This document shows positions 1 to 64,000 of a DNA stretch of 64,000 nt, one piece after another; within the stretch, counting starts at the first letter, position 1, and every line of letters starts with the position of its first letter. The position numbers and the translations under genes were made by a program. Origin of the DNA: Bacteroidales bacterium (lineage in GTDB: Bacteria; Bacteroidota; Bacteroidia; Bacteroidales; UBA1556). The notes beneath the pieces were generated by a model. That model did no database searches. It was not told where the DNA came from and saw only the letters and a list, made by a program, of their open reading frames with translations. The stretch lies in assembly GCA_015493685.1 (NCBI GenBank), contig WGCS01000034.1, positions 5,042 to 69,041 of the forward strand. Direction: 5' to 3'.

Positions 1-503
1 CTAAGCAAAATGGAAAGGTAGATTATAGCGAATTGGGTTTACTCTTTGATAAAACCATTGATGAAGCAAGACGTATTTCAAATAACTTGATGCCTGCGGC
101 TTTATCAGAATTTGGCTTGATTCCATCCATTAGAAATCTATGTAATGACTTGTCGGATCTATCCGCTATACCTATTCAGTTTTCAGTGAAAGGAAGAAAT
201 AATATTAAGAATAACCATAAAATCGCCATTTATATTTATCGAATTGTTCAAGAGGCTATAACTAATATTATTAAACATTCAGATGCAAGCAAGGCTTCTA
301 TCACTATTGAGTTTACTGCTGACTATGTGTATTTGGTAGTTAGGGATAATGGGAAGGGATTTAATGTGTTGGAGAAAAGAAATAGTCAGGGAAATGGATT
401 ATCCAATATACACGATAGGGTTTTGGTATTGAAAGGAAGCATCTCTATGAATTCAAATAAGGGAGAAGGAAGTGCTATTGAAATAAAAATTCCATTAAAA
501 TAA
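1..503 (+). CDS. Sensor histidine kinase, C-terminal part (end of HisKA_3 helix plus HATPase_c). The 5' end lies outside the window.
   Basis: The reading frame is open to the window edge, with no stop upstream of the TTG at 33. N-box-like IYRIVQEAITNIIKHS, G1 VRDNGKGF and G2 GNGLSNI are present. A NarL-type response regulator follows directly. Confidence 0.85.
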   Translation, partial: KQNGKVDYSELGLLFDKTIDEARRISNNLMPAALSEFGLIPSIRNLCNDLSDLSAIPIQFSVKGRNNIKNNHKIAIYIYRIVQEAITNIIKHSDASKASITIEFTADYVYLVVRDNGKGFNVLEKRNSQGNGLSNIHDRVLVLKGSISMNSNKGEGSAIEIKIPLK

Positions 504-509
504 ACATTT

Positions 510-1169
510 ATGAATAGAATAAAAATAATACTAGTAGATGATCATCAGATTGTTAGAGATGGAATTAAAGCACTTTTATCAGATACTTCTTATATCAATA
601 TTATTGGTGAGGCAAAGAGTGCTTATGAGTTTTTTGATTTGTTAAAGATAGAAACGCCGGATGTGGTATTACTCGATATTTCATTACCTAAAATGTCAGG
701 GATAGAGGTTTCAAAAATTCTTTCTGCTGAATTTCCTGAAATAAAAAAACTAATGCTGTCGATGTATGTCTCAGAAGATTTTATCTTCAATGCGTTAAAA
801 TCGGGTATTGATGGTTATCTTCCTAAAAATACTACTCAAGAAGAATTGCTTTTTGCTATCAAAGAGGTGTATGAGGGAAGAGAGTATTTTAATAAATCAA
901 TTAGCGATACCATTCTTAAAAGTTATGTCAAAAATGCTAAGTATGGTAATACTGTTTCTGATAATAATTTGGGAAGTCTTACAAAACGGGAACATGAAAT
1001 ACTTTTTTATGTGGTAGAAGGACTTTCTAATCCAAAAATAGCTGAAATATTATCTATTAGTGTGCGTACTGTTGAAACCCATAAAACGAGTATTCTTAGG
1101 AAACTTGACCTACATAGTATAGTGGATTTGGTGAAATTTGCCATTAAAAATAATATTATTGAACTATAG
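510..1169 (+). CDS. Response regulator, NarL/FixJ family (REC domain plus LuxR-type HTH)
   Basis: N-terminal IILVDDH and VVLLDISLP phospho-acceptor context. C-terminal LTKREHEILFYVVEGLSNPKIAEILSISVRTVETHKTSILRKL. It starts 7 bp after the kinase stop. Confidence 0.9.
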   Translation: MNRIKIILVDDHQIVRDGIKALLSDTSYINIIGEAKSAYEFFDLLKIETPDVVLLDISLPKMSGIEVSKILSAEFPEIKKLMLSMYVSEDFIFNALKSGIDGYLPKNTTQEELLFAIKEVYEGREYFNKSISDTILKSYVKNAKYGNTVSDNNLGSLTKREHEILFYVVEGLSNPKIAEILSISVRTVETHKTSILRKLDLHSIVDLVKFAIKNNIIEL

Positions 1170-1170
1170 C

Positions 1171-1193
1171 CATCTACGTGTTTCGCGTAGATG
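1171..1193 (+). terminator. Weak hairpin after the response regulator gene
   Basis: CATCTACG-tgtttcg-CGTAGATG, an 8-bp stem starting 2 nt after the stop. No clear T-tract follows. Confidence 0.3.
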
Positions 1194-1235
1194 AAATTAC
1201 GTATTCTTCTAATTGTATAGGAAATGGAATTCTTT

Positions 1236-1243
1236 CATCTTTG
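1236..1243 (+). promoter_or_regulatory. Candidate imperfect Bacteroidetes -7 box (cAtcTTTG)
   Basis: Matches TAnnTTTG except at the first base. It lies 29 bp upstream of the ATG at 1272. Confidence 0.3.
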
Positions 1244-1271
1244 TAGCTAAATAATATTGGGACAAACATCT

Positions 1272-2030
1272 ATGAATAAATTTATACTAAGAAATATTTT
1301 CTTGCTGATATTTATTGGGTTAACAACTTCAAATGTATTAGCACAAGCCGACAGCTCTACCACAGTAAACCCATTTTCGGTCAGTTGTGACTTGATGAGT
1401 CGTTATGTGTGGAGAGGAACCGATTTTGGTGCGTCGCCAAGTATTCAACCGGGGATTACTTTTACCAAGGGAAATTTTGTTGCCGGGGTTTGGGGTGCTT
1501 ATGCCACAAATAGTAGAGGGACGCAAGAAGCTGATTTATTTGCTTCCTATACGCTAAAGAAACATTTTACCTTTACTATTACCGATTATTTTTTCCCTGA
1601 TGAAGTAAATACTTACAACTATTTTAACTATCAGGATAGCACAACAGGACATGTTTTTGAAGCTTCAATCTCCTATTCAGGTCCGGATAAGTTCCCTATT
1701 ACACTTTTGTTGGCAACTAATTTTTATGGTGCTGATGCGCATAAACTAAAGGCCGATGGTTCGCAAGGAGGAATTCAATATTCTACTTATGCCGAAGTAA
1801 GTTATGCCTTTAAATATGCTGATGTTTTTATGGGGACAAATCTTACTAATGTTGATAGAAGTCGAGGTGAATCCGGTTTCTATGGTGATTATTTGGGTGT
1901 AGTAAATTTTGGTATAACCACCACTAAGGATATTAAAATTACCAACGACTTTTCATTACCATTAAAGGTATCATTGATAACAAATCCACAAGCACAGAGA
2001 ATATTTCTTGTTGCCGGATTTTCATTTTAA
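1272..2030 (+). CDS. Putative outer-membrane beta-barrel porin, co-transcribed with amtB
   Basis: Signal peptide MNKFILRNIFLLIFIGLTTSNVLAQA. Alternating aromatic/polar strand-like segments. C-terminal ...FLVAGFSF ends in Phe, an OMP beta-signal. It ends 34 bp upstream of amtB. Start moved from the track TTG (1257) to the ATG at 1272. Confidence 0.5.
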   Translation: MNKFILRNIFLLIFIGLTTSNVLAQADSSTTVNPFSVSCDLMSRYVWRGTDFGASPSIQPGITFTKGNFVAGVWGAYATNSRGTQEADLFASYTLKKHFTFTITDYFFPDEVNTYNYFNYQDSTTGHVFEASISYSGPDKFPITLLLATNFYGADAHKLKADGSQGGIQYSTYAEVSYAFKYADVFMGTNLTNVDRSRGESGFYGDYLGVVNFGITTTKDIKITNDFSLPLKVSLITNPQAQRIFLVAGFSF

Positions 2031-2064
2031 TAATTTCATTTTTTTAATCTAAATAATAAGATTT

Positions 2065-3282
2065 ATGTTTGATACAGGAACGACGACATTTATGATACTC
2101 AGTACGAGTCTTGTAATGTTAATGACACCGGGATTGGCTTTCTTTTATGGCGGTTTGGCCGGTAAGAGAAATATCCTCGGTATAATGATGCAAACATTTG
2201 TGTCATTAGGTATTACCACCATACTATGGATAGCAGTAGGTTATTCACTTAGTTTCAGCGGTGGTGAAGGCGGAATTATAGGGAATCTCGACTGGTCATT
2301 TCTTAGAGGTATTCCTTTTAATCAGGCCTATAGTGGGGCCGATGGCAAATACCCGGAATATATTTTTATCGCTTATCAGATGATGTTCGCCATTATCACT
2401 CCTGCATTGATTACGGGAGCCTTTGTCAATAGGGTTACTTTTAAGGCTTATTTGATATTTCTTGTAGCTTGGCAATTACTTGTTTACTATCCATTTGTAC
2501 ACATGGTATGGGGTGGTGGCCTTTTGGCAACGTGGGGCGTTCTTGACTTTGCCGGTGGTATTGTTGTTCATGCAACAGCTGGTTTTGCTGCCTTAGCTTC
2601 TGTTTTTTATGTTGGTAAACGTAGAGGTAAGCAATCTCCTCCCAATAGTATTCCTTTGGTAGCTATTGGTACCGGACTTCTTTGGTTTGGTTGGTATGGC
2701 TTTAATGCCGGTAGCGAACTTAAAGTTGATGCTATTACAACAACAGCCTTTTTAAATACTGATATTGCTGCTTCCTTTGCCTCAATAACTTGGCTTATTA
2801 TTGAGTGGGTAAAAGAAGGGAAGCCTAAATTTGTTGGTCTTCTTACCGGTGCTGTTGCCGGCCTTGCCACTATTACACCTGCTGCCGGTTATGTCCCTGT
2901 TTGGGCCGCTGTGTTAATAGGTATTGCTTCTGCCATTATTTGTTTTGCTGCTGTTGGCCTTAAGAATCGTTGGGGATGGGATGATGCCCTTGATGTTTGG
3001 GGTGTGCATGGTATGGGTGGATTAACGGGTACTATCCTTTTGGGAGTGTTCGCTTCTTCTGCCATTAATGGTCAGTCAGGACTATTGGAAGGAAATACTT
3101 CTTTCTTTATTAAAGAAACAGTTGCTGTTTTGGGTGCTGCAGCCTATGCATTTGTATTCACTTATGTCATGCTTATCGTTATCAATTTTGTAACCCGCGT
3201 TAAAGTTACGGAACAAGAGGAAATTGAAGGGCTTGATGCCTCGCTCCATGGTGAGCGAGCTTATGATGAGGGCTCCCTATAG
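2065..3282 (+). CDS. amtB: Ammonium transporter (Amt family)
   Basis: 405-aa polytopic membrane protein with Amt signatures: DFAGGIVVHATAGFAALA, WFGWYGFNAGS and ALDVWGVHGMGG. Confidence 0.95.
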   Translation: MFDTGTTTFMILSTSLVMLMTPGLAFFYGGLAGKRNILGIMMQTFVSLGITTILWIAVGYSLSFSGGEGGIIGNLDWSFLRGIPFNQAYSGADGKYPEYIFIAYQMMFAIITPALITGAFVNRVTFKAYLIFLVAWQLLVYYPFVHMVWGGGLLATWGVLDFAGGIVVHATAGFAALASVFYVGKRRGKQSPPNSIPLVAIGTGLLWFGWYGFNAGSELKVDAITTTAFLNTDIAASFASITWLIIEWVKEGKPKFVGLLTGAVAGLATITPAAGYVPVWAAVLIGIASAIICFAAVGLKNRWGWDDALDVWGVHGMGGLTGTILLGVFASSAINGQSGLLEGNTSFFIKETVAVLGAAAYAFVFTYVMLIVINFVTRVKVTEQEEIEGLDASLHGERAYDEGSL

Positions 3283-3321
3283 TAGCATATAGATTATTTT
3301 TTGGGAAATATATAGTAGTAA

Positions 3322-3357
3322 TGCCGGATTACACAGTGTGTAATTCGGCATTTTTTA
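3322..3357 (+). terminator. Rho-independent terminator of the porin-amtB operon
   Basis: TGCCGGATTACAC-agt-GTGTAATTCGGCA, a 13-bp stem with one G:T pair, followed by TTTTTT. Confidence 0.8.
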
Positions 3358-3628
3358 TTGCTAACCTTATGAGGTGCGTCACCTAAAAATTGTAATGCTA
3401 CTCTATTGCATAATGTTGATTGTATTGATCCCGAAATCAGCTTACCAGAATGGTTGCTTTCGTGGGTTAATTATATTTTGGTCGCATTTCTAACAATTGT
3501 CTTAAGTGATTTTAGTTGTAACTTTGTAAATTGCTTAACAATTTGATTTTCTTACAGTATATAGTGCTATAAACTGTAAACATGTTTGTTAGGTTTATTA
3601 AATTTAATATTGAGTAAATACTTCTAAT

Positions 3629-4156
3629 ATGTTTCAACTTAAACCTTTAGACCCTTCTGATGTTAAGTATTTCTATCAATGGCTCAACGATGATGAGGCA
3701 ATTCAATATTCGTTATCGCTTTTTCAAAAGATTAGTAGTGAGAAAGAGATTAATAATTGGTTTGTTAATTCTGTATTATTTAAGGAGGATAAGACCTTAA
3801 ATCTGGGAATATATTTAGATAATGGGAACAAACTGATTGGTTATACCGGTTTGTGTAATATCTCCAAGGAAAATAAATCGGGAGAATATTTTATCTTTAT
3901 TGGAGATAAAAATATGTGGGGTAGGGGGATAGGAACATTAATTACTAAGCAAATTCTTAAAATAGGTTTTGAAAATTTTAATCTTAATAGGATTTATTTA
4001 ACCGTATCCGAGTTGAATACTTCCGGTCTTAAAGCCTATCAAAAGGCGGGCTTTGTAGATGAAGGTAGATTGAGGGAGGCTAATTTTAGAAAGGGTAAAT
4101 TTCATGACAAAATAATTATGTCGGTGCTCAAATCAGAATGGAAATTACAGAATTAA
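3629..4156 (+). CDS. GNAT family N-acetyltransferase (RimJ/RimL-like)
   Basis: 175 aa. Acetyl-CoA binding motif WGRGIGTLITKQIL. C-terminal ...AYQKAGFVDEGRLRE is typical of the family. Confidence 0.8.
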   Translation: MFQLKPLDPSDVKYFYQWLNDDEAIQYSLSLFQKISSEKEINNWFVNSVLFKEDKTLNLGIYLDNGNKLIGYTGLCNISKENKSGEYFIFIGDKNMWGRGIGTLITKQILKIGFENFNLNRIYLTVSELNTSGLKAYQKAGFVDEGRLREANFRKGKFHDKIIMSVLKSEWKLQN

Positions 4157-4169
4157 TAGGGATAAAAGG

Positions 4170-4739
4170 ATGCAACAATTAAGAAAATACCTGGATAAGA
4201 TGGGTAGTGTTAGCGATGCTGATTGGGAGTTTTTTATTTCTAAACTTCAACAAAGAAGCTTCCCCAAGAAGGCGCATATTATTAATAGAGGAGAAGTTGA
4301 AAATCATGTCTCATTTATTGAAAAAGGAATAGTACGTTTATATATTCCCAATGAAAATAAGGATAAGGAAATCACCTTTGGCTTTAGCTTTGAGAACGAA
4401 TTTATTAGTGCGTATGATTCTTTTTTAAGCAGGCAGCCATCTAAATTTTCATTACAAACGCTTTCTCCTACCAAAATGTGGAGCATTAATTATGAGGAGC
4501 TACAGCATGTATATAAAAGGACTAAAATAGGAAATGCAATTGGCCGATATTATGCAGAACAATTGTTTATGATAAAGTCGGAGAGAGAACAGGCTCTGTT
4601 ATTATTATCGGCAGAGCAGCGCTATCGTAATCTTTTCTTGCAACGTCCTAATTTATTTAAAGAAATTCCTTTAAAATTTTTGGCTTCTTATATTGGCGTT
4701 ACTCCTCAGGCTTTAAGCCGCATTAGAAAAAGAATCTAA
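4170..4739 (+). CDS. Crp/Fnr family transcriptional regulator
   Basis: 189 aa. N-terminal cNMP-binding-like beta-roll (FPKKAHIINRGEVENHVSFIEKGIVRLY). C-terminal HTH (LKFLASYIGVTPQALSRIRKR). Confidence 0.8.
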   Translation: MQQLRKYLDKMGSVSDADWEFFISKLQQRSFPKKAHIINRGEVENHVSFIEKGIVRLYIPNENKDKEITFGFSFENEFISAYDSFLSRQPSKFSLQTLSPTKMWSINYEELQHVYKRTKIGNAIGRYYAEQLFMIKSEREQALLLLSAEQRYRNLFLQRPNLFKEIPLKFLASYIGVTPQALSRIRKRI

Positions 4740-4962
4740 TCTATGTTTTATTAACTTAAGTTCATTGTTTATTATCGGAAATAGTGAGTTCTTTGTATTG
4801 TAATAGTTTAAAAGACTAACGCTATGAAGTAAATGCTGATGGCTCGTTACCGTTTATGACAATTTTATAGTATAAATTGATCCATAAGCTTACGATAAAT
4901 ATAGTGTTAACTGACTCCATATCACCGTTCCGATAGCTACCGGAATAATAAATTCTAAACAG

Positions 4963-5709
4963 ATGAAAAACTATTTTGAAAAGCAATTTGAGTTACGTTA
5001 TTTTGAGATGAACAAGTTTCAGGAGGCTTCCCCAACGACTATGCTTACGCTTCTTGAGGAAACAGCTGCCGATCACTGCCATGCCATTGGAAATAGCCTA
5101 TTTGATTTGTTGAATCGTAATATAGGTTGGGTGCTGGTTTCAGGAACCATGCAAATTGATCGCTATCCTAAGTATAAGGAAAATATAAAAATACGTACTT
5201 GGCTCTCTGAATTTACAACGATTAAGGGTATTCGTGAGAATATTATTTATGATGAAAAAAACCATATTATCGGTAGATCCAAGGGAATGTGGTTGTATTT
5301 TGATATTCAAAAGAGGAGACCTGTTCCTATTGACAAGGTATTTATTGATAAATGGGGTATTGATAAGGAGCAAAGTATGGAGTATAATTTAAAACAAAAG
5401 ATTAGTCCCATTGAAATATCGGAAAATCATCTGGAGTATAAAGTGAATAATTTTGATATCGACTCTAACCAACATGTTAATAATATAAGGTATTTGCAAT
5501 GGGCTATGGATACTATGCCTCAACATTTTCTTGATATGTATACTCTTAGCGGTATTGATGGTAGCTTTCTTTCTGAAGCGAAATATGGTGATATTATTAT
5601 TTCAGATACCTTGGCCGGCGAAAAAGAAAATAGTTTTAAGCATACTATTCGTACAGCAAAAGATGAAAAAGTATGTGTTGTAGCACAAACTTATTGGAAG
5701 CTGCGATAG
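4963..5709 (+). CDS. Acyl-ACP thioesterase family protein
   Basis: 248 aa with double hot-dog organisation. The N-terminal block FELRYFEMNKFQEASPTTMLTLLEETAADHC and the second-half block VNNFDIDSNQHVNNIRYLQWAMD resemble acyl-ACP thioesterases. Confidence 0.7.
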   Translation: MKNYFEKQFELRYFEMNKFQEASPTTMLTLLEETAADHCHAIGNSLFDLLNRNIGWVLVSGTMQIDRYPKYKENIKIRTWLSEFTTIKGIRENIIYDEKNHIIGRSKGMWLYFDIQKRRPVPIDKVFIDKWGIDKEQSMEYNLKQKISPIEISENHLEYKVNNFDIDSNQHVNNIRYLQWAMDTMPQHFLDMYTLSGIDGSFLSEAKYGDIIISDTLAGEKENSFKHTIRTAKDEKVCVVAQTYWKLR

Positions 5710-6114
5710 TATTTGATAACATTACTTTTATGTGACGTAATTTATATAATCTGTAGGTAGAGCTTGCTGAAAAGCACAAAAATAGTAATCTATAGATATC
5801 TATAAACGTATTCCACATAATAAGCGCAAGGTTTTCGAGCATAATAGTGTAAAATCAGTGCAATTATTAAAGCTTGATAAAGCAATCTTTTGTTACTTAG
5901 AAGCACAACTCTTTTTTTAACTTCTTCGTCTTGCAGTATTTTTATACATCTATACCTCAAAAATCAAAAAATTGCATTTGCTGGTTAAATCTACCAGACC
6001 CTAGGTAGAAGAATTTATTCCCTTAGGTGTGAATATTAATTTTACTTTTGCCAAATTCTAAAACTGATTGATTTTTGGTTTTTATAAGCTTATATATTTC
6101 TGTTCTACTATTCT

Positions 6115-6690
6115 ATGAAAAAGAAAACATCGGTGGCTATACTTATAGTCCTCTCTATATTGTTTGGAACAATAATTTATTCCTATCTAAGGTATATTCT
6201 ATTTGGCAAGTTTAATACTGATAATAATGTTGTGTTTATTTTAAACAAAACGTTTATCTTTTCAGCGGTACTACTTATTCCTTTTATGATTCAAACCAAG
6301 TATAAACTGTATCGTTATTTGGTTGATATTCTGGTAGTACTACATATTGGCATTAGCCTATATTCTTTGTCTCCGGGTTTTTATCCTCAATTTTTCGACT
6401 CCGATAATATGCTTAATGTCTGGGGGATTTCCGTGGTGAGTTTTGGTAGTATCGCAGGCCTTTTCTTTTTTAATGCTATCGCCAAACAATTTATTGAAAT
6501 ATCGAAACGGTGGAATTCTGTCTTTTTCTTGCTATTTGTTATTGCCCATAATGTGGCGCTTGACTATTCCGGTTGGTTTAATTTTGACCATTGGTATGGC
6601 GGTCTCCCTCCAATAAGTTTACTGACAAGTATTGTCTTAGTTTATTCCTTGGTACTCGTTTTAATACAGCCGTTGAGGAAAAAGAGTTGA
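6115..6690 (+). CDS. Hypothetical integral membrane protein
   Basis: 191 aa with about 5 hydrophobic segments. No recognisable motif. Confidence 0.5.
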   Translation: MKKKTSVAILIVLSILFGTIIYSYLRYILFGKFNTDNNVVFILNKTFIFSAVLLIPFMIQTKYKLYRYLVDILVVLHIGISLYSLSPGFYPQFFDSDNMLNVWGISVVSFGSIAGLFFFNAIAKQFIEISKRWNSVFFLLFVIAHNVALDYSGWFNFDHWYGGLPPISLLTSIVLVYSLVLVLIQPLRKKS

Positions 6691-6840
6691 TGCTAATTCG
6701 ACTCACTTATAAAGTAAAACAAAACACAATAAGTAAGAATTTATGCGGCCTATGATGGTCCATAGAGATTATTTGATGCTTGGTATCACCTATGAGGTTT
6801 GTTGAAAATAATCATCTTGCTATGGAGAAGGTAATATGAT

Positions 6841-7926
6841 CTAAGCTTTTTTTAATAATATAAGAGCAAAGTCTTTTTCAGAAAGGTAGGCTTGTTGAAA
6901 AAGGAGAACGTACTCAATATCATTTAGCTTAATGCTTTGTTTAGTATACCAAATATTCTCATCGATTTTTTTTGAGCTAAGAATTTGATTTGCCATCCAA
7001 AAACCAAAGGCAGAAGCACTGGGATGTTCTCCCACATAGTGTTTGTAGAAAGCAATAGGCGTGTTTTTAAAATGATTTTGTAAGAATTTTTGCTGCGGTT
7101 TGTCGTAGCTTTCTACTCCATTAAAGCCGGCAATTAGTAAATTAATTTGCGAACGACTGATGTTGTTTTGTAGAAGAAAATCCAATAAAATTTCATCAAG
7201 GGATTCAAAAGAGGTATGGATGACTTTTACATCAAGTAGTTGTGCATACGAATGCTCTGTACGTTGACTCGATAAGATAAAGAAGCTTGAACTTTCTCCC
7301 ATAATTGCACCCTGAATATAATTGTTCTCTTTTATTGCAAATGGATTTAGAGCTTCTTTTGTCCATAAATCTCCTTGTGATTTATGTTCGAAGGTTTCTT
7401 CTGTTATTTCATCAATCCCCCCAACGAGAATAGTTTTTGCTTTGTCTTCTGCAAATAGCATTATAGCATCAATAAGGCTTATTTCAAAAGCAGCGCCATG
7501 ATGAGTGTAGGTAGTATTATATTGTTTGTTTTTGAGCATTAGTGCTATGCTTCCGGCGACAATATTATTGGTAGATTGCACAAAAGAAGTGGGAATTAGC
7601 ATTCTTTCTTTATTATCAATAATACTATTTAAAAATTTTTGTGTATCACTTATATTTCCGTTTCCGGTGCCAACAATTATTGCGTCAATGGAGTTGCTAT
7701 TGGCATCTTCTATCGCTTTCTGTGCGCCAATAAGGCCAAGTTTCATTTGCTTTGCCATACGGCGCAATTGCTTTGCCGGAATATAATCTCTGTATTTTGG
7801 TGCAATAATCTGGAAATATTTCCGTGGTATAAGCTCTACTGTGCTATCAAAAAACAGATTATTGAAACTCGCTTGTGGTGATATGCTATGGATGCCATTT
7901 ACGTAAATAGGTTTATTCATTATCAC
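6841..7926 (-). CDS. Beta-ketoacyl synthase-like protein lacking the active-site Cys (chain-length-factor type)
   Basis: 361 aa, thiolase-fold-like. The position of the KS nucleophile reads STNNIVAGSIAL, with no Cys. It overlaps the stop of the upstream KS gene, which suggests translational coupling. Confidence 0.7.
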   Translation of the reverse strand: MIMNKPIYVNGIHSISPQASFNNLFFDSTVELIPRKYFQIIAPKYRDYIPAKQLRRMAKQMKLGLIGAQKAIEDANSNSIDAIIVGTGNGNISDTQKFLNSIIDNKERMLIPTSFVQSTNNIVAGSIALMLKNKQYNTTYTHHGAAFEISLIDAIMLFAEDKAKTILVGGIDEITEETFEHKSQGDLWTKEALNPFAIKENNYIQGAIMGESSSFFILSSQRTEHSYAQLLDVKVIHTSFESLDEILLDFLLQNNISRSQINLLIAGFNGVESYDKPQQKFLQNHFKNTPIAFYKHYVGEHPSASAFGFWMANQILSSKKIDENIWYTKQSIKLNDIEYVLLFQQAYLSEKDFALILLKKA

Positions 7927-9118
7927 CTCCTTTATTTACTTTGCCAAAAACGATACTGGTATTGTTGCCTCCAAATCCAAAAGCATTGCTTAGGACATAG
8001 GATAGATTAATATTTCTTTTCACTTTGAGTATTGGTATCAATTGTTCATCCATGGCTTCCTTGAAGTTGAGATTGGGAAACAGAAAAGAATATTTCATAG
8101 CCAAAATAGCATATATGGCATTAAGTGCTCCTGCAGCTCCTAAAGTATGTCCTACATAAGATTTTGAGGAGGCAAAAGGAGGAATATTAGTCTTAAAAAT
8201 ACGTTTTAAGGCTTCTCCTTCTGAAGTGTCATTATTGGGTGTTGCTGTTCCATGGGCATGGACGAAAGAAATTTGTTCCGGCATTAGTGCTGCTTCTTTC
8301 AATGCTTGTTTTATTGTAGCATAAGCTCCTTCGCCATCGGGCGATGAGGCAGAGGAATGGAAGGCGTCATTGCGGTTGGCATAACCCAATACTTCTGCGT
8401 ATATATCTTTCTTTCCCAAAACATCCTCTGATTCTAGCACCAGAAAAGCGCCTCCTTCCCCTAAATTTAGACCCTGATGCCGAGCATCGAAAGGTTTACA
8501 ATTTTCCTCGTCATAAATCATTAAACTGGCAAAGCCATTTAAAGAGAATTTGGTTAAAGGATCGCTGCCTCCTACTAATACGCGCTTTGCTCTTCCGTTT
8601 TTGATAAGTCGCGTTCCAAGAATAATAGCGTTGGCTGAGGATGAGCAGGCTGTATTAATGGTGGAAGTATAAGCGGAGGTGTGAAGGTAGTCGGCAAGTT
8701 GGCGTGTGGTTTCGCCTCCCGGATGAGCTTGATTAAAATAGTATGGGTCTGTAGTTTGATAATCACGGTAATTGGCTTCCGTAATATCTATTCCTCCTAC
8801 GGTATTTCCACCCACGATGGCCATATCTTTCTGATCTTCAATGCTAAGTTTTGCCTCAGCAATGGCTTCGTTGGCAGCAATTATGGTGAGTAGTTGTCCC
8901 CTTGTATATCGAGTTCCTTGATTGAAATTGGGAATTAAATTGAGAAGCTGAGTATTTGTTAAATCAATCTCTGCTGCGGGCCATTTTCCACGATGAATAG
9001 TGCTGAGCCCGCTAATGGGTTTAATGCCTGTTCTACCTTGCTGTAAGGCCTTGAGGTTTTCGTTCACATTGACTCCTATGGATGATATTACGCCCATTCC
9101 CGTTACGAAAACTCTCAT
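7913..9118 (-). CDS. Beta-ketoacyl-ACP synthase (FabF/FabB-like, Cys-His-His type)
   Basis: 401 aa. Active-site NTACSSSANAI. His motifs HAHGTATPNND and SYVGHTLGAAG. C-terminal NAFGFGGNNTS. Confidence 0.9.
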   Translation of the reverse strand: MRVFVTGMGVISSIGVNVNENLKALQQGRTGIKPISGLSTIHRGKWPAAEIDLTNTQLLNLIPNFNQGTRYTRGQLLTIIAANEAIAEAKLSIEDQKDMAIVGGNTVGGIDITEANYRDYQTTDPYYFNQAHPGGETTRQLADYLHTSAYTSTINTACSSSANAIILGTRLIKNGRAKRVLVGGSDPLTKFSLNGFASLMIYDEENCKPFDARHQGLNLGEGGAFLVLESEDVLGKKDIYAEVLGYANRNDAFHSSASSPDGEGAYATIKQALKEAALMPEQISFVHAHGTATPNNDTSEGEALKRIFKTNIPPFASSKSYVGHTLGAAGALNAIYAILAMKYSFLFPNLNFKEAMDEQLIPILKVKRNINLSYVLSNAFGFGGNNTSIVFGKVNKGGDNE

Positions 9119-9139
9119 AGCTATGCCTTGTTCTGTTAT

Positions 9140-9397
9140 TTATGCTGCTTTATTGGCTCTAATGTAATCAGCCATCGACTTAATAGAAAATAAGATGTCT
9201 TTTCCTTTTCTTGAATCTCCTACTTTGATTCCATATTCTTTTTCTAGCAATACTATCAATTCTAAGGCATCTATGGAGTCTAGTCCTAAACCTTCGTTAA
9301 ATAGTGGATCTTCAATATTGATATCATCGGGCTCAATATCTTCCATATTTAGTTGCTCAATAATTTGTAATTTTAATTCTTCTTCCAATCGATTCAT
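9140..9397 (-). CDS. Acyl carrier protein
   Basis: GLDSIDALELIVLLE phosphopantetheine-attachment motif. Start set at MNRLEE (9397), immediately after the permease stop, rather than the overlapping track start at 9421. Confidence 0.85.
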   Translation of the reverse strand: MNRLEEELKLQIIEQLNMEDIEPDDINIEDPLFNEGLGLDSIDALELIVLLEKEYGIKVGDSRKGKDILFSIKSMADYIRANKAA

Positions 9398-9398
9398 T

Positions 9399-10676
9399 CT
9401 ACGTGTTTTTACGTTTACCATAAATTACAGCTATGCCTAAATTAAGCATAAAAAATAATCCTAATTTTAATATAATTCCTCCCAATTGATTTATCGTATC
9501 TGCCTTTAATACAATATCATAATAGCCCTGTAAGGACCAATTTAGAGGAGACCACTGGGCTATTTTAAGCAAGGAATCAGGCATCATATATGTCGGCACC
9601 CAAATTCCTCCAATGGCAGCCAGCAAAACTACTGAAATACTTCCAAATACCGAAGCTTGATGATGAGTTTTTGCAATATTGCCTACGGCGATGCCAAAAG
9701 CTGCTGCAGCTAAGCCGATAAATAATGTTAAAATAAGGAAACTTATGTAGTTACCATGGATATCAAAGGCTTGCATTCCCATTAATGGCAACAAATATTT
9801 ACCTATTAATAAGAGTGTAATAGCTTGGATAACAGCTAAAAGCGAGTATATACAAATTCTAGCTATTAAAGGAATAGAGTAGGGTGTGGGTGATATCTTA
9901 AGCCGCATGAGACTTCCTTCTTCTCTTTCGGTGATAATTTGTGTTGCCAAAGGGATTACCATAAAAAATATGGCAAAAACGGTCCAAGCAGGTACATTAT
10001 GTTGTGTTGAGGAGGGGATTTTTAGACTTTTATCGCCTAAATCTTCAGATTCACTCAGACTAAATCTATCAAGGGGAAATTTTCCTATATTGGATTTTCC
10101 TGTGATCTTTTGCAGTGTAGTTGTATAGCTTTTAAAAACAATAATTGTGCGTATGTTGGCCATTAATTGTTCCAAGGATGAATGAAGTGCTTTGCGAAGA
10201 CTCCCTTTTATTATGGGGTCGAAAAATAGTTGTATATCTACCATCGGAAGTAGCGAGTCGGGTATTATTTGTGTCCCTATAGTTGGGAGTTGCTTTCTGA
10301 CTTCGTTACTTATTATACGCCGGGTATAAATGCTGCTCTTGGGAGGAATAAGTATTCCCACTTGAAAATTACCCTTGGCAACTGCTTTCTGTGCTAGTGC
10401 TAGTGTTAAACTGTCGCCATGATATTGTTGGTGGATATGAAAAATTTTCATTTTTTTAAGTCCTTTGAGAATAGATTTGCCCACAATACCATTATCAAGA
10501 TTAACCACAGCTATATCCAGTTGTTCAACTTGTAATTTTTTTATGGTTTTATCCTGGAGTAGCGTCATTAATACTACCAAGACTATGGGCATTATAAATA
10601 AGAAACTTAAGCCCGCTTTGTCTCGTAGCAAAAGAAGAACCTCTTTTTTTATATTTCCAAAGAATGCAATCATCAA
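9399..10676 (-). CDS. ABC-2 type transporter permease
   Basis: 425 aa. One N-terminal TM segment, a large extracytoplasmic loop, then 5 C-terminal TM segments. A 4-bp overlap with the upstream ATPase gene. Confidence 0.8.
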   Translation of the reverse strand: MMIAFFGNIKKEVLLLLRDKAGLSFLFIMPIVLVVLMTLLQDKTIKKLQVEQLDIAVVNLDNGIVGKSILKGLKKMKIFHIHQQYHGDSLTLALAQKAVAKGNFQVGILIPPKSSIYTRRIISNEVRKQLPTIGTQIIPDSLLPMVDIQLFFDPIIKGSLRKALHSSLEQLMANIRTIIVFKSYTTTLQKITGKSNIGKFPLDRFSLSESEDLGDKSLKIPSSTQHNVPAWTVFAIFFMVIPLATQIITEREEGSLMRLKISPTPYSIPLIARICIYSLLAVIQAITLLLIGKYLLPLMGMQAFDIHGNYISFLILTLFIGLAAAAFGIAVGNIAKTHHQASVFGSISVVLLAAIGGIWVPTYMMPDSLLKIAQWSPLNWSLQGYYDIVLKADTINQLGGIILKLGLFFMLNLGIAVIYGKRKNT

Positions 10677-11410
10677 TCTCTCAACTCCTTTCCTGTTAAT
10701 TGAATAAACACATCTTCCAAATTTATTGCCTCCGGACTATGCTTAATGAGTTCTCCCGGACTTGCCGTAACAATAATTTTACCTTGATCCATAATGGCTA
10801 CCCTATGACAGATATTTTGTGCCTCTTCCAGCATGTGCGAGGTATAGAGCATACTTACTCCTTCTTTATTCAACTCAATTAAATAGTGCTGTATTGCCTG
10901 TTTGCTCTGAATATCAATACCTACTGTTGGCTCGTCCATAATCAGCAATTCGGGCTGTTGAATTAATCCTGCAATAAGATTTATTCGTCTTTTCATTCCA
11001 CCGGAAAATTCACTTATCAATTTATTTCGCTGCTTATACAGGCCGAGGGATTGCAATAAATGGTTTATGCGAAGTTTTCTTTCTTTTCTTTTTATTTGAT
11101 ATTGGGTGGCAATAAAATTTAGGTTTTCATAAGCGCTAAGTTTGGGATATAGTGCAATATCTTGTGGTACAAGGCCAATTTTATAACTCAATAACTTATG
11201 ATTAATAATCTTTTTTTCCTCCCAGAATAAGTCACCGCTATTGGCTGTTAGAAGTCCTGCAATAATATTTATAAGGCTCGATTTGCCGGCACCATTGGGC
11301 CCCAATAAGCCAACAATCTCTCCTTTTTCAATGCCTATACTTACGTGGTCTAAGGCTTTGGTGTTGGTCGATTTATATTCTTTTACAATATCTTTAGCTT
11401 CCAAAAGCAT
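10673..11410 (-). CDS. ABC transporter ATP-binding protein
   Basis: Walker A GPNGAGKSS, signature FSGGMKRR, Walker B LLIMDEPT and H-loop YTSHML. Confidence 0.95.
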   Translation of the reverse strand: MLLEAKDIVKEYKSTNTKALDHVSIGIEKGEIVGLLGPNGAGKSSLINIIAGLLTANSGDLFWEEKKIINHKLLSYKIGLVPQDIALYPKLSAYENLNFIATQYQIKRKERKLRINHLLQSLGLYKQRNKLISEFSGGMKRRINLIAGLIQQPELLIMDEPTVGIDIQSKQAIQHYLIELNKEGVSMLYTSHMLEEAQNICHRVAIMDQGKIIVTASPGELIKHSPEAINLEDVFIQLTGKELRD

Positions 11411-11412
11411 GC

Positions 11413-12426
11413 TTATAGTTTTAATTGATAGAGTTTTGTAAAGAAATCTTTTTCTCTTAATGCAATTTCTTTTAACTCTTCGGAAATGGAGTGGTATGAT
11501 TCTCCATTCGAAGTCCTGTTTTTAACTACTCTACCGGCATTCACGGCAAAAGTACGCCATAAATCTCCAATCTCAGTCATTTCGTTACTTAAGGTCGCCA
11601 ATTTATCAGAGTGTAATAGTTTTGATGATTCTTGTAAGAAAGCGGCATATAAAAAACGGAATCCTGCTCCACCGGTACCTATTTCTTCTTGCATACGAAT
11701 TACAGAGCCCAAGTATCGGGATGCTTTTTTCGCATCATATTTTTGAGGCCATTTTTCAATACCTTTTGCCAATAAGCGGATTCCCCGGTAGCCAATTACA
11801 GGCCCGGGAGCTTTAACCATCATCATGGCTGTATATTTTATGGATTTCTTAATGGCTTGGGGCAAATTGTAATCCTGAGAGACACTCTCTATAGAGTACA
11901 TTTTTCCTTTGGGTTTATAAGTTCCTTTGGCATAGCGTACTCTCTTCAGGTCCTCTTCTGACAGCCATTCAGGATTTTCCATTATTGGGTCCGAGATAAG
12001 ATATTGGCCGTTCTTTTTTCCATAAGCTACAATGTTATGCGCATTAAAATGAAATCGTAATGGAGCAGGAAAATAGCTTAAATGATATACGCCTACAACC
12101 ATGCCTACAGGAGTCTTTTGTGTCAGTAGGCTGTCAAGTGCTTGCATGGCTTTTTGTGGTGAAGACCGGAAACTGGAAACTTTCATCTTTATTCCCAGCA
12201 CTTTATTGATGCGATGAAAAATTCTTCCCGGCATAGGCCGGAAGGAGCTTACAGGGGCGCCATTTAATTTTAAAAATGGCAGGTAGGTGAAAAATAATCC
12301 TGAACCAAGGCCAAAAATCATCGGCTCGCTTAGTTCTATACCATAATATCGTAATAAATTTGACGTTACTCCATTCTCGCAATGTGCCGCCATTGAGTGT
12401 TTAAAATCTATAGTCTCTATCTCCAT
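11413..12426 (-). CDS. BtrH N-terminal domain-like protein (papain/C39-like fold, putative ACP-dependent acyltransferase)
   Basis: 337 aa. N-terminal HSMAAHCENGVTSNLLRYYG with the candidate nucleophile Cys typical of the BtrH_N family. Embedded in the lipid cluster. Confidence 0.55.
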   Translation of the reverse strand: MEIETIDFKHSMAAHCENGVTSNLLRYYGIELSEPMIFGLGSGLFFTYLPFLKLNGAPVSSFRPMPGRIFHRINKVLGIKMKVSSFRSSPQKAMQALDSLLTQKTPVGMVVGVYHLSYFPAPLRFHFNAHNIVAYGKKNGQYLISDPIMENPEWLSEEDLKRVRYAKGTYKPKGKMYSIESVSQDYNLPQAIKKSIKYTAMMMVKAPGPVIGYRGIRLLAKGIEKWPQKYDAKKASRYLGSVIRMQEEIGTGGAGFRFLYAAFLQESSKLLHSDKLATLSNEMTEIGDLWRTFAVNAGRVVKNRTSNGESYHSISEELKEIALREKDFFTKLYQLKL

Positions 12427-12830
12427 TTACTCGCTTCAAAACTTAATAAATCATTACTATCTATACTGAGAACCTTGGCATACTCTTGTAGTATCTTGGA
12501 ATTTATTTCTGGAAAATTCTTCCCTTTAAGATGCTTCTTTACTCTCCATCGTGGAAGGTTCATATATTCTGCCAATATTTTTACATCCATCATCTCTTTA
12601 CACATGAAAAAATAAATTGGACTTTTATCACCGTGAATTACTTCTTCAAGAGCCGATGCCGTACGTTCTTTTACTTCGTCCCATGCTTGTGCCAATGCTA
12701 TATTCTGTGGCTCAAAGCCGGGACTTTTTTCTTGTACATAATTGCCCTCTTTATCCACTGCATATTGGATAAAACTGGTTTTTCCTTCCAAAGCATTGGC
12801 ATCGTCTTTGGGCATATCTTCAACTTTCAT
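12417..12830 (-). CDS. Hypothetical protein with a possible C-terminal HTH-like segment
   Basis: 137 aa with no recognised family. MDVKILAEYMNLPRWRVKKHLKG looks helix-turn-helix-like. A 10-bp overlap with the downstream BtrH-like gene. Confidence 0.45.
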   Translation of the reverse strand: MKVEDMPKDDANALEGKTSFIQYAVDKEGNYVQEKSPGFEPQNIALAQAWDEVKERTASALEEVIHGDKSPIYFFMCKEMMDVKILAEYMNLPRWRVKKHLKGKNFPEINSKILQEYAKVLSIDSNDLLSFEASKWR

Positions 12831-12868
12831 AATCTCTTCTCCGACTAAGGTTATTGTAATAAAATCAC

Positions 12869-14005
12869 CTATACTACGGTCATTTTTATATAAGTATAGG
12901 AAAAACGAGCACTCTCAGGACTCATTACTAATATTTGGTTGCCTTTCTTTAATAGTCCCGAATTAAAAAGCTCTTCCATCATCAGGTAGGCCGATGCGGC
13001 TCCAACATTGCCAAACTTACTTAGATTAGTAAACCATTTCTTTTGTGGTAACGGACAGCCGGCTTTTTCGGCTTCTTCTTCTATTTTGTATCTGAAATAT
13101 TCGGATGACATATGAGGGAGGAAATAATCAATTTCATCGGTGGTAAAATTGTATTTGTCACAAACTCTCTTTATCCCTTTTGCTCCTGTTTCTACAATAT
13201 TACCGCCCAATAATTTGGTGTCTTGACGGATTGATAAAATTGATTTTGCTATTAATTCTTCTTGCGAATAGGCTCGCCATGGGATAAGTTGTCCATCGTC
13301 GGTACGTTCACCTCCGGCATACATACAAGTAGGCAACTCATTGGAGTAACTTAAGATATCAATAAAGTCGATACGGTAAGACAGCCCTTCAGTATTGGGT
13401 TTGTCCTCTAAAAGGGCTACAGCGGCGCCGTCACTTAACATCCAGCGTAGAAATTCACGCTCAAATTGAATGGTGGGCTGCTTTTTTAGTAAGAGTAGCT
13501 TCTCTGCTTCTTCTTCAAAATTAGAGGCTTGTAGCCATGTGGATAATAATTCAGAACCGCCTGCAATAGCATTTCGGCTGTTGCTGGTTTGTATCGACAT
13601 ATAGGCGTATTTCAAAGCTAACATTCCTGAGTTGCATGAGCCTTCGGGACTAATTACTTCCATGGGCCTGTTTTTTAATAATCCTTGTACCATGGAAGCA
13701 TGCGAGGGTAGTAGCTGGTCGGGAGATGTTGTGCCCACTGCCAGCAACTCCAGCATATTTAAATCAAAACCATTTTTCTCAATTTTTTTAATGGCTTCAA
13801 AAACAAGTTCCGAATTGGTATGTGTGTAGTTACCTTCTTTGTCTAAAGCATAATATCGTGTCTTAATTCCATTGTTTCGTAAAATAATGCCTTTGGCTCT
13901 TGACTTAGTCCCTTTTATATAACCTAAATAGTCTTCCATTTCATCAGATTGGATGGCTTTGTTTGGAAGAAACCGACTCATTTTATTGATATATACTATA
14001 TTCAT
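12869..14005 (-). CDS. darB: KAS III-like condensing enzyme, DarB type (dialkylresorcinol biosynthesis)
   Basis: 378 aa. FabH-like triad context PEGSCNSGMLALKYA (Cys), FLPHMSSEY (His) and FGNVGAASAYL (Asn). Immediately downstream of a DarA-like gene. Confidence 0.75.
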   Translation of the reverse strand: MNIVYINKMSRFLPNKAIQSDEMEDYLGYIKGTKSRAKGIILRNNGIKTRYYALDKEGNYTHTNSELVFEAIKKIEKNGFDLNMLELLAVGTTSPDQLLPSHASMVQGLLKNRPMEVISPEGSCNSGMLALKYAYMSIQTSNSRNAIAGGSELLSTWLQASNFEEEAEKLLLLKKQPTIQFEREFLRWMLSDGAAVALLEDKPNTEGLSYRIDFIDILSYSNELPTCMYAGGERTDDGQLIPWRAYSQEELIAKSILSIRQDTKLLGGNIVETGAKGIKRVCDKYNFTTDEIDYFLPHMSSEYFRYKIEEEAEKAGCPLPQKKWFTNLSKFGNVGAASAYLMMEELFNSGLLKKGNQILVMSPESARFSYTYIKMTVV

Positions 14006-14050
14006 TTTGTTTATTTTATTATTGTGTTATTGTTGTTATCTATAGTAAAT

Positions 14051-14962
14051 TTATTTTCGCTGCATTAGAAGAATCCGATTCATGCCTTTTTTGGTAAGGG
14101 GATAAAAAACAATGCCTGCCAGACTGAAAATAGAAGATGATATTGGACTAATAAAGAAAATAAGGAAGAGTAAGTAGTATTCATAAATTTTTAACCGGAC
14201 TTTTCTGTCCGGATTTCCAGGGCCTCCCTTTTTCCGGATAAAAGCTGCCCATAACTTAAAAATCCTTCCTGCAGCCATTTCGGTAGTCTTTATTGAAAAT
14301 TTAAGGCTTACTCCTTTGTTTTTTACTACTCCTTCTTGAAATCCGGACCAGTTATTAGTACTAAGAGAAAGCTCCATAAGCTCCCCAAATTTAGTGAGTG
14401 TTTCCAACTTCTGCTTTGTTATGCCATAGGGAGGAAGGTTTTTATAAGGTTTTTTCTTCCCTGTAGTTAAAAATTTCAATACGGTTATTACGCTGATAAT
14501 ATTGGAATTAGGATCGGCAAAAACCAAATTTCCCACATGATTTACCTTGTTTGCTTTAAAATAATTAAGGAGTCGTTTTTGTGCATTTACCCACATATTA
14601 CGTATGCCAAGAATGGTGATAACGTTGTTGTGATTAAGCAGTGCTTTCAATTTTTTGTCCTGGAGCATACTCCAAAATGGAATTGATAATGAAAGAAACC
14701 ATACTTGATATGCTAAGATTATTAAATCGTAATCGCCTTGTTTATCGAAAGCTTTTACAGGAATGGTAATGCCTTCAACAGATTCGGGCATGCAATCGTA
14801 AAAAGTGTCATTTGTCCAAGGAAACGGAAAGTCATCAATAGGTTCTATCTTAAAGTAGTCAATAGTGTAAGTGTTATTTTGAGATAATGGACTTAATATC
14901 TTATCGACAATTGTCTTTAACTGACCCGATTGGGTGTAATAAACAACTAATATTTTCTTCAT
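14051..14962 (-). CDS. darA: DarA-type protein (flavodoxin-like N-terminus, C-terminal membrane anchor)
   Basis: 303 aa. MKKILVVYYTQSGQLKTIVDKIL flavodoxin-like start typical of DarA. Hydrophobic C-terminal segment YYLLFLIFFISPISSSIFSLAGIVFY. Paired with darB. Confidence 0.7.
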   Translation of the reverse strand: MKKILVVYYTQSGQLKTIVDKILSPLSQNNTYTIDYFKIEPIDDFPFPWTNDTFYDCMPESVEGITIPVKAFDKQGDYDLIILAYQVWFLSLSIPFWSMLQDKKLKALLNHNNVITILGIRNMWVNAQKRLLNYFKANKVNHVGNLVFADPNSNIISVITVLKFLTTGKKKPYKNLPPYGITKQKLETLTKFGELMELSLSTNNWSGFQEGVVKNKGVSLKFSIKTTEMAAGRIFKLWAAFIRKKGGPGNPDRKVRLKIYEYYLLFLIFFISPISSSIFSLAGIVFYPLTKKGMNRILLMQRK

Positions 14963-15031
14963 CTGCCATTTAATAATCTATACAAAAAGGAAATTATATT
15001 TATAAATACCCACAACCATGTTTACTAATAG

Positions 15032-15039
15032 CAAAGATA
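15032..15039 (-). promoter_or_regulatory. Candidate -7 box (TAtcTTTG on the minus strand) for the dar operon
   Basis: Plus-strand CAAAGATA, about 70 bp upstream of the darA ATG. No convincing -33 TTTG. Confidence 0.25.
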
Positions 15040-15644
15040 CATAATTTAATTCACGAAATATCATTAATGTGTCTTCAAAGTAATATATTATCGTTTGGAT
15101 AATGAGGCTGATGCATAAGGTAATATTTTGCCTAAATTCAAGGTGGCAGTATTTTGCTGTATGGCATTTTACTGGTATTATCAGTAGTGTACAGTATTAA
15201 TACAAAGAGGTAAATCATTATCAATTAATCTTGCTTATAGTATAAAAAATTGAATTATTGCGGATTAATTAATCCAATTTAACCATTAAGTAGCTCCTAA
15301 ATTCTTTATCTTTTTCAATTTACGATAAACCCCACATTACGTATGAGCCTTTGATACCCAACCTACTTGTTCCTATTCAATCAATATTTTCTTTATAAAT
15401 ACACCCTTTTCTGTTCTCATTCCTAATAAATAGTATATCATTGGTTGGATTTGGAAATATTGATATCATATTACTAACGGGTTCAGTAATCCTTACAGGA
15501 GTTTACTCCTCTACTATAATGGATAAATTGTATTGTTTTCTAGTAATTGCACTTAGAGCAAGCAACGCTGGCATAGCAATCTTACATCTATGTGTCCTAA
15601 TAGTTATCCCGCTCGTATAAATTATAGCATTCTGTAGTGTGGCT

Positions 15645-18600
15645 TTAATTTCTGTATAGACTTACCGTTCCTTTGAGGTAGATGCTGGGATTTTTATCTA
15701 TTTCTCCAAATACAGTATAGTTAATCTCCCAAAAATAAACTCCTTCTGTTGCTTTTTCACCATTGATGCTTCCATCCCAAGGTTTATCCAAATTAGTGCT
15801 ATGATAAACAAGCATCCCCCAGCGATTATATATTCGAATCTCAAAAGTTTCAATATTTTGATATTCTATTTCAAATACATCATTATAACCATCCCCATTT
15901 GGAGTAAATACATTGGGGACTTTGAATTTAGACTTGCAGTTGAGTATATGAGTAGTGTCATAGGCATAGCAATTTCTTTCCTTTACTCTAACCCAATAGA
16001 TTCCAGGCCTGTAAACGGTAATACTGCTGCCCGTTGCATTGGTATTCCATCGATAAGCTTCATAACCACTTCCTGCATTTAGCAAGACGTTTCCTCCAAT
16101 ACAGATGGTGGTGTCAGGATGAAGTGTGACAAGTGGAGGCAGGTCTTGCCTGACTGTTATGGTGTCTTTTGCCGACCAACAATTAGAGCTGTCTTTGACT
16201 TGTACAATAAATATATTGGGCAGATTTACCCATCGCTGTGACAAATTGTAGTGGTCGTTCCAACGATAAGCTAAATAATTTCCCAAATTAATTTTTACAC
16301 TGTCGCCAATGCAAAATGCGGTATCTTTAAAAGCGATAATAATTGGGGGCGGTTGGCTTATGCTTATGGTGTCTTGGATTTGACATAATCCACTGTCGGC
16401 ACTTACGGTAAGGGTGTAGTTTCCGGCGGCTAAATTAGTAATAACTTGTCCTGTTTGTTGATTTGACCATTGGTAAATATAGGAGTAAATAGTGTCAGTA
16501 TTTATTATTTGAATGCTTCCGTTACTGTCGTTAAAGCATTGGTTGTCAGTAATAAGATAATTTAAATTGATGTTGCATCCCACATAAAGAGAGTCGTAAA
16601 CAGTACAATTGCCGGCATAGTCCACGGTAATATAATACCAGCCTGTTTGGTTTACCGAAATATCGGCTGATGTACTTCCTGTAGACCAATGATAACTGGT
16701 GTTGGGACCTCCATTAAAATTAACACTGCTAAGAATAATATTTCCTCCTAAACTTAGGTTTGTGTCAGGGCCCAGTCCGTAAACATATTGTGGCCCATTG
16801 GAGAATATCCAAGCCGAATTATTGGAAATGTCACTGCTAAATGCACCGGCATAATAGTTGGCTCCTCCCAAAGCATGAATATCGCGCATATTGATAAAAT
16901 CACCATTTACATTACCTGCCGCTTTGCTAACATAAGCTTGATTCCCTCTCGAAGTAGATTGTAATGTAAGGGCAAAGCAGTTGTTTCCTCGTACCTGCCA
17001 AAATGATCCTACCGTTTGAGTTTTAGCTTCTTCAAGCTGATAAGTATTGCCGGCCTGAAATAGAAGACTATCGAAATAATGTTCTCCATAGATATCAGCA
17101 TTATTGTTAATCTGTACTTTATTGAATGTATCGTGCGAGCTGTTTTCATTAATGATCTTGCTTAATCCTTTTCGTATTGGTTTGAAATCAACATTATTAA
17201 AATGAAGTATTTTTGTTCCTTTTAAATGGAGTTCCAGTTGGGGATTATTACTATATTCATTGAATATTATTTGAGAATTATTGGCCATTAAATTGATGCT
17301 ATCGCTATTGATAGAAAACGTATGTTTCAAGTGAAAAATAGAGTTTCTAAGGTCTAATTTTCTTGGTGTATTATTGGGAGATAAGTAGTCATAGGCAAAA
17401 ATAGTGTTATTATTAAGTATGAAATTTCCCTTATTATGAAAAATAGTATTGCAGTGTAAATCATCAAAAAGCTTCCAGCTGCCTTTTCTTTGAAAATAAA
17501 TCATGTTGGTGTACTGTTGTGAGGAACGGATATAGTTTCCTGTGTCGAGCGCCATAAAATGGAACTGTACGTCGGAGCGTAAGGTCATTGTGTCACCCAA
17601 ATAAAGTGAGCCATATATATTAAGTTTATAAATATTCATATAAGGATTGCTGGGGGTGAAATCCCAATACATAGTATGACATTCGATGGGTAAATTTGAT
17701 ATGGCGCTTCCTGCTACAGGAAAGGACTGTTGTGTAAAATGTACATCATCAACAGAAGTTGGAATGCATTCTCCGCTTATGCCCCCGTCGGTGAGTGACC
17801 AATGGGCTGTATCCCACCATTCACCTGTGGTATCAACCCAATAGAGTGTCCGTGCAGTAGGAGGTGTAATTTGCCAATTGGAAGAATTGCCTCCAAGGTC
17901 GAATCCATTAACAATGGTAAAGCTGCCATTACCAATGCCAATGATATTTTGTAAATAAACGCTGGATAAATTTACATTGCCATTGAGCTTATGTACATTT
18001 GTTGCTGAGCCATATCCTTGTATTTTTATGGTGCCATAACAATCGGCATTAGCTTGCCAGTCGTAGTTAATATATTGGTTGCTATTGCTCTGTAATGAGT
18101 ATGTTCCTCCTTTGGAAAATATCAATGTGTCCATATAATTATTCGCATTGAGATCGCCATCACCGCTAAAGAACAAAGTGTTAAAACGATTACTAAGGTT
18201 GTGGTCGTGCTTTATAATACCTTGTCGGCTAGAATCCAAGAAATTGACGTTATAAAAAACGGCTTGATTGCTTCCTTTAGTTTTAAGTTTGCCTCCGTGA
18301 ATAAAGTTCAGGCTTGAGTTGGCTGCTAGTAAGTGGGTGTTGTTGTTGCTTCGCCAATAGAAGATTCTATTTATTCCTCCGTCAATGATATTAATTTCTC
18401 CATTATGAAAGTCGAGGGTCTTTTTCTTGTCAATGTCGGCTAAATACGACTGAGCAAAAATGGGCTCTTGGTTGCAAATAAGTTTACCGGCATGGTGATA
18501 TATTTTTTCTCTAACATAGAGGGTGTCAAGTAAAGACCATTGTCCGGTATCACAAAATACTATTTCTCCATCATAAATTTGTCCGGCCATATCAATGCTT

Positions 18601-21083
18601 TTATTCAACTGGTCGTTGATATAAAAGGTTTTGGCTTTCATCTGAAAATCCATATTGTTAATTAGCTTAATGCTTCCTGAGATATAATGCGAATATTGGA
18701 TGGAGTCAAATATAAATAATGGATATTGTGTGCTTCCTGTCCAATCCATATTATGACAAAAAATATCGTTATATTGTATTAATACAGAGTCGTTGGAGTT
18801 ATTAAAAGAATTGGCATCGAAATATACATTGTCAAGGATTTTAGGAATGCATGCACCCGAGCTACCCCCACTACTATAGGACCAATGTGTGCTGTCTTGC
18901 CAGTTGCCGTTTCCATTTACCCAGTAGTGATCTTGGGCGTTATTATTAAATGTCCAGCCTGAATTCTCTCCTAAATCACTGCTGTTGTTGGCAATAAAAC
19001 TGGCGCCACCAACAGCATTGCTTCCACGTAAACTAACATTATTGGCTACGATGGTGGCAGAGGCAGGAAGGCTTAAGATGAAATAACTAATGCCGGTAGA
19101 TTCCAATAAATTAATGGTTTTAGTACAGCTGCCATCAGCAAGAAGAGCTTTGTTTATGGTGTCTGTTCTAGCGAAGAAAGTAAAGCTGTGGCCAGCCTTA
19201 AAGTAGGAGGTGTCGGAAATAGCAATTCCGGAGAGAGAAACATCCGCAAGATAATTGATCCTATTAAAGAAAGTTGATGCACAAATAAAACTTGATAGAT
19301 TAGCGCTTTCGTTGAAAGTAAGATTGTATAATGAATCAGGTAAGTTTCCGGAGCTTTCAAAATGGCTTCCGTTATTGAGCATGTGAATATGTGAAGTGCC
19401 CGGGTGTATGATTAAACTGTCCTGTTGGATATTACAACCCAGTTGAATATCAATAACGGAAGAGGAAAGATCTAATATTTTTGTGAAAGAAGAGTTTATT
19501 TGTAAACTATTACAATTGATATAATTGCCATCAGTGATAAGATGTCCTTTTGAAAATTTTATTCTTTTATTAGGATTTATTAAGCTATCGGTGAGCACCC
19601 AGCTTCCCAAGCCAATAAATTCTATATTGTGTTTTAAATTGATATTGGAAGTATGAATTGTTTCGCCTGTGTTATCCGAAACGAAAAAGATAGTGCTTGT
19701 ATTTTGCATCTGTAGCGAGTTTCCTAAATAAAGCGAACCGGAGATATGAATATCTTTATTGAAGTCCCATGTTCCGGCAACGTTATCGTGCCATAGAATG
19801 TTATGACATTCGGCGGGGATATTTCCTGAAATTATTAAACTTAAGTTAGTGGTGGAATTGCTGTCAATAATTACATTATCAACAAGAGTAGGGATGCATT
19901 CGCCTCCTGCTCCTCCGGAGATTGAAGCCCAATGGAGAGTGTCGTCCCAATCACCATTTCCATCAACCCAATATAGAGTTCTTGCATTTGGAGGTAACAA
20001 ATTCCAGCCTGTATTATCACCTAAATCGTCGGTAGCCATTGCATTGAAGACAGCACCTCCTGTGGCATGAATATGTTTAAGAATAAGATAGTTGCAATTT
20101 ATTACACCGCTGACTTTATTTATGCTTGCAAAACTTCCGCCACCCTGAATACTTAGTTTATTGTTGCAGCTCCCATTGGCAATAAATGCGTGTTGTATAG
20201 TTTGAGTAGTATTAACAGCTAGGGTATATTGCTGCCCTTTGCTAAATAGTAAACTGTCATAAGTATTGTTGCCATTGATAATTCCGCCGCCACTAAAAAT
20301 AACTTTATGGAAATTAATGGGGACAGATGGATTTGAAAGTTCACCTATTGCTCCTGTAAAATACACATTGTTATAAGTAAGGCTATTGTTAGTTGTGTGG
20401 TTGAAACTTTGGTTGCTAATGCTTATATTGGAATTAGTGGCATTGACATGAAACCCATTGCCATTAACAGTCCAATTGCCAATTTGTAAGCTGGAATTTG
20501 TAATAATTAGGTTTCTGTTGAGTGATGAATTGGAAGTAAAACTATTCCCTTGAATGCTTTTCCCATTGCTATTAAAAGTGCCATTTTCAAAGGATATACT
20601 ATTGAAATAAAGACTACTACTGAGAATCCAACTTCCGCCGCCTTTAAAAAACAGGGGCGACGAAAAATTCAGCCCATGGGGTTTTATCTCTGAAATACCG
20701 GCGGGGGCTTCAAAATAGAGTTTAGCTGTTGGTAAAGAAAGAAGGTTGCTTAATTTAAAATCACCATAGATTTTCCATATTTGACAGCTTCCGATAAAGT
20801 CAAGGTTAGAAGTAATGAGCTCTACATCAAAATTTTTACAGAATAATGTACTGATATTGAGATTGATAACAGCGCTATTATTCATCGAATTAGTATCAAA
20901 AATTACATTGTCAGCTGCTGTAGGCGTTTGAATATGGTGCGTAGTTCCTCCTGAACTTGTAGCCCAATGGTTAATATCGGACCAATTTCCGGAACCACCA
21001 ACCCAATAATAATCAGAGGTATATCCTGCTATCGAAAAGACTAAGAATACACAAGTTATTGCCAATTTTTGTATGAAAAGCAT
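15645..21083 (-). CDS. Giant modular cell-surface protein with a T9SS type B (gliding-motility CHU_C) C-terminal sorting domain
   Basis: 1812 aa with a signal peptide. Four ~350-aa modules are followed by a SprB-like repeat (CFNDSNGSIQI...YQWSNQQTG...GNYTLTVSADSGLC) and two Cys-containing Ig-like repeats (CIGDSVKINLGNYLAYRWN / CIGGNVLLNAGSGYEAYRWN). The C-terminus is VPNVFTPNGDGYNDVFEI...GVYFWEINY. Confidence 0.9.
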   Translation of the reverse strand: MLFIQKLAITCVFLVFSIAGYTSDYYWVGGSGNWSDINHWATSSGGTTHHIQTPTAADNVIFDTNSMNNSAVINLNISTLFCKNFDVELITSNLDFIGSCQIWKIYGDFKLSNLLSLPTAKLYFEAPAGISEIKPHGLNFSSPLFFKGGGSWILSSSLYFNSISFENGTFNSNGKSIQGNSFTSNSSLNRNLIITNSSLQIGNWTVNGNGFHVNATNSNISISNQSFNHTTNNSLTYNNVYFTGAIGELSNPSVPINFHKVIFSGGGIINGNNTYDSLLFSKGQQYTLAVNTTQTIQHAFIANGSCNNKLSIQGGGSFASINKVSGVINCNYLILKHIHATGGAVFNAMATDDLGDNTGWNLLPPNARTLYWVDGNGDWDDTLHWASISGGAGGECIPTLVDNVIIDSNSTTNLSLIISGNIPAECHNILWHDNVAGTWDFNKDIHISGSLYLGNSLQMQNTSTIFFVSDNTGETIHTSNINLKHNIEFIGLGSWVLTDSLINPNKRIKFSKGHLITDGNYINCNSLQINSSFTKILDLSSSVIDIQLGCNIQQDSLIIHPGTSHIHMLNNGSHFESSGNLPDSLYNLTFNESANLSSFICASTFFNRINYLADVSLSGIAISDTSYFKAGHSFTFFARTDTINKALLADGSCTKTINLLESTGISYFILSLPASATIVANNVSLRGSNAVGGASFIANNSSDLGENSGWTFNNNAQDHYWVNGNGNWQDSTHWSYSSGGSSGACIPKILDNVYFDANSFNNSNDSVLIQYNDIFCHNMDWTGSTQYPLFIFDSIQYSHYISGSIKLINNMDFQMKAKTFYINDQLNKSIDMAGQIYDGEIVFCDTGQWSLLDTLYVREKIYHHAGKLICNQEPIFAQSYLADIDKKKTLDFHNGEINIIDGGINRIFYWRSNNNTHLLAANSSLNFIHGGKLKTKGSNQAVFYNVNFLDSSRQGIIKHDHNLSNRFNTLFFSGDGDLNANNYMDTLIFSKGGTYSLQSNSNQYINYDWQANADCYGTIKIQGYGSATNVHKLNGNVNLSSVYLQNIIGIGNGSFTIVNGFDLGGNSSNWQITPPTARTLYWVDTTGEWWDTAHWSLTDGGISGECIPTSVDDVHFTQQSFPVAGSAISNLPIECHTMYWDFTPSNPYMNIYKLNIYGSLYLGDTMTLRSDVQFHFMALDTGNYIRSSQQYTNMIYFQRKGSWKLFDDLHCNTIFHNKGNFILNNNTIFAYDYLSPNNTPRKLDLRNSIFHLKHTFSINSDSINLMANNSQIIFNEYSNNPQLELHLKGTKILHFNNVDFKPIRKGLSKIINENSSHDTFNKVQINNNADIYGEHYFDSLLFQAGNTYQLEEAKTQTVGSFWQVRGNNCFALTLQSTSRGNQAYVSKAAGNVNGDFINMRDIHALGGANYYAGAFSSDISNNSAWIFSNGPQYVYGLGPDTNLSLGGNIILSSVNFNGGPNTSYHWSTGSTSADISVNQTGWYYITVDYAGNCTVYDSLYVGCNINLNYLITDNQCFNDSNGSIQIINTDTIYSYIYQWSNQQTGQVITNLAAGNYTLTVSADSGLCQIQDTISISQPPPIIIAFKDTAFCIGDSVKINLGNYLAYRWNDHYNLSQRWVNLPNIFIVQVKDSSNCWSAKDTITVRQDLPPLVTLHPDTTICIGGNVLLNAGSGYEAYRWNTNATGSSITVYRPGIYWVRVKERNCYAYDTTHILNCKSKFKVPNVFTPNGDGYNDVFEIEYQNIETFEIRIYNRWGMLVYHSTNLDKPWDGSINGEKATEGVYFWEINYTVFGEIDKNPSIYLKGTVSLYRN
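15648..15926 (-). other. T9SS type B sorting domain (aa 1720-1812)
   Basis: KVPNVFTPNGDGYNDVFEIEY...IYNRWGMLVY...WDG...GVYFWEINY. Confidence 0.85.
16794..17843 (-). repeat. Protein-level module 4 (aa 1081-1430)
   Basis: Starts YWVDTTGEWWDTAHWSLTDGGISGECIPTSVDDVHF and ends GGANYYAGAFSSDISNNSAWIFSNGP. Confidence 0.8.
17844..18926 (-). repeat. Protein-level module 3 (aa 720-1080)
   Basis: Starts YWVNGNGNWQDSTHWSYSSGGSSGACIPKILDNVYFD and ends GNGSFTIVNGFDLGGNSSNWQITPP. Confidence 0.8.
18927..19973 (-). repeat. Protein-level module 2 (aa 371-719)
   Basis: Starts YWVDGNGDWDDTLHWASISGGAGGECIPTLVDNVIID and ends GGASFIANNSSDLGENSGWTFNN. Confidence 0.8.
19974..21008 (-). repeat. Protein-level module 1 of the giant surface protein (aa 26-370)
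   Basis: Starts YWVGGSGNWSDINHWATSSGG and ends ATGGAVFNAMATDDLGDNTGWNLLPP. Confidence 0.8.
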
Positions 21084-21271
21084 TTTTTTAAGTTTAGAAT
21101 AGTAGATAATAATAAACAGGGTAAAGGTAACTTATTTATCAATACCAAGCAAATGGGTGTTCTTTCCTTATTTTTTCAGATGATGCTTCCCGATAATCAG
21201 TAGTAAATAACTGATTCATAATAATATGAGTATATTCCATTTAGATGTTTCAGATTAGAGAGAAAATGCTT

Positions 21272-21279
21272 TACTTTTG
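21272..21279 (+). promoter_or_regulatory. Bacteroidetes -7 box TActTTTG
   Basis: Perfect TAnnTTTG, 49 bp upstream of the ATG at 21328. The track TTG start (21277) lies inside this box and is therefore unlikely to be used. Confidence 0.5.
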
Positions 21280-21327
21280 CGTCTTATTATCTTGTTTATT
21301 ATTTTACTTAAAAAACCTTGCATTATT

Positions 21328-22473
21328 ATGAAATATAATATATTATATCTCTTAGTATTATTAGTATTAGCCTCCTGCCAAACTAATAATGAAACCATTA
21401 AAGATGGAAATCAATTGAGAAATTCAAAGAAAATTAAAGTCGGTGTATTTAAAGGGAATGGAGCTGGTGCAGTATCAGTTATTGAAACCATAGAAGCATT
21501 AAAAATTGATACAGGTATTGATGCTGTTCCTATTAGTGCTGTGGACATTCAGAAAGGAGATTTGGCAGATTTTGATGCTATTATTATCCCCGGTGGTAGT
21601 GGAAGTAAGCAATTAAATAATTTAGGAGAGAGTGGTGCTAAAAAGCTTCGTGATTTTGTAAGACTCAAGGGAAAAGGTATTGTTGGTATTTGTGCCGGAG
21701 CTTATTTTTTGTCATCGACAGCGGGATATCCTAATTTGCAATTGGCAAGTTCGGTACATATCGATAGAGCACATTATAATAGGGGAAGAGGATTGGTGCA
21801 ATTGGCATTGACAGAAAAGGGAGAAGAATTCTTTCCTGAGTTAAAAGGACATAAAACTTTTCTTCAGTATTATGATGGTCCGGTATTGGTACATAGCGAC
21901 TCTACCAAAGGCGATTATCAAGAGTTGGGAACCTTTGTTACTGATATTCATCCCGACAATTTTGCGCCTATAGGCATTACTCCCGGTAAAACATTTCTGC
22001 TGCGTCAAGAAGTAGGAAAGGGCAGAGTTTTTCTTTCGGCAGGACACCCTGAATCTACGCCGGGTATGCGTTGGATGGTTCCTCGCATGGTTCGTTGGGT
22101 TACCAAAAGTAAAGCGGTAAGCTATAATCCTAAATGGATAAAGCCACAAATTAATGACTCTGCAATAATATTTGATAGTGCATTGAGAAAATATGAGAAA
22201 TCAAATTTCTGGAAGTTGTTTAGTCAGGACCCCAAAGAGCAAGTGCAAGCAATGAATAACTTATATTCTATCCGTTCGCGCCCTGGAGTGCGTTGGAATA
22301 TGGGATTATTGCGAAGTGAAAATTCTGCAACAAGAAAACGAGCAGCTCAATTGCTTAAATTGACAGAATATGGTGATGCTTTACCCGATTTAAGGGAAGC
22401 GGCTATTCTTGAAAAAGATGTGGCTACCAAAGCAGCCATTGATTCGGCAATTTACTTCTTGGCTCATAAGTAG
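21328..22473 (+). CDS. Lipoprotein with a class I glutamine-amidotransferase-like (BPL-N/DJ-1-like) domain and C-terminal HEAT-like repeats
   Basis: Lipobox MKYNILYLLVLLVLASC. The pattern KIKVGVFKGNGAG...FDAIIIPGGSG...GKGIVGICAGAYF suggests a GATase1-like fold. The C-terminus SATRKRAAQLLKLTEYGDALPDLREAAILEKDVATKAAIDSA is HEAT-like. Confidence 0.4.
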   Translation: MKYNILYLLVLLVLASCQTNNETIKDGNQLRNSKKIKVGVFKGNGAGAVSVIETIEALKIDTGIDAVPISAVDIQKGDLADFDAIIIPGGSGSKQLNNLGESGAKKLRDFVRLKGKGIVGICAGAYFLSSTAGYPNLQLASSVHIDRAHYNRGRGLVQLALTEKGEEFFPELKGHKTFLQYYDGPVLVHSDSTKGDYQELGTFVTDIHPDNFAPIGITPGKTFLLRQEVGKGRVFLSAGHPESTPGMRWMVPRMVRWVTKSKAVSYNPKWIKPQINDSAIIFDSALRKYEKSNFWKLFSQDPKEQVQAMNNLYSIRSRPGVRWNMGLLRSENSATRKRAAQLLKLTEYGDALPDLREAAILEKDVATKAAIDSAIYFLAHK

Positions 22474-22545
22474 TTTAATAGGTTCTTTTTAGTATTTTAG
22501 CATTGGCTAATTTGCTCACAGTTTATTAATTTTTCTTTGTTTTTA

Positions 22546-23169
22546 ATGTCAATCAATACTGCGAATAAGGATATTGCCCTGTACAATCGTATTAAGAAAG
22601 GCGATAGAATTGCCTTCAATACTATCTTTGATAAGTATTATGACAGCTTATGCGATTTTTCGTATATGATGAACGGGAATAAAGAACTTGCCGAGGAGGT
22701 AGTTGCCGATGTTTTGGCAAATATTTGGATTAAAAAAAATAAGATTGAAATTGTCCACAGCCTTAAAGCTTATTTGTTTAGAAGCACGCGCAATATGACA
22801 ATCTCTTATATGAGAAAACGTAAATTGAATACGGTACATATTGAAGACTCTATCCATTTTCAACCGGTAGAGAGCTCTAACCCCGAAGAAAAAATTATCC
22901 AAGAAGAAAGCCTGATTTATGTTGAAAATATTTTAAATATTATTCCGGAAAAGAGCCGCAGAATATTTAAAATGCATCGTTTTGATAAATTAAAATATCA
23001 AGAGATCTCTAATATCTTGGAGATTTCTAATAAAACGGTGGAAAAGCACATGAGCAAAGCAATCAAAATTATGCGTGAATATAAGGCAACGCATTTATTG
23101 TTAGTACTCCTTAGCTTTACAGCTATTATTAAAATAGTGTTCTCATTTCAGCAAGGAACATTTTTGTAA
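22546..23169 (+). CDS. ECF-type RNA polymerase sigma-70 factor
   Basis: Region 2 (FNTIFDKYYDSLCDFSYMM...EEVVADVLANIW). Region 4 HTH (RRIFKMHRFDKLKYQEISNILEISNKTVEKHMSKA). Start set at ATG 22546. An unusual 28-aa hydrophobic C-terminal tail is present. Confidence 0.85.
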   Translation: MSINTANKDIALYNRIKKGDRIAFNTIFDKYYDSLCDFSYMMNGNKELAEEVVADVLANIWIKKNKIEIVHSLKAYLFRSTRNMTISYMRKRKLNTVHIEDSIHFQPVESSNPEEKIIQEESLIYVENILNIIPEKSRRIFKMHRFDKLKYQEISNILEISNKTVEKHMSKAIKIMREYKATHLLLVLLSFTAIIKIVFSFQQGTFL

Positions 23170-23210
23170 TACAATGGTAGGGTACTAGAGGTAATGCTGC
23201 GTCGTTAATA

Positions 23211-23218
23211 TACATTTG
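23211..23218 (+). promoter_or_regulatory. Bacteroidetes -7 box TAcaTTTG
   Basis: Perfect TAnnTTTG, 32 bp upstream of the ATG at 23250. Confidence 0.45.
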
Positions 23219-23249
23219 TTTAATTTATTAATTAAAAATTTATTTGAAG

Positions 23250-24320
23250 ATGAGAAAAAAATTACTTTTTGTAGCCGCTTTTTTGATGGCTTTTAGTTTC
23301 GTAAATGCACAATATTCTGTGCTTTTAGTGGATGATGATGCGAATGGAGCAGATGAGTCTTCGCACATTGATACTGCCTTAGCCCACTCCGGGTATACCT
23401 ATTCCTTTATTAATATTGACACTAACGCAACTCCAAGCTATGCTGATCTTAAAGATTACGACATGGTAATTTGGACTACTGCCAATGATGGTGCTGATTT
23501 GCATTTGTGGGATGTTTCGGATACTGCTGCCAATGGTGCAGGTGCAATAAAATTTAATGCTGCATTGCAACAATATGTTGATTCAGGTAAAGTTGTTTGG
23601 GTTGACGGTATAGATTTTATGTATGATATTTATAAAAAAACACCTACAACATTTGCTGCCGGTGATTTTGTTTATGATGTAATGGGAATTCAAACTTATG
23701 TTGCTCAATCGCACAAAGACGATTCATTGGGTTCTTTTACAGGTCTACCAATGGATTTGAAAGCCGCAACAAATACAATTACTACTTTAGATACTATTCG
23801 CTGGAAATGGTCTTCACTATGGTATGGTGATGCTTTTGATGTTACTCCGGCTACTACCGTTCTTTATGAAATGGGCCCTGCTACTTATGATTTTGCCGGT
23901 AAAGCTTCGATGTTTTATTTATATAATGTAATTACTTCTTCTATGCGTATTGGTTCTATTGGAGACAGTCATAATTATGCACAAGGTGATTTGGATGTGC
24001 TTGTAAAAGAAATGGTTGATGCTGCCGCTGCCGGAACTTTTGTTAACCCTACCATTGGCATTGATGAGGCTAAAAATACAATTTCGAAAGTTGCTGTATA
24101 TCCTAATCCTGCCACCAATAGAGTTACATTTGCTATTCCTGCTCAGAATGCAATTGTTGCCGTTTATGATATTACAGGCAAAGTGGTTTTTAATCAGTCT
24201 GTTGAAATTAATGGAGGATTGTTTAATTTAGATATTTCAAACTTAAACTCAGGAATGTATTTCTACAATGTAACGGTTGATAATTCATCAGTTACCGGAA
24301 AATTTTCTGTAGTAAAATAA
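23250..24320 (+). CDS. Secreted protein of unknown function with a T9SS type A C-terminal sorting domain
   Basis: Signal peptide MRKKLLFVAAFLMAFSFVNAQ. C-terminus VAVYPNPATNRVTFAIP...VAVYDITGKVVF...GMYFYNVTVDNSSVTGKFSVVK. Confidence 0.8.
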   Translation: MRKKLLFVAAFLMAFSFVNAQYSVLLVDDDANGADESSHIDTALAHSGYTYSFINIDTNATPSYADLKDYDMVIWTTANDGADLHLWDVSDTAANGAGAIKFNAALQQYVDSGKVVWVDGIDFMYDIYKKTPTTFAAGDFVYDVMGIQTYVAQSHKDDSLGSFTGLPMDLKAATNTITTLDTIRWKWSSLWYGDAFDVTPATTVLYEMGPATYDFAGKASMFYLYNVITSSMRIGSIGDSHNYAQGDLDVLVKEMVDAAAAGTFVNPTIGIDEAKNTISKVAVYPNPATNRVTFAIPAQNAIVAVYDITGKVVFNQSVEINGGLFNLDISNLNSGMYFYNVTVDNSSVTGKFSVVK

Positions 24321-24334
24321 ATGATTTAGTTAAT

Positions 24335-24361
24335 AAGGGCTGAAATTTTATTTCAGCCCTT
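24335..24361 (+). terminator. Hairpin after the T9SS cargo gene (possible weak terminator)
   Basis: AAGGGCTGAAA-tttta-TTTCAGCCCTT, an 11-bp perfect stem. The downstream T-tract is poor. Confidence 0.45.
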
Positions 24362-24390
24362 ATTAATATTAAAAATAGAGTACATTCTTT

Positions 24391-26082
24391 ATGAAGCATT
24401 TCGGTTTACTGTTTTTTTATTTCTTTATAGTGTCCAATTTATGGGCACAATCTATCTCTACCGATAGAATTATCCTCTTGCGTAGCGGTTTTGAAAAACA
24501 AAATCAGTTGGAAGGTAAAAACAGTGCTTCATATATTATTTATGGAGAAAATAATGATACTATGGCCATTGTTTTTAATTATTCAAAGGCCTTTGTTGTT
24601 ATTAGTAAGAATAAAGACTTTCCTCCAATAAAGGCTTATTCCTTGAATCATACTATTAATATAGCCAATGCTTTTGATAAATCTAATCCTGTTTCTTTTT
24701 ACAATTTATTACGTGATGATTATATTCAGTTTGCCAAAAATAAGGCACAGAATAGAGATTTTGTCACCATTAATAATAAAGATTGGAATAGGCTGACGCA
24801 AGTTGTTAGGAATACCAAAGCAAGTAAATCGCAAATAGGGCCCTTATTACCTTCGCTGTATGGACAGGTAAATTGCAAAGATCAGAATAATCACACCATT
24901 AATGTTTCAAATCTTTATACTCCTCATAATTATGCTCCCGGTTGTGTAGCCATTACCTTTGCTGAGGTATTGCAGTATTATAAGTGGCCTCGTATTGGTG
25001 TTGGAAGTCATTCTTACTCCGATAATTATGGAAGCTCTAGGGGCGATTATTCTTTTAATTATGGAAGTAAATATTTTGCTTGGGGAAATATTTTAGACAA
25101 ATATTATAAGGTGTCATCAAGTTCGGTACAACGATTGGCATTGGGTTATTTGGTTTATGGTTGTGCTGTGGCCGTCAATATGGATTTTGAATCCAATGGC
25201 GCTACATCTAATGTAAATAGAATACCGTCAGCAGCAAATAAGTATTTTCGTTATACAGCTAAATATATCACCAAATCTACACCTACTTTTTGGGCTGATG
25301 TGGATTCTAATATTATCAATAAGCGACCTGTTCAGTTTCCAATATATACCTCATCAGGTGCCGGGCATGCTATTGTTTGTGATGGATTAAAGAATATTGG
25401 TCAATCTACTCAATATTACCACCTTAATATGGGATGGTGGGGAAGTTCCAATGGTTGGTATAGCATACAAGGTAATTTCAATGCGGGAGGATATTCTAAT
25501 ATTACCGGTGCGGTTATCAATATGGTTCCGGTACCCGAATTGGCAAAACCAAAATTGAAATTGGAAGACAATGCATTGGATATAGAATGGTTTTATCCTA
25601 ATCCAAGTATAATTAAGCCTCAAGCTTATGAACTTCAAGTGAAAGAAGGAAGTAAAAATTGGGTAACTATTGCCGATGATATTACTTCTACTCATTACAA
25701 ATATCCCTACCAAAGTACAGAATTGCATCGCTTTAGGGTGAGAGCTAAAATTGATGGTAAATGGAATGATAAAGGTTGGTCTAATTATGAATTTATTAAT
25801 ATCAAACAAGCCATTGCCAATTACTATCCTGAGGGATTAAAAGTATATCCCACCATTATATTTGATAAACTCACCTTGGAATATAAGTATTTGTCAGGGA
25901 GTGTTGTGGTGATATATAATACCCGGGGCAATCAGGTATTTTGTCAGAAAATGGATACTGATGGTATTTCAAAAGTTAAAATTAATATTCAGGGATTGGC
26001 AAGTGGAACATATATTTTGCAGATAGTGTCGGCCAAAGAAGTAGTGACAAGTAAAATTATAAAGCTAAGGAAACTTCAATAA
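24391..26082 (+). CDS. Peptidase C10 (streptopain/PrtT-like cysteine peptidase) with an FN3-like domain and a T9SS type A C-terminal domain
   Basis: Catalytic Cys context YAPGCVAITFAEVLQYYKWP. Catalytic His context GAGHAIVCDGL. Trp-rich HLNMGWWGSSNGWY. FN3-like LDIEWFYPNPS...YELQVKEG...RFRVRAKIDGKW. C-terminus KVYPTII...GTYILQIVSAKEVVTSKIIKL. Confidence 0.8.
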   Translation: MKHFGLLFFYFFIVSNLWAQSISTDRIILLRSGFEKQNQLEGKNSASYIIYGENNDTMAIVFNYSKAFVVISKNKDFPPIKAYSLNHTINIANAFDKSNPVSFYNLLRDDYIQFAKNKAQNRDFVTINNKDWNRLTQVVRNTKASKSQIGPLLPSLYGQVNCKDQNNHTINVSNLYTPHNYAPGCVAITFAEVLQYYKWPRIGVGSHSYSDNYGSSRGDYSFNYGSKYFAWGNILDKYYKVSSSSVQRLALGYLVYGCAVAVNMDFESNGATSNVNRIPSAANKYFRYTAKYITKSTPTFWADVDSNIINKRPVQFPIYTSSGAGHAIVCDGLKNIGQSTQYYHLNMGWWGSSNGWYSIQGNFNAGGYSNITGAVINMVPVPELAKPKLKLEDNALDIEWFYPNPSIIKPQAYELQVKEGSKNWVTIADDITSTHYKYPYQSTELHRFRVRAKIDGKWNDKGWSNYEFINIKQAIANYYPEGLKVYPTIIFDKLTLEYKYLSGSVVVIYNTRGNQVFCQKMDTDGISKVKINIQGLASGTYILQIVSAKEVVTSKIIKLRKLQ

Positions 26083-26107
26083 TACAAGAAGTGTAAATCA
26101 ATTTGAT

Positions 26108-27067
26108 ATGAAGAGTGAAGATATAGAGTGGAAATTATTAGTAAAGCATTTATCCCAAGAAGCGAGTTTGGAGGAGGAAGCTCGCTTTACTGAGTTGCTC
26201 AATAATGATTCTGGTTTTGCCGTTTTATATGAAGAGGTGTCAGAATTATGGAATGATTTACAAAACAACGCCCCTGATTTTGATAAAGCCAGGGTCAGAA
26301 TGCTCACAGAGGAGAAGATAAATACTGCAAAGCAGACACTAATTCGTAGGAACATATTAAAATATGCAGCCATTTTTATCGGGATATTAATGGTGTTTGG
26401 CATTATCGCTTGGGATGCTAATAATACTAAAACAGTTATTGCTAAGAATGGTAATATTAAAGCTTATGAGCTTGCCGATGGCTCCATTGTTAATCTTAGG
26501 AAGGGAGCCGAAATTGAAGTCTCAGCTTCACGATTTTTTGATTTTAACAGAAAAATTAAGCTGTTGAAAGGAGAGGCATTCTTTGAGATAAAGAAAGACC
26601 ATGGAAAAGGCTTTGAAGTACTTACCCCTAATTTTACCATTAATGTATTGGGAACTAAGTTTGATGTTGTTAGTGGAGGGAAATTGACAGAGGTAGTGTT
26701 GGCAGAAGGGAAAGTGGTACTCGATAATTTTAAGAATAAGAGCCTGGATGGTGTTAGCATGAAACCGGGTGAAGAAGTAAGCTATTGCACAGGATGTGAT
26801 AATGTTGTTAAAACCAAAGTAAACCCTGCAATATATACCCTCTGGATGGGAAATAAATTGGAATTTAAGAAATTTACTGTCGATGAATTAGCTGTAGTTT
26901 TTAATAAATATTTTCATAAACAACTGCTTATTAACGATAAAATAATTGGAGAAAAGCATATTGGTGGTTCAGCTCCTAATGATGATATTAATTTGATTAT
27001 TAAGGCCTTGTCTGATATCTTGCACAGGAATATCATTCAGCGCAACGATTCAATAATTATAGAATAA
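26108..27067 (+). CDS. FecR family anti-sigma factor
   Basis: N-terminal cytoplasmic helix region, single TM segment ILKYAAIFIGILMVFGIIAW, and FecR domain GSIVNLRKGAEIEV...LLKGEAFFEIKKDHGKGFEVLTPNFTINVLGTKFDV. Confidence 0.85.
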   Translation: MKSEDIEWKLLVKHLSQEASLEEEARFTELLNNDSGFAVLYEEVSELWNDLQNNAPDFDKARVRMLTEEKINTAKQTLIRRNILKYAAIFIGILMVFGIIAWDANNTKTVIAKNGNIKAYELADGSIVNLRKGAEIEVSASRFFDFNRKIKLLKGEAFFEIKKDHGKGFEVLTPNFTINVLGTKFDVVSGGKLTEVVLAEGKVVLDNFKNKSLDGVSMKPGEEVSYCTGCDNVVKTKVNPAIYTLWMGNKLEFKKFTVDELAVVFNKYFHKQLLINDKIIGEKHIGGSAPNDDINLIIKALSDILHRNIIQRNDSIIIE

Positions 27068-27095
27068 TATAGTATTAACGTATAAAAAACATTTT

Positions 27096-30000
27096 ATGAA
27101 AAAATTGTTATTGGTAATAACTCTATTGTTGAGTTTTGGATATAGCCATGCTAAGAGTCCATTCTTGCTTAGTCAGGAAAATAAAATTCAGTTTGAGAAC
27201 ATCGTTAAAACATTGGAAGATAAATTTGGTGTTTCAGTAACTTATGATGCCGATGCCTATGTTGAGGTTTCCAATGTAGAGAAATCACAGATTTTAAAAG
27301 CAAAAAATATTGAAGCAGCTCTAAAAAAACTGACCTATAATAAGGGAGTTAAATTCAAAAAACTTCGTGCTGATTATTATGTCATTTTAAAGGAGGAACA
27401 AAATGCGACCTTGAAAAAATCCCCTCAGAAGAAGGTAGATAAAGATAGGGTCTTTACCGGTACTGTTACGGATAATTATGGTGAAGGACTGCCGGGGGCA
27501 ACAATTGTAGCCAAAGGCAACACTAATATTCATGCCATAACGGATGTTGATGGAAATTTTACTATTACCGTCCCTCAAGGGGTTAATGTTTTAGTTGTTA
27601 GATATCTTGGTTTTAAGGATAAAGAAGTTACCTTAAGCAATAAGTCTAAATTGAACATTAGTTTAGAGCCTTCAGCAAAGGAATTAAAGGCGGTTATAGT
27701 GTCAGGGGTAGCAGGAAAGACTACCAAAGAAAAATTAACCATTACGGTGAATCATCTTGATGCCAAAGAACTTAAAAGAGTTCCTGCTAGTTCTGCCTCA
27801 AGCGTTTTGCAGGGTAAGGTACCGGGAGTAATAGTTACCCAAGCCGGAGGTCAGCCTGGTTCGGGGTCCTCTATTCGTTTAAGGGGAGCTACTTCCATGT
27901 TGGGGAATAATTCTCCACTTGTTATTGTCGATGGTATTATGGTACAAACTTCATTGGCAGATATTAATTCTGATGATATTGAGAGTATTGAAGTGCTTAA
28001 AGGAGCTGCTGCCTCTGCCTTATATGGCTCTCGCGCTGCAGCCGGTGTTATTGTTATCAATACCAAAAGGGGACGCGATATGAAAAGCTCGTACCAAGTG
28101 ATTGTACGTAACGAAATTGGTAATTCACAATTGTCAAAATATATTAAGTTGGCAACACATCATCCTTATCAACTTGATTCTAATTATCAGGATTATCCTT
28201 ATACTCGATACAAGGGAGTTACCTACGATAGTGAAGGTAATGTTATTAATGGAAGTAGGAGCTTGACAAATACAGGCTATGCAGATCAGCCATATGCTGT
28301 TCTTCATAATCATCAAAAAGAGTTTTACAAAAACGGAAATTATTATACTAATTATCTGGGAGTTGCTTCCAAAACAAAAACTAGTAATTTATTCTTCTCT
28401 TTTGAAAATCATCATGACGAAGGAATTATCTTTAATACATCGGGATATACTCGACGAAATTTTCGTTTTAATGCAGATACTAAAATTGGTAAGCGGATAA
28501 GCCTTTCAACCTCCAATTTGTACATTAGGTCGTACTCCGATAAGCCAGGTTCAAATAGTAGTTTTTATGATTTATTATTTATCAATCCTGATGTAAACTT
28601 AAATCAAACTAATACTGACGGTTCTCCATATAAAATCTTACCCGACCCATGGAGTATCAATGAGAATCCACTTTATCCTTTAAATTATCGTCATCGCGAT
28701 ACTCGTAAGAATACTTTTATGACTAATGTAAATGGAAAGTTAGTGATCTTTGACTGGCTTAACTTAAAAGCAAAATATAGTTTTGAATCTTTTAACAAAT
28801 ATTATAATACCTATACTCCTAAGGGCTATCTTTATGGTGGTGGTGCTAATATTGGTGGTGCTATTTATAAGGAGCAATATACCTCCAATAATCAGGTTTT
28901 TCAAACAACGTTGAATTTTAATAAATTGTTTGGAGATTGGCTGGTGAAGTCTAAACTGAGCTATATGTACGAGGATGAGAATTATCGTGATTATAGTGTT
29001 TTAGGTAAGAATTTTATAGTTCCTAATATCCCTCAGTTATCAAATACTGATCCTACAAAAGCTTCTCTGAAATCCTATGATGGAATTGTTAGAGCCATTG
29101 ATTTGTTTGCCATTGCCGATGTTGATTATAAAGGAAAATATTTATTCTCAGGTTTATTTCGTAGAGATGGTTCCTCTCTCTTTGGTGCTAATCAACGCTG
29201 GCAAAGTTATTATCGTATTGCGGCCGCTTATCGTATTACCGAAGATATTAAAATCCCACATGTTCAGGAGTTGAAAATCAGAGCTGCTTATGGTACTTCA
29301 GGTTTACGTCCCGGTTATTCGTGGCAGTATGAAACCTATTATTTTAGCAATGGTCAATTATATCGCGACCAACTTGGAAACAAGAATTTGAAACCTTCTG
29401 AAGCTAGAGAATTGGAAATAGCATTGGATGCAAATTTCTTAAAACGATTAAATTTTACAGCAAGCTATTCTATTACAAATACGATAGGTGCTTTTGCAAA
29501 AGTTCCATTGGCCAGTCATTTGGGTTACCCATACCAATGGCGAAATGTAGGAGATATGAAAGCTAATGTTCTTGAACTGTCATTGGGATATAATGCCATT
29601 AAAAAGAAAGATCAAAATCTAAATTTGCAGTTTAACTTTGATAGGATAAGGCAGAAAATGACAAGTTTAACTATACCGGCGTATTATACCGGTCCTCATA
29701 GTGCTTATTATATTAATCCCGGTGAGCCTTTTGGAATTATTTATGGATATGACTGGGTAAGGTCACTGGACCAAATGGCACAGCAATTGCCTGCCGGTAA
29801 AACCATTGGCGATTATCAAATGAATAGTGATGGTTATGTAATCCTTAAGGGGACAGAGGGAACAAAACAAGAAAAGGCAATTCCTTTTGATGCTAATAAA
29901 GATGGTAACCCTGATAAAGTAGCTATCGGTAATGGCAATGCTGATTTTCATCTTAATTTATCAACGACCTATCAATACAAGAAATTTACGGTTTACCTAT

Positions 30001-30413
30001 TGATGGATTGGAAACAAGGCGGTGATATTTATAATTATACTCACCAATATACCTTTAGAGATGGTCGTGCTATTGAGTTCGATCAATTTGGTAAGGCAGC
30101 TGATAAGATGAAGTCAACGGCCTACTATAGTAACTTTTATCAACAATCAATTAATTCTTACTTTGTCGAGGATGGTACTTATTTGAAAATTAGAGAGTTC
30201 TCCATTTTCTATACCTTTACTCCCAAAGTTCTTAATGGTTTGTTTAAATCAGTGAAATTCGGTATCGTTGGAAGAAATTTCCTTACCTTTACTAAGTATT
30301 CAGGATATGATCCGGAGGTTGCCTCCACAGGCGATTTAACAACCTTTGCTTTTGATGATTTTGGATATCCAAACTTCAGAACATTTTCAGCTTCTTTAGA
30401 ATTTAAATTTTAA
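27096..30413 (+). CDS. SusC/RagA family TonB-dependent transducer (STN signalling domain, carboxypeptidase-regulatory-like domain, plug and barrel)
   Basis: 1105 aa. The N-terminal extension is STN-like (FENIVKTLEDKFGVSVTYDAD...YYVILKEE). FTGTVTDNYGEGLPGATIVAKGNTNIHAITDVDGNFTI. Plug IESIEVLKGAAASALYGSRAAAGVIVINTKRG. C-terminal ...FRTFSASLEFKF. Confidence 0.9.
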   Translation: MKKLLLVITLLLSFGYSHAKSPFLLSQENKIQFENIVKTLEDKFGVSVTYDADAYVEVSNVEKSQILKAKNIEAALKKLTYNKGVKFKKLRADYYVILKEEQNATLKKSPQKKVDKDRVFTGTVTDNYGEGLPGATIVAKGNTNIHAITDVDGNFTITVPQGVNVLVVRYLGFKDKEVTLSNKSKLNISLEPSAKELKAVIVSGVAGKTTKEKLTITVNHLDAKELKRVPASSASSVLQGKVPGVIVTQAGGQPGSGSSIRLRGATSMLGNNSPLVIVDGIMVQTSLADINSDDIESIEVLKGAAASALYGSRAAAGVIVINTKRGRDMKSSYQVIVRNEIGNSQLSKYIKLATHHPYQLDSNYQDYPYTRYKGVTYDSEGNVINGSRSLTNTGYADQPYAVLHNHQKEFYKNGNYYTNYLGVASKTKTSNLFFSFENHHDEGIIFNTSGYTRRNFRFNADTKIGKRISLSTSNLYIRSYSDKPGSNSSFYDLLFINPDVNLNQTNTDGSPYKILPDPWSINENPLYPLNYRHRDTRKNTFMTNVNGKLVIFDWLNLKAKYSFESFNKYYNTYTPKGYLYGGGANIGGAIYKEQYTSNNQVFQTTLNFNKLFGDWLVKSKLSYMYEDENYRDYSVLGKNFIVPNIPQLSNTDPTKASLKSYDGIVRAIDLFAIADVDYKGKYLFSGLFRRDGSSLFGANQRWQSYYRIAAAYRITEDIKIPHVQELKIRAAYGTSGLRPGYSWQYETYYFSNGQLYRDQLGNKNLKPSEARELEIALDANFLKRLNFTASYSITNTIGAFAKVPLASHLGYPYQWRNVGDMKANVLELSLGYNAIKKKDQNLNLQFNFDRIRQKMTSLTIPAYYTGPHSAYYINPGEPFGIIYGYDWVRSLDQMAQQLPAGKTIGDYQMNSDGYVILKGTEGTKQEKAIPFDANKDGNPDKVAIGNGNADFHLNLSTTYQYKKFTVYLLMDWKQGGDIYNYTHQYTFRDGRAIEFDQFGKAADKMKSTAYYSNFYQQSINSYFVEDGTYLKIREFSIFYTFTPKVLNGLFKSVKFGIVGRNFLTFTKYSGYDPEVASTGDLTTFAFDDFGYPNFRTFSASLEFKF

Positions 30414-30432
30414 CCCCAAAAATTAGATTATT

Positions 30433-31914
30433 ATGAAATTTAAAATACTATATATATTTGTTATTAGCTTGATTGTGTTTTCAGGATGCAAAAAAAAGTT
30501 AGACGTAGAAAATGATACTAATCCAAGTATTAAAAATATTTATGCAGATCCTCCTTCGGTATATGGCGTAGCCTCAAGTATGTTTTTTAATTGGTATATC
30601 AATGCACAAACTCACAGCTGGTCTCCTGCTATGTCGATGATGGTGATGGCAGATCAGGGAACTTCTTCTTGGTTGAATAGTGGGATGTATGATTTGTCTC
30701 GCGAACCTCGTTTGCCCTTCGATAATTCTGAGAGCTATCGTTATGCCAAGGTGTTTGATCATTATTGGTCAAAACTTTATGCTAATATCAATACATCTAA
30801 TGATGTGTTGAAAGTATTGAATGATGGAATGCAAATAGGTACGTTGGATGCCTCCGGACAAGGTGCAGACACTAAGATGGTGGAGGCAATGTCTTATTTT
30901 ATTCAAGGTTTATCTCTTGGTTATCTTGGTTTAAATTATGATAGAGCATATATCATTACCGAGACAACTGACGATCCTGCTTCTGAACCTTTGAGTTCCT
31001 ATTCTGAAGTTACCGCTGCCGGTATTGCTGCTTTACAGAAATGTGCCAGCATTGCCCAAGCCAATAATTTTATTATTCCAAGTGATTGGATTAACGGGAA
31101 AGATTATACTAATAATGAATTGGCAGAATTAGCAAATTCTTACTGTGCTCGTTTCTTAGTGTATAATTCACGAAATGCCAGTGAAAATTCTGCCGTTAAT
31201 TGGCAGCAAGTATTAGATTATGCTAATCAAGGAATAACCCAGGACTTTGAGGTGTTTATGGATAATGTCAATTGGAAAAACTGGGTTTATCATTATACCT
31301 ATGAACGTGATGATTGGGTTAGAGTAGATCCACGTATTATCCACTTAATGGATACTACCTTTGCCGCACATGTTACTTCAGGTGCCGATCCAGGAGTAGC
31401 TCATTCTGCCGATGCTCGTTTAGGGACAGATTTTGTCCATACCAGCGTTTGTCCTTTTAAACCGGAACGTGGATATGAACATTTTTCGTATTATTTATAC
31501 CACCGTTTGACCTATTCTTTTTCTAATCCGGGTAATTTTCCTGAGTTTTATAAAAATGAATTGGACTTGATTAAGGCAGAAGCCTATGTCCATTTAGGCC
31601 AGCTTCCCCAAGCTATCACTATTATAAATAATAGTTCAAGGGTTACTCGTGGTCACTTAACTCCACTGTCTAACTCCTTAACTAAAGACGCTATTCTTAA
31701 AGCAATATTTTACGAACGTGATATTGAGCTTTTTGTAGCTGGATTTGGTACTGACTTTTATGATATGCGTCGTAGAGATATGTTACAGAAAGGAACAATG
31801 TTACATTTTCCCATTCCTGCCAAGGAATTAAATGTTATGGGTATTCCGATATATACTTTTGGTGGTGTGGCAAATGCTGATGGAGTGAATACCTCCAACG
31901 GTGGGTGGTTTTAA
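30433..31914 (+). CDS. RagB/SusD family nutrient-uptake outer-membrane lipoprotein
   Basis: Lipobox LIVFSGC. 493 aa. It immediately follows the SusC-like gene. SusD-type C-terminal block AILKAIFYERDIELFVAGFGTDFYDMRR. Confidence 0.85.
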   Translation: MKFKILYIFVISLIVFSGCKKKLDVENDTNPSIKNIYADPPSVYGVASSMFFNWYINAQTHSWSPAMSMMVMADQGTSSWLNSGMYDLSREPRLPFDNSESYRYAKVFDHYWSKLYANINTSNDVLKVLNDGMQIGTLDASGQGADTKMVEAMSYFIQGLSLGYLGLNYDRAYIITETTDDPASEPLSSYSEVTAAGIAALQKCASIAQANNFIIPSDWINGKDYTNNELAELANSYCARFLVYNSRNASENSAVNWQQVLDYANQGITQDFEVFMDNVNWKNWVYHYTYERDDWVRVDPRIIHLMDTTFAAHVTSGADPGVAHSADARLGTDFVHTSVCPFKPERGYEHFSYYLYHRLTYSFSNPGNFPEFYKNELDLIKAEAYVHLGQLPQAITIINNSSRVTRGHLTPLSNSLTKDAILKAIFYERDIELFVAGFGTDFYDMRRRDMLQKGTMLHFPIPAKELNVMGIPIYTFGGVANADGVNTSNGGWF

Positions 31915-31938
31915 AATAGAATTTAAATCTAGATAGAA

Positions 31939-33183
31939 ATGAAGATAAAAATTAGTGTATTAGCTTTGCTGTTGGTATTTGTGTTCCAAATTCAATTATC
32001 GGCATGCACAGTAGCTGTTATCTCTGGTAAATATACCAAAGATGGTCGTCCTTTACTGTGGAAGAATAGAGATACTTGGGCTGTTCATAATAAGATTATG
32101 TATTTTGATGATGGGAAGTATGAATATATGGGCTTGGTTAATTCGGGAGATATTCATGGTAAAAGCGTTTGGATAGGTCAGAATAGCGAAGGCTTTGCCA
32201 TTATGAATTCCGCATCGTATAATCTTAATATAGGAGATACAAATAAGCTTAGCGGTCTTGAAGGACATGTTATAAAAGCAGCTTTGGCCAATTGTGCCAC
32301 CATAGCTGATTTTGAGAAAATGATGGATGAGATGAAAAGGCCTACCGGTTTTGAAGCTAATTTTGGGGTGATTGATGCCCAAGGAGGCGCGGCGATGTAT
32401 GAGCTTAATAATAAAGGCTATGTTAAATTTGATGCCAACGATCCTAAAGTGGCCCCCTTTGGTTATATCATTCGTGCCAACTACTCTTTTATGGGCAGTT
32501 TTGGTAAGGAGAGTAGTGGTTATATTCGGTATAATACAGTCAATGAATTATTTTATAATGCAATGAGTACTAATGCCTTCACTGCTCAATTTATTTTGCA
32601 GGATGTGGCGCGTAGTTTAAAACATTCGCTTGTAAAAGAGGACTTGTTTATCAAGTATGCAGATGTGCCTCAAAATACACCTACTTTTGCTTTCTTTCAT
32701 GATTTTGTTCCACGAAAAAGCAGTGCCTCTACTTGTGTTATTCAAGGCGTGAAAAAGGGTGAGAATCCTGAATATAGTACTCTATGGTCTGTTGTGGGCT
32801 TCCCGCTCACTTCAGTGGTTGTCCCTACTTGGATTAAAGGAAAAAATACCTTCCCAGAGGTTCTTAAAAGGAATGATAAGATTAAAGATTCTCCGATTTG
32901 TCATGCTGCATTGACATTGAAGGCTGAAGTTTTTCCCATTCGTTGGGGAAAATTTGCTTCGAAATTCTATATTAATATTAATGCACTTACCAATGAGGAT
33001 GGTACGGGTATCCGTCAAAAAATAAAACCTTACGAGGATAAAATATTTGCTCAGACTAATGCTAAATTAGATGAGTGGAGGACTTCGGGAATGAAAAAAT
33101 CAAGTATAGAGGATTATTATAAACAGTTAAATGCGGAAGTTCAGAAGATGTTCCAAAAAGAGTTTAATATAGTACTGAATTAA
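31939..33183 (+). CDS. Secreted Ntn-hydrolase-like protein (peptidase C69/C45-like)
   Basis: The signal peptide ends ...QIQLSAC and is followed by CTVAVISGKYTKDGRPLLWKNRDT. This resembles the N-terminal-Cys nucleophile block of C69/C45/choloylglycine-type Ntn hydrolases. Confidence 0.5.
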   Translation: MKIKISVLALLLVFVFQIQLSACTVAVISGKYTKDGRPLLWKNRDTWAVHNKIMYFDDGKYEYMGLVNSGDIHGKSVWIGQNSEGFAIMNSASYNLNIGDTNKLSGLEGHVIKAALANCATIADFEKMMDEMKRPTGFEANFGVIDAQGGAAMYELNNKGYVKFDANDPKVAPFGYIIRANYSFMGSFGKESSGYIRYNTVNELFYNAMSTNAFTAQFILQDVARSLKHSLVKEDLFIKYADVPQNTPTFAFFHDFVPRKSSASTCVIQGVKKGENPEYSTLWSVVGFPLTSVVVPTWIKGKNTFPEVLKRNDKIKDSPICHAALTLKAEVFPIRWGKFASKFYININALTNEDGTGIRQKIKPYEDKIFAQTNAKLDEWRTSGMKKSSIEDYYKQLNAEVQKMFQKEFNIVLN

Positions 33184-33249
33184 TACTTGGTTTTTTATAT
33201 AGTGTGTTTACTGTGTGCTTGTTATGCAAGCATAGATGTTTGGGAAGTG

Positions 33250-33278
33250 AAAAAGCAGCTGTAATGGCTGCTTTTTTT
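33250..33278. terminator. Bidirectional rho-independent terminator between convergent genes
   Basis: AAAAAGCAGC-tgtaatg-GCTGCTTTTTTT, with an A-tract on one side and a T-tract on the other. Confidence 0.7.
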
Positions 33279-33310
33279 ATTTCGTTGTCCTTAGCTATTG
33301 TCGCTAGCCT

Positions 33311-33670
33311 CTATAAGAAAAGAAATGCGCCGTCAATATGTTTTATTGTTTCCCCTTCGGGATGAATAACGATGGATACAATATCGAATCGTGCCTCAAG
33401 GTTGTAATCACTGGCATTAATAAAAGCATTGGCTGCTTTGATAAGAAACCTTTGTTGCTTTAAACTTACACTTAATTCGGGCTTTACTAAATAGCCAACA
33501 GTTCGGGTTTTTACTTCTACAAAAACCAGTATGTCATCGTCTAAAGCAATAATGTCAATTTCCATCTTGCCATAGTGCCAATTGCGTTTCAGAATTTTAA
33601 AACCTTTCTTTTGCAGATAGTTACTTGCAAGCTCTTCTCCCTTGTTGCCTGTTTCTTTAGCTTGATTCAT
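33311..33670 (-). CDS. yraN: YraN family (UPF0102) endonuclease-like protein
   Basis: 119 aa. GEELASNYLQKKGFKILKRNWHYGKMEIDIIALDDDILVFVEVKTR matches the UPF0102 pattern. Confidence 0.85.
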   Translation of the reverse strand: MNQAKETGNKGEELASNYLQKKGFKILKRNWHYGKMEIDIIALDDDILVFVEVKTRTVGYLVKPELSVSLKQQRFLIKAANAFINASDYNLEARFDIVSIVIHPEGETIKHIDGAFLFL

Positions 33671-33683
33671 AGGCTCTTATGGA

Positions 33684-34580
33684 TTAATTTGTACTTACTT
33701 TTTCTTTGAGTGATCTGAATCCATCTCCTAATACCTCATTGGCATTAATTACTGTTAAAAATGCATTGGGGTCTACTGAATGAATATACGACTGCAATAT
33801 AGTCAATTCTCTTCGATTTACAACGGTATAGATAATTGTTTTTTCCTTTCCGTGGTACATTCCTTCTCCTTTAACAAAAGTGCCTCCGCGTTTTAAATCA
33901 TCAACAATTTTATTACGTATTGCTTCATGTTTATCAGAAATGATAATAAGTGTTTTGTCATAATCTACACCTTCAATGACTACATCGACTACCTTGCCGG
34001 TAATAAAAATAATTATCCAGGAAATAAGAGGTATTAATGGGTCTTTAAATGCAATCCAACTTAACAATACAATTGAAGAGTCCACAAGTATCATTAGTTG
34101 TCCTAATGAGATATGAATATATTTTGCTAATATCATAGCTATAATATCAGACCCTCCTGATGTTGCTCGCGATTTGAATACCATTCCCAATCCAATTCCT
34201 ATTAAAACGCCTCCGTAAAGTGCCGAAAGTAAAGGCTGATTTGGAACAAAAGGAGCATAGCCATGAACGTACTCCAATAAACTTATCCATGCTGATAGCA
34301 ATACCATTCCAACAATAGTTTTAATACCAAATCGAGGTCCTAATATCCAAAATCCTAGAATGGTAAGTGGTATATCCATTGAAATACCTAATAATCCTAT
34401 GGGGAAATTAAAAAGATGATGGAGGACAATGGCAATACCGTAAACCCCTCCCGGAGCAAATTTATATGGATTGATAAAATAGATATAGGCCACTCCCATG
34501 ATAAATGTTCCAATGACTATTAGTAAATAGGCTTTAAACCATTTTGCGCTAAATAATTTTTCTTCCGTTATAAATGACAT
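33684..34580 (-). CDS. YitT family membrane protein (DUF2179 C-terminal domain)
   Basis: 298 aa with 5-6 TM segments. C-terminal soluble domain ...TIIYTVVNRRELTILQSYIHSVDPNAFLTVINANEVLGDGF. Confidence 0.8.
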   Translation of the reverse strand: MSFITEEKLFSAKWFKAYLLIVIGTFIMGVAYIYFINPYKFAPGGVYGIAIVLHHLFNFPIGLLGISMDIPLTILGFWILGPRFGIKTIVGMVLLSAWISLLEYVHGYAPFVPNQPLLSALYGGVLIGIGLGMVFKSRATSGGSDIIAMILAKYIHISLGQLMILVDSSIVLLSWIAFKDPLIPLISWIIIFITGKVVDVVIEGVDYDKTLIIISDKHEAIRNKIVDDLKRGGTFVKGEGMYHGKEKTIIYTVVNRRELTILQSYIHSVDPNAFLTVINANEVLGDGFRSLKEKVSTN

Positions 34581-35154
34581 AATATATTATTATTAATGAT
34601 TAGTACTATTACTAGTATTAAAGATTGATTTATTAAACTTTAAAACGGCGGCGAAAATAGTTTTTTTCTATTCTCGTTATACTACTATTTTTCAGGATTT
34701 ATATTGATATTAAACAGTAATTATTGAGCTTGATTGTTGGGCTTAAAGATAGTATGATATTCTAATTATCAGGTAGCTATATTTTATTGTGAGTTTTAAT
34801 AATTGTAATACAATATTTTTTGGCGGAATTTATTTAACTTAATATGACCCAACAGATTGCCTGATACGAATAATTTTAAACTGTTTTATTAATCACTATT
34901 GTTTAACAAAAACAGAAATATGTAAATTATCATTAACTAATCTTGTTTCTGTCAGTCATGAACTGATAGGTTTATTAGCAGTAACTTACATCATCCTATG
35001 ACTGAATGAGGGAAAATAAATTGAAATTCTCATTCCAAGGCATAATTTATTATCGTGAAATTTCTTTATTAGCAGTAATACAATGACAAGAATAGCGCTT
35101 ACAGTCTTTATGAACTTTTTAAACAAAATGCTGTAATAATTAGAACTTAACCGT

Positions 35155-35733
35155 TTATTCTTGTTGGTCTTGTTGGTCTTGTTTAAAAGTAATACCGTCA
35201 TTTCTGTGTTTGTATTGGCCAATGCTATAAACAAGCAAAACAGTTCCAATGAGTAATGTGATATAACCGATAAAAACAACAGGGAATTGAGGCCATATCA
35301 AGATAAGAATGCCAAGGCTAAGCGCGATAATGCTGTTGATAAGCATAAAACTAGAATTGCCAATAATGTGTTTTCTGTTAGCGGCAAAGAATAGTTGTGT
35401 TAAGCCTACAATAATTAACCAGATAGAAATAAAATAATGCAATAGATTAACTACTATTTGGGGTTTGAAAAATAGAAATAAGCCTACGGCAAAATAAAGT
35501 ACTGATTGAAAATACCAATAAGTTTTGGACTTTATGGTTGTTGTTTTTGATTGGTAGGCGTATATCAAGAATGCTAGCCCAAATAAAAACAAAGTGATGC
35601 CGGCAATAATGATAATGGTATTGTAAATGGTATTGGGAACTAAAATAAGTATTGCACCAATACTTAAAGTGATCACTGCATTAATCAAAATATTAGTCCA
35701 GTGATTCGAGGTGGTAATTTGTTGATCTTTCAT
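35155..35733 (-). CDS. HdeD-like (DUF308) membrane protein
   Basis: 192 aa with six short TM segments in a repeated pattern. It starts 12 bp after the M48 peptidase stop. Confidence 0.5.
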   Translation of the reverse strand: MKDQQITTSNHWTNILINAVITLSIGAILILVPNTIYNTIIIIAGITLFLFGLAFLIYAYQSKTTTIKSKTYWYFQSVLYFAVGLFLFFKPQIVVNLLHYFISIWLIIVGLTQLFFAANRKHIIGNSSFMLINSIIALSLGILILIWPQFPVVFIGYITLLIGTVLLVYSIGQYKHRNDGITFKQDQQDQQE

Positions 35734-35744
35734 GGTTTATATAA

Positions 35745-36557
35745 TTAGTTATTTTTATTATAGTATTTCATTGCAATAGGCATAAACTTTTTTAATGCTT
35801 CAATCCTTGTGGCATCACTAGGATGTGTTGACATAATCTCCGGTGGTTTTTGACCACCTACTTTCGACATTCTTTCCCAAAAGGAAATAGCCTCATGGGG
35901 ATTATAACCGGCAATAGCCATAAAAACTAAGCCCATTTTGTCAGCTTCAGATTCGTGAAGACGTGAGTAGGGCAGCATAATGCCATATTGGGCCCCCAAA
36001 CCAAATGCCTGCTGAAATAAGATTTGGGTTTCCTTGGGTTTATTTTGAATAAAAGTAGCGAGAAGCTGGGCGCCATAGTTGGCAGCAATTTGCTGACTCA
36101 TTCGCTCATTGCCATGGCGTGCTACGGCATGGGCAACTTCATGACCCAGCACAACAGCCAAGCCGGCGGCATTTTTTGTATAAGGGAGTATGCCGGTATA
36201 AACAACAATTTTTCCTCCGGGCATACACCATGCATTGGGCTGTGGATCTACCACTAAATTATATTCCCACCGGTAGCCGTCGATAAGCGATTCTTGCCCC
36301 TTCGACTTCAAATAGCTTTTTACTGCTGCGGCTATTTTTGCCCCTACCGATTTTACCATTTGCGTCTTTCGTATGTTAGTTGATTGCTTATGTGACTTTA
36401 TAAAACTATTGTAATTGGTTAGCGATAAGTTAATTACCTGACTTTCCGGGAGCAGCGCTATTTGTTTTCTCCCCGTTAAAGGAACGGTGCTGCATGAGCT
36501 TGCCATAAGGAGCAATAGTAAAGTGATATACTTTATATTTTGAATTAATGGTTTCAT
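35745..36557 (-). CDS. M48 family zinc metallopeptidase lipoprotein
   Basis: Lipobox LLLLMASSCS. HExxH motif VLGHEVAHAVARH. Downstream ESEADKMG. Confidence 0.85.
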   Translation of the reverse strand: MKPLIQNIKYITLLLLLMASSCSTVPLTGRKQIALLPESQVINLSLTNYNSFIKSHKQSTNIRKTQMVKSVGAKIAAAVKSYLKSKGQESLIDGYRWEYNLVVDPQPNAWCMPGGKIVVYTGILPYTKNAAGLAVVLGHEVAHAVARHGNERMSQQIAANYGAQLLATFIQNKPKETQILFQQAFGLGAQYGIMLPYSRLHESEADKMGLVFMAIAGYNPHEAISFWERMSKVGGQKPPEIMSTHPSDATRIEALKKFMPIAMKYYNKNN

Positions 36558-36745
36558 TTGTTTGCAATCTTTGTTTCTATAAATCTATTGTACAAAGATA
36601 TGCAAATGTATTTTGTATTAACATTGATGTCCTATTTAAAATCTAAATTTAATTTAAGAATAGGGAAATGAGTAGAACTTTGCTAAACTAAGATTAAGAA
36701 ATAGAAAATTAGATTAAAAAAAGCTAATGATGAACAAATGTTCAT

Positions 36746-36753
36746 TACTTTTG
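36746..36753 (+). promoter_or_regulatory. Bacteroidetes -7 box TActTTTG
   Basis: Perfect TAnnTTTG, 28 bp upstream of the ATG at 36781. The track start at 36727 lies upstream of this box. Confidence 0.5.
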
Positions 36754-36780
36754 CGGTCTAAAATAATAGATAATAATACT

Positions 36781-37695
36781 ATGCCACGACCGGTACGTCA
36801 TAGACGAATGCAGAGACCTCCAATAATTAAAGGTTTTAAACCTTATGGGGGACAAGTACATTCCAGCGACAAGGTGAATTTGCTTATGGAAGAATATGAG
36901 AGTATTCGTTTACTTGATTTTGAAATGCATACTCAGCTACAAGGGGCTAAAATAATGGGTGTATCGCGCCCTACTTTTACCAGAATATATGAGTCTGCTC
37001 GCAAAAAAATTGCTTTGGCAATGGTGCTTTCAAAAGAACTTACTATTGGTGGAGGTAATGTTAGCTTGGAGGGAAGTTGGTATCGTTGTACTAAGTGTAA
37101 TGCTGTTTTTGAGCTTGGTAATGAAGAGGATATTGAAAAGATAAGCTGTCCTCACTGTCAATCTGATGAGTTTGAGAGTATCAATGATAAATTAAATCAA
37201 TTTGATAAGCCTCAATTTAATTACTTTCAAGATAGGCATAGTGCCGAGGCTGGATACTGCATTTGCAGAAATTGTGGAATGAAGATATCACATAAAAGAG
37301 GTTTCCCTTGTCGAAAGGTCGATTGCCCCAAATGCGGTATTCCGCTATTTCGTGAATCTGTACTCAGAAATGCTGAAATGAAAATAGCAGTTTCTGTTCA
37401 GTCGAATACGGATAATCCACTTTTTGATCCTAAATTCGGAAGAGCTGCTTATTTTGCCTTAATCGATAAGGGCAAAGTAGTTGATATTGTTGAAAATAGA
37501 GCTAAGGAATCTGCCGGAGGGGCAGGTCCGGCAGCAGTAAGTTTTGTGGCTTCGCTGGGGGTGAAAAGGGTAATCTCCGGTAGCTTTGGTAATAAGGCTG
37601 AATCAGCTTTGGAAGCCGCCGGCATTGAGGCAGATACCTTAAAGGGGCAGGAACTAACTATTAATGAGATAATTAAAAATATTATTCTAAAATAA
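36781..37695 (+). CDS. Fusion protein: UPF0251/DUF134 DNA-binding domain, two Cys4 zinc ribbons and a NifX/NifB-like cluster-binding domain
   Basis: MPRPVRHRRMQRPPIIKGFKPYG...EEYESIRLLDFEMHTQLQGAKIMGVSRPTFTRIYESARKKIA (DUF134). CTKC...CPHC and CRNC...CPKC (ribbons). MKIAVSVQSNTDNPLFDPKFGRAAYFALID...VISGSFGNKAESALEAAGIE (NifX-like). Confidence 0.7.
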   Translation: MPRPVRHRRMQRPPIIKGFKPYGGQVHSSDKVNLLMEEYESIRLLDFEMHTQLQGAKIMGVSRPTFTRIYESARKKIALAMVLSKELTIGGGNVSLEGSWYRCTKCNAVFELGNEEDIEKISCPHCQSDEFESINDKLNQFDKPQFNYFQDRHSAEAGYCICRNCGMKISHKRGFPCRKVDCPKCGIPLFRESVLRNAEMKIAVSVQSNTDNPLFDPKFGRAAYFALIDKGKVVDIVENRAKESAGGAGPAAVSFVASLGVKRVISGSFGNKAESALEAAGIEADTLKGQELTINEIIKNIILK

Positions 37696-37714
37696 ACATA
37701 TTAAAATTAGTATT

Positions 37715-38062
37715 ATGACAAAGAAAATAGCAATACCTATGGCAGGAGGCAGATTAAGTTTACATTTTGGCCATTGCGAACAATTTGCAATTATTGAAAT
37801 TCAAAATAATGAAATAGTGAAAGAATCATTGGTGAATCCTCCTGAGCATGTGCCGGGTTCTTATCCTAATTTTTTGGCCCAGCAGGGTGTTAATGAAGTT
37901 CTTGTGGGTGGTATTGGCCAAAAAGCTGTTGATATTTTTAATAAAAATAATATTAAAGTTCACATGGGAGCTCAAGAGAAATCTATGGCTGCCCTTATTG
38001 ATGATTATACCAATAATAGATTAGTTACGGGCATGAATCATTGTGATGGTGGTTGTGAATAA
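37715..38062 (+). CDS. NifX/NifB-like (dinitrogenase Fe-Mo cofactor biosynthesis domain family) protein
   Basis: 115 aa. KIAIPMAGGRLSLHFGHCEQFAIIEI...VLVGGIGQKAVDIFNKNNIKV. Confidence 0.75.
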   Translation: MTKKIAIPMAGGRLSLHFGHCEQFAIIEIQNNEIVKESLVNPPEHVPGSYPNFLAQQGVNEVLVGGIGQKAVDIFNKNNIKVHMGAQEKSMAALIDDYTNNRLVTGMNHCDGGCE

Positions 38063-38086
38063 TAGTATAATAAGACGGTTCTAATA

Positions 38087-38971
38087 ATGAAATTTGTTAT
38101 TGCAAGTGGCAAAGGAGGTACGGGTAAAACTACGGTAGCAGTTAATTTGTTCGAGGCCTTGCGTATGGAAGATAATATTCAGGTCGAGATTATTGATGCT
38201 GATGTGGAAGAGCCTAATGTACACTTATTTCTAGCTAAGGAGGCTGCTGATATCCACTGGGAAACGACAGTTGTAGAAGCAAAAATTCCAGCTATTAATA
38301 AGGATAACTGTACTTTTTGTGGTCGTTGCGTGCACTTCTGTGAATATGATGCCATAATTATGCAAGAGGAGAATCAACATATTGAAGTTGTTGAGGATTT
38401 ATGTACCTCTTGTGGGGCGTGTTTATACGCTTGCAATGACGGTGCTATTACCGAAGAAGAAGTATGTATAGGCAAATTGGGTGTTTATAATTATGAGAAT
38501 AAGCATCTACTTGAAGGAAGATTGGATGTCGGAAAACCATTTGCTGCACCTATTATTAAATCCTTGAAAGCATTAAAAAATCCCAATAGAATTAGTATTA
38601 TTGATTCTCCACCGGGTATTTCTCGTACTGTTGTTGAGGTGATGTATGATGCCGAATTTATAATTGTTGTTGCTGAACCATCGCCATTTGGACTCAATGA
38701 TTTAAAATTAATGGTGAAGACTTTAACTAATATGCGGAAAGATTTTGGGGTGGTTATTAATAGGTCTTATGGAGAATATAAAGAAGTGCATCATTTTTTG
38801 GAAAAGAAACAGATTCCTTTATTAATGGAGATTCCTTTTAAACGAGAATATGCTAAATTGAATTCGCAAATAGAGTTGCTTATTCATCACGATGAAGACC
38901 TTCGACTTAAGTTTATAGCTCTTTTTGAAGAGGCAAAGAATATATATATTCAAAAGAGTATGTACCGTTGA
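38087..38971 (+). CDS. MinD/ParA-superfamily P-loop ATPase with an inserted 2x[4Fe-4S] ferredoxin domain
   Basis: Deviant Walker A ASGKGGTGKTT. CTFCGRCVHFC and CTSCGACLYAC. Second half IIDSPPGISR. Confidence 0.85.
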   Translation: MKFVIASGKGGTGKTTVAVNLFEALRMEDNIQVEIIDADVEEPNVHLFLAKEAADIHWETTVVEAKIPAINKDNCTFCGRCVHFCEYDAIIMQEENQHIEVVEDLCTSCGACLYACNDGAITEEEVCIGKLGVYNYENKHLLEGRLDVGKPFAAPIIKSLKALKNPNRISIIDSPPGISRTVVEVMYDAEFIIVVAEPSPFGLNDLKLMVKTLTNMRKDFGVVINRSYGEYKEVHHFLEKKQIPLLMEIPFKREYAKLNSQIELLIHHDEDLRLKFIALFEEAKNIYIQKSMYR

Positions 38972-39006
38972 CGGTATAGATAAGAGATTATTTTAGTGTA
39001 TTTTAT

Positions 39007-39014
39007 TACGTTTG
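39007..39014 (+). promoter_or_regulatory. Possible internal -7 box TAcgTTTG in the gap between the two ATPase genes
   Basis: Perfect TAnnTTTG, 160 bp upstream of the ATG at 39175 and 47 bp upstream of a 30-codon sORF (39061..39153). Confidence 0.3.
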
Positions 39015-39174
39015 TATAAAATTATTGCACCCTTTCAAAGCATAAATAATTTGCTTGATTATGATGGGTATCAAGTTATATAATGGATTGTCTGGGCATT
39101 TATATAAATGGATTAATTATTATGGACAACAAACAGCTAAATTAGCACAATAGATAGATTAACAAGACTCAATA

Positions 39175-40050
39175 ATGAAACAAATAACGCTTATCAGCGG
39201 TAAAAATGGTACGGGGAAGACAAGTTTAACAGCTGCTTTTGCCGCTATGGTGCAGAATGCTGCTTTTGCTGATTGTGATGTTGATGCAGCTGATTTGCAT
39301 ATTATTTTTACGCCCAATATTATCGAACAATTTGATTTTGTAGGGAATAAAAAAGTAGTTATCCAACAAGAGGAATGCATCCGTTGTGCTTTATGTCATA
39401 CCCTTTGTCGTTTTAGTGCAATTGATCATATCAGAAATCAGTTTTATGTACGTGAATTTTCTTGTCAGGGATGTGATTTGTGCCGCAAGAGCTGTCCCGT
39501 AGGGGCAATTGAACAGATTGATAGAAAAAGTGGGGATTACTTTATATCAGATTCTCGCTTTGGTCTTATTGTTCATGCCCAACTTGGAGTAGGAGAGGAT
39601 TTTAGTGGCAAGTTGGTAACTTTGGTAAGAGAGAATGCTTTGAAAGTAGCCAATCAATACAATAAGGAGTACATTATTATTGATGGACCTCCCGGTATTG
39701 GTAATACGGCTATGTCTAGTATTAATGGAGTTGACTTAGCATTGATAATTGCTGAGCCGACTCAAAGTAGTTTGCATAATCTTAAAAGAATGTTTACTCT
39801 GACAACCAAATTAGCTGTTCCCGCTGCTGTAATTATTAATAAGAGTGATCTCAACCCGGAGATGACCATAGAAATTATAAATTATTGTCAGGAAAATAAA
39901 CTTCAACTCATTGCCGAAGTACCCTATGATAGAGATTTTACTTATGCTATGTTTCAACAAAAATCGTTGACTGAATATAAACCTGAATCGCCCACTGTAG
40001 CTATTATAGAACGTGCATGGAATAGAATTCAAAAACAGCTATTTCTCTAA
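39175..40050 (+). CDS. MinD/ParA-superfamily P-loop ATPase with an inserted 2x[4Fe-4S] ferredoxin domain (paralogue)
   Basis: Walker A ISGKNGTGKTS. CIRCALCHTLC and CQGCDLCRKSC. IIDGPPGIGN. Confidence 0.85.
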   Translation: MKQITLISGKNGTGKTSLTAAFAAMVQNAAFADCDVDAADLHIIFTPNIIEQFDFVGNKKVVIQQEECIRCALCHTLCRFSAIDHIRNQFYVREFSCQGCDLCRKSCPVGAIEQIDRKSGDYFISDSRFGLIVHAQLGVGEDFSGKLVTLVRENALKVANQYNKEYIIIDGPPGIGNTAMSSINGVDLALIIAEPTQSSLHNLKRMFTLTTKLAVPAAVIINKSDLNPEMTIEIINYCQENKLQLIAEVPYDRDFTYAMFQQKSLTEYKPESPTVAIIERAWNRIQKQLFL

Positions 40051-40068
40051 TCGAGCTTCTGTTGACAA

Positions 40069-40428
40069 CTATGGAATAAGATTATAAGGTTTGCTATTTT
40101 GTTCTGTGGGATGTGGATTCCGAAAGTTTTTGGCGCGTTCGCTGCGGCTAATTACCAAGTATAGTCCTATGGCTACAAGAGCTATAAGTAATACTATTTT
40201 CCATGATTTACTATTTTGGGCAGTACCCCCTTTTATTTCAATTGGTGTTCCTTCTATTTCCATCCCTAATACATCACGTTGGGGTACAAACTCATTTTCT
40301 GAATCAATAATAGGGTTGTCACTATTTTTTCTAAGTAGTTTTCGACTAGAGATAACATAAATAACAATAATTAGTAGTCCTAAAGCCAGTAGTAAACTTC
40401 CCATTCCGTCTATTTTATCAAGTTGCAT
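40069..40428 (-). CDS. Hypothetical small membrane protein (two TM segments)
   Basis: 119 aa. TM segments GSLLLALGLLIIVIYVI and IVLLIALVAIGLYLVI. No family recognised. Confidence 0.4.
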   Translation of the reverse strand: MQLDKIDGMGSLLLALGLLIIVIYVISSRKLLRKNSDNPIIDSENEFVPQRDVLGMEIEGTPIEIKGGTAQNSKSWKIVLLIALVAIGLYLVISRSERAKNFRNPHPTEQNSKPYNLIP

Positions 40429-40475
40429 GGTGTTGGTATTAGTAATGATTAATTAGGGTTGATACTAGTAGGGAT

Positions 40476-40515
40476 AAAAAATCTGTCTGCAAAGCGAATG
40501 CTTATGCAGACAGAT
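40476..40515 (-). terminator. Rho-independent terminator of the leucine-catabolic operon
   Basis: ATCTGTCTGCA...TGCAGACAGAT, an 11-bp perfect stem. On the minus strand a T5 tract follows (plus-strand AAAAA at 40476-40480). It lies 28 bp after the HMG-CoA lyase stop. Confidence 0.75.
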
Positions 40516-40542
40516 TAAAAGAATGCAAATAGGATAAGAGGT

Positions 40543-41550
40543 TTATCTCCCTGATAAACTTTTTGGTATTCTCCCCGTTTTTATACATTCAGAACGTAGT
40601 CTTCGGCCAACAATACGCTCTACCATATTTCCTATCTCGAGTACTTTATCAATATCAAGATTAGTCTCAATATTCATCTCGTCCATCATTACCACCATAT
40701 CTTCCGTAGAGACTAATCCAGCCAGATTAGGGTCTTTATAATAATATTTTCCGGTGCCGGCAACAGGGACACCACTAACAAAATTTGCCGGTTGGCCTCC
40801 TAATCCACCCATCGAGGACTCATAATTAGTCATTCCGGCTTGTAATGCAGCTAATACATTGGCCAGTCCCCATCCTCTGGTGCTATGGAAATGGGCGATA
40901 TGTTTATCCGGCTTACCAAAATGATCTAAGAGCATACTGAAATATCTATATACTCTGTCGGGAGAGGCAGAACCATCATGGTCGGCATGTTCCACATCAT
41001 TGGCTCCAATATCGATCCATCGTTGGGCAAAATCAATGGCTTTACTCATATCTGTTGGCCCTTCAATGGGACAGCCCCAAATTGTACTTACCGTGCCGTT
41101 TACTCGTATGCCTGCATCATGGGCTTTGGGAATCCATTCTTCAGCCATTTTCCAATAATCTTTTAGACTTAAACCTGAGTTTTGTCGGTGGTGTGATTCA
41201 CTGGTGGAAACCATTAATAATATCCTGTCAGGGCCATAACCTTCTTTCTTCGCTTGTATGGCACGTTCAATAGCACGCTCCCGAATTGTTATGGCTGTTA
41301 AGCTTACGTCGTCGAGAAGACCTTTTACTTTTTTACTATTGTGTATGCCTTTAAAAAGCTCATCAGCATCTTTAAATTGGGGCATCCCCTTTGGATTGCC
41401 AAAGTTGGATACTTCAATGTGTTTGAATCCTGCCAATACTAACTGCTCAAGAGTCCATAGCTTGGCCTCGGTAGGAATAAATTGTTCCTCATGTTGGAAT
41501 CCATCTCTTACCGTAATGTCACCTATGGTTACTTTCTTTGGGTAGTTCAT
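40543..41550 (-). CDS. Hydroxymethylglutaryl-CoA lyase family protein
   Basis: 335 aa TIM-barrel DRE family. VTIGDITVRDGFQHEEQFIPT...FKHIEVSNFG...HFHSTRGWGLANVLAALQAG. Last gene of the liu-type operon. Confidence 0.75.
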   Translation of the reverse strand: MNYPKKVTIGDITVRDGFQHEEQFIPTEAKLWTLEQLVLAGFKHIEVSNFGNPKGMPQFKDADELFKGIHNSKKVKGLLDDVSLTAITIRERAIERAIQAKKEGYGPDRILLMVSTSESHHRQNSGLSLKDYWKMAEEWIPKAHDAGIRVNGTVSTIWGCPIEGPTDMSKAIDFAQRWIDIGANDVEHADHDGSASPDRVYRYFSMLLDHFGKPDKHIAHFHSTRGWGLANVLAALQAGMTNYESSMGGLGGQPANFVSGVPVAGTGKYYYKDPNLAGLVSTEDMVVMMDEMNIETNLDIDKVLEIGNMVERIVGRRLRSECIKTGRIPKSLSGR

Positions 41551-41576
41551 AGTGTTTGTTTTTGATTGTTATATAG

Positions 41577-42233
41577 TTATAATTTCATTTCGGGAATATC
41601 TCCTTCGATAATTAAAGGAGCATCTGTATTGGCAATAATATCTTCTACACTTACGCCGGGAGCTCTTTCCATAAGCTTAAATCCTTGCTTAGTAACCTCT
41701 ATTACTGCCATATCCGAGACTATTTTCTTAACGCAATTAACACCGGTGAGGGGTAAATCGCATTGAGTTTTTAATTTGGATTTTCCGTGTCGGTCAACAT
41801 GAGTTGTGGCTACAATAATATTTTTTGCTGCTGCAACCAAGTCCATGGCGCCACCCATTCCTTTAACCATTTTGCCGGGAATTTTCCAGGAGGAAATATC
41901 CCCTTTATCACTAACTTCAAAGGCGCCGAGTACGGTTAAGTCAATATGACCACCTCGTATCATGGCGAAACTTAATGAAGAATCGAAAAATGCTGAACCT
42001 GGAAGGTAAGTAACGGTTTGTTTTCCTGCATTTATAAGGTCTGGATCGGCTTCTCCTTTCTTTGGAAAAGGACCTATCCCCAATAATCCATTCTCTGATT
42101 GGAGTACTACATCCATCCCTTGGGGAATATAATTTGCTACTAAAGTTGGAATGCCAATGCCTAAATTGACATAATATCCGTCTTGCAACTCTTGGGCAAT
42201 ACGTTGTGCTATTTCTGTTTTACTTAAAGCCAT
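41577..42233 (-). CDS. scoB: 3-oxoacid CoA-transferase subunit B
   Basis: 218 aa. LQSENGLLGIGP with the catalytic Glu motif, and GMGGAMDLV. Confidence 0.9.
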   Translation of the reverse strand: MALSKTEIAQRIAQELQDGYYVNLGIGIPTLVANYIPQGMDVVLQSENGLLGIGPFPKKGEADPDLINAGKQTVTYLPGSAFFDSSLSFAMIRGGHIDLTVLGAFEVSDKGDISSWKIPGKMVKGMGGAMDLVAAAKNIIVATTHVDRHGKSKLKTQCDLPLTGVNCVKKIVSDMAVIEVTKQGFKLMERAPGVSVEDIIANTDAPLIIEGDIPEMKL

Positions 42234-42258
42234 AATTCTTTTTGTTCAAGGTTAATAA

Positions 42259-42951
42259 CTAGTCTTGAGTTGTCTCAAATTCAATCCTTTTCTCATAGTT
42301 CTCTCCTTGGAATATTCGTTGTACAAATACTCCTGGAAGATGAATTTGATTTGGATCTAATTCGCCTACTTCTACCAACTCATCTACTTCGGCGATGGTG
42401 ATTTTTCCTGCCATGCCCATGGGTTGATTAAAGTTGTTGGCAGTATAACGGAAAATTAGATTGCCGGCCTTATCTCCCTTCCATGCTTTGATGATAGAAA
42501 AATCGGCTTTTAATGCCCGTTCCAAAATATGAGGCTTTCCATCGAAAACTCTTACTTCTTTTCCTTCGGCTACTTCTGTTCCATAACCAGCCGGTACAAA
42601 GAATGCGGGTATGCCTGCTCCTCCGGCTCTAATTCGCTCGGCAAGAGTACCTTGTGGATTGAGTTCAACTTCTAATTCACCACTAAGCATTTGGCGTTCA
42701 AATTCTTTGTTTTCACCAACATAAGAAGAAATCATTTTTTTTATTTGGTGCTTTTTGAGTAATAAACCTAATCCAAAATCATCAACACCGGCATTATTAG
42801 AGATGCAAGTGAGCCCTGTGGTCTCTTGATCTACTAAAGCATTGATGCAATTTTCCGGGATACCACAGAGTCCAAATCCTCCCAACATTAATGTTTGATG
42901 GTCTTGGATGTCAGCAATTGCTTCGGCTGCATTTTTAACTACTTTATTCAT
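42259..42951 (-). CDS. scoA: 3-oxoacid CoA-transferase subunit A
   Basis: 230 aa. [41 protein letters not shown]. Confidence 0.9.
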
Positions 42952-43001
42952 CGTTATTGTTTTTGTGTTAATATTTTATTGATTATGAAAAAAAGATTTT
43001 C

Positions 43002-44150
43002 TTAACAACCAATATACCTTGAAATTACCAGCCGCTGTATCTCACTGGTTCCTTCACCTATTTGTAATAATCTTTGGTCACGATAAAATCGTTCCACATC
43101 ATAATCTTTCATAAGTCCATAGCCGCCATGAATTTGCACTGCTTCGTCGGCTACTTCTTTAGCTATCTCAGAGCAATAAAGTTTGGCCATAGCAGCCTCC
43201 TTGGCAAAGGCTTTGTGTTCATCTTTAAGCCAGCATGCTTTATAGAGTAAGTTTCTTGCCAGCTCTATTTTCATTGCCATATCAGCAAGTTTGAAAGCAT
43301 TAATCTGAAATTTGGAAATAGCTTTGCCAAATTGTTTTCTTTCTTTAGCATAACTTAGTGCTGCTTCATAAGCTCCTTGTGCTGCTCCCAATCCCATGGC
43401 TGCAATACTTAAACGTCCGTTGTCCAAAGTGGAAAGCATAATATGTGATCCTTCCCCTATTTTTCCCAATAAGTTTTTTTCGTCAACTTCGCAATCATCA
43501 AAATAGAGCTCTGATGTGTCAGAAGCACGCCACATCATTTTATTATGCATTGTTCGTTGGGTAAAGCCTTTTGTTCCTTTATCTACAATAATGCAAGTGT
43601 ATTCTTTCTTACCGTTCTCGTAAACTTTGGTAACAGCTTGTACAGTGCTTCCCAAATTAAAATCGTTGGAACCGTTAGTGATAAATATTTTTGATCCGTT
43701 GATGGTCCATTTTCCGTCTTCGAGTTTAGCCATGGTTTTAGAACCGCGCGAATCAGAGCCAGCCTCAGGTTCCGTAAGCCCAAAGCCCCAAAGCCCTTTG
43801 CCGCTACATAAGGCAGGTAAATATTTTATCTTTTGCTCCTCGGTGCCATAGTAATACAATGGACCAATTCCCAGTGAGTTGTGTGCTGCTAATGTTGCTG
43901 CTTGTGAACCATCAACTCTTGCTAGTTCCTCAACAGCAATAATATATGAGAGGGTGTCCATTCCTTGTCCACCGTATTTTTCCGGTAAATACATACCAAA
44001 TAAACCCAATTCTCCCATTTTCTCTGTTAGCTCATAAGAAAATTTAGCTTTTTCATCAAGCTCTTGAGCGATGGGTTTTATCTCTCGCTCAGCAAAATCA
44101 CGAACTGTTTGTCGTATTAGCTTTTGTTCTTCTGTTAAATCAAAATTCAT
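43002..44150 (-). CDS. Acyl-CoA dehydrogenase (isovaleryl-CoA dehydrogenase by context)
   Basis: 382 aa. GFGLTEPEAGSD, QIHGGYGLMKDYDVERFYRDQRLLQIGEGTSEIQRLVI. Substrate assignment rests on operon context only. Confidence 0.8.
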   Translation of the reverse strand: MNFDLTEEQKLIRQTVRDFAEREIKPIAQELDEKAKFSYELTEKMGELGLFGMYLPEKYGGQGMDTLSYIIAVEELARVDGSQAATLAAHNSLGIGPLYYYGTEEQKIKYLPALCSGKGLWGFGLTEPEAGSDSRGSKTMAKLEDGKWTINGSKIFITNGSNDFNLGSTVQAVTKVYENGKKEYTCIIVDKGTKGFTQRTMHNKMMWRASDTSELYFDDCEVDEKNLLGKIGEGSHIMLSTLDNGRLSIAAMGLGAAQGAYEAALSYAKERKQFGKAISKFQINAFKLADMAMKIELARNLLYKACWLKDEHKAFAKEAAMAKLYCSEIAKEVADEAVQIHGGYGLMKDYDVERFYRDQRLLQIGEGTSEIQRLVISRYIGC

Positions 44151-44194
44151 TTTATTCTATGTTTTTGTGGCCTAATATAAAGGCTTTGTTTGTG

Positions 44195-46201
44195 TTAGTT
44201 TTCTTCTGTTTCTTCTATTTCTTCCAGAATGATAAGAGCCGTGTTTCCATCAACCATTTCTCCTTCTTTGGTCGTTATGGTCATTACTTTTCCATCACGT
44301 ATTGCAATAATGTTATTCTCCATCTTCATCGCTTCAACAACTATAAGACGATCTCCTTTTTTTACTTCATCTCCTTCATTGATGTGAATTTTTATTACTT
44401 TACCAGGCATTGGCGATTTTATCATATTACCGCTTCCCGCATCTTCTTCATTAATAAAAAAATCAGTATCATATAATAAATCAGTACGTTTTAAGAGAAA
44501 AGTAAAACCGTTATAACTTATTCTACTTCCTTGGTCTGCGGCTTCTGAAATGGAAAAGTTGAGGCAATGGCCGTTGATATTTATACGAATGAAGTGAGCC
44601 TCGTTTTGTTTAATGTTGCATTGGTAGCTTTTGCCTTGAATAAGCAGCTCTAATTCCCCTTTGTTCGCTCTGATTAATTCTGCGCTAATTATCTCTTCAT
44701 TATATTGTACTTCAATGAGTTGTTTGCTGCGCCAATAACCGATTGCATTCCATACAGTATCCTTAGCGTTAATCTTATGGTTTGTTAGATTATGCGAAAG
44801 ATATGCTGCCACTATATTATTGATATCAATAGTAGCTTCTTCCTTTGAGATACTTAAAAGGAGGTCTTCGGTGTTTTCATCACAAAACTTAGTGCTGATA
44901 TTATTTTCCACAAAGGCTTTGGATTGTAACATTGCTATTAAATAAGGTATATTAGTATTTATACCATGGATAATATAATTGCGTAGTGCTTGGGTAAGCC
45001 TTTCGTTAGCAATTTCACGATTAGGTCCAAAGGCAATTAATTTACTAATCATCGGGTCGAAGAAACTATGAATTGTAGTAGGCCCATCAAGAGCTGCATC
45101 GAGGCGAAGGTTATCACCTTCAGGAGATTTATAATAGTTTATATCACCTGGAGTTGGTCTGAAATTATTCTCTGGCTCTTCCGCATAAATACGCGCTTCG
45201 ATGGCGTGGCCTCGCTGATGAATATCCTTTTGTGAAAAGGATAAAGCATTGCCGGCGGCAACTTGAATTTGCTCTCCAACAATGTCAATGCCTGTTACCA
45301 TTTCTGTAATAGGATGTTCTACTTGTATTCGCGTATTCATTTCCAGAAAGTAGTAATTCTTATTTTTATCCAATAAAAACTCGATGGTCCCGGCACTATC
45401 GTAATTAATAGCCTTGGCAATCTCTACTGCTGTAGCTCCCATTTTTTCGCGTATAGCCTGATCCAAAGTAGGAGAGGGGCTCTCTTCAATGATTTTTTGA
45501 TAGCGCCGTTGTATGCTGCATTCTCTTTCGTAGAGGTGGATTACATTCCCCTGTTTATCGCCAATAATTTGTATTTCGATATGTCGTGGATCTTCAATAA
45601 ATTGTTCAATAAAGACTTCCTTATCGCCAAAATAGGCCAATGCTTCGCGGCTTGTAGATTCGATAATCTCATCCAAATCATCCAAACTGTTAACTATTCT
45701 CATTCCTTTGCCACCACCGCCGGCAGCGGCTTTTACTAAGATAGGCAGTGGAATATTTTTAGCAGCTTCCTTAAGCTCTTCAAGAGTACCAGTGGCTCCT
45801 TTGGTCATTGGTACCCCTATTTTTTCAACGAAAGCTCTGGATTCTACTTTGTTTCCCATAAGTTGAATGGCGCGTGTACTTGGTCCGATAAACGAAATAT
45901 TAGCTTTGGTACATTCTGCTACTAACAAAGGGTTTTCTGCTAGAAATCCATAACCGGGATGTATGGCTTCGCTTTTTGAACGGAGGGCAATGTCGATGAT
46001 TTTGGCCACATTTAAATAGCTATCGCTTAAATCTTGCTCTCCTATAAAATAGGCTTCATCAGCCAAGCGGGTATGTAAAGCATTTTCGTCGGGGCGGGAG
46101 TAAACAGCCACGGTTTGAATACCCATTTTCTTTGCTGCTTTTATAATACGAACAGCTATTTCTCCTCTATTGGCAATTAGTATTTTATTAAATATCTTCA
46201 T
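44195..46201 (-). CDS. Biotin-dependent acyl-CoA carboxylase alpha subunit (biotin carboxylase plus BCCP). Methylcrotonyl-CoA carboxylase alpha by context.
   Basis: 668 aa. ILIANRGEIAVRII, ATP-grasp KAAAGGGGKGMR, and C-terminal biotinyl motif VVEAMKMEN. Confidence 0.85.
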   Translation of the reverse strand: MKIFNKILIANRGEIAVRIIKAAKKMGIQTVAVYSRPDENALHTRLADEAYFIGEQDLSDSYLNVAKIIDIALRSKSEAIHPGYGFLAENPLLVAECTKANISFIGPSTRAIQLMGNKVESRAFVEKIGVPMTKGATGTLEELKEAAKNIPLPILVKAAAGGGGKGMRIVNSLDDLDEIIESTSREALAYFGDKEVFIEQFIEDPRHIEIQIIGDKQGNVIHLYERECSIQRRYQKIIEESPSPTLDQAIREKMGATAVEIAKAINYDSAGTIEFLLDKNKNYYFLEMNTRIQVEHPITEMVTGIDIVGEQIQVAAGNALSFSQKDIHQRGHAIEARIYAEEPENNFRPTPGDINYYKSPEGDNLRLDAALDGPTTIHSFFDPMISKLIAFGPNREIANERLTQALRNYIIHGINTNIPYLIAMLQSKAFVENNISTKFCDENTEDLLLSISKEEATIDINNIVAAYLSHNLTNHKINAKDTVWNAIGYWRSKQLIEVQYNEEIISAELIRANKGELELLIQGKSYQCNIKQNEAHFIRININGHCLNFSISEAADQGSRISYNGFTFLLKRTDLLYDTDFFINEEDAGSGNMIKSPMPGKVIKIHINEGDEVKKGDRLIVVEAMKMENNIIAIRDGKVMTITTKEGEMVDGNTALIILEEIEETEEN

Positions 46202-46239
46202 TTTCGTGTTTTGTAGTTCTAACTGATTTTACCCATCTT

Positions 46240-47028
46240 CTAGTCCACCCAGTTGGGTTTGCGCTTTTCTAAAAATGCTGCCATACCTTCTTGCCCTTCG
46301 TCGGAGGCGCGAATATCAGCAATCATTTTGGCGGTATATTCAATGGCTTGGTCTAAATTTAGATTGTTACTAATTTCATAAAGTAAATTCTTACAATGGC
46401 TCATTGCTTTGGGTCCGCTCGTTTTGAGAAGTTTGATAAGCTCTTTTACGTAAGTTTCCATTTCTTCTTTTTCCATGGATTTGTTGATAAGACCGTGTTG
46501 TTCTGCCTCAGGGCCTTTAAATCGTTTTCCGGTGAGCATTAGCTCTTTAGAACCATATTCCGACACTCTTTTGGTAACATAAGGTGATATACATGCCGGT
46601 ACTATACCAATTTTTACTTCGCTCAATGAGAAAGTGGTATTATTGTCGGCGTAAGCGAAATCACAAGCTGCCAAAAGTCCATTGGCTCCGCCAATGGCGG
46701 CACCATGTACCATTGCAATAGTTGGTTTGGGACAGGTATATATTTTGTGAAAGCAAATGGATAAATTTAAGCTTTCTTTATAGTTGTCTTCATAACTATA
46801 TTTCGCTACATCACGCATCCAGTTTAGGTCGGCGCCGGCACAAAAAGACTTGCCTCTTCCCCTCAATATAAGTACGCGAATAGCATCCATTGTTTTTACT
46901 TCATTAAAAAGGGAAATTAGTTCAACAATCATTACTTCGTTAAAAGCATTATGTATTTGTGGTCTGTTGAGCCAAATGGTCCCTACTTCATTTTCTATTT
47001 CAAGTTCTATGGTTGTGTAGTTGTTCAT
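46240..47028 (-). CDS. Enoyl-CoA hydratase/isomerase family (methylglutaconyl-CoA hydratase by context)
   Basis: 262 aa. GKSFCAGADLNWM, VHGAAIGGANGLLAACDFAYA. Confidence 0.8.
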   Translation of the reverse strand: MNNYTTIELEIENEVGTIWLNRPQIHNAFNEVMIVELISLFNEVKTMDAIRVLILRGRGKSFCAGADLNWMRDVAKYSYEDNYKESLNLSICFHKIYTCPKPTIAMVHGAAIGGANGLLAACDFAYADNNTTFSLSEVKIGIVPACISPYVTKRVSEYGSKELMLTGKRFKGPEAEQHGLINKSMEKEEMETYVKELIKLLKTSGPKAMSHCKNLLYEISNNLNLDQAIEYTAKMIADIRASDEGQEGMAAFLEKRKPNWVD

Positions 47029-47040
47029 AAGGTTTTGTAT

Positions 47041-48648
47041 TTACATTCTAAAAATACCATATTTAGTTTCATCAAAAGGTTTGTTTAGTGACATGGCAAT
47101 GCCCATAGCTACTGCTTTGCGTGTATCCATCGGATCGATAATTCCATCATCCCATAGGCGGCTGGTGCTATAGTATGCAGAGCCTTCATATTCATATTTC
47201 TCAAGGATATCCTTTCTGAGTTTTTCAATGTCTTCTTTTGCCATAGTTTTGCCACGAGCAGCAAGCTGATCTTGCTTAACTTGAATTAGCACCCCGGCAG
47301 CTTGTTCTCCACCCATGACGGAGATTTTGGCATTGGGCCACATAAAGAGTAGTCGAGGATCGTAGGCTCTACCTGCCATGGCGTAATTGCCGGCACCAAA
47401 ACTGCCACCAAAAACAACGGTTATTTTGGGTACATTGGCATTGGCAACAGCATGCACAAATTTTGCTCCATCGCGGGCTATTCCTTTACGTTCATATTCT
47501 TTTCCCACAATAAAACCGGTGATGTTTTGTAGAAATAATATTGGAATATTTCTCTTGCTACAGAGTTCGACAAAATGGGCTCCTTTAAGAGAAGTCTCAG
47601 AGAATAACACCCCATTACTTGCTATTATTCCCACAGGATAACCCATAATATTGGCAAAACCGGTAATAACGGTGGGTGCATAACGTGCCTTGAATTCTTG
47701 GAAACGACTTCCATCAACGATACGAGCTATAATTTCTCTGGCGTCAACAGCTTGTTTTAAGTCTATTGGAGCAATACCGTAAAGTTCCTCCGGGTCATAA
47801 AAGGGCTCTTCTATTTCGCTAAGCTGCAGCTGCTGCTTTGGTTTTAGTTCTAGAGTCTGAAAGATATTTCGGCAGATTTGTAGTGCGTGACGATCGTCAT
47901 TGGCATAATGGTCTGCCACTCCGGAGATGCTGGTATGTACATCAGCGCCACCAAGTTCTTCAGCGCTAACTTCTTCTCCTGTTGCTGCTTTCACCAATGG
48001 TGGACCGCCAATAAATATTGTTCCCTGATCTTTTACAATAATGGTTTCGTCACTCATGGCAGGAACATAAGCCCCGCCGGCAGTGCAACTTCCCATTACG
48101 ATGGCAATCTGTGGTATTCCCGCTGCCGACATTCGAGCTTGATTATAGAAGAATCTTCCAAAGTCAAAGCGGTCGGGAAATACGTTGGATTGTTCAGGTA
48201 AAAATACACCTCCAGAGTCTACCATATAAACACATGGAAGATGATTCTCCATCGCTATTTCTTGGGCTCGGACATGCTTTTTTATGGTTTCTTTAACGTA
48301 AGTGCCCCCTTTTACCGTGGCGTCATTGGCGATAATTAAAGTTTCTTTGCCTTGTACAACGCCTATACCGGTGATAATACCGGCAGAAGGAAACTGATTG
48401 TCATAACGATCATAAGCGGCCATCGTTGAAAGTTCAAGGAAAGGTGTATTGGGGTCAATAAGGAGGTTAATACGCTCGCGGGCAAGAAGCTTACCTCTTT
48501 TTTTGTGTTTTTCCACGGCTCTGGGAGAGGAGCCATTGATAACGCTGGATTGTTTTTCGCGGAACTCTTTAAGAATTTCTTTAAACTCTTTCTGATGTTG
48601 AATAAATTCCGCTGCCTTTGTATCAACTTTAGATTCAATTCGGTACAA
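47041..48648 (-). CDS. Acyl-CoA carboxylase carboxyltransferase (beta) subunit. Methylcrotonyl-CoA carboxylase beta by context.
   Basis: 535 aa. IANDATVKGGTY, SGGVFLPEQ, MGSCTAGGAYVPAMSDE, GGSFGAGNYAM. TTG start as in the ORF track. Confidence 0.85.
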   Translation of the reverse strand: MYRIESKVDTKAAEFIQHQKEFKEILKEFREKQSSVINGSSPRAVEKHKKRGKLLARERINLLIDPNTPFLELSTMAAYDRYDNQFPSAGIITGIGVVQGKETLIIANDATVKGGTYVKETIKKHVRAQEIAMENHLPCVYMVDSGGVFLPEQSNVFPDRFDFGRFFYNQARMSAAGIPQIAIVMGSCTAGGAYVPAMSDETIIVKDQGTIFIGGPPLVKAATGEEVSAEELGGADVHTSISGVADHYANDDRHALQICRNIFQTLELKPKQQLQLSEIEEPFYDPEELYGIAPIDLKQAVDAREIIARIVDGSRFQEFKARYAPTVITGFANIMGYPVGIIASNGVLFSETSLKGAHFVELCSKRNIPILFLQNITGFIVGKEYERKGIARDGAKFVHAVANANVPKITVVFGGSFGAGNYAMAGRAYDPRLLFMWPNAKISVMGGEQAAGVLIQVKQDQLAARGKTMAKEDIEKLRKDILEKYEYEGSAYYSTSRLWDDGIIDPMDTRKAVAMGIAMSLNKPFDETKYGIFRM

Positions 48649-48738
48649 ATTTGTAGTGTTTTATGCCAGCCACTGATTTAATGCTAAAATGTAAAAAGCA
48701 GGGCTAGGTTTGCGTTAGTGTATATGTTAATTAACTCG

Positions 48739-48757
48739 CTTATCATGGTATGATAAG
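48739..48757. promoter_or_regulatory. Perfect inverted repeat CTTATCAT-ggt-ATGATAAG, a candidate operator of the leucine-catabolic operon
   Basis: 8+8 bp perfect palindrome, 91-109 bp upstream of the operon start codon and just downstream of a minus-strand -7 box. Confidence 0.3.
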
Positions 48758-48762
48758 GGCCT

Positions 48763-48770
48763 CAAAGATA
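48763..48770 (-). promoter_or_regulatory. Candidate -7 box (TAtcTTTG on the minus strand) for the leucine-catabolic operon
   Basis: Plus-strand CAAAGATA, 115 bp upstream of the start at 48648. No clear -33 element. Confidence 0.35.
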
Positions 48771-48931
48771 AGAAAAAAACGCTTTGTTTTTTTAAGGAAT
48801 TTTATTGATAAGCTTCTATTTTTGTTAAAAAATAATGCTTTTATAACTTTAATTAACTGACTATGGCAAATCGAAGTGTAATAATTTTCGTTTAATAGAA
48901 AAACAATTGATAATATTTAATACAGATAATC

Positions 48932-49573
48932 CTATATGCCCGTGTTTGTTATGTGTTTTTTCTTGTTCCAACAGTGTTTTCCGGACTGTTTAATAAGGTT
49001 CCCGTTGGCATCAAGGTAATTTCCATACCTATCTTTTTTAATTTTAAATAATTTACCTTGCTTCACGTAGAGAATAACCAATGAGATAAGTTCATTTTTT
49101 GATAGGTGTTTGTGATTTTTCCCCAATAGTATTCCAACAGCATTATTTTTACTGTCCATTAATGAAGCTGTTGAATCTTGTTGATTATTTCCTTTTTTAA
49201 AGGATTTATAATTGACTTTCTCGTGAATAATACCAATACGTTTGGCTTTTTTGATTTTTATGTTTTGGGCAAGTAAGGCCATCCAAAGGCAATGCTTAAA
49301 GGCATCCAAATTGCCACCGTGACGATCTTTAAGTAAACCAGACTTCTCGATACTATCAGTAATTTGTATGGCTTCTCTACTTATCAAGAGAACTTTATGT
49401 GCAATGAATGGATGAGCTATTGCCCACAGTACTTCCCGTCCTGAAATAGTGATTGTTTTAGGTTTCGCAGATTTGTTGATTGTTGTGGTTTGAGCTTGTA
49501 ATGGGCTTGTGGTAATTAGTAAAATTACTTGAAAAATGATGATAAATTTTATGTGATAAATAGTTTGTGCCAT
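48932..49573 (-). CDS. Hypothetical secreted protein
   Basis: 213 aa. Signal peptide ...LLITTSPLQAQ. Central HGGNLDAFKHCLWMALLAQN and MDSKNNAVG blocks. Family not confidently recognised. Confidence 0.5.
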   Translation of the reverse strand: MAQTIYHIKFIIIFQVILLITTSPLQAQTTTINKSAKPKTITISGREVLWAIAHPFIAHKVLLISREAIQITDSIEKSGLLKDRHGGNLDAFKHCLWMALLAQNIKIKKAKRIGIIHEKVNYKSFKKGNNQQDSTASLMDSKNNAVGILLGKNHKHLSKNELISLVILYVKQGKLFKIKKDRYGNYLDANGNLIKQSGKHCWNKKKHITNTGI

Positions 49574-49585
49574 ATATTAAAACTA

Positions 49586-49593
49586 TACCTTTG
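49586..49593 (+). promoter_or_regulatory. Bacteroidetes -7 box TAccTTTG upstream of folE
   Basis: Perfect TAnnTTTG, 32 bp upstream of the ATG at 49625. A TTTG at 49564-49567 could serve as the -33 element. Confidence 0.5.
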
Positions 49594-49624
49594 CGTTTTG
49601 CAAACATAATTAAAATTTATAAAG

Positions 49625-50236
49625 ATGTCAGTTAAAAAAGGATATCGTAGAGTGGATGAATTTGACGATGAAACTACTAAAAAATTAGCTTATCATTATA
49701 AAGAAATTTTAAGCCTCTTGGGTGAAGATGCACAAAGGGAAGGGCTTTTAGACACTCCTTTAAGAGTGGCTAAAGCAATGCAATTTCTTACTCAAGGATA
49801 TGATGGCAATGCCGAAGAGATTATTCGCTCTGCTATGTTTAATGAGGATTATAAACAAATGGTTCTTGTAAAAGATATTGAACTTTACTCCATGTGCGAA
49901 CATCACATGATTCCTTTTATAGGACGAGCTCACGTGGCCTATATTCCCAACGGAAAAATTATGGGATTGAGCAAAGTTGCTAGAATTGTGGATGTATTTG
50001 CACGTCGTTTGCAAGTACAAGAGAGATTGACAATGCAGATAAAAGATGCGATTCAGAATGCCTTAAATCCATTGGGTGTTGCAGTGGTGATTGAAGCTAA
50101 GCATCTTTGCATGGCCATGCGTGGCATTGAAAAACAGAGCTCAGTAACCACAACCTCGGATTTTACAGGTGCGTTTCTTAATAATTCTACAACAAGGAAA
50201 GAATTTCTTCACCTTATAGGGACAAAATTATCGTAA
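49625..50236 (+). CDS. folE: GTP cyclohydrolase I
   Basis: 203 aa. [44 protein letters not shown], and HLCMAMRG. Confidence 0.95.
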
Positions 50237-50333
50237 GCAGGTAAGTATTATCTTATTAATATAATAATATTACAATCCTATTATTTTTTATATAGATTAA
50301 CATTTATTTGTATAAAAGATGAGGCTGATTTAT

Positions 50334-50341
50334 TACCTTTG
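50334..50341 (+). promoter_or_regulatory. Bacteroidetes -7 box TAccTTTG
   Basis: Perfect TAnnTTTG, 44 bp upstream of the ATG at 50385. Confidence 0.5.
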
Positions 50342-50384
50342 CCGCTAGATAAAAAATTAGTATTAAAATAGAAAATAGTGTATT

Positions 50385-51110
50385 ATGAATATGTTTAATC
50401 AAACTATTAATGGAACGCAATCGAATGATGTTCAGGGATATGTTGCTAAGAATTTTTTAGCTAATGTCTTTTCATGGATGGGTATTGCTTTAGCAATGAC
50501 GGCATTTACAGCCTATTATTTTGCGTCAGATCAAACTTTGATTAGTTTATTATATAATGCCCAAGGAGGAATGACTACTCTGGGAATGATAGTCCTATTT
50601 GCCCCTTTGGCATTGGTTTTACTCATGGGTTTTGGTATGAATAAAATGTCTTACCTTTCATTGGTGCTAGTGTTTGCAATATTTTCCATCCTGATGGGTA
50701 TGAGTTTAAGTTTTGTACTGTTGGTTTATACATCAGCTTCCGTTTTTAAAACTTTTTTGGTAACATCACTTCTCTTTGGAGTAATGGCTATACTGGGCTA
50801 TACAACGAAAACTGACCTAACGAAATTTGGCTCATTATTATTAATGGCTCTAATTGGAATTATTATTGCCGCTGTTGTCAACTTTTTTATGCATAGTGCA
50901 AGTCTCGACTATTTTATTAGTTTCTTTGGCGTGTTAATTTTCACCGGACTTACTGCTTATGATGTTCAAAAGCTTAAACGTATTGGCTCAGGTGCTGAGT
51001 ATCAGGGTGCTTCTTTAAGTAAGTTAACGGTCTTAGGTGCTTTAAGTTTATACTTGGACTTTATCAACTTATTCTTATTTTTACTCCGTTTTATGGGAGG
51101 CCGTAAATAA
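50385..51110 (+). CDS. Bax inhibitor-1/YccA family membrane protein
   Basis: 241 aa with 7 TM segments. Typical N-terminal FLANVFSWMGIALAMTA and C-terminal LYLDFINLFLFLLRFMG. Confidence 0.85.
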   Translation: MNMFNQTINGTQSNDVQGYVAKNFLANVFSWMGIALAMTAFTAYYFASDQTLISLLYNAQGGMTTLGMIVLFAPLALVLLMGFGMNKMSYLSLVLVFAIFSILMGMSLSFVLLVYTSASVFKTFLVTSLLFGVMAILGYTTKTDLTKFGSLLLMALIGIIIAAVVNFFMHSASLDYFISFFGVLIFTGLTAYDVQKLKRIGSGAEYQGASLSKLTVLGALSLYLDFINLFLFLLRFMGGRK

Positions 51111-51254
51111 GCTTGGTTTCGCATATAACTTATATATATAAAGCTGATATTCAATTGCTTTATATATCTATATTAAAACTATTCTAAAACATTTTGGAAG
51201 TAGATTGAATTAAATATTTACTTTCACAGGATTATTCAAATTAACAACTATCTA

Positions 51255-52142
51255 ATGAAAGCATACGTATTTCCAGGGCAAGGGGCTCAATTTGTAGGAA
51301 TGGGGAAGGATCTTTATGAGGCTTCAACTGAGGGAAAAGACCTTTTTGAGAAGGCCAATAAAATATTGGGTTTTCGTATTACCGACCTAATGTTTGATGG
51401 TACTGATGATGATCTTCGCCAAACTAAAGTTACTCAGCCTGCCATATTTCTCCATAGTGTAATACTTGCTCGCTTATTGGGTGATGATTTTAAGCCGGAT
51501 ATGGTTGCAGGTCACTCCTTGGGTGAGTTCTCGGCTTTGGTAGCCATAGGAGCACTGTCTTTTGAAGATGGACTTAAGTTGGTTTCAAAAAGGGCATTGG
51601 CCATGCAGAAAGCATGTGAACTTGAACCTTCTACCATGGCTGCTATCGTTGGTTTAGAAGATGATATTGTGGAGAAAATTCTACGTTCTATTGATGAGGT
51701 GGTGGTTCCTGCTAACTATAATTGTCTGGGGCAGTTGGTAATATCAGGAAGTATCAAGGGAATAGAAATCGCCATTGAGAAACTTACAGAGGCTGGAGCT
51801 CGTCGAGCGTTAAAGCTTAATGTTGGTGGGGCTTTTCACTCACCATTAATGGACCCTGCCAGACAGGAACTTGCTGTAATAATAGAGAAAACTAAATTCT
51901 TAGATCCAATTTGTCCAATATATCAAAATGTTACCGGTCAAGCGGTTAAAAATGCTGAGATAATTAAAGGAAACCTTATTTCACAATTAACATCACCGGT
52001 GCGTTGGACTGAAACTATGAATAATATGTTGGCCAATGGGATGGATGAATACATTGAAGTAGGACCCGGTAAAGTGTTGCAGGGATTGCTGAAAAAAGTA
52101 GATAGGAAGATTCGCTCCTATTCCGCTTCTATAGAACAATAG
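51255..52142 (+). CDS. fabD: Malonyl CoA-ACP transacylase
   Basis: 295 aa. FPGQGAQFVGMG, active-site GHSLGEFSAL, and GAFHSPLM. Confidence 0.95.
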   Translation: MKAYVFPGQGAQFVGMGKDLYEASTEGKDLFEKANKILGFRITDLMFDGTDDDLRQTKVTQPAIFLHSVILARLLGDDFKPDMVAGHSLGEFSALVAIGALSFEDGLKLVSKRALAMQKACELEPSTMAAIVGLEDDIVEKILRSIDEVVVPANYNCLGQLVISGSIKGIEIAIEKLTEAGARRALKLNVGGAFHSPLMDPARQELAVIIEKTKFLDPICPIYQNVTGQAVKNAEIIKGNLISQLTSPVRWTETMNNMLANGMDEYIEVGPGKVLQGLLKKVDRKIRSYSASIEQ

Positions 52143-52277
52143 AAAAATCTGTACGTACGTAACATAAGAAACACAAGGCTTGTAATTGTTGTTACAGCTT
52201 TGTAATTAGTAGAATATTAATAAAAGGTATGTTGACGTAAATATGCCTTTTTTGTTATAAACATAATTACTTCTAGC

Positions 52278-54419
52278 ATGATAAATCGATTTACTCTTTC
52301 CACATTTATTCTCCTTTTGTTGGGAATAACAGCTTGTAATAACTCAGATAGTGTCACTAAAACCGATGGGATGAATACAAAAGATAATATTTTATTGAAG
52401 CCTTTTACCACACCTTACGGTGTGCCACCCTTCGATGAGATTAAGATTACAGATTATAGGCCGGCGTATAGTGTGGCCATTGCAGAAAAGAAAGCAGAAA
52501 TAGATTCCATAATACGAAATCCCGCCACTCCTACTTTTGCCAATACCATTGAAGCCATTGAATATAGTGGAACTACGTTGGAACGTGTTGATGGCGTTTT
52601 TGAGAACTTGCTTTCATCGAATACCAATGAGCAGATGGAGGCCATAGCGCAAGAGATTACACCGGAGATAACCGCCTTATATGATGGCATTCTGATGAAT
52701 GATTCCTTATTTCAAAGGGTAAAGTATGTACATGACCACTGCGATACATCTAAGCTTAGCGGTGAAGAGAAAATGTTGCTGCACGATACATATAAAAATT
52801 TCGTTAGAGGAGGAGCAAATCTTAATGCAGAGGATAAAAAGAAACTTAAGTCAATTAACACCCAATTGGGACTATTGTCTCTTAAATTTGGTTCTAATGT
52901 ATTGAAGGAAACCAATAGGTTTGAGATGCTTATTGATAATAAGGCAGATCTTGCCGGATTGCCGGAAGCTGTTAAAGTAGCTGCGGCTAAGGAGGCAAAA
53001 GAGAAATATGGTGATAAGGGTGAAGGTAAATGGCTTTTTACTCTTCAAAAATCATCAATGATTCCGTTTCTTACCTATGCCGATAACAGAAAATTAAGAG
53101 AGAAAATCCTTAAAGGATATACTTCCAAAGGGGACCATAACGACAGTCTTGACAACAAAGAGATTGTAAAAAAAATGGTTAATCTTAGATTAGAGAAAGC
53201 TAATCTTCTGGGCTATCCCAGTTATGCGGCTTATGTGCTTTCCGATAATATGGCAAAAACTCCTGAGCGTGCCAATAAATTAGTTAAAGAGGTTTTTGTA
53301 AAAGCGGTTAGCAAAGCAAAAGAAGAAGAAGGAGATTTGCAAAAGATTGCTGATAAAGATGGTGTTAAAATCAAAATTAAACCCTGGGATTGGTGGTATT
53401 ATACTGAGCGTTTGCGCAAAAAAAGATATAATATTAGTGAGGAGGAAATTCGACCCTATTTTCAACTTGAAAATGTAAAAAAGGGAATGTTTGAGGTGGC
53501 AAATAAATTGTATGGATTCACCTTTAAGAAGAATAAAAATTTACCTTTGATGAATCCTAAGGCAGAGGTTTATGAAGTATATCGTAACAATAAGCTTCAA
53601 GCTATATTGTACCTTGATTATTTTCCTAGGGCAAGTAAGCAAGGTGGTGCTTGGATGAATGCTTACAGAAAGCAGTATCGTGATAAAAAAGGGAATAATG
53701 TCATTCCAATTATCTCATTAACAACCAACTTTACACCGCCCACAGAAACAGCACCAGCTTTGCTCAATATGGATGAAGTAACCACTTTGTTTCATGAGTT
53801 TGGACATGGATTACATGGAATGTTAAGTGATTGTAAGTATGAAAGTTTGTCAGGGACGTCTGTGCCTCGTGATTTTGTGGAATTACCTTCTCAGGTGAAT
53901 GAAAATTGGGCCACGGCACCACAGGTGATGAAGATGTATGCTAAAAATTATAAGACAGGTAAAGTTATTCCTGATACATTAATAAAGAAGATGGAGGAAT
54001 CGGCTACTTTTAATAATGGTTTTGTGGTAACAGAATTTGATGCAGCTGCGGCTTTGGATATGGCTTGGCATGGTATTACTAAACCTTTTCACGGTGATGT
54101 AAATCAATTTGAGAAGGCTACACTTGATAGCCTTGGATTAATACCCCAAATTATTGTACGTTATAGAAGTCCATACTTCTCTCATATATTTTCCGGAGGC
54201 TATGCTGCGGGTTATTATGCCTATCTTTGGACAGCTGTATTGGATGCTGATGCCTTTGGTGCTTTTCAGGAGACCTCGCTATTTGATAAGAAAACAGCTG
54301 ATTCGTTTCGCGAAAATATTTTATCAAAAGGAGGTACTGTTGATGCCGAGCAAATGTGGCTTAACTTTAGAGGAAGAGAACCTAAAGTAGATTTTTATTT
54401 AAAAAGAATGGGAATATAA
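52278..54419 (+). CDS. dcp: M3 family peptidyl-dipeptidase (Dcp-like) lipoprotein
   Basis: 713 aa. Lipobox LLLGITAC. Zinc motif TLFHEFGHGLH. Downstream VELPSQVNENW. Confidence 0.85.
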   Translation: MINRFTLSTFILLLLGITACNNSDSVTKTDGMNTKDNILLKPFTTPYGVPPFDEIKITDYRPAYSVAIAEKKAEIDSIIRNPATPTFANTIEAIEYSGTTLERVDGVFENLLSSNTNEQMEAIAQEITPEITALYDGILMNDSLFQRVKYVHDHCDTSKLSGEEKMLLHDTYKNFVRGGANLNAEDKKKLKSINTQLGLLSLKFGSNVLKETNRFEMLIDNKADLAGLPEAVKVAAAKEAKEKYGDKGEGKWLFTLQKSSMIPFLTYADNRKLREKILKGYTSKGDHNDSLDNKEIVKKMVNLRLEKANLLGYPSYAAYVLSDNMAKTPERANKLVKEVFVKAVSKAKEEEGDLQKIADKDGVKIKIKPWDWWYYTERLRKKRYNISEEEIRPYFQLENVKKGMFEVANKLYGFTFKKNKNLPLMNPKAEVYEVYRNNKLQAILYLDYFPRASKQGGAWMNAYRKQYRDKKGNNVIPIISLTTNFTPPTETAPALLNMDEVTTLFHEFGHGLHGMLSDCKYESLSGTSVPRDFVELPSQVNENWATAPQVMKMYAKNYKTGKVIPDTLIKKMEESATFNNGFVVTEFDAAAALDMAWHGITKPFHGDVNQFEKATLDSLGLIPQIIVRYRSPYFSHIFSGGYAAGYYAYLWTAVLDADAFGAFQETSLFDKKTADSFRENILSKGGTVDAEQMWLNFRGREPKVDFYLKRMGI

Positions 54420-54447
54420 TGGTTCTAATATAATAATAGAGAATAAT

Positions 54448-54488
54448 AAAAACGGCCTGTAAAACATCATTTTACAGGCCGTTTTTTT
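54448..54488. terminator. Strong bidirectional rho-independent terminator between convergent genes
   Basis: AAAAACGGCCTGTAAAA-catca-TTTTACAGGCCGTTTTT, a 17-bp perfect stem with flanking A and T tracts. Confidence 0.85.
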
Positions 54489-54494
54489 AATGAC

Positions 54495-55763
54495 TTAACT
54501 TTTAATAAAGAAACGCCAATAAATAAAGAATAAGCTAAATAAGCTAAGTATTATTAAACTTATTAGTGCGTAGTATTTTAAAAATGTTTTGGGGCGATAT
54601 TTTTGAGGTACATGTTTATTGGTAATAACAAGATAGTTAAGTAAAGCTAGAACCGGTGCCAAAACAAAACTTAATGTGGTAGCAAAATCTACCATTTGCT
54701 TCATGCTGGTAACAAAAAAGCCGAGAATAATTAGTGTCCCTGTTAATAATATAAGCATCCAGGTAATCCACCAACGATTTTCTTTTTTTGGTGTGTCGAT
54801 ATTGAGTTTTTTTATTCCAAGATTTAGTGCGGGAACCATGGAACGAGAATAGGCGTCAAAGCAAGTAAGTGTAGTGCTAAACATGGTTGCTAATGCGGCA
54901 ATAGCAATAACTGGATAAGCCCAACTTCCTATTGAAATAGTAAATAAGTCAATCAGTTGCCCTGCAAAGGCAATGGATGAGCCACTAAATTTATTTCCTG
55001 TGCCATACATTACCAAAGCCCCCAAGGAAAGAAAACCTAAGGCAAGTATTATAGTGCCAATATAGCCAATATTAAAGTCGAGTAAGGCTTCCTTTATTGT
55101 TACATTTACTTTAGTCTCTTTATGTTTGGCTTCTGCCCATATTGATTGCCAAATGGAAATATCAATGGGACCAGGCATCCATCCGAAGAATGCAATCAGA
55201 AAGGCTACATCAGTGGGATTTTTTAAGTTAAAGAGTTTTATTAGATGAGGATTGGGATTAAATCCATTTTTGAAATATGCACTAAAAACAGCAACAATAG
55301 TTGAGAGGGCTAAAATAACAATAACCCATTTGATAAGCTTATCCAGAAGACTGTATTTACCAATAATAAGAATTGCTGCAGTAAAAACAAGGAGAATAGC
55401 ACTAAGCCAAAAAGCGGATAGATGTATTCCAAAGATATTGCCAAATAGTCCCGCAGTAACGATGGTTACTCCGGATTGGAGAACAAACATTGAGGCTATG
55501 GTAACCGCTATATAAATCCATACGGCCCAACGGCCAAGGATGGAGTACCCTTTTATTAAGTTGTTTCCTGTGGCAGCGGTATAGCGAGGTGCAAATTCGA
55601 AGAACGGATATTTTAAGATATTGGCAATAAGAATAATCCATATTAGTTCAAATCCGTAACCCGCTCCAGCTCGTGTACTTTGTACAAGATGCGATACGCC
55701 AATGGCTGCTCCGGCATAAAGTAGGCCGGGCCCCATCACTTTTATCAAATGTTTTATAGTCAT
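54495..55763 (-). CDS. NRAMP family divalent metal cation transporter
   Basis: 422 aa with about 11 TM segments. N-terminal GPGLLYAGAAIGVSHLVQSTRAGAGYGF resembles the NRAMP DPGN-region variant. Confidence 0.75.
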   Translation of the reverse strand: MTIKHLIKVMGPGLLYAGAAIGVSHLVQSTRAGAGYGFELIWIILIANILKYPFFEFAPRYTAATGNNLIKGYSILGRWAVWIYIAVTIASMFVLQSGVTIVTAGLFGNIFGIHLSAFWLSAILLVFTAAILIIGKYSLLDKLIKWVIVILALSTIVAVFSAYFKNGFNPNPHLIKLFNLKNPTDVAFLIAFFGWMPGPIDISIWQSIWAEAKHKETKVNVTIKEALLDFNIGYIGTIILALGFLSLGALVMYGTGNKFSGSSIAFAGQLIDLFTISIGSWAYPVIAIAALATMFSTTLTCFDAYSRSMVPALNLGIKKLNIDTPKKENRWWITWMLILLTGTLIILGFFVTSMKQMVDFATTLSFVLAPVLALLNYLVITNKHVPQKYRPKTFLKYYALISLIILSLFSLFFIYWRFFIKS

Positions 55764-55765
55764 TG

Positions 55766-56080
55766 CTAGTGTTTTACAGTTCCTATTTTTTCTTCAATGG
55801 AGGCAATCTTTTTTGTCATTCCATCGGTTCTTCCTTTTCTAATGTCAATGGTTATGGCTGAATATACACGATTGGAATAAGGTTCCAAAACCTCGTAAGC
55901 GCGTTGGACAATGTCAAGGGCCTCTTCCAACGTTGCTGTTTCGATGGAAGTGCCCATGGGGTTGAGTTGATAGGAAACTCCGCTTTCATCAATCATTTTT
56001 AATACTTTACTCACATATTCACTGCTCCCTTTATCTCCTTTGTCGGTGGGGAAGATGGCAAAATTTAATAGCGTTGACAT
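55766..56080 (-). CDS. MTH1187/YkoF family (thiamine-binding-like) protein
   Basis: 104 aa. FAIFPTDKG...SEYVSKVLKMIDESGVSYQLNPMGTSIE. Its stop is 2 bp from the NRAMP start. Confidence 0.7.
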   Translation of the reverse strand: MSTLLNFAIFPTDKGDKGSSEYVSKVLKMIDESGVSYQLNPMGTSIETATLEEALDIVQRAYEVLEPYSNRVYSAITIDIRKGRTDGMTKKIASIEEKIGTVKH

Positions 56081-56174
56081 AAGATGTAATTATGATTTAT
56101 AATTGGACAAAGTTAGTAAAAATTTTTTGGTATAGTTTTTTAAAAAAAGTACTTTATTATTGCTTTGCTTTGAA

Positions 56175-56182
56175 TATCTTTG
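56175..56182 (+). promoter_or_regulatory. Bacteroidetes -7 box TAtcTTTG
   Basis: Perfect TAnnTTTG, 19 bp upstream of the ATG at 56201. The track TTG start (56180) lies inside the box. Confidence 0.5.
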
Positions 56183-56200
56183 TCCAAATTAATTAGACCA

Positions 56201-57721
56201 ATGAGATTAGCCGGTGTTTTTGTTTTGTTGTTGCTATCTACCTTTGTTTTCGCTCAAAAAAAGACAAAAGTAAGGCTGGTGCGTGCCGATGAATTAAGTC
56301 CTGCCACATATCATTCTCAGCAGGTGCAGAAGCTTAGTGGAGACGTTGTTTTTAAGCATAATAATACCTTGATGTATTGCGATAGTGCGTACTTTTATGA
56401 GGGGGAAAATACCTTGGATGCCTTTGGCCATATTCATATTAATGATAGAGATAGTGTTCAGATTTATGCGGATACATTAAGGTATTTTGGGGACACCCGG
56501 CTTGCAGAGCTACATGGTAATGTGGTGTTAAAAGACAAGAAAATGACCTTGACAACTCAGCATTTACGCTATAATATGCAGACCAAGGTGGCTTTTTATT
56601 ATACCGGTGGTAAGATTATTAATCAAGATAATGTGCTTACCAGTATTTTTGCTTATTATCATAGTACCATAAAGACTTTGTATTTCCATAAGGATGTGTT
56701 ATTGGTGAACCCGGAGTATAAAATGATTTCAGATACCTTAATTTATAATACTGCTACTGAGGTATCTTATTTTCGTGGTCCCACAAATATTATTAGTAAA
56801 GAGAATTCCATATACTGTGAGAGGGGATGGTATAATACAAAAACTAATCAGTCGCGCTATCAATACCATAGTATGTTGAAGAATAAGACGCAAACTTTGA
56901 CTGCCGATAGCTTGTTCTATGATAGAAATTTATCTTTTGGAAGAGCGTTTAAAGAGGTGGAATTGATTGATACGGTTCAAAATATTATTCTTAAGGGCCA
57001 ATATGCAGAATATTATGAGAAGGGTAGAGGATCTTTTGTAACGGATAGTAGTTTAGCTATTTTAGTGAGCAAAGAGAAGGATTCTTTATACTTGCATGCC
57101 GATACCTTGCGTATCAACTTTGATAGTAGTCGTAAAGCAAAGGAGTTTATGGCTTATAATAAGGTGAAATTCTTCAAAAAAGATGTGCAGGGAATGTGTG
57201 ATTCTATGGTGTATCTTTTTGATGATTCAGTATTGGTGATGTATCAGCAGCCTTTGTTATGGGGTAGTCATAGTCAATTGTCGGGGAAGGTTATTAGGGC
57301 TCGAATGGTAAATAAGAAAATGGATAAGGTATATATCGATACCAATGCATTTGTGATGCAACACGATACGTTGGAGTATTATAATCAGGTGTCAGGCACG
57401 AATATGGTTGCTTATTTTCATAATGACAGTATACAAAAGGTTGATGTGCTTGGCAATGCGCAAAGCGTTTATTTTGTGCGCGATGAAGATAGTAGTTTAG
57501 TGGGGGTAAATTTAGGTAGTTCCAGCGATATTAGAATTGAGTTTAGTGCCGGAGGAATTAGTGATATTGTTTATATTAACAAACCTTTGGCCAGTTTAAA
57601 TCCCATAAATAAGGTATCCAAAAGAGCTCTTTACCTACGGGGTTTTAAATCTTACTATTATTTACAGCCAAAAACAAAAAATGAAATCTTTATCTTTAAA
57701 GCAGGCCTTCATAAAGAGTAA
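56201..57721 (+). CDS. OstA-like (LptD N-terminal-like) periplasmic/outer-membrane protein
   Basis: Signal peptide MRLAGVFVLLLLSTFVFAQ. Repeated OstA-type beta-jellyroll strands (LSGDVVFKHNNTLMYCDSAYFY..., LHGNVVLKDKKMTLTTQHLRYN...). Confidence 0.55.
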   Translation: MRLAGVFVLLLLSTFVFAQKKTKVRLVRADELSPATYHSQQVQKLSGDVVFKHNNTLMYCDSAYFYEGENTLDAFGHIHINDRDSVQIYADTLRYFGDTRLAELHGNVVLKDKKMTLTTQHLRYNMQTKVAFYYTGGKIINQDNVLTSIFAYYHSTIKTLYFHKDVLLVNPEYKMISDTLIYNTATEVSYFRGPTNIISKENSIYCERGWYNTKTNQSRYQYHSMLKNKTQTLTADSLFYDRNLSFGRAFKEVELIDTVQNIILKGQYAEYYEKGRGSFVTDSSLAILVSKEKDSLYLHADTLRINFDSSRKAKEFMAYNKVKFFKKDVQGMCDSMVYLFDDSVLVMYQQPLLWGSHSQLSGKVIRARMVNKKMDKVYIDTNAFVMQHDTLEYYNQVSGTNMVAYFHNDSIQKVDVLGNAQSVYFVRDEDSSLVGVNLGSSSDIRIEFSAGGISDIVYINKPLASLNPINKVSKRALYLRGFKSYYYLQPKTKNEIFIFKAGLHKE

Positions 57722-57745
57722 TGATATTTAATGTATTAACAGGAC

Positions 57746-57787
57746 AAAAGCGTCGGCGCCGCTCCAAGCGACACCGACGCTTTTGTT
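57746..57787 (+). terminator. Rho-independent terminator
   Basis: AAAAGCGTCGG...CCGACGCTTTT, an 11-bp GC-rich stem whose 17-nt loop has an internal CGCT/AGCG pairing. Followed by TTTTGTT. Confidence 0.75.
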
Positions 57788-58052
57788 GCTTCACTAAAAC
57801 CTTTTTAAATTTACAGAATAACGCTATCTCTCTTTTTGTAAAGGGAGAACCAAAAGAGGGATTTCTTTTTTACCTAATCCCCCTTTGAGTTCCATATTTT
57901 CTAAAAAAGTTGGATTAAGCTGTCGACTGACATACAGAATATTAGCTTATGTCTATTTTTGATTTACAGCAAAAAAGATAAATCGATGTTTTTATTGGAC
58001 AACAATGATTAAATATATCTTTTAAAACTATTTTAAGGAATAAATGTTAAGC

Positions 58053-58715
58053 TTACCAAGCTTCCTTATAAGTTACCACCTGGCTACCTTTAAAGCCATA
58101 TTTCTTATCAGTTTTTGTTTTGTATGCTTTGGCTTCTTTCTCCGTGTTGAATTGTCCTACACAATATTTATACAGCCCTTGATAATTTACAATATAAACT
58201 TTCTGCGAATCGGAAAAAACTTTGGAGAGCTCACTCTTACTCATTTTATGTACCTTTACTATTACTTGGACATAGTATTTGGCTTTGTCGGCATCAGTAA
58301 AAACTGGAATTAGCTTAATATCTGAGTCTGATTTTATTTCAGCAATGCCATTTGAATTATCAGGATTGGCTTGGCGGTTGACCTCTTCGTCCATTATATT
58401 GCCCAAGTCTTTGGAAGTCTTTATGGTTTTGGATTTTTTATTTTCCTCTTTTTTATTAGTTACTATTTTCGTTTCTTTTTGTTTCTTTATCCTTTTCTTT
58501 TTTGTGGGTTCTTTTATGACTGCTTTTTCTTTTGTTATTGTTTTGGAAAGGGTATCGATGCTTCTTTCAACATTAGTGTCCACCGCAGCTTCTGTTGTAA
58601 TAATATCAGTTTTGGATAATTCAGATACAGATTTGTCTTCTTCTTTAACTTCATTTTGACAAGCAGCCAGAAAAGCTAATCCACATAGAGCTAAGATTGT
58701 TTTATTTAGTTTCAT
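58053..58715 (-). CDS. Lys/Glu-rich lipoprotein with a C-terminal SPOR (peptidoglycan-binding) domain
   Basis: Lipobox LAFLAAC. Low-complexity KE-rich linker. C-terminus YYVQVIVKVHKMS...YIVNYQGLYKYCVGQFNTEKEAKAYKTKTDKKYGFKGSQVVTYKEAW. Confidence 0.7.
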   Translation of the reverse strand: MKLNKTILALCGLAFLAACQNEVKEEDKSVSELSKTDIITTEAAVDTNVERSIDTLSKTITKEKAVIKEPTKKKRIKKQKETKIVTNKKEENKKSKTIKTSKDLGNIMDEEVNRQANPDNSNGIAEIKSDSDIKLIPVFTDADKAKYYVQVIVKVHKMSKSELSKVFSDSQKVYIVNYQGLYKYCVGQFNTEKEAKAYKTKTDKKYGFKGSQVVTYKEAW

Positions 58716-58744
58716 TTTATATAATTTTTTGTTTTGTTATTGCA

Positions 58745-59134
58745 TTATTTAGTTTTGTTACTATTCGATTCTAATTCGTTAAGCCATTTGATGGTGTCGT
58801 CAACTTCTTGTTGAGTGTGTCCTTTTCGTTTGGCTAAATTAATACATAATTCATATTCTTTTTCATGAATTTCGCCATCAATCATAGCCATAGCCACGAT
58901 ATCCGAGATGAAATCAATTTCATCAATTTCAAATAGAGCCATTTTGTTAATGTCTTCCAACTCAGTTGATAACATCTCTTGTACGCTGTTGATGGGAAAT
59001 CCCAGTTCATTAGCTTTTGAACGAAAAAAATCAATTTCAGCCTTTTTTAGTTTCCCATCAGCCATAGCTACTGCCATTAGCGCTCTAAAATATTCGACAT
59101 TAAGTTTTTTCTGTAGGGGTAAATAATCTTTCAT
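58745..59134 (-). CDS. TerB-like (tellurite-resistance TerB/DjlA N-domain family) protein
   Basis: 129 aa. Two copies of the pattern AMADGKLKKAEIDFF / AMIDGEIHEKEYELC, typical of TerB-like domains. Confidence 0.55.
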   Translation of the reverse strand: MKDYLPLQKKLNVEYFRALMAVAMADGKLKKAEIDFFRSKANELGFPINSVQEMLSTELEDINKMALFEIDEIDFISDIVAMAMIDGEIHEKEYELCINLAKRKGHTQQEVDDTIKWLNELESNSNKTK

Positions 59135-59305
59135 AAGAACCTAATCATTAATAGTGATGATTTATGGCTGTAAAATTATTAAAAAAAACGTTGAAATACT
59201 AATGACTTTATTCATTGAAGAAGAAATAGCCTATATTTTGAAGGTAACAGTGATTCTACTCACCCAATTTTATAATGCGCCAATAGTAGGAAAGTACGTA
59301 TTTCT

Positions 59306-62300
59306 TTACCAGGCTTTCTTGTATTGGGTTACAAAAGCATCAGGAAGACTATATTTCTGAACAAGCTCTTTTTTATATGCTTTAGCTTCTTCAAAGGTGT
59401 CAAATTGTCCTACGGCATACTTATATAGTCCATCTTGTTCAATCTCATAAATTGTTGGTACATCAGGTACTAATTCAATAAAATTAGTTGCCTTTAAGGG
59501 TTTAGCTGAAGCTTTTATTTCTACTCGGTAGAATTCTCTGTCTTTTTCACTATCAATTTTCTTGATGGTTTTCTTAATAGTATTTTCTGTTTTATTGATA
59601 CTATCATTTTTTGTCTTAAGAGTTTTGCTTTCCGCTTTAATTTTATTGCCAAAGACCATGGTAATTACTTGTGCATCCTTAAAACCGAGTTTAGCAATTT
59701 GTTTTTTCAATTTCTTGGCTGCTTTTTTCTTTTTGAAACTATCACTAATGTATAAGAATTCTCCATTGGCTCCGGTGATGCAGCGAACATTACTTACGCC
59801 TTTTAAGGTGTCAAATACAGATACTAATTTTCTGGCTTGTTCGTTGGGATAGAGCTGAACAATCCAAACTTTTCCTTCTTCATTGGGAGTAACAACAGGG
59901 AGATAAAGAGAATCCTGTAGTTGAGTTCTTTGTTCAGGAAGGCTATCATTTACTGATTTATTACTCTTAGTACTTGGCGTAGTACTAGGTGATTTTTTCT
60001 TGGGTTTGAAGGTGCTATGTCTTCGTATTGGCAGAGCTCTGGTATGTTTCCCACGGATATTGATATTCCGTTTTTTCTCTGACAGATAGAAACTTACATT
60101 GTAGTTTTCAAAATCTTCATTAATGGCTATTGGAATGTCGTTTTGTAAGAAAGAATAGTGATTGTCCACAGCAGATTCATTAATGCTAATAATGTAATTG
60201 CCGTTGGGAACAAATAGGACAAAGTTACCCGCTTCTGTAGTTAGAGTACTGAATGTTTTTCCATTATCCTGATTAACTGCTGTTACTCTAATATTGCCCA
60301 GATTTAATTTTTTGTTTGTACCATAGCGATCTTTTTCCAATAAAACTCCTCCACTAACTCTGGCTCCTCGACTCAAAGGAATGTATATGGTTTTGTTTTT
60401 ATCAATGGTTCTATAAAATGTTTTTCCATCGAACCATCCCCCCATTGAGGCAAGAGGCATAGCCGTAATTACATAATCTCCCAATGGAATATTTTTGTAT
60501 TCTACCGTTCCGTCGGTATTGGTTACCAAATCATATTCTTCCGGTCCGGTATAAAAACCTTGATGGGTATCAGGAGATTTAAATTGGGCAACAGTATCAT
60601 TTAATTTGATATGAATAAGCATATCAGAGATGCCTTTTTCATTTAGATCTTGTTTCCCATTTCCATTCAGATCCCTAAAAGCAACAACCTTAACATCGTA
60701 ATTCTTTTTAAATCCAATGGGCATATTTACATTAAATTTAATTCCTGCACCAAATTCTATTCTTGAACTTGCATTTGCCGGTACTATTTCTTCATTAGTT
60801 GTTCCATTTTTACCATGGTAAATTCGAGTATATTGACCTTCACCAAAGAAGATATAGCGAGCGTATAAACTAAACCTAAATCCACTCTTAGCATAGTAAA
60901 ATATTTCAGGACGAGTATTGAGCTGTTGTCGGGTATTAATGGTGTTAATATAGTAGTTTAGATTAAGATTTAAACGCATTTTATTATTTAAAAACCAATA
61001 GTCGTAATAGGTATTAAAATAGAGTTTTTGAGGATTAACTTGGTCAAGAGAGTATTGTAATTGATCAATTTGATAATAAGGGCCATAGTAATATCTGGCA
61101 TTAGCTTGCAGGTTTTTATAGCGAATAGAAGCTCTAACATTGGCAATAAAAATATTGCCTAGTTCAGGTGATCTTTGAAAGGAAGAATAACCTAAGAATG
61201 AATTAGTATAGATTTTAAAAGCTCCACGCGACATCAGGCGATAATCGAAAGATAGTCCACCCGTATTAACATCAATTAAAGGACTTTTAGTTGTGTAGTA
61301 TTGAGGTTGGAAGATAAATACATTCTTTCCGGATTTTACTTTCAATTTGATGCTATAGTTTTCGAAAGTATTATATATAATGTTGGTAGATAAAATTCCG
61401 CGAGAATAAATTGTAGGTTTAAAATCTAAATATGAATATTGTAATCCAAGGCTTATATTATTGTTAAAGTGATAGTTCAAATTAGGTGTAATATTAAAAG
61501 TACCTTTACGTGGGGTATATGAAGGGGAACCATAATTGGCATTTAATTGGAAATTCAGTTTCTTAAATGAACCACTATAGCCAAAACGAGCTCCATAGCC
61601 TGTGATATGAAGAGGGTTTGCAGGATTCCATAAATAATTTTCAGAGCTATATCCGCCGCCTATACGTATTGATTGAGTTCTGGCAAAACGAATTGATAAG
61701 TAGGTATTTCCATAATCGGAATGTGTTTTACTTAGGTTGTCATCCAGATGCTGATAGTAATTATCCCAATACAGTTTATGAAGGTTTAAATTATGAAAGA
61801 AGCCATATCCGGAAGCATAATAGTATTCAAAGAGTTTAGGTTTACGAATATAAATTGCTCCCAGTGTATTTTTTGCAAAAGTAACCGACGCTTTAGCTCC
61901 TTTTCCCGATAAGGTGCTACCTGATCTATTGGCTCCAATATCTCCTATTTCTACCGCAAAATTCTTATGGAAGTAGCCTAAATATTGATAGTTGCCAAGA
62001 TAAGATTTAGGATTTAGCTGATTTTGGACAAAGTCGGCTTGAAAGAAATAGTTTAAGCGGCTGTCGTTTGCAAATTTTTTATTCCCATACAAACTCAAGG
62101 ATGAATAGGTATGATCGGAAAGTACATCGTAAGTATTTGATTCTACAGTAATGGGTAGAGAATTTAGTTTGGTAGGCTTAATTTTCATTGTATTGTTCAA
62201 CTTATAAAAGTCGATACTTCCTGACCATGAGCGACCGGAGCCTTTACTTGTTTTCTCGTTTAGTACTTTAATCTGTAAGCGATATTTTTTTTGTGAATTA

Positions 62301-63004
62301 TCTTGTTTTAAAGTAGGCCCATTAATATCTTTTTGTGATTGTGGAGATAATTTTACACTATATTGCAATGTAGTATCATGGCCGGCCAATAAATATACTG
62401 AACGAGGTATGGGGATGATTTCTTCCCCGCTTTTATCAACTAGTTCAATTTCATTATCAAGTTTAAGGCGAACTTGTAAAGCTTCGTCAGAGTTTCCTTG
62501 GTTAGTGATTACAACATCAAAGCTTGCTGAATCTTTGTTTCCGGTAAAATAGAGTTTTCTATTGGGACAATAAGCAGTCCATGCAGAAACCTTGTTAACT
62601 TCGATATACCACATACTATTGCTAATGGTAAAAGTTTCGGTAGATAGAAAAACGTTGACTAAATAATTGGTATTTCCCTTAATGTCATATACTGGTCGTA
62701 CTCTTAGGGGAATATAGATGGTATCGTGGGGTATTAATTTTAGGGTACGGGAGGCTTTGGCAAATAACCTCCATCCGGCAGGTGGATTAACCTGGAGATT
62801 TAGATCCAATGATTTGTTGGTATTATTAATTACAAACAAAACATTAGAGGCCACATCGGTAGCTTTAATTTTGGTTCTAGCTTGCAAAAAACCCATTTGC
62901 ACACCATAAGCACTAGCATTTACTGTAGTAACGTCTTTTTGTGCTTGTAATTGAGTAATGCTTCCCAAAATCCATACAATGAAAACAAGTAGTTTTCTAG
63001 TCAT
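59306..63004 (-). CDS. Large multidomain envelope protein: signal peptide, two Ig/CARDB-like domains, a ~470-aa beta-barrel-like core, two beta-sandwich domains, a basic linker and two SPOR domains
   Basis: 1232 aa. MTRKLLVFIVWILGSITQLQAQ. VVITNQGNSDEALQVRLKL. Aa ~295-765 are rich in alternating Y/F/N strands (e.g. RLNYFFQADF, FQLNANYGS, LSFDYRLMS, RLNLNLNYY). DLNGNGKQDLNEKGISD and GNFVLFVPNGNYIISI. SPOR1 KVWIVQLYPNEQARKL...GFKDAQVITMVF. SPOR2 FYRVEIKAS...GLYKYAVGQFDTFEEAKAYKKELVQKYSLPDAFVTQYKKAW. Confidence 0.7.
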   Translation of the reverse strand: MTRKLLVFIVWILGSITQLQAQKDVTTVNASAYGVQMGFLQARTKIKATDVASNVLFVINNTNKSLDLNLQVNPPAGWRLFAKASRTLKLIPHDTIYIPLRVRPVYDIKGNTNYLVNVFLSTETFTISNSMWYIEVNKVSAWTAYCPNRKLYFTGNKDSASFDVVITNQGNSDEALQVRLKLDNEIELVDKSGEEIIPIPRSVYLLAGHDTTLQYSVKLSPQSQKDINGPTLKQDNSQKKYRLQIKVLNEKTSKGSGRSWSGSIDFYKLNNTMKIKPTKLNSLPITVESNTYDVLSDHTYSSLSLYGNKKFANDSRLNYFFQADFVQNQLNPKSYLGNYQYLGYFHKNFAVEIGDIGANRSGSTLSGKGAKASVTFAKNTLGAIYIRKPKLFEYYYASGYGFFHNLNLHKLYWDNYYQHLDDNLSKTHSDYGNTYLSIRFARTQSIRIGGGYSSENYLWNPANPLHITGYGARFGYSGSFKKLNFQLNANYGSPSYTPRKGTFNITPNLNYHFNNNISLGLQYSYLDFKPTIYSRGILSTNIIYNTFENYSIKLKVKSGKNVFIFQPQYYTTKSPLIDVNTGGLSFDYRLMSRGAFKIYTNSFLGYSSFQRSPELGNIFIANVRASIRYKNLQANARYYYGPYYQIDQLQYSLDQVNPQKLYFNTYYDYWFLNNKMRLNLNLNYYINTINTRQQLNTRPEIFYYAKSGFRFSLYARYIFFGEGQYTRIYHGKNGTTNEEIVPANASSRIEFGAGIKFNVNMPIGFKKNYDVKVVAFRDLNGNGKQDLNEKGISDMLIHIKLNDTVAQFKSPDTHQGFYTGPEEYDLVTNTDGTVEYKNIPLGDYVITAMPLASMGGWFDGKTFYRTIDKNKTIYIPLSRGARVSGGVLLEKDRYGTNKKLNLGNIRVTAVNQDNGKTFSTLTTEAGNFVLFVPNGNYIISINESAVDNHYSFLQNDIPIAINEDFENYNVSFYLSEKKRNINIRGKHTRALPIRRHSTFKPKKKSPSTTPSTKSNKSVNDSLPEQRTQLQDSLYLPVVTPNEEGKVWIVQLYPNEQARKLVSVFDTLKGVSNVRCITGANGEFLYISDSFKKKKAAKKLKKQIAKLGFKDAQVITMVFGNKIKAESKTLKTKNDSINKTENTIKKTIKKIDSEKDREFYRVEIKASAKPLKATNFIELVPDVPTIYEIEQDGLYKYAVGQFDTFEEAKAYKKELVQKYSLPDAFVTQYKKAW

Positions 63005-63024
63005 ACCTCTTATTTAGCAATTAT

Positions 63025-63582
63025 TTATAAATCTTCAATAATCACATAATCTATACGAAGGGTGTATAATCCACTTTGGTAAGTAAAACCGGGGACAATA
63101 CGTAAATCTACAGTAAATTTATAACAAGAAGGGTTTGCAGAATAATCACCGGCAGTATTTGTCCCTGTATTGGGACAATTGATACTTGGGTCCGGTGCTG
63201 CATTCGTTCCAATAATATATGTCGGAGTATTAATGTCTTGAAGCGTAAAAAATCCAGAAACTTGTGAGGTAGAACTGGCATTACGGAATTGTAATTTTAG
63301 GATATCAATGGGGGGAGGATCTCCTCCTGTTGAATAGGTTTGGGTAACATCCCAATATCCCACGTTTGTTGTTGTTGCTCCAACGTAAATATCGAACTGA
63401 CTTGATGCGTTTATATTTAATGTAACTGCATTCATATAGGTAATACCATTGATATACTCTTGAATGGTATTGAAATCAAAAGTGATATTAGGGGACGTTT
63501 TCAAATCAAAACTTACCTGAGCACTAGATGAAATACTCAGAAAAATTGCTATTTGAATAAAGATTAGTTTTATAATTTTCAT
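63025..63582 (-). CDS. Small secreted protein of unknown function with a ...IIEDL C-terminus (paralogue 2)
   Basis: Signal peptide MKIIKLIFIQIAIFLSISSSAQ. Thr/Asn/Gly-rich beta-type sequence. C-terminus YKFTVDLRIVPGFTYQSGLYTLRIDYVIIEDL. It ends 20 bp upstream of the 1232-aa gene. Confidence 0.6.
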   Translation of the reverse strand: MKIIKLIFIQIAIFLSISSSAQVSFDLKTSPNITFDFNTIQEYINGITYMNAVTLNINASSQFDIYVGATTTNVGYWDVTQTYSTGGDPPPIDILKLQFRNASSTSQVSGFFTLQDINTPTYIIGTNAAPDPSINCPNTGTNTAGDYSANPSCYKFTVDLRIVPGFTYQSGLYTLRIDYVIIEDL

Positions 63583-63591
63583 ACCTCCCAT

Positions 63592-63631
63592 AATAAAATA
63601 ATGAAAGGAGAGGGACTAATTTCGCCTCTCC
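63592..63631 (-). terminator. Intercistronic GC-rich hairpin plus T-rich tract between the two paralogues (candidate attenuator or partial terminator)
   Basis: Plus-strand GGAGAGG (63607-63613) pairs with CCTCTCC (63625-63631). On the minus strand the hairpin is followed by TTTCATTATTTTATT. It lies 20 nt after the stop of the upstream paralogue. Confidence 0.4.
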
Positions 63632-63651
63632 CTTCAATATAATTGTAATTT

Positions 63652-64000
63652 TTATAAATCCTCAACTAGAGAATAAACAACTTCTAAGTAATAATAACCA
63701 GCTTGAGCATAGTCAATTCCGTTACCATTAGCACTCAAAAGAACTGTAGAATTGGGGAAAATAGCAGGAATACCTGGCTTTAATCGCATATCAATTCTAA
63801 ACTTGTGAGTAGTTGGGTTATGGGCGGCAGTACCTGGAGCAAATTGCTCACCGGCTCCTGTTCCAAAAGCACCAGCTAAAAATTGAGTAGCAGCAGATGG
63901 ATGACCATTATTAACAGTAGAATTAGTTAAACCCAATAAAGAAGAAAAGGAATTGATATTTACCGGTGCAGCAGAAGTAACAGAAGACTTCAATTCTAAA
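63652..64000 (-). CDS. Small secreted protein of unknown function with a ...LVEDL C-terminus (paralogue 1). The 5' end lies outside the window.
   Basis: The frame is open to the window edge (LELKSSVT... aligns with FDLKTSPN... of paralogue 2). C-terminus HKFRIDMRLKPG...AGYYYLEVVYSLVEDL. Confidence 0.6.
   Translation of the reverse strand, partial: LELKSSVTSAAPVNINSFSSLLGLTNSTVNNGHPSAATQFLAGAFGTGAGEQFAPGTAAHNPTTHKFRIDMRLKPGIPAIFPNSTVLLSANGNGIDYAQAGYYYLEVVYSLVEDL

Follow-up and report, generated by a model that had tools for sequence, protein, structure and literature searches.

A nine-gene extended dar module in an uncultured Bacteroidales genome, probably the dialkylresorcinol half of a flexirubin-type pigment pathway

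Gene content of the locus

The 64-kb stretch of DNA which was analysed in this work (the window) carries at positions 6841-14962 nine tightly packed open reading frames, all of them on the minus strand. Neighbouring genes are separated by at most 45 bp and overlap by up to 23 bp, a spacing which is consistent with a single operon. From the head of this operon the order is DarA, DarB, DarG, DarH, an ABC transporter ATPase, an ABC-2 permease, an acyl carrier protein (ACP), a ketosynthase (KS) and a KS partner. A preliminary description of this DNA had reported a nine-gene cluster at this position, and its coordinates and family assignments were confirmed. The sequence TATCTTTG (15032..15039, minus strand), which precedes the DarA start codon by about 70 nt, is a candidate Bacteroidetes-type -7 promoter element; it is a motif match read directly from the sequence by comparison with TAnnTTTG, which we take to be the Bacteroidetes promoter consensus. 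Scans of the window for sigma-70 promoters and for terminators remained at background level, and the Rfam and tRNA scans of the window gave no matches. An acyl-ACP thioesterase gene (4963-5709) was considered as a tenth member of the cluster and rejected, since other dar modules do not have it as a conserved neighbour.

DarB (12869..14005, minus strand) is a ketosynthase III of the StlD/DarB family which scores 552.3 bits against NF053539 (cut-off 550) and 527.6 bits against NF005293 (cut-off 450), aligns over its full length with StlD (PDB 5GK0, E = 8e-109) and has the catalytic residues Cys124, His298 and Asn333 in place. Immediately upstream, in the position typical of extended dar modules, lies DarA (14051..14962, minus strand), a flavodoxin/WrbA-fold oxidoreductase with C-terminal hydrophobic helices. 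DarA has no match in Pfam or NCBIfam, a result which is uninformative because these libraries contain no DarA model; the DarA of a classic Pseudomonas darABC locus also scores nothing there. The preliminary description had made both assignments dependent on profile-HMM thresholds, and on this point DarB passes both of its cut-offs, while DarA, for which there is no model, is backed by homology. It is 31-33% identical (E about 1e-41) to the product of the gene directly upstream of DarB in Pseudomonas darABC loci and ~40% identical (E about 1e-65) to proteins called DarA by NCBI or UniRef. The AF2 model of DarA (pLDDT 91.5) has a WrbA/flavodoxin-type fold followed by long C-terminal helices, and in the PDB it resembles WrbA and FMN flavoproteins most closely. 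These data support DarA as the putative aromatase, which would oxidise a cyclohexanedione to the resorcinol.

The third gene (12417..12830, minus strand) encodes a 137-aa protein of the DarG family (133.6 bits against DarG_fam NF053536, cut-off 70) with a C-terminal XRE/Cro-type helix-turn-helix (HTH) domain. Its AF2 model reaches pLDDT >90 for residues 50-137 and in Foldseek matches the HTH domains of XRE, SinR, CylR2 and C-protein, with 3KXA as the best match; a sequence profile of DarG found no matches in the PDB. The protein misses the flexirubin_DarG equivalog NF053545 (133.6 vs a cut-off of 170 bits), a cut-off which discriminates poorly, as Ancylomarina, which has FlxY, (161.5 bits) and Flavitalea (153 bits) fail it while Flavihumibacter and the contiguous flexirubin-type cluster L041 pass. 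The idea that the sub-threshold score signals a non-flexirubin function was rejected, since an FlxY-bearing organism fails too, and as evidence against flexirubin the score is weak. The following gene (11413..12426, minus strand) encodes DarH, a BtrH-related acyltransferase which scores 459.5 bits against DarH_acyl NF053550 (cut-off 300), also matches Pfam BtrH_N and DUF4872, and has a papain-like Cys/His/Asp set, with Cys16, His126/His130 and Asp146 invariant among 12 homologues. The ATPase (10673..11410, minus strand; PF00005 ABC_tran, E = 1.4e-32) corresponds to C. pinensis DarI and Azoarcus DarF and is syntenic in all extended dar modules; the ABC-2 type permease (9399..10676, minus strand; PF12698 and PF01061), which is DarJ in C. 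pinensis and DarI in Azoarcus, shares this conserved synteny.

The last three genes encode a small elongation set. The acyl carrier protein DarC (9140..9421, minus strand; PF00550 PP-binding) scores 84.3 bits against NF006617 (cut-off 70) and has Ser49 within a GLDS motif. The FabF-like KS (7913..9118, minus strand; PF00109 and PF02801; C. pinensis DarD, Azoarcus DarJ) has a Cys-His-His triad, Cys158, His289 and His324, which is invariant among 11 homologues. In its chain-length-factor-like partner (6841..7926, minus strand; PF13723 Ketoacyl-synt_2; C. pinensis DarE, Azoarcus DarK) all three catalytic positions are changed, Cys, His and His being replaced by Gly, Phe/Leu and Glu, and it is thus catalytically dead. 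The ACP (PRK09184 family), the KS (best match PRK09185) and the dead Ketoacyl-synt_2 partner resemble those of aryl-polyene (APE) clusters and are of a kind also present in flexirubin clusters. Of the gene set required for an APE cluster, however, the window has just these three; it is without a ketoreductase, an ApeI/ApeP dehydratase or thioesterase, LolA/MMPL export genes, a glycosyltransferase and an aryl-activating ligase.

Search for the aryl-polyene half

The absence of polyene genes around the locus, as proposed in the preliminary description, was borne out in the window and in the 10 kb upstream of it. No sizeable ORF of the window encodes an ammonia-lyase, an aryl-CoA ligase, a FabG/FabZ-type enzyme or a LolA-like protein, the upstream 10 kb of the source scaffold contain no polyene-half genes, and neither FlxA (tyrosine ammonia-lyase) nor FlxY (aryl-CoA ligase) was found in these two regions together. 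When the window was searched by tblastn with about 30 polyene-cluster proteins from relatives, KS paralogy was the only similarity detected; apart from it there was no window homologue of the polyene KS/KR/DH, of FlxW (AAT), of the MMPL/acyltransferase/methyltransferase fusion, of the LolA-like protein or of the glycosyltransferase. A weak AAT-family protein (31939-33183) was rejected as an equivalent of FlxW, as it has no tblastn similarity to FlxW and lies within a SusC/SusD locus. A walk of 10 kb past both window ends turned up no relevant genes; in ENA the end of the window falls on another scaffold than the rest. The readable sequence of this uncultured metagenomic organism amounts to roughly 74 kb of a several-megabase genome. 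A protein-database search with the FlxY of L041 returned >8000 matches, the best 120 of which all show at least 67% identity, and FlxY is too conserved for such a search to single out the copy of the window organism; those candidates which were traced derived from other samples.

The module in known systems and other genomes

Chitinophaga pinensis DSM 2588 (darA Cpin_6851, darB Cpin_6850) carries the same nine gene families as the window, in a cluster composed of darA,B,G,H,I,J,C,D,E (PMC12968099 Table 3, after Schoener 2014) which is widely separated from the flx polyene cluster Cpin_1853-1877 (PMC3992019). The differences are that the sequences are distant, window DarB being ~50% identical to the Chitinophagaceae homologues, and that the window host is an uncultured, probably anaerobic, Bacteroidales/Prolixibacteraceae-like organism known here from its dar half only. 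In Azoarcus sp. BH72 the dar cluster azo0283-0293 (darA,B,D,E,F,I,C,J,K), which serves the arcuflavin pigment, has the same families in the same order and is separate from the two arc polyene loci (PMC3949708, including Table 1). It differs from the window by an inserted toxin-antitoxin pair (named darG and darH in Azoarcus, where naming differs) and by a xanthomonadin-like polyene primed by XanB2, as opposed to TAL and FlxY. The flexirubin cluster of Flavobacterium johnsoniae UW101 (about 37 kb; darB Fjoh_1102) has dar genes of the same families, but they form one stretch with the polyene genes, and a single KS/KS-like pair seems to cover both functions (PMC12968099 Table 3), whereas the window module stands alone. 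By gene content the locus has all the features of the extended dar module of the C. pinensis/Azoarcus type, i.e., DarB, the position of DarA, DarG and DarH, and the transporter/ACP/KS synteny, and it adds one more uncultured Bacteroidales genome to this well-described module. The KS, CLF-like KS, ACP and ABC-2 exporter, which had been regarded as a peculiarity of the locus, belong to the usual accessory set of the C. pinensis and Azoarcus BH72 clusters and occur in conserved order (PMC3949708 Table 1; PMC12968099 Table 3).

The loci for free products are smaller. Pseudomonas (chlororaphis/aurantiaca-type) darABC and Photorhabdus DarABC/StlD are homologous to window DarA (31-33%) and DarB (49-50%) and share the same ring chemistry, but they consist only of darA, darB and an ACP, without DarG, DarH, the ABC-2 transporter and the KS pair; the Pseudomonas loci L021-L023 likewise hold DarA, DarB and ACP only. 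In comparison to such a minimal darABC locus the window has six further conserved genes, and it encodes no LuxR-solo receptor. As free-dialkylresorcinol (DAR) loci contain only darA/B/C, and E. coli needs no more than DarAB to produce DAR (PMC3992019, citing Fuchs 2013), the accessory genes should serve something beyond free DAR.

The same gene order recurs across 20 or more loci in Bacteroidota, in a deltaproteobacterial MAG and in Haemophilus, and the succession of transporter pair, ACP, active KS and inactive KS is shared by L002, L011, L014, L016, L024, L026, L038 and L040. The last two, which belong to the clade of the window and are its two closest long-contig relatives, have a dar module which is stand-alone within 10 kb. 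In Flavihumibacter a stand-alone module lies beside a ribosomal-protein operon, with tuf-nusG-rplKAJL and a ROK gene as its neighbours; Ancylomarina sp. YFZ004 has its module, likewise stand-alone, on a 178-kb contig and an FlxY equivalog (703 bits) on a 463-kb contig. Full flexirubin-type polyene clusters without adjacent dar genes are present in Draconibacterium sp. (Prolixibacteraceae) and Labilibaculum euxinus. The contiguous arrangement of dar and polyene genes also occurs among relatives of the window, in a contig designated P0201 and in L041, where DarB is 76% identical to window DarB, FlxY scores 713 bits (cut-off 520) and DarG scores 177 bits against flexirubin_DarG (cut-off 170). A faster evolution of the accessory genes in the window clade, as a sign of a functional shift, was considered and rejected, since the accessory proteins of L041 are equally distant from all but those of Ferruginibacter L016; the pattern reflects deep divergence and mosaicism. 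Bacteroides muris L027 was discarded as a source of polyene queries, as its DarB homologue stands by itself, enclosed by TetR genes and close to mobile-element genes. Relatives in the Marinifilaceae and Prolixibacteraceae carry full flexirubin-type polyene clusters.

Assignment of the module to a pathway

The best explanation, to which we assign a probability of roughly 0.6, is that the nine genes are a canonical extended dar module and represent the dialkylresorcinol half of a flexirubin-type pigment pathway. According to the established steps of this chemistry DarB, a member of the StlD family, would join a beta-ketoacyl and a 2-enoyl fatty-acyl thioester to give a 2,5-dialkylcyclohexane-1,3-dione, which DarA, as a membrane-associated flavodoxin/WrbA-fold oxidoreductase, would aromatise to the resorcinol. 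Family membership and synteny suggest that the ACP and the two KS proteins, one active and one dead, make up a minimal elongation unit of the aryl-polyene type, that the BtrH-like Cys-His-Asp acyltransferase DarH transfers an ACP-bound acyl chain, possibly onto a resorcinol hydroxyl, and that the ABC-2 transporter takes the lipid from the inner toward the outer membrane; DarG, with its XRE-type HTH, may regulate or scaffold. It was reportedly FlxW, and not DarH, which Schoener and coworkers proposed in 2014 as the enzyme which joins polyene and resorcinol. The aryl-polyene half (TAL, FlxY, KS/KR/DH, FlxW and the MMPL/acyltransferase/methyltransferase fusion) most likely resides elsewhere in the genome, as in C. 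pinensis, Azoarcus and Ancylomarina.

Both the gene assignments of the preliminary description and its statement that polyene genes are missing locally thus stand, while the inference drawn from them lacks support. The separation of dar and polyene genes had been taken as a pointer to a non-flexirubin product, but this split is documented in C. pinensis and Azoarcus (PMC3992019, PMC3949708) and recurs in Ancylomarina, and the module of Flavihumibacter is stand-alone as well. In several lineages dar and polyene genes are as a rule found at separate loci, and a stand-alone resorcinol cluster should therefore not count against a flexirubin-type pigment. A free or differently decorated, exported dialkylresorcinol-type lipid had likewise been predicted from gene content, whereas free producers have only darA, darB and darC. 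The six accessory genes by our count (DarG, DarH, the ABC-2 pair, the ACP and the KS pair), whose putative roles are assigned from family and synteny, are kept from Bacteroidota to Haemophilus, and their absence from free-dialkylresorcinol producers argues for a pigment-type pathway and not for a free signal. Against the pigment reading it has to be said that nothing positive ties the clade of the window to a polyene cluster, with no polyene-half gene in the ~74 kb read and with L038 and L040 stand-alone within 10 kb.

That last observation, together with the lack of polyene genes in the window and the 10 kb upstream, speaks for a less probable alternative, a more specific form of what the preliminary description proposed, in which the aryl-polyene half was lost or never present in this lineage. 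The product would be a dialkylresorcinol which is either free or acylated by DarH with a chain made by the module's own ACP, KS and KS partner plus housekeeping FabG and FabZ, exported by the ABC-2 transporter as a membrane antioxidant or signal. The presence in the module of its own aryl-polyene-type KS, dead KS and ACP would fit, as would the anaerobe-like appearance of the neighbouring genes, the DarG score under the equivalog cut-off and the dead KS, which scores slightly higher with the second KS-like copy of L041, located outside the operon, than with the copy inside the dar operon (221 vs 189 bits). However, C. pinensis, Azoarcus and Ancylomarina share the stand-alone layout and yet have the polyene half elsewhere (PMC3992019, PMC3949708), family-level relatives have full polyene clusters, the six accessory genes are missing from the known free-DAR systems, and an absence from 74 kb of a several-megabase genome says little. 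It is rather doubtful that the extended module runs without an aryl-polyene partner in the whole clade of the window, L002, L038 and L040, with a chain made by its own KS, dead KS and ACP plus FabG/FabZ, esterification of the resorcinol by DarH and ABC-2 export of a non-pigment resorcinolic lipid to the outer membrane. Should a genome indeed have the module without any polyene genes, it would offer a clean system for finding the roles of the accessory genes.

A quorum-sensing-type cyclohexanedione or resorcinol signal, diffusible, ABC-exported and perceived by a dedicated receptor as in Photorhabdus darABC with PauR, is very improbable. Proteobacteria which produce signals and antibiotics have homologues of DarA and DarB, as the StlD match illustrates, and an exporter is encoded, but the gene content exceeds darABC by six genes and no LuxR-solo/PauR-type receptor is present in the window. 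To our knowledge, no cyclohexanedione or resorcinol signalling of the Photorhabdus type is known in Bacteroidota. The sole GerE-type regulator of the window (510-1169) is a response regulator paired with a histidine kinase 13 kb away.

Identity and layout of the nine-gene module

The minus strand between 6841 and 14962 carries nine ORFs arranged head to tail, with junctions ranging from a 23-bp overlap to a 45-bp gap. The first gene encodes a 303-aa protein which matched no Pfam or NCBIfam model; it is followed by DarB (NF053539, 552.3 bits, cut-off 550; NF005293, 527.6 bits, cut-off 450), a DarG-family protein (12417-12830; NF053536, 133.6 bits, cut-off 70), the BtrH-related acyltransferase DarH (NF053550, 459.5 bits, cut-off 300; BtrH_N and DUF4872 domains), an ABC ATPase, an ABC-2 permease, an ACP (NF006617, 84.3 bits, cut-off 70), a FabF-like ketosynthase (KS) and a Ketoacyl-synt_2 protein representing a dead KS partner (6841-7926). 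A preliminary description had read this region as a nine-gene darA/darB cluster with a Cys-His-His KS and a Cys-less partner, and this description is confirmed. DarB exceeds the cut-offs of both its models, is matched over its full length by StlD, a cyclohexanedione-forming ketosynthase (PDB 5GK0; E = 8e-109), and keeps Cys124, His298, and Asn333. The FabF-like KS retains Cys158, His289, and His324, all invariant in 11 homologues, and its partner has Gly, Phe/Leu, and Glu at these positions, all three catalytic residues being replaced. The phosphopantetheine serine is present in the ACP. A TAnnTTTG element, which we take to be a candidate Bacteroidetes-type promoter motif, lies some 70 nt ahead of the first start codon, within a 682-bp upstream gap. 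The same gap contains a 30-codon ORF (15377-15469, minus strand; MISIFPNPTNDILFIRNE...) whose reading is similar to the beginning of a T9SS C-terminal sorting domain; it probably represents the remains of a gene, downstream of the neighboring 1812-aa T9SS-sorted protein (15645-21083).

The DarA of the textbook Pseudomonas darA-darB-ACP locus likewise matched nothing in Pfam or NCBIfam, hence neither collection holds a DarA model and the profile miss of the first gene carries no meaning. Homology and synteny support the assignment of this gene as DarA, as had been proposed: it shows 31-33% identity (E about 1e-41) to the gene directly upstream of DarB in three Pseudomonas loci, 32-67% identity to its counterparts in all other loci compared, and around 40% identity (E about 1e-65) to NCBI and UniRef proteins named "dialkylresorcinol condensing enzyme DarA". 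The AlphaFold model (pLDDT 91.5; 56 homologues used) predicts a WrbA/flavodoxin-type FMN protein followed by long C-terminal helices, a predicted fold which fits the published role of DarA as an aromatase oxidising the cyclohexanedione.

Distribution of the module and location of the polyene genes

The gene set of the window is that published for Azoarcus BH72, as darA, darB, darD (hypothetical), darE (BtrH-like), darF (ABC ATPase), darI (permease), darC (ACP), darJ (KS), and darK (PMC3949708 Table 1), and for C. pinensis, as darA, B, G (hypothetical), H (BtrH), I, J, C, D, and E (PMC12968099 Table 3, after Schoener 2014), the latter nomenclature being the source of the names DarG and DarH in NCBIfam. 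In the published tables F. johnsoniae Fjoh_1088 is assigned to both FlxN and DarD. The KS, CLF-like KS, ACP, and exporter, named in the preliminary description as the cluster's own, are standard in published clusters; the Pseudomonas loci differ from the nine genes of the window in having DarA, DarB, and ACP only. A genome scan identified the nine families in identical order in loci of Prolixibacteraceae, Flavitalea, other Chitinophagaceae, Ferruginibacter, and Chryseolinea, all families except the dead KS partner in a deltaproteobacterial MAG, a divergent ACP-KS-KS block in Flavihumibacter and Pinibacter, and module variants in Haemophilus and Myxococcota. Among species-representative genomes the nearest is that of an uncultured Prolixibacteraceae MAG, whose DarB is 84% identical. 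A lone DarB/StlD-family gene (44% identical) without DarA or accessory genes was found in Bacteroides muris (NZ_SRYZ01000054.1, 701-1840), with TetR regulators on both sides and, close by, topoisomerase, DUF3945, and DUF4099 genes of the kind usual in conjugative elements; the gene may encode a mobile, orphan cyclohexanedione synthase of a gut Bacteroides.

Azoarcus BH72 has two polyene (arc) loci apart from its dar cluster (PMC3949708), and in C. pinensis the flx polyene cluster (Cpin_1853-1877) lies about 5000 genes from the dar cluster (PMC3992019). The Flavihumibacter module has tuf-nusG-rplKAJL and a ROK gene as its neighbors and so stands alone as well. Among relatives, the module is stand-alone in comparison loci L038 and L040 (DarA 59-63%, DarB 81-82% identity) and embedded in a flexirubin-type cluster in L041 (DarA 52%, DarB 76%), together with FlxY (NF053551, 713 bits versus 520), a polysaccharide deacetylase, and a second KS/KS-like pair; on another contig it is contiguous with FlxY, a FlxW-type AAT, desaturases, and an MMPL/acyltransferase/methyltransferase fusion. 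The complete genome of Labilibaculum euxinus and a Draconibacterium sp. MAG (Prolixibacteraceae) carry a full polyene set (TAL, SDR, KS, ACP, LpxL-type acyltransferase, O-methyltransferase, ApeP-like thioesterase, FlxY, AAT, two desaturases, MMPL fusion) with no dar genes nearby. The most telling case is Ancylomarina sp. YFZ004 (GCA_054254355.1), in which the dar module stands alone on a contig of 178 kb and a FlxY equivalog (703 bits) is encoded on another, of 463 kb. Given these arrangements, split dar and polyene loci are normal in this part of the tree. On a Bacteroidales-like contig (JGI 3300003311, LKpool_1000018) the flexirubin genes are scattered, with a biotin-synthesis operon between TAL/SDR/KS and FlxY; the polyene half itself can thus be broken up.

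Product and accessory genes

Every sizeable ORF of the window was searched against Pfam or NCBIfam, and no ammonia-lyase, aryl-CoA ligase, dedicated ketoreductase or dehydratase, LolA, MMPL protein, or glycosyltransferase was found; tblastn of about 30 polyene-cluster proteins from relatives against the window returned KS paralogy only. The local absence of polyene genes noted in the preliminary description is thus correct. Polyene genes were likewise not found in the 10 kb upstream of the window, read from ENA assembly ERZ23495730 (REYS20-1_SAMN12239313 scaffold_3, 185 kb), which matches the window exactly. The preliminary interpretation is supported in part: its gene identities and the local absence stand, and its step from a stand-alone cluster to a free or novel, non-flexirubin product is not supported, since split loci are normal in the lineage. 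The cluster matches the known dar module, and its standing alone is not evidence for such a product. We favor a pigment of the flexirubin type whose polyene genes would lie elsewhere in the genome (probability roughly 60%); a polyene-independent resorcinol lipid is about half as likely.

In the family, two fatty-acyl-derived thioesters are established to be converted by DarB to a 2,5-dialkylcyclohexanedione, which is then aromatised by DarA. For resorcinol formation in E. coli, darAB are sufficient (PMC3992019, citing Fuchs 2013). The six accessory genes most likely serve a pigment or lipid stage, because they are unnecessary for a free resorcinol and missing from free-resorcinol producers. 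As judged from sequence, the ACP and both members of the KS pair belong to the aryl-polyene type. The window dead KS shows 37% identity (221 bits) to the non-operon KS-like copy of L041 and 34% (189 bits) to the dar-operon copy, a marginal difference (copies compared, 11817-12857 and 13601-14653), and the dar and polyene KS pairs look like recent paralogues.

BtrH is an ACP-dependent acyltransferase, and since DarH belongs to its family, acyl transfer from an ACP is its likely chemistry; a Cys16, His126/130, Asp146 set is invariant among DarH homologues. The ABC-2 pair probably exports the lipid from the inner membrane. Published work lists the DarG-family protein as hypothetical; its predicted structure has a disordered or beta-hairpin N-terminus followed by a long helix, and residues 50-137 are confidently predicted as an XRE/Cro-type helix-turn-helix (pLDDT above 90); on the basis of this C-terminal domain DarG may be a regulator. 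Among PDB structures the model best matches NGO0477 of Neisseria gonorrhoeae (3KXA), an uncharacterised protein to which a shallow sequence profile gave no link; dar modules also occur in Neisseria.

Neighborhood of the module

The surrounding genes include a two-component system, an ammonium transporter, a GNAT acetyltransferase, a Crp-type regulator, and FabD, among others. An acyl-ACP thioesterase (4963-5709, plus strand; PF01643) and a small 191-aa multi-pass membrane protein (6115-6690, plus strand) are transcribed toward the dar operon, converging on its end; a counterpart of the membrane protein (46% identity) also adjoins the module in L040, and the thioesterase is not a conserved neighbor of dar modules in other loci. 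A 414-aa protein (31939-33183, plus strand) with a marginal PF03417 (AAT/Ntn-hydrolase) match directly follows the SusC/SusD pair of a locus that is controlled by ECF sigma/FecR and also encodes a C10 peptidase; FlxW belongs to the same Pfam family, but the protein has no detectable similarity to FlxW of relatives.

The region 36727-40050 (plus strand) encodes a DUF134 and FeMo-cofactor-like domain protein, a second FeMo-cofactor-like protein, and two MinD/ParA-type ATPases with 4Fe-4S ferredoxin inserts, a set typical of anaerobes and noteworthy as DarA carries out an oxidation. A leucine/isovalerate catabolism block follows at 40543-48648 (minus strand; HMG-CoA lyase, CoA-transferase A and B, acyl-CoA dehydrogenase, biotin carboxylase, enoyl-CoA hydratase, carboxyltransferase). 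In L038 the HMG-CoA lyase and CoA-transferase genes (18172-20906) come straight after the dar module and an SDR gene, the latter missing from the window; these catabolism genes do not adjoin the module in the window, which is therefore rearranged. The window derives from a separate and more contiguous assembly of this organism, since in the ENA assembly scaffold_3 ends near window position 57.8 kb and the last 6 kb or so (about 57800-64000) are on scaffold_374, and in the fragmentary NCBI MAG GCA_027055095.1, which also matches the window, the last window genes are on an 8-kb contig.

Follow-up and report, generated by a model that had tools for sequence, protein, structure and literature searches.

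The stretch of DNA analysed here (the window, 64 kb in length) carries near its end two genes for small secreted proteins, B and A, followed by a gene for a large protein, U. All are encoded on the minus strand, and the features discussed below are the following:

63652 to 64000, minus strand: gene B, 3′ portion (codons 110-225 of 225 and the stop, from the translation), predicted to encode the major shaft subunit of a pilus of the TLP-1 type; the 5′ part, including the codons for the N-terminal donor strand, lies beyond the window end
63655 to 63702, minus strand: codons for the C-terminal strand and tail of B, AGYYYLEVVYSLVEDL, the β7 equivalent and acidic tail
63590 to 63635, minus strand: terminator-like hairpin in the gap between B and A (stem-loop 63603-63635, A/U-rich tail 63590-63602)
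63025 to 63591, minus strand: gene A, 188 residues, from the list of open reading frames; TLP-1-family subunit that lacks the N-terminal extension with the donor strand
63517 to 63591, minus strand: signal peptide codons of A
63028 to 63075, minus strand: codons for the C-terminal strand and tail of A, SGLYTLRIDYVIIEDL
59306 to 63004, minus strand: gene U, 1232 residues, starting 20 nt 3′ of A; putative outer-membrane assembly/secretion platform
58745 to 59134, minus strand: TerB-like reading frame of 129 residues, 3′ of U (Pfam TerB, 4.1e-7)
58053 to 58715, minus strand: SPOR-like reading frame of 220 residues, with a C-terminal domain 35% identical to the C-terminal SPOR domain of U

Since the window edge cuts B, the full-length protein of 225 residues was read from a near-identical contig (L001:9263-9940). 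As read from their sequences, A and B both carry Sec/SPI-type signal peptides that end in A-Q (...SSSAQ and ...KSYAQ, with no Cys), and the A-Q at the cleavage site is invariant in both alignments. Cleavage before an invariant Gln corresponds to the Bacteroidetes Q-rule (PMC5837995). The long gap 5′ of B in L001 is not kept at other loci; its 1.45 kb were considered as a place for an invertible promoter or a known RNA, and hold only A/T-rich chance inverted repeats with no match in Rfam. At the other end of the locus, the TerB-like frame follows U only in L001, L002, and L004, and the 220-residue SPOR-like frame accompanies the locus in the closest relatives only. It is doubtful that either belongs to the pilus system.

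Paralogy and C-terminal conservation of A and B

The first-pass annotation described the two adjacent frames as tandem paralogues, and this description holds. The full-length proteins align by BLASTP over the whole mature protein with 30% identity (E = 3e-20), and a profile-profile comparison of A with B yields a probability of 99.7% (E = 8e-26). With the in-window part of B, the C-terminal 60 residues align to A at E = 1e-7. The N-terminal pairing of FDLKTSPN with LELKSSVT, made in the same annotation, is an artefact of the truncation of B at the window edge; residues 110-115 of B (LELKSS) align with LKLQFR of A (residues 97-102). The middles, which had been called divergent, do vary between A and B (22% identity, versus 42-44% at both ends) but not within each orthologous group, in which conservation spans the whole protein; orthologues of B from different orders share 64-86% identity.

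The C-terminal motif is conserved as anticipated. Among the homologues collected for A (n = 74) and B (n = 120), 71 and 116, respectively, carry the C-terminal pattern G-x-[YF]-x-[LMIV]-x-[IVL]-x-[YF]-x-[ILV]-x-x-D-L (187/194 in total), and 72 and 117 end in DL. The Glu of the proposed EDL ending is a property of B, with 115/120 sequences terminating in [VI]EDL, but not of A, where Q, E, S, and P occur at this position. Invariant C-terminal residues are Tyr213, Tyr214, Glu216, Tyr219, Leu221, and the terminal EDL in the B alignment, and Gly174, Tyr176, Asp187, and Leu188 in the A alignment.

A and B belong to the TLP-1 fibril protomer family

TLP-1a and TLP-1b (PDB 9IKJ and 9IKK) are 8-nm donor-strand-exchange fibrils seen by cryo-EM in water of the Tsinghua Lotus Pond, in which strand β1 of protomer n+4 enters a cleft formed by β2a, β2b, and β7 (PMC11494351). 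The CryoSeek authors state that they did not identify the gene, host, or function of either fibril and that metagenomics and mass spectrometry gave no match (PMC11494351). Our literature search found no paper on the genes behind TLP-1-type fibres or on their machinery. Both proteins described here are members of this family. A phmmer search of the PDB with B retrieves TLP-1b (9ikk_A, E = 2.9e-10) and TLP-1a (9ikj_A, E = 1.1e-9), with residues 28-207 of B aligned to TLP residues 5-211, including EEYNYVTMDLRGILNLTM against EQNVTVTMDLQPVLQLSM. The A-family profile matches TLP-1a/b in the PDB at E = 7e-6. When the AF2 model of A (pLDDT 79.6) is compared with the PDB by Foldseek, TLP-1a ranks first (E = 3.1e-7, probability 1.00, TMq 0.58), and all other matches have E values of at least 1.5e-3.

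A tblastn search with a TLP-1b fragment detects B-type genes at every locus that has a complete B (28-33% identity, E values of 1e-16 to 1e-11) and never matches A-type genes. TLP-1a/b themselves belong to a sister subfamily ending in EDQ and share only 28-33% identity with B-type proteins; the representative closest to them, P0314, is 53% identical to TLP-1b. The contigs of P0314, P0278, and P0273 are too short for informative gene context. The family is rare; in a set of 1.84 billion representatives it forms 133 clusters at the 50% identity level. Pfam and NCBIfam scans (E up to 1-10) assign neither A nor B to an informative family. The first-pass annotation had allowed for a match to a known family of unrelated role; this is not what is found, because the matching family is itself a donor-strand-exchange pilus family. 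We estimate a probability of roughly 0.7 that A and B are the two structural subunits of a Bacteroidota TLP-1-type pilus predicted from its genes.

It is very improbable that A and B are instead non-filamentous, WxL-type surface or peptidoglycan-associated proteins, or secreted proteins of a generic Ig-like or jelly-roll kind. The B homologue P0207 is named a "WxL domain-containing protein" in UniRef, and one chaperone-like C protein (see below) gives a weak WxLIP_PGBD match (E = 0.17). Against this, the proteins match a solved filament protomer significantly and over their full length, in sequence as well as in fold, Pfam WxL is found in 0/23 B homologues at E values up to 10, P0207 included, and a literature search yields no paper linking WxL domains with donor strands. 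On the latter two grounds the WxL lead was dropped.

The two subunits differ at the N-terminus. B contains an invariant donor strand, YNYVTMDLRGIL, which aligns to NVTVTMDLQPVL of TLP-1, and the sequence YVTMDL is present in 119/120 B homologues and 0/74 A homologues. The mature protein has 23 residues before the T-x-P turn in B (104/106 sequences) and 8 in A (60/64); the 15-residue extension LSDEEYNYVTMDLRG that follows the signal peptide of B is thus absent from A. A should therefore be able to accept a strand, but unable to donate one. The idea of donor-strand-type subunits served by an assembly machine survives from the first-pass annotation insofar as the proteins appear to be secreted donor-strand-exchange fibre subunits with an outer-membrane machine encoded next door. 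It is not the C-terminal strand that is donated, however. By homology to TLP-1 this strand is β7, a wall of the acceptor cleft, and the donor is N-terminal and found in B only.

Fusion proteins of the sister subfamily bear on the pairing of A with B. These form approximately 15 protein clusters of 420-457 residues and consist of a signal peptide, an A-like domain, a linker of 12-14 residues, a β1 strand, and a B-like domain. Judged from sequence, this topology would allow the donor strand to complement the A-like domain in cis, and it supports an A-B pairing. In chaperone-usher pili, the donor-less end is the distal one and is made first, as in FimH and PapG. Since A gives no strand, its most likely position is at the distal end, as the first subunit to be incorporated and probably a tip or cap.

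A different placement of A, as terminator, cell-proximal anchor, assembly regulator, or self-complemented monomer outside the fibre, appears improbable to us. The single N-terminal strand of A is assigned to β2a by BLASTP and HMMER and to β1 by hhalign and global alignment; the exact cleft geometry of A is therefore uncertain, and this ambiguity of register permits a β1-like strand that folds back in cis. The two invariant Cys residues and distinct loops of A also speak for such a role. A donor-less subunit, however, fits only the fibre end at which no strand is given. Furthermore, in the fusions the A-like domain precedes the β1 strand of B, as expected if A accepts from B, and A is conserved beside B in 28/28 genome loci. 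We therefore retain the distal position for A.

Gene order, U, and the chaperone-like protein C

The order B-A-U, with one to three copies of B, is found at 25/28 genome loci from Marinilabiliales, Flavobacteriaceae, and other Bacteroidota; three Chitinophagales loci have B-A without an adjacent U. The sister subfamily has C, B, an A-B fusion, and a U with a LysM domain. A G+C-rich hairpin with a T-run occupies the same position in 30/30 loci that have both B and A, though the sequences are unrelated, and it also follows B in three sister-subfamily loci. In the window, RNAfold gives the hairpin −23.6 kcal/mol (z = −3.7), and 0/200 shuffled sequences are as stable. A simple consensus terminator scan did not call it. 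We regard the hairpin as a putative attenuator that would keep the B:A ratio high.

The AF2 model of U (residues 1-1000, pLDDT 82) predicts, after a signal peptide, two N-terminal β-sandwich domains, a large β-barrel (approximately residues 280-767), and two C-terminal β-sandwich domains. These are followed by a Lys/Ser-rich linker and one or more SPOR peptidoglycan-binding domains. Pfam assigns SPOR (3.8e-7) and weak CarboxypepD_reg, SpaA, and SdrD_B matches. The best bacterial Foldseek matches of the model are the ushers FimD and PapC, with E values of 1e-11 to 1e-9 and low TM-scores (0.23-0.36); other large barrels also match, at E values near 1e-6. No sequence similarity to ushers is detected. 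An hhalign comparison with five E. coli ushers gives a probability of 1.6% (E = 0.03), Pfam Usher (PF00577) does not match, and a phmmer search of the PDB with U finds nothing. From the modelled architecture and the gene order, U is probably the outer-membrane assembly/secretion platform that builds the fibre.

A further gene, C (approximately 270 residues, two domains), is tightly linked at 14/28 genome loci and in the sister subfamily, and is present in L038. Aligned by hhalign to five E. coli PapD-like chaperones, C scores E = 2.4e-5 with a probability of 75% over both domains. Of the five control comparisons, four (A, B, or the U N-terminus against chaperones, and C against ushers) give E values of 0.03-0.27, and the fifth is the A-versus-B positive control. 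Pfam PapD_N on C reaches only E = 0.21. An invariant Arg of C aligns with Arg8 of FimC, and the position of Lys112 is occupied by Ile. The N-terminal domains of U were compared with C as a candidate internal copy of it; they align with an hhalign probability of 88%, but this covers only about 90 columns including the signal peptide, and hmmsearch is not significant. We also considered whether C is fused into the longer U of the window type and ruled this out, as the extra C-terminal part of U consists of the linker and SPOR domains.

There is no gene C within the 64-kb window, nor at L001, L004, L006, L015, L017, L018, and L020. Together with the lack of usher sequence homology in U, this raises the alternative that fibres of the window clade self-assemble without a chaperone, in the manner of TasA and archaeal cannulae, and that U is only an export pore or a peptidoglycan-anchored scaffold. 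Chaperone-free donor-strand polymerisation is documented in other systems (PMC12518558). We nevertheless consider this alternative unlikely. The tight linkage of C at half of the genome loci and in the sister subfamily suggests that the ancestral system includes C, which in the window's genome could be encoded elsewhere, and U has a usher-type domain order with ushers as its top bacterial fold matches.

The chaperone-like protein also bears on the conserved C-terminus. The first-pass annotation suggested a recognition motif for an assembly machine. On this view the terminal strand and its -(E)DL tail would act mainly as a recognition or anchoring signal, with the free carboxylate docking in a chaperone or usher cleft. 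This is possible, though we think it distinctly the weaker account, and it is compatible with the pilus explanation as an added function. The motif lies at the exact C-terminus in 189/194 homologues, with Gly at position −14 and alternating hydrophobic residues, and members of the broader family end in EDQ, EDL, or ENQ. Binding of the terminal carboxylate of the subunit by Arg8 and Lys112 is established for PapD (PMC6838868), and in C the Arg that aligns with Arg8 is invariant. In the A-B fusions the A-like domain no longer has a free terminus, precisely where complementation in cis would remove the need for a chaperone. On the other hand, the window locus has no chaperone gene, C has Ile rather than Lys at the Lys112 position, and the acceptor-cleft role already explains the conservation of β7. 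Furthermore, the acidic residues after β7 persist in the fusions although they are internal there, indicating a structural role and not only a free-carboxylate signal. The negatively charged lumen of TLP-1 offers an example of such a role (PMC11494351). The acidic tail may thus contribute to lumen charge, to chaperone anchoring, or to both.

Taking the pilus reading as the basis, we propose the following mechanism. A and B would be exported by Sec and cut before the invariant Gln. The extension of B would serve as the β1 donor strand and enter the β2/β7 cleft of another protomer (n+4 into n). A would possess the same cleft-forming elements, receive a B strand, and donate none. The β2 region and β6-β7 would be common to A and B because both must accept the same donor strand, and the divergent middle would form outward-facing loops. 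The hairpin after B would keep B in excess of A and U. U would act as the outer-membrane platform for fibre assembly, tied to peptidoglycan through its SPOR domains.

Comparison with known fibre systems

T9SS cargo resembles A and B in that secreted Bacteroidota proteins carry a conserved C-terminal β structure. In A and B, however, the conserved region is a single strand of the core fold and not a separate domain of 70-100 residues. Neither protein matches Por_Secre_tail or TIGR04183-type models, whereas a neighbouring 483-residue L001 protein scores 8.7e-16 in the same Por_Secre_tail scan. The first-pass annotation was thus right to set the tail apart from T9SS C-terminal domains.

Type V pili (FimA/Mfa1) belong to the same phylum, occur in Bacteroidia, and likewise use strand exchange and separate tip and shaft subunits. 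Type V pilins, however, are lipoproteins processed by a gingipain-type protease and donate a C-terminal strand, whereas the signal peptides of A and B are of the SPI/Q-rule type, with no lipobox Cys, and by homology the donor strand is N-terminal and carried by B. Pfam type V pilin models do not match A or B. The system described here would be a third kind of strand-exchange pilus in Bacteroidota, besides type V pili. Chaperone-free fibres (TasA, archaeal cannulae, Ena) also consist of β-sandwich subunits joined by an N-terminal donor strand, and Ena2A and TasA-type folds are among the weak fold matches (PMC11494351). Those fibres have no dedicated outer-membrane barrel; here, an outer-membrane protein of 1000-1200 residues is genetically coupled to the subunits.

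The closest likeness is to TLP-1 itself. Homology of the protomers is evident from the sequence of B (E = 3e-10) and from the modelled fold of A (E = 3e-7), and the proteins share the signal peptide, the β1 motif VTMDL in B, and the β7 pattern with its acidic tail. A Bacteroidota origin is also shared, the best AFDB match reported for TLP-1 being from a Flavobacteriales bacterium (PMC11494351). TLP-1 was described as a homopolymer without known machinery, in contrast to the two subunit genes (one donor-less) and the conserved outer-membrane partner found here. B is approximately 29% identical to TLP-1b, ends in EDL rather than EDQ, and is 10-40 residues shorter in loops. The TLP-1 family thereby gains a genetic address, the conserved B-A-U(-C) operon. 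U becomes a candidate assembly machine for TLP-1-type fibres, and a second subunit is predicted at their tip. Cultured hosts suitable for knockout and imaging are Geofilum rubicundum JCM 15548 and the Carboxylicivirga isolates A043 and N1Y90; Alkalitalea saponilacus and Natronoflexus pectinivorans are further examples. The window-type loci labelled Draconibacterium orientale, L005 and L007, come from MAGs.

Chaperone-usher pili (FimA/FimH, FimC, FimD) share with this locus the N-terminal donor-strand exchange predicted for B, a subunit without N-terminal extension (A) comparable to tip adhesins, and a leading major-subunit gene with a stem-loop after it. The modelled U resembles ushers in its N-terminal β-sandwiches, large barrel, and two C-terminal β-sandwiches, and half of the related loci encode a two-domain periplasmic protein that is remotely PapD-like. 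The differences are considerable. There are no Pfam Fimbrial, Usher, or PapD matches, A and B fall outside the Fimbrial/SCPU Pfam families, and the window locus has no chaperone gene. U differs in having two domains at its N-terminus and peptidoglycan-binding SPOR (or LysM) domains at its C-terminus. Finally, the donor would be protomer n+4 in a four-start tube and not n+1, as seen in the TLP-1 structure (PMC11494351).

We tentatively suggest, at a little under even odds, that TLP-1-type fibres represent a hitherto unrecognised, Bacteroidota-wide pathway parallel to chaperone-usher, with a donor-bearing major pilin, a donor-less tip pilin, a very remote PapD-like chaperone, and a usher-like platform. 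The tip pilin would sometimes be fused to the first shaft subunit, and the chaperone would be missing in some clades, including that of the window. The platform would be one without recognisable usher sequence, held to peptidoglycan by SPOR or LysM domains. If true, the pathway is either an extremely divergent branch of chaperone-usher systems or an independent invention. The locus offers a case in which to ask whether platforms of the usher type arose repeatedly in evolution.

Locus and family identity

The two tandem paralogues, genes A and B, are followed by U, which encodes a putative outer-membrane assembly platform, and by two smaller ORFs:

63652 onward, past the window end, minus strand: ORF B, adjoining ORF A
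63603-63635, tail 63590-63602: hairpin between B and A (-23.6 kcal/mol, z = -3.7)
63025-63591, minus strand: ORF A, complete, 188 aa, with a Sec-type signal peptide, MGGMKIIKLIFIQIAIFLSISSSAQ
59306-63004: U, 1232 aa, starting 20 nt downstream of A
within 58053-59134, minus strand: TerB-like ORF, 129 aa, after U
within 58053-59134, minus strand: SPOR-containing ORF, 220 aa, after U and the TerB-like ORF

The same locus occurs on three near-identical metagenomic and MAG contigs. Full-length B, taken from one of these contigs, L001, has 225 aa and differs from the window copy at a single residue. Far from this locus, at 15645-21083 on the minus strand, the window also holds a very large ORF (1812 aa).

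Neither A nor B matches any Pfam or NCBIfam model. The A-family profile matches PDB entries 9IKJ and 9IKK (E = 7e-6), whose labels 'TLP-1' and 'TLP-2' denote TLP-1a and TLP-1b, and full-length B in a single-sequence phmmer search matches both over nearly the whole chain (1e-9 to 3e-10). TLP-1a is also the sole strong PDB fold match of the AlphaFold2 model of A (pLDDT 79.6; E = 3e-7, probability 1.0, TMq 0.58). A and B are members of the TLP-1 family. TLP-1a and TLP-1b come from filtered pond water, where cryo-EM reconstruction revealed them as 8-nm tubular fibrils; the authors were unable to say which gene, which host and which machinery produce them (PMC11494351). A TLP-1b fragment (residues 5-211, rebuilt from the phmmer alignment printout) matches the B-type gene in all related loci with a complete B (28-33% identity, E = 1e-16 to 1e-11) but none of their A-type genes, so B corresponds to the fibril protomer. 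TLP-1 itself falls in a sister subfamily that has EDQ as its C-terminal residues, and the closest representative to the fragment is 53% identical. The family is rare: 1.84 billion representative proteins yielded only 133 clusters of it. One B homologue, P0207 from Alkalitalea saponilacus, carries the UniRef name 'WxL domain-containing protein', an assignment that a Pfam scan does not support; a deep link to the Firmicutes WxL/Csc clusters may exist.

The first-pass annotation had aligned A and B at both ends. The C-terminal likeness is genuine (E = 1e-7 from the in-window sequence alone), and with full-length B the whole mature length aligns (30% identity, E = 3e-20; profile against profile, E = 8e-26). 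The N-terminal pairing of FDLKTSPN and LELKSSVT is a product of the window edge, as LELKSS is a mid-protein segment of B whose counterpart in A is LKLQFR (residues 97-102). Identity between A and B drops from 44% in the N-terminal core to 22% in the middle and rises again to 42% over the last 33 residues; therefore the description 'conserved ends, divergent middle' is right once the register is corrected. It holds between A and B but not inside each orthologous group, where the whole protein is conserved. Conservation of the terminal motif, which the annotation had proposed to check among homologues, proves very high: the C-terminus follows the pattern G-x-[YF]-x-[LMIV]-x-[IVL]-x-[YF]-x-[ILV]-x-x-D-L in 187 of 194 homologues, and the final DL is present in 72/74 A and 117/120 B homologues.

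Donor strand and predicted tip subunit

In the TLP-1 fibril, the N-terminal β1 strand of protomer n+4 enters the β2a/β2b/β7 cleft of protomer n (PMC11494351). The mature N-terminus of B orthologues is invariant (Q-LSDEEYNYVTMDLRGIL-NLTMTTNPQ), and its YVTMDL aligns with the TLP-1 donor strand TVTMDL. This motif is found in 119 of 120 B homologues and in none of the 74 A homologues, which begin just before a conserved T-x-P turn; mature residues ahead of the turn number 8 in A (60/64) versus 23 in B (104/106). A also has two invariant cysteines that are absent from B. The register of the single N-terminal strand of A is ambiguous, corresponding to β2a according to BLASTP and HMMER and to β1 according to hhalign and global alignment. 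Under either register, A has one strand fewer and lacks an extension able to reach another protomer; it is able to accept a strand and unable to donate one. In donor-strand polymers, a subunit that cannot donate fits only the first-made end, which in chaperone-usher pili is the distal tip (FimH, PapG). By this analogy, A is predicted to be a donor-less tip subunit.

About 15 of the 133 family clusters are fusion proteins of 420-457 aa, in which a signal peptide and an A-like domain are joined through a 12-14-residue linker to a β1 strand and a B-like domain. Examples include the proteins P0278, P0284 and P0302 and the loci L038:3572-4837 and L040:5655-6932, and the fusions end in EDQ. Such natural fusions have the topology expected if the B donor strand complements the A cleft, and lend independent support to the pairing. 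This reading also accounts for the conserved ends and divergent middle: the β2 region and β6-β7, common to A and B, are the parts obliged to bind the same B donor strand, and the middle corresponds to the outward-facing loops of TLP-1.

Gene order and candidate machinery

A context scan with one genome per species gave 28 loci, every one in Bacteroidota. Carriers include the Carboxylicivirga isolates A043 and N1Y90, Geofilum rubicundum JCM 15548, Saccharicrinis, Prolixibacteraceae, Chitinophagales, Flavobacteriaceae and MAGs labelled Draconibacterium orientale. The order is B (one to three copies), A, U in 25 of 28 loci. Three Chitinophagales loci (L021, L022 and L031) have B-A with neither U nor C, a chaperone-like gene, adjacent; their machinery, if any, is therefore encoded elsewhere. 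Two or three tandem B genes precede A in some genomes (L024:7585-9858, L028:2289-4837, L022:8266-9877), and one L022 copy is divergent (44% identical). A G+C-rich hairpin followed by a T-run comes directly after the B stop codon in every locus, and the same feature is seen in three loci of the sister subfamily. The hairpin sequences are unrelated between loci, so it is the structure that is conserved, not the sequence. Such a layout would be expected where a major subunit is strongly expressed and read-through supplies the minor components encoded after it.

The TerB-like and 220-aa ORFs are tied to the locus in the closest relatives only (L001, L002, L004); the SPOR-like C-terminus of the latter is 35% identical to the terminal SPOR domain of U (E about 1e-9). 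Past the right-hand end of the window, L001:2460-7808 holds two tandem gene pairs upstream of B on the opposite strand, each encoding an unannotated 372/384-aa protein and a T9SS cargo protein of 483 aa that carries a Por_Secre_tail domain. The 1.45-kb non-coding gap between these pairs and B has no Rfam match and is not kept in other loci.

U has 45 homologues. Its AlphaFold2 model (residues 1-1000, pLDDT 82) comprises a signal peptide, two β-sandwich domains, a large barrel (about residues 280-767, roughly 24-28 strands by DSSP count) and two more β-sandwich domains; the last 230 residues contain a Lys/Ser-rich linker and SPOR domain(s). The best Foldseek matches of U among bacterial structures are the ushers FimD and PapC (1e-11 to 1e-9), with TonB-dependent receptors and LptD ranking behind (about 1e-6). 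TM-scores to ushers are low (0.23-0.36) and a profile-profile test against five E. coli ushers came out negative (1.6% probability), which leads us to describe the modelled protein as usher-like in architecture only and not to assign it to the usher family. The two top PDB matches overall are HYDIN-like proteins of the ciliary central apparatus, which consist of PapD-like/ASH Ig domains in tandem; these matches probably reflect the flanking β-sandwich domains. In the sister subfamily, where L038 has the order C, B-like, A-B fusion and U, the U homologue carries LysM in place of SPOR, which suggests that attachment to peptidoglycan is required throughout.

C (about 270 aa) adjoins U or B in 14 of the 28 loci and in L038. 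It is a two-domain secreted protein, located right after U at, for example, L008:14198-15040, L019:13532-14347 and L030:13566-14378. Pfam matches to PapD-like, MSP, ASH or Fn3-type folds are all sub-threshold, as is a faint match of one C protein to WxLIP_PGBD (E = 0.17). Against five E. coli PapD-like chaperones, hhalign gives E = 2.4e-5 (75% probability) spanning both domains. Four of five controls (A, B or the U N-terminal region against chaperones; C against ushers) gave E = 0.03-0.27, the fifth being the A-versus-B positive control. The invariant Arg of C in SPSRLYF aligns with Arg8 in GATRVIY and DYG pairs with DYG, but C has Ile in the place of Lys112. PapD-type chaperones bind the terminal carboxylate of the subunit through Arg8 and Lys112 (PMC6838868), and such binding would be a second possible reason for the strictly terminal conserved tail. 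C is missing from the whole 64-kb window, the locus included, and from the loci of the closest relatives.

Comparison with known systems

Literature searches found no paper on the genes or machinery of TLP-1-type fibers. With this locus, orphan environmental fibrils gain genes, hosts and a candidate machine, and a donor-less tip subunit is predicted. The TLP-1 family, to which A and B belong, has been known as structure only, since 2024. Unlike type V pilins, A and B are not lipoproteins, and the donor strand, that of B, is N-terminal. Unlike T9SS cargo, neither has a C-terminal sorting domain, as the first-pass annotation had recognized for the tail. The predicted system would work like a chaperone-usher pilus, but sequence-based membership tests were negative for pilin and usher and have so far not confirmed a chaperone. 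The locus can thereby help to decide whether usher-like platforms had more than one origin.
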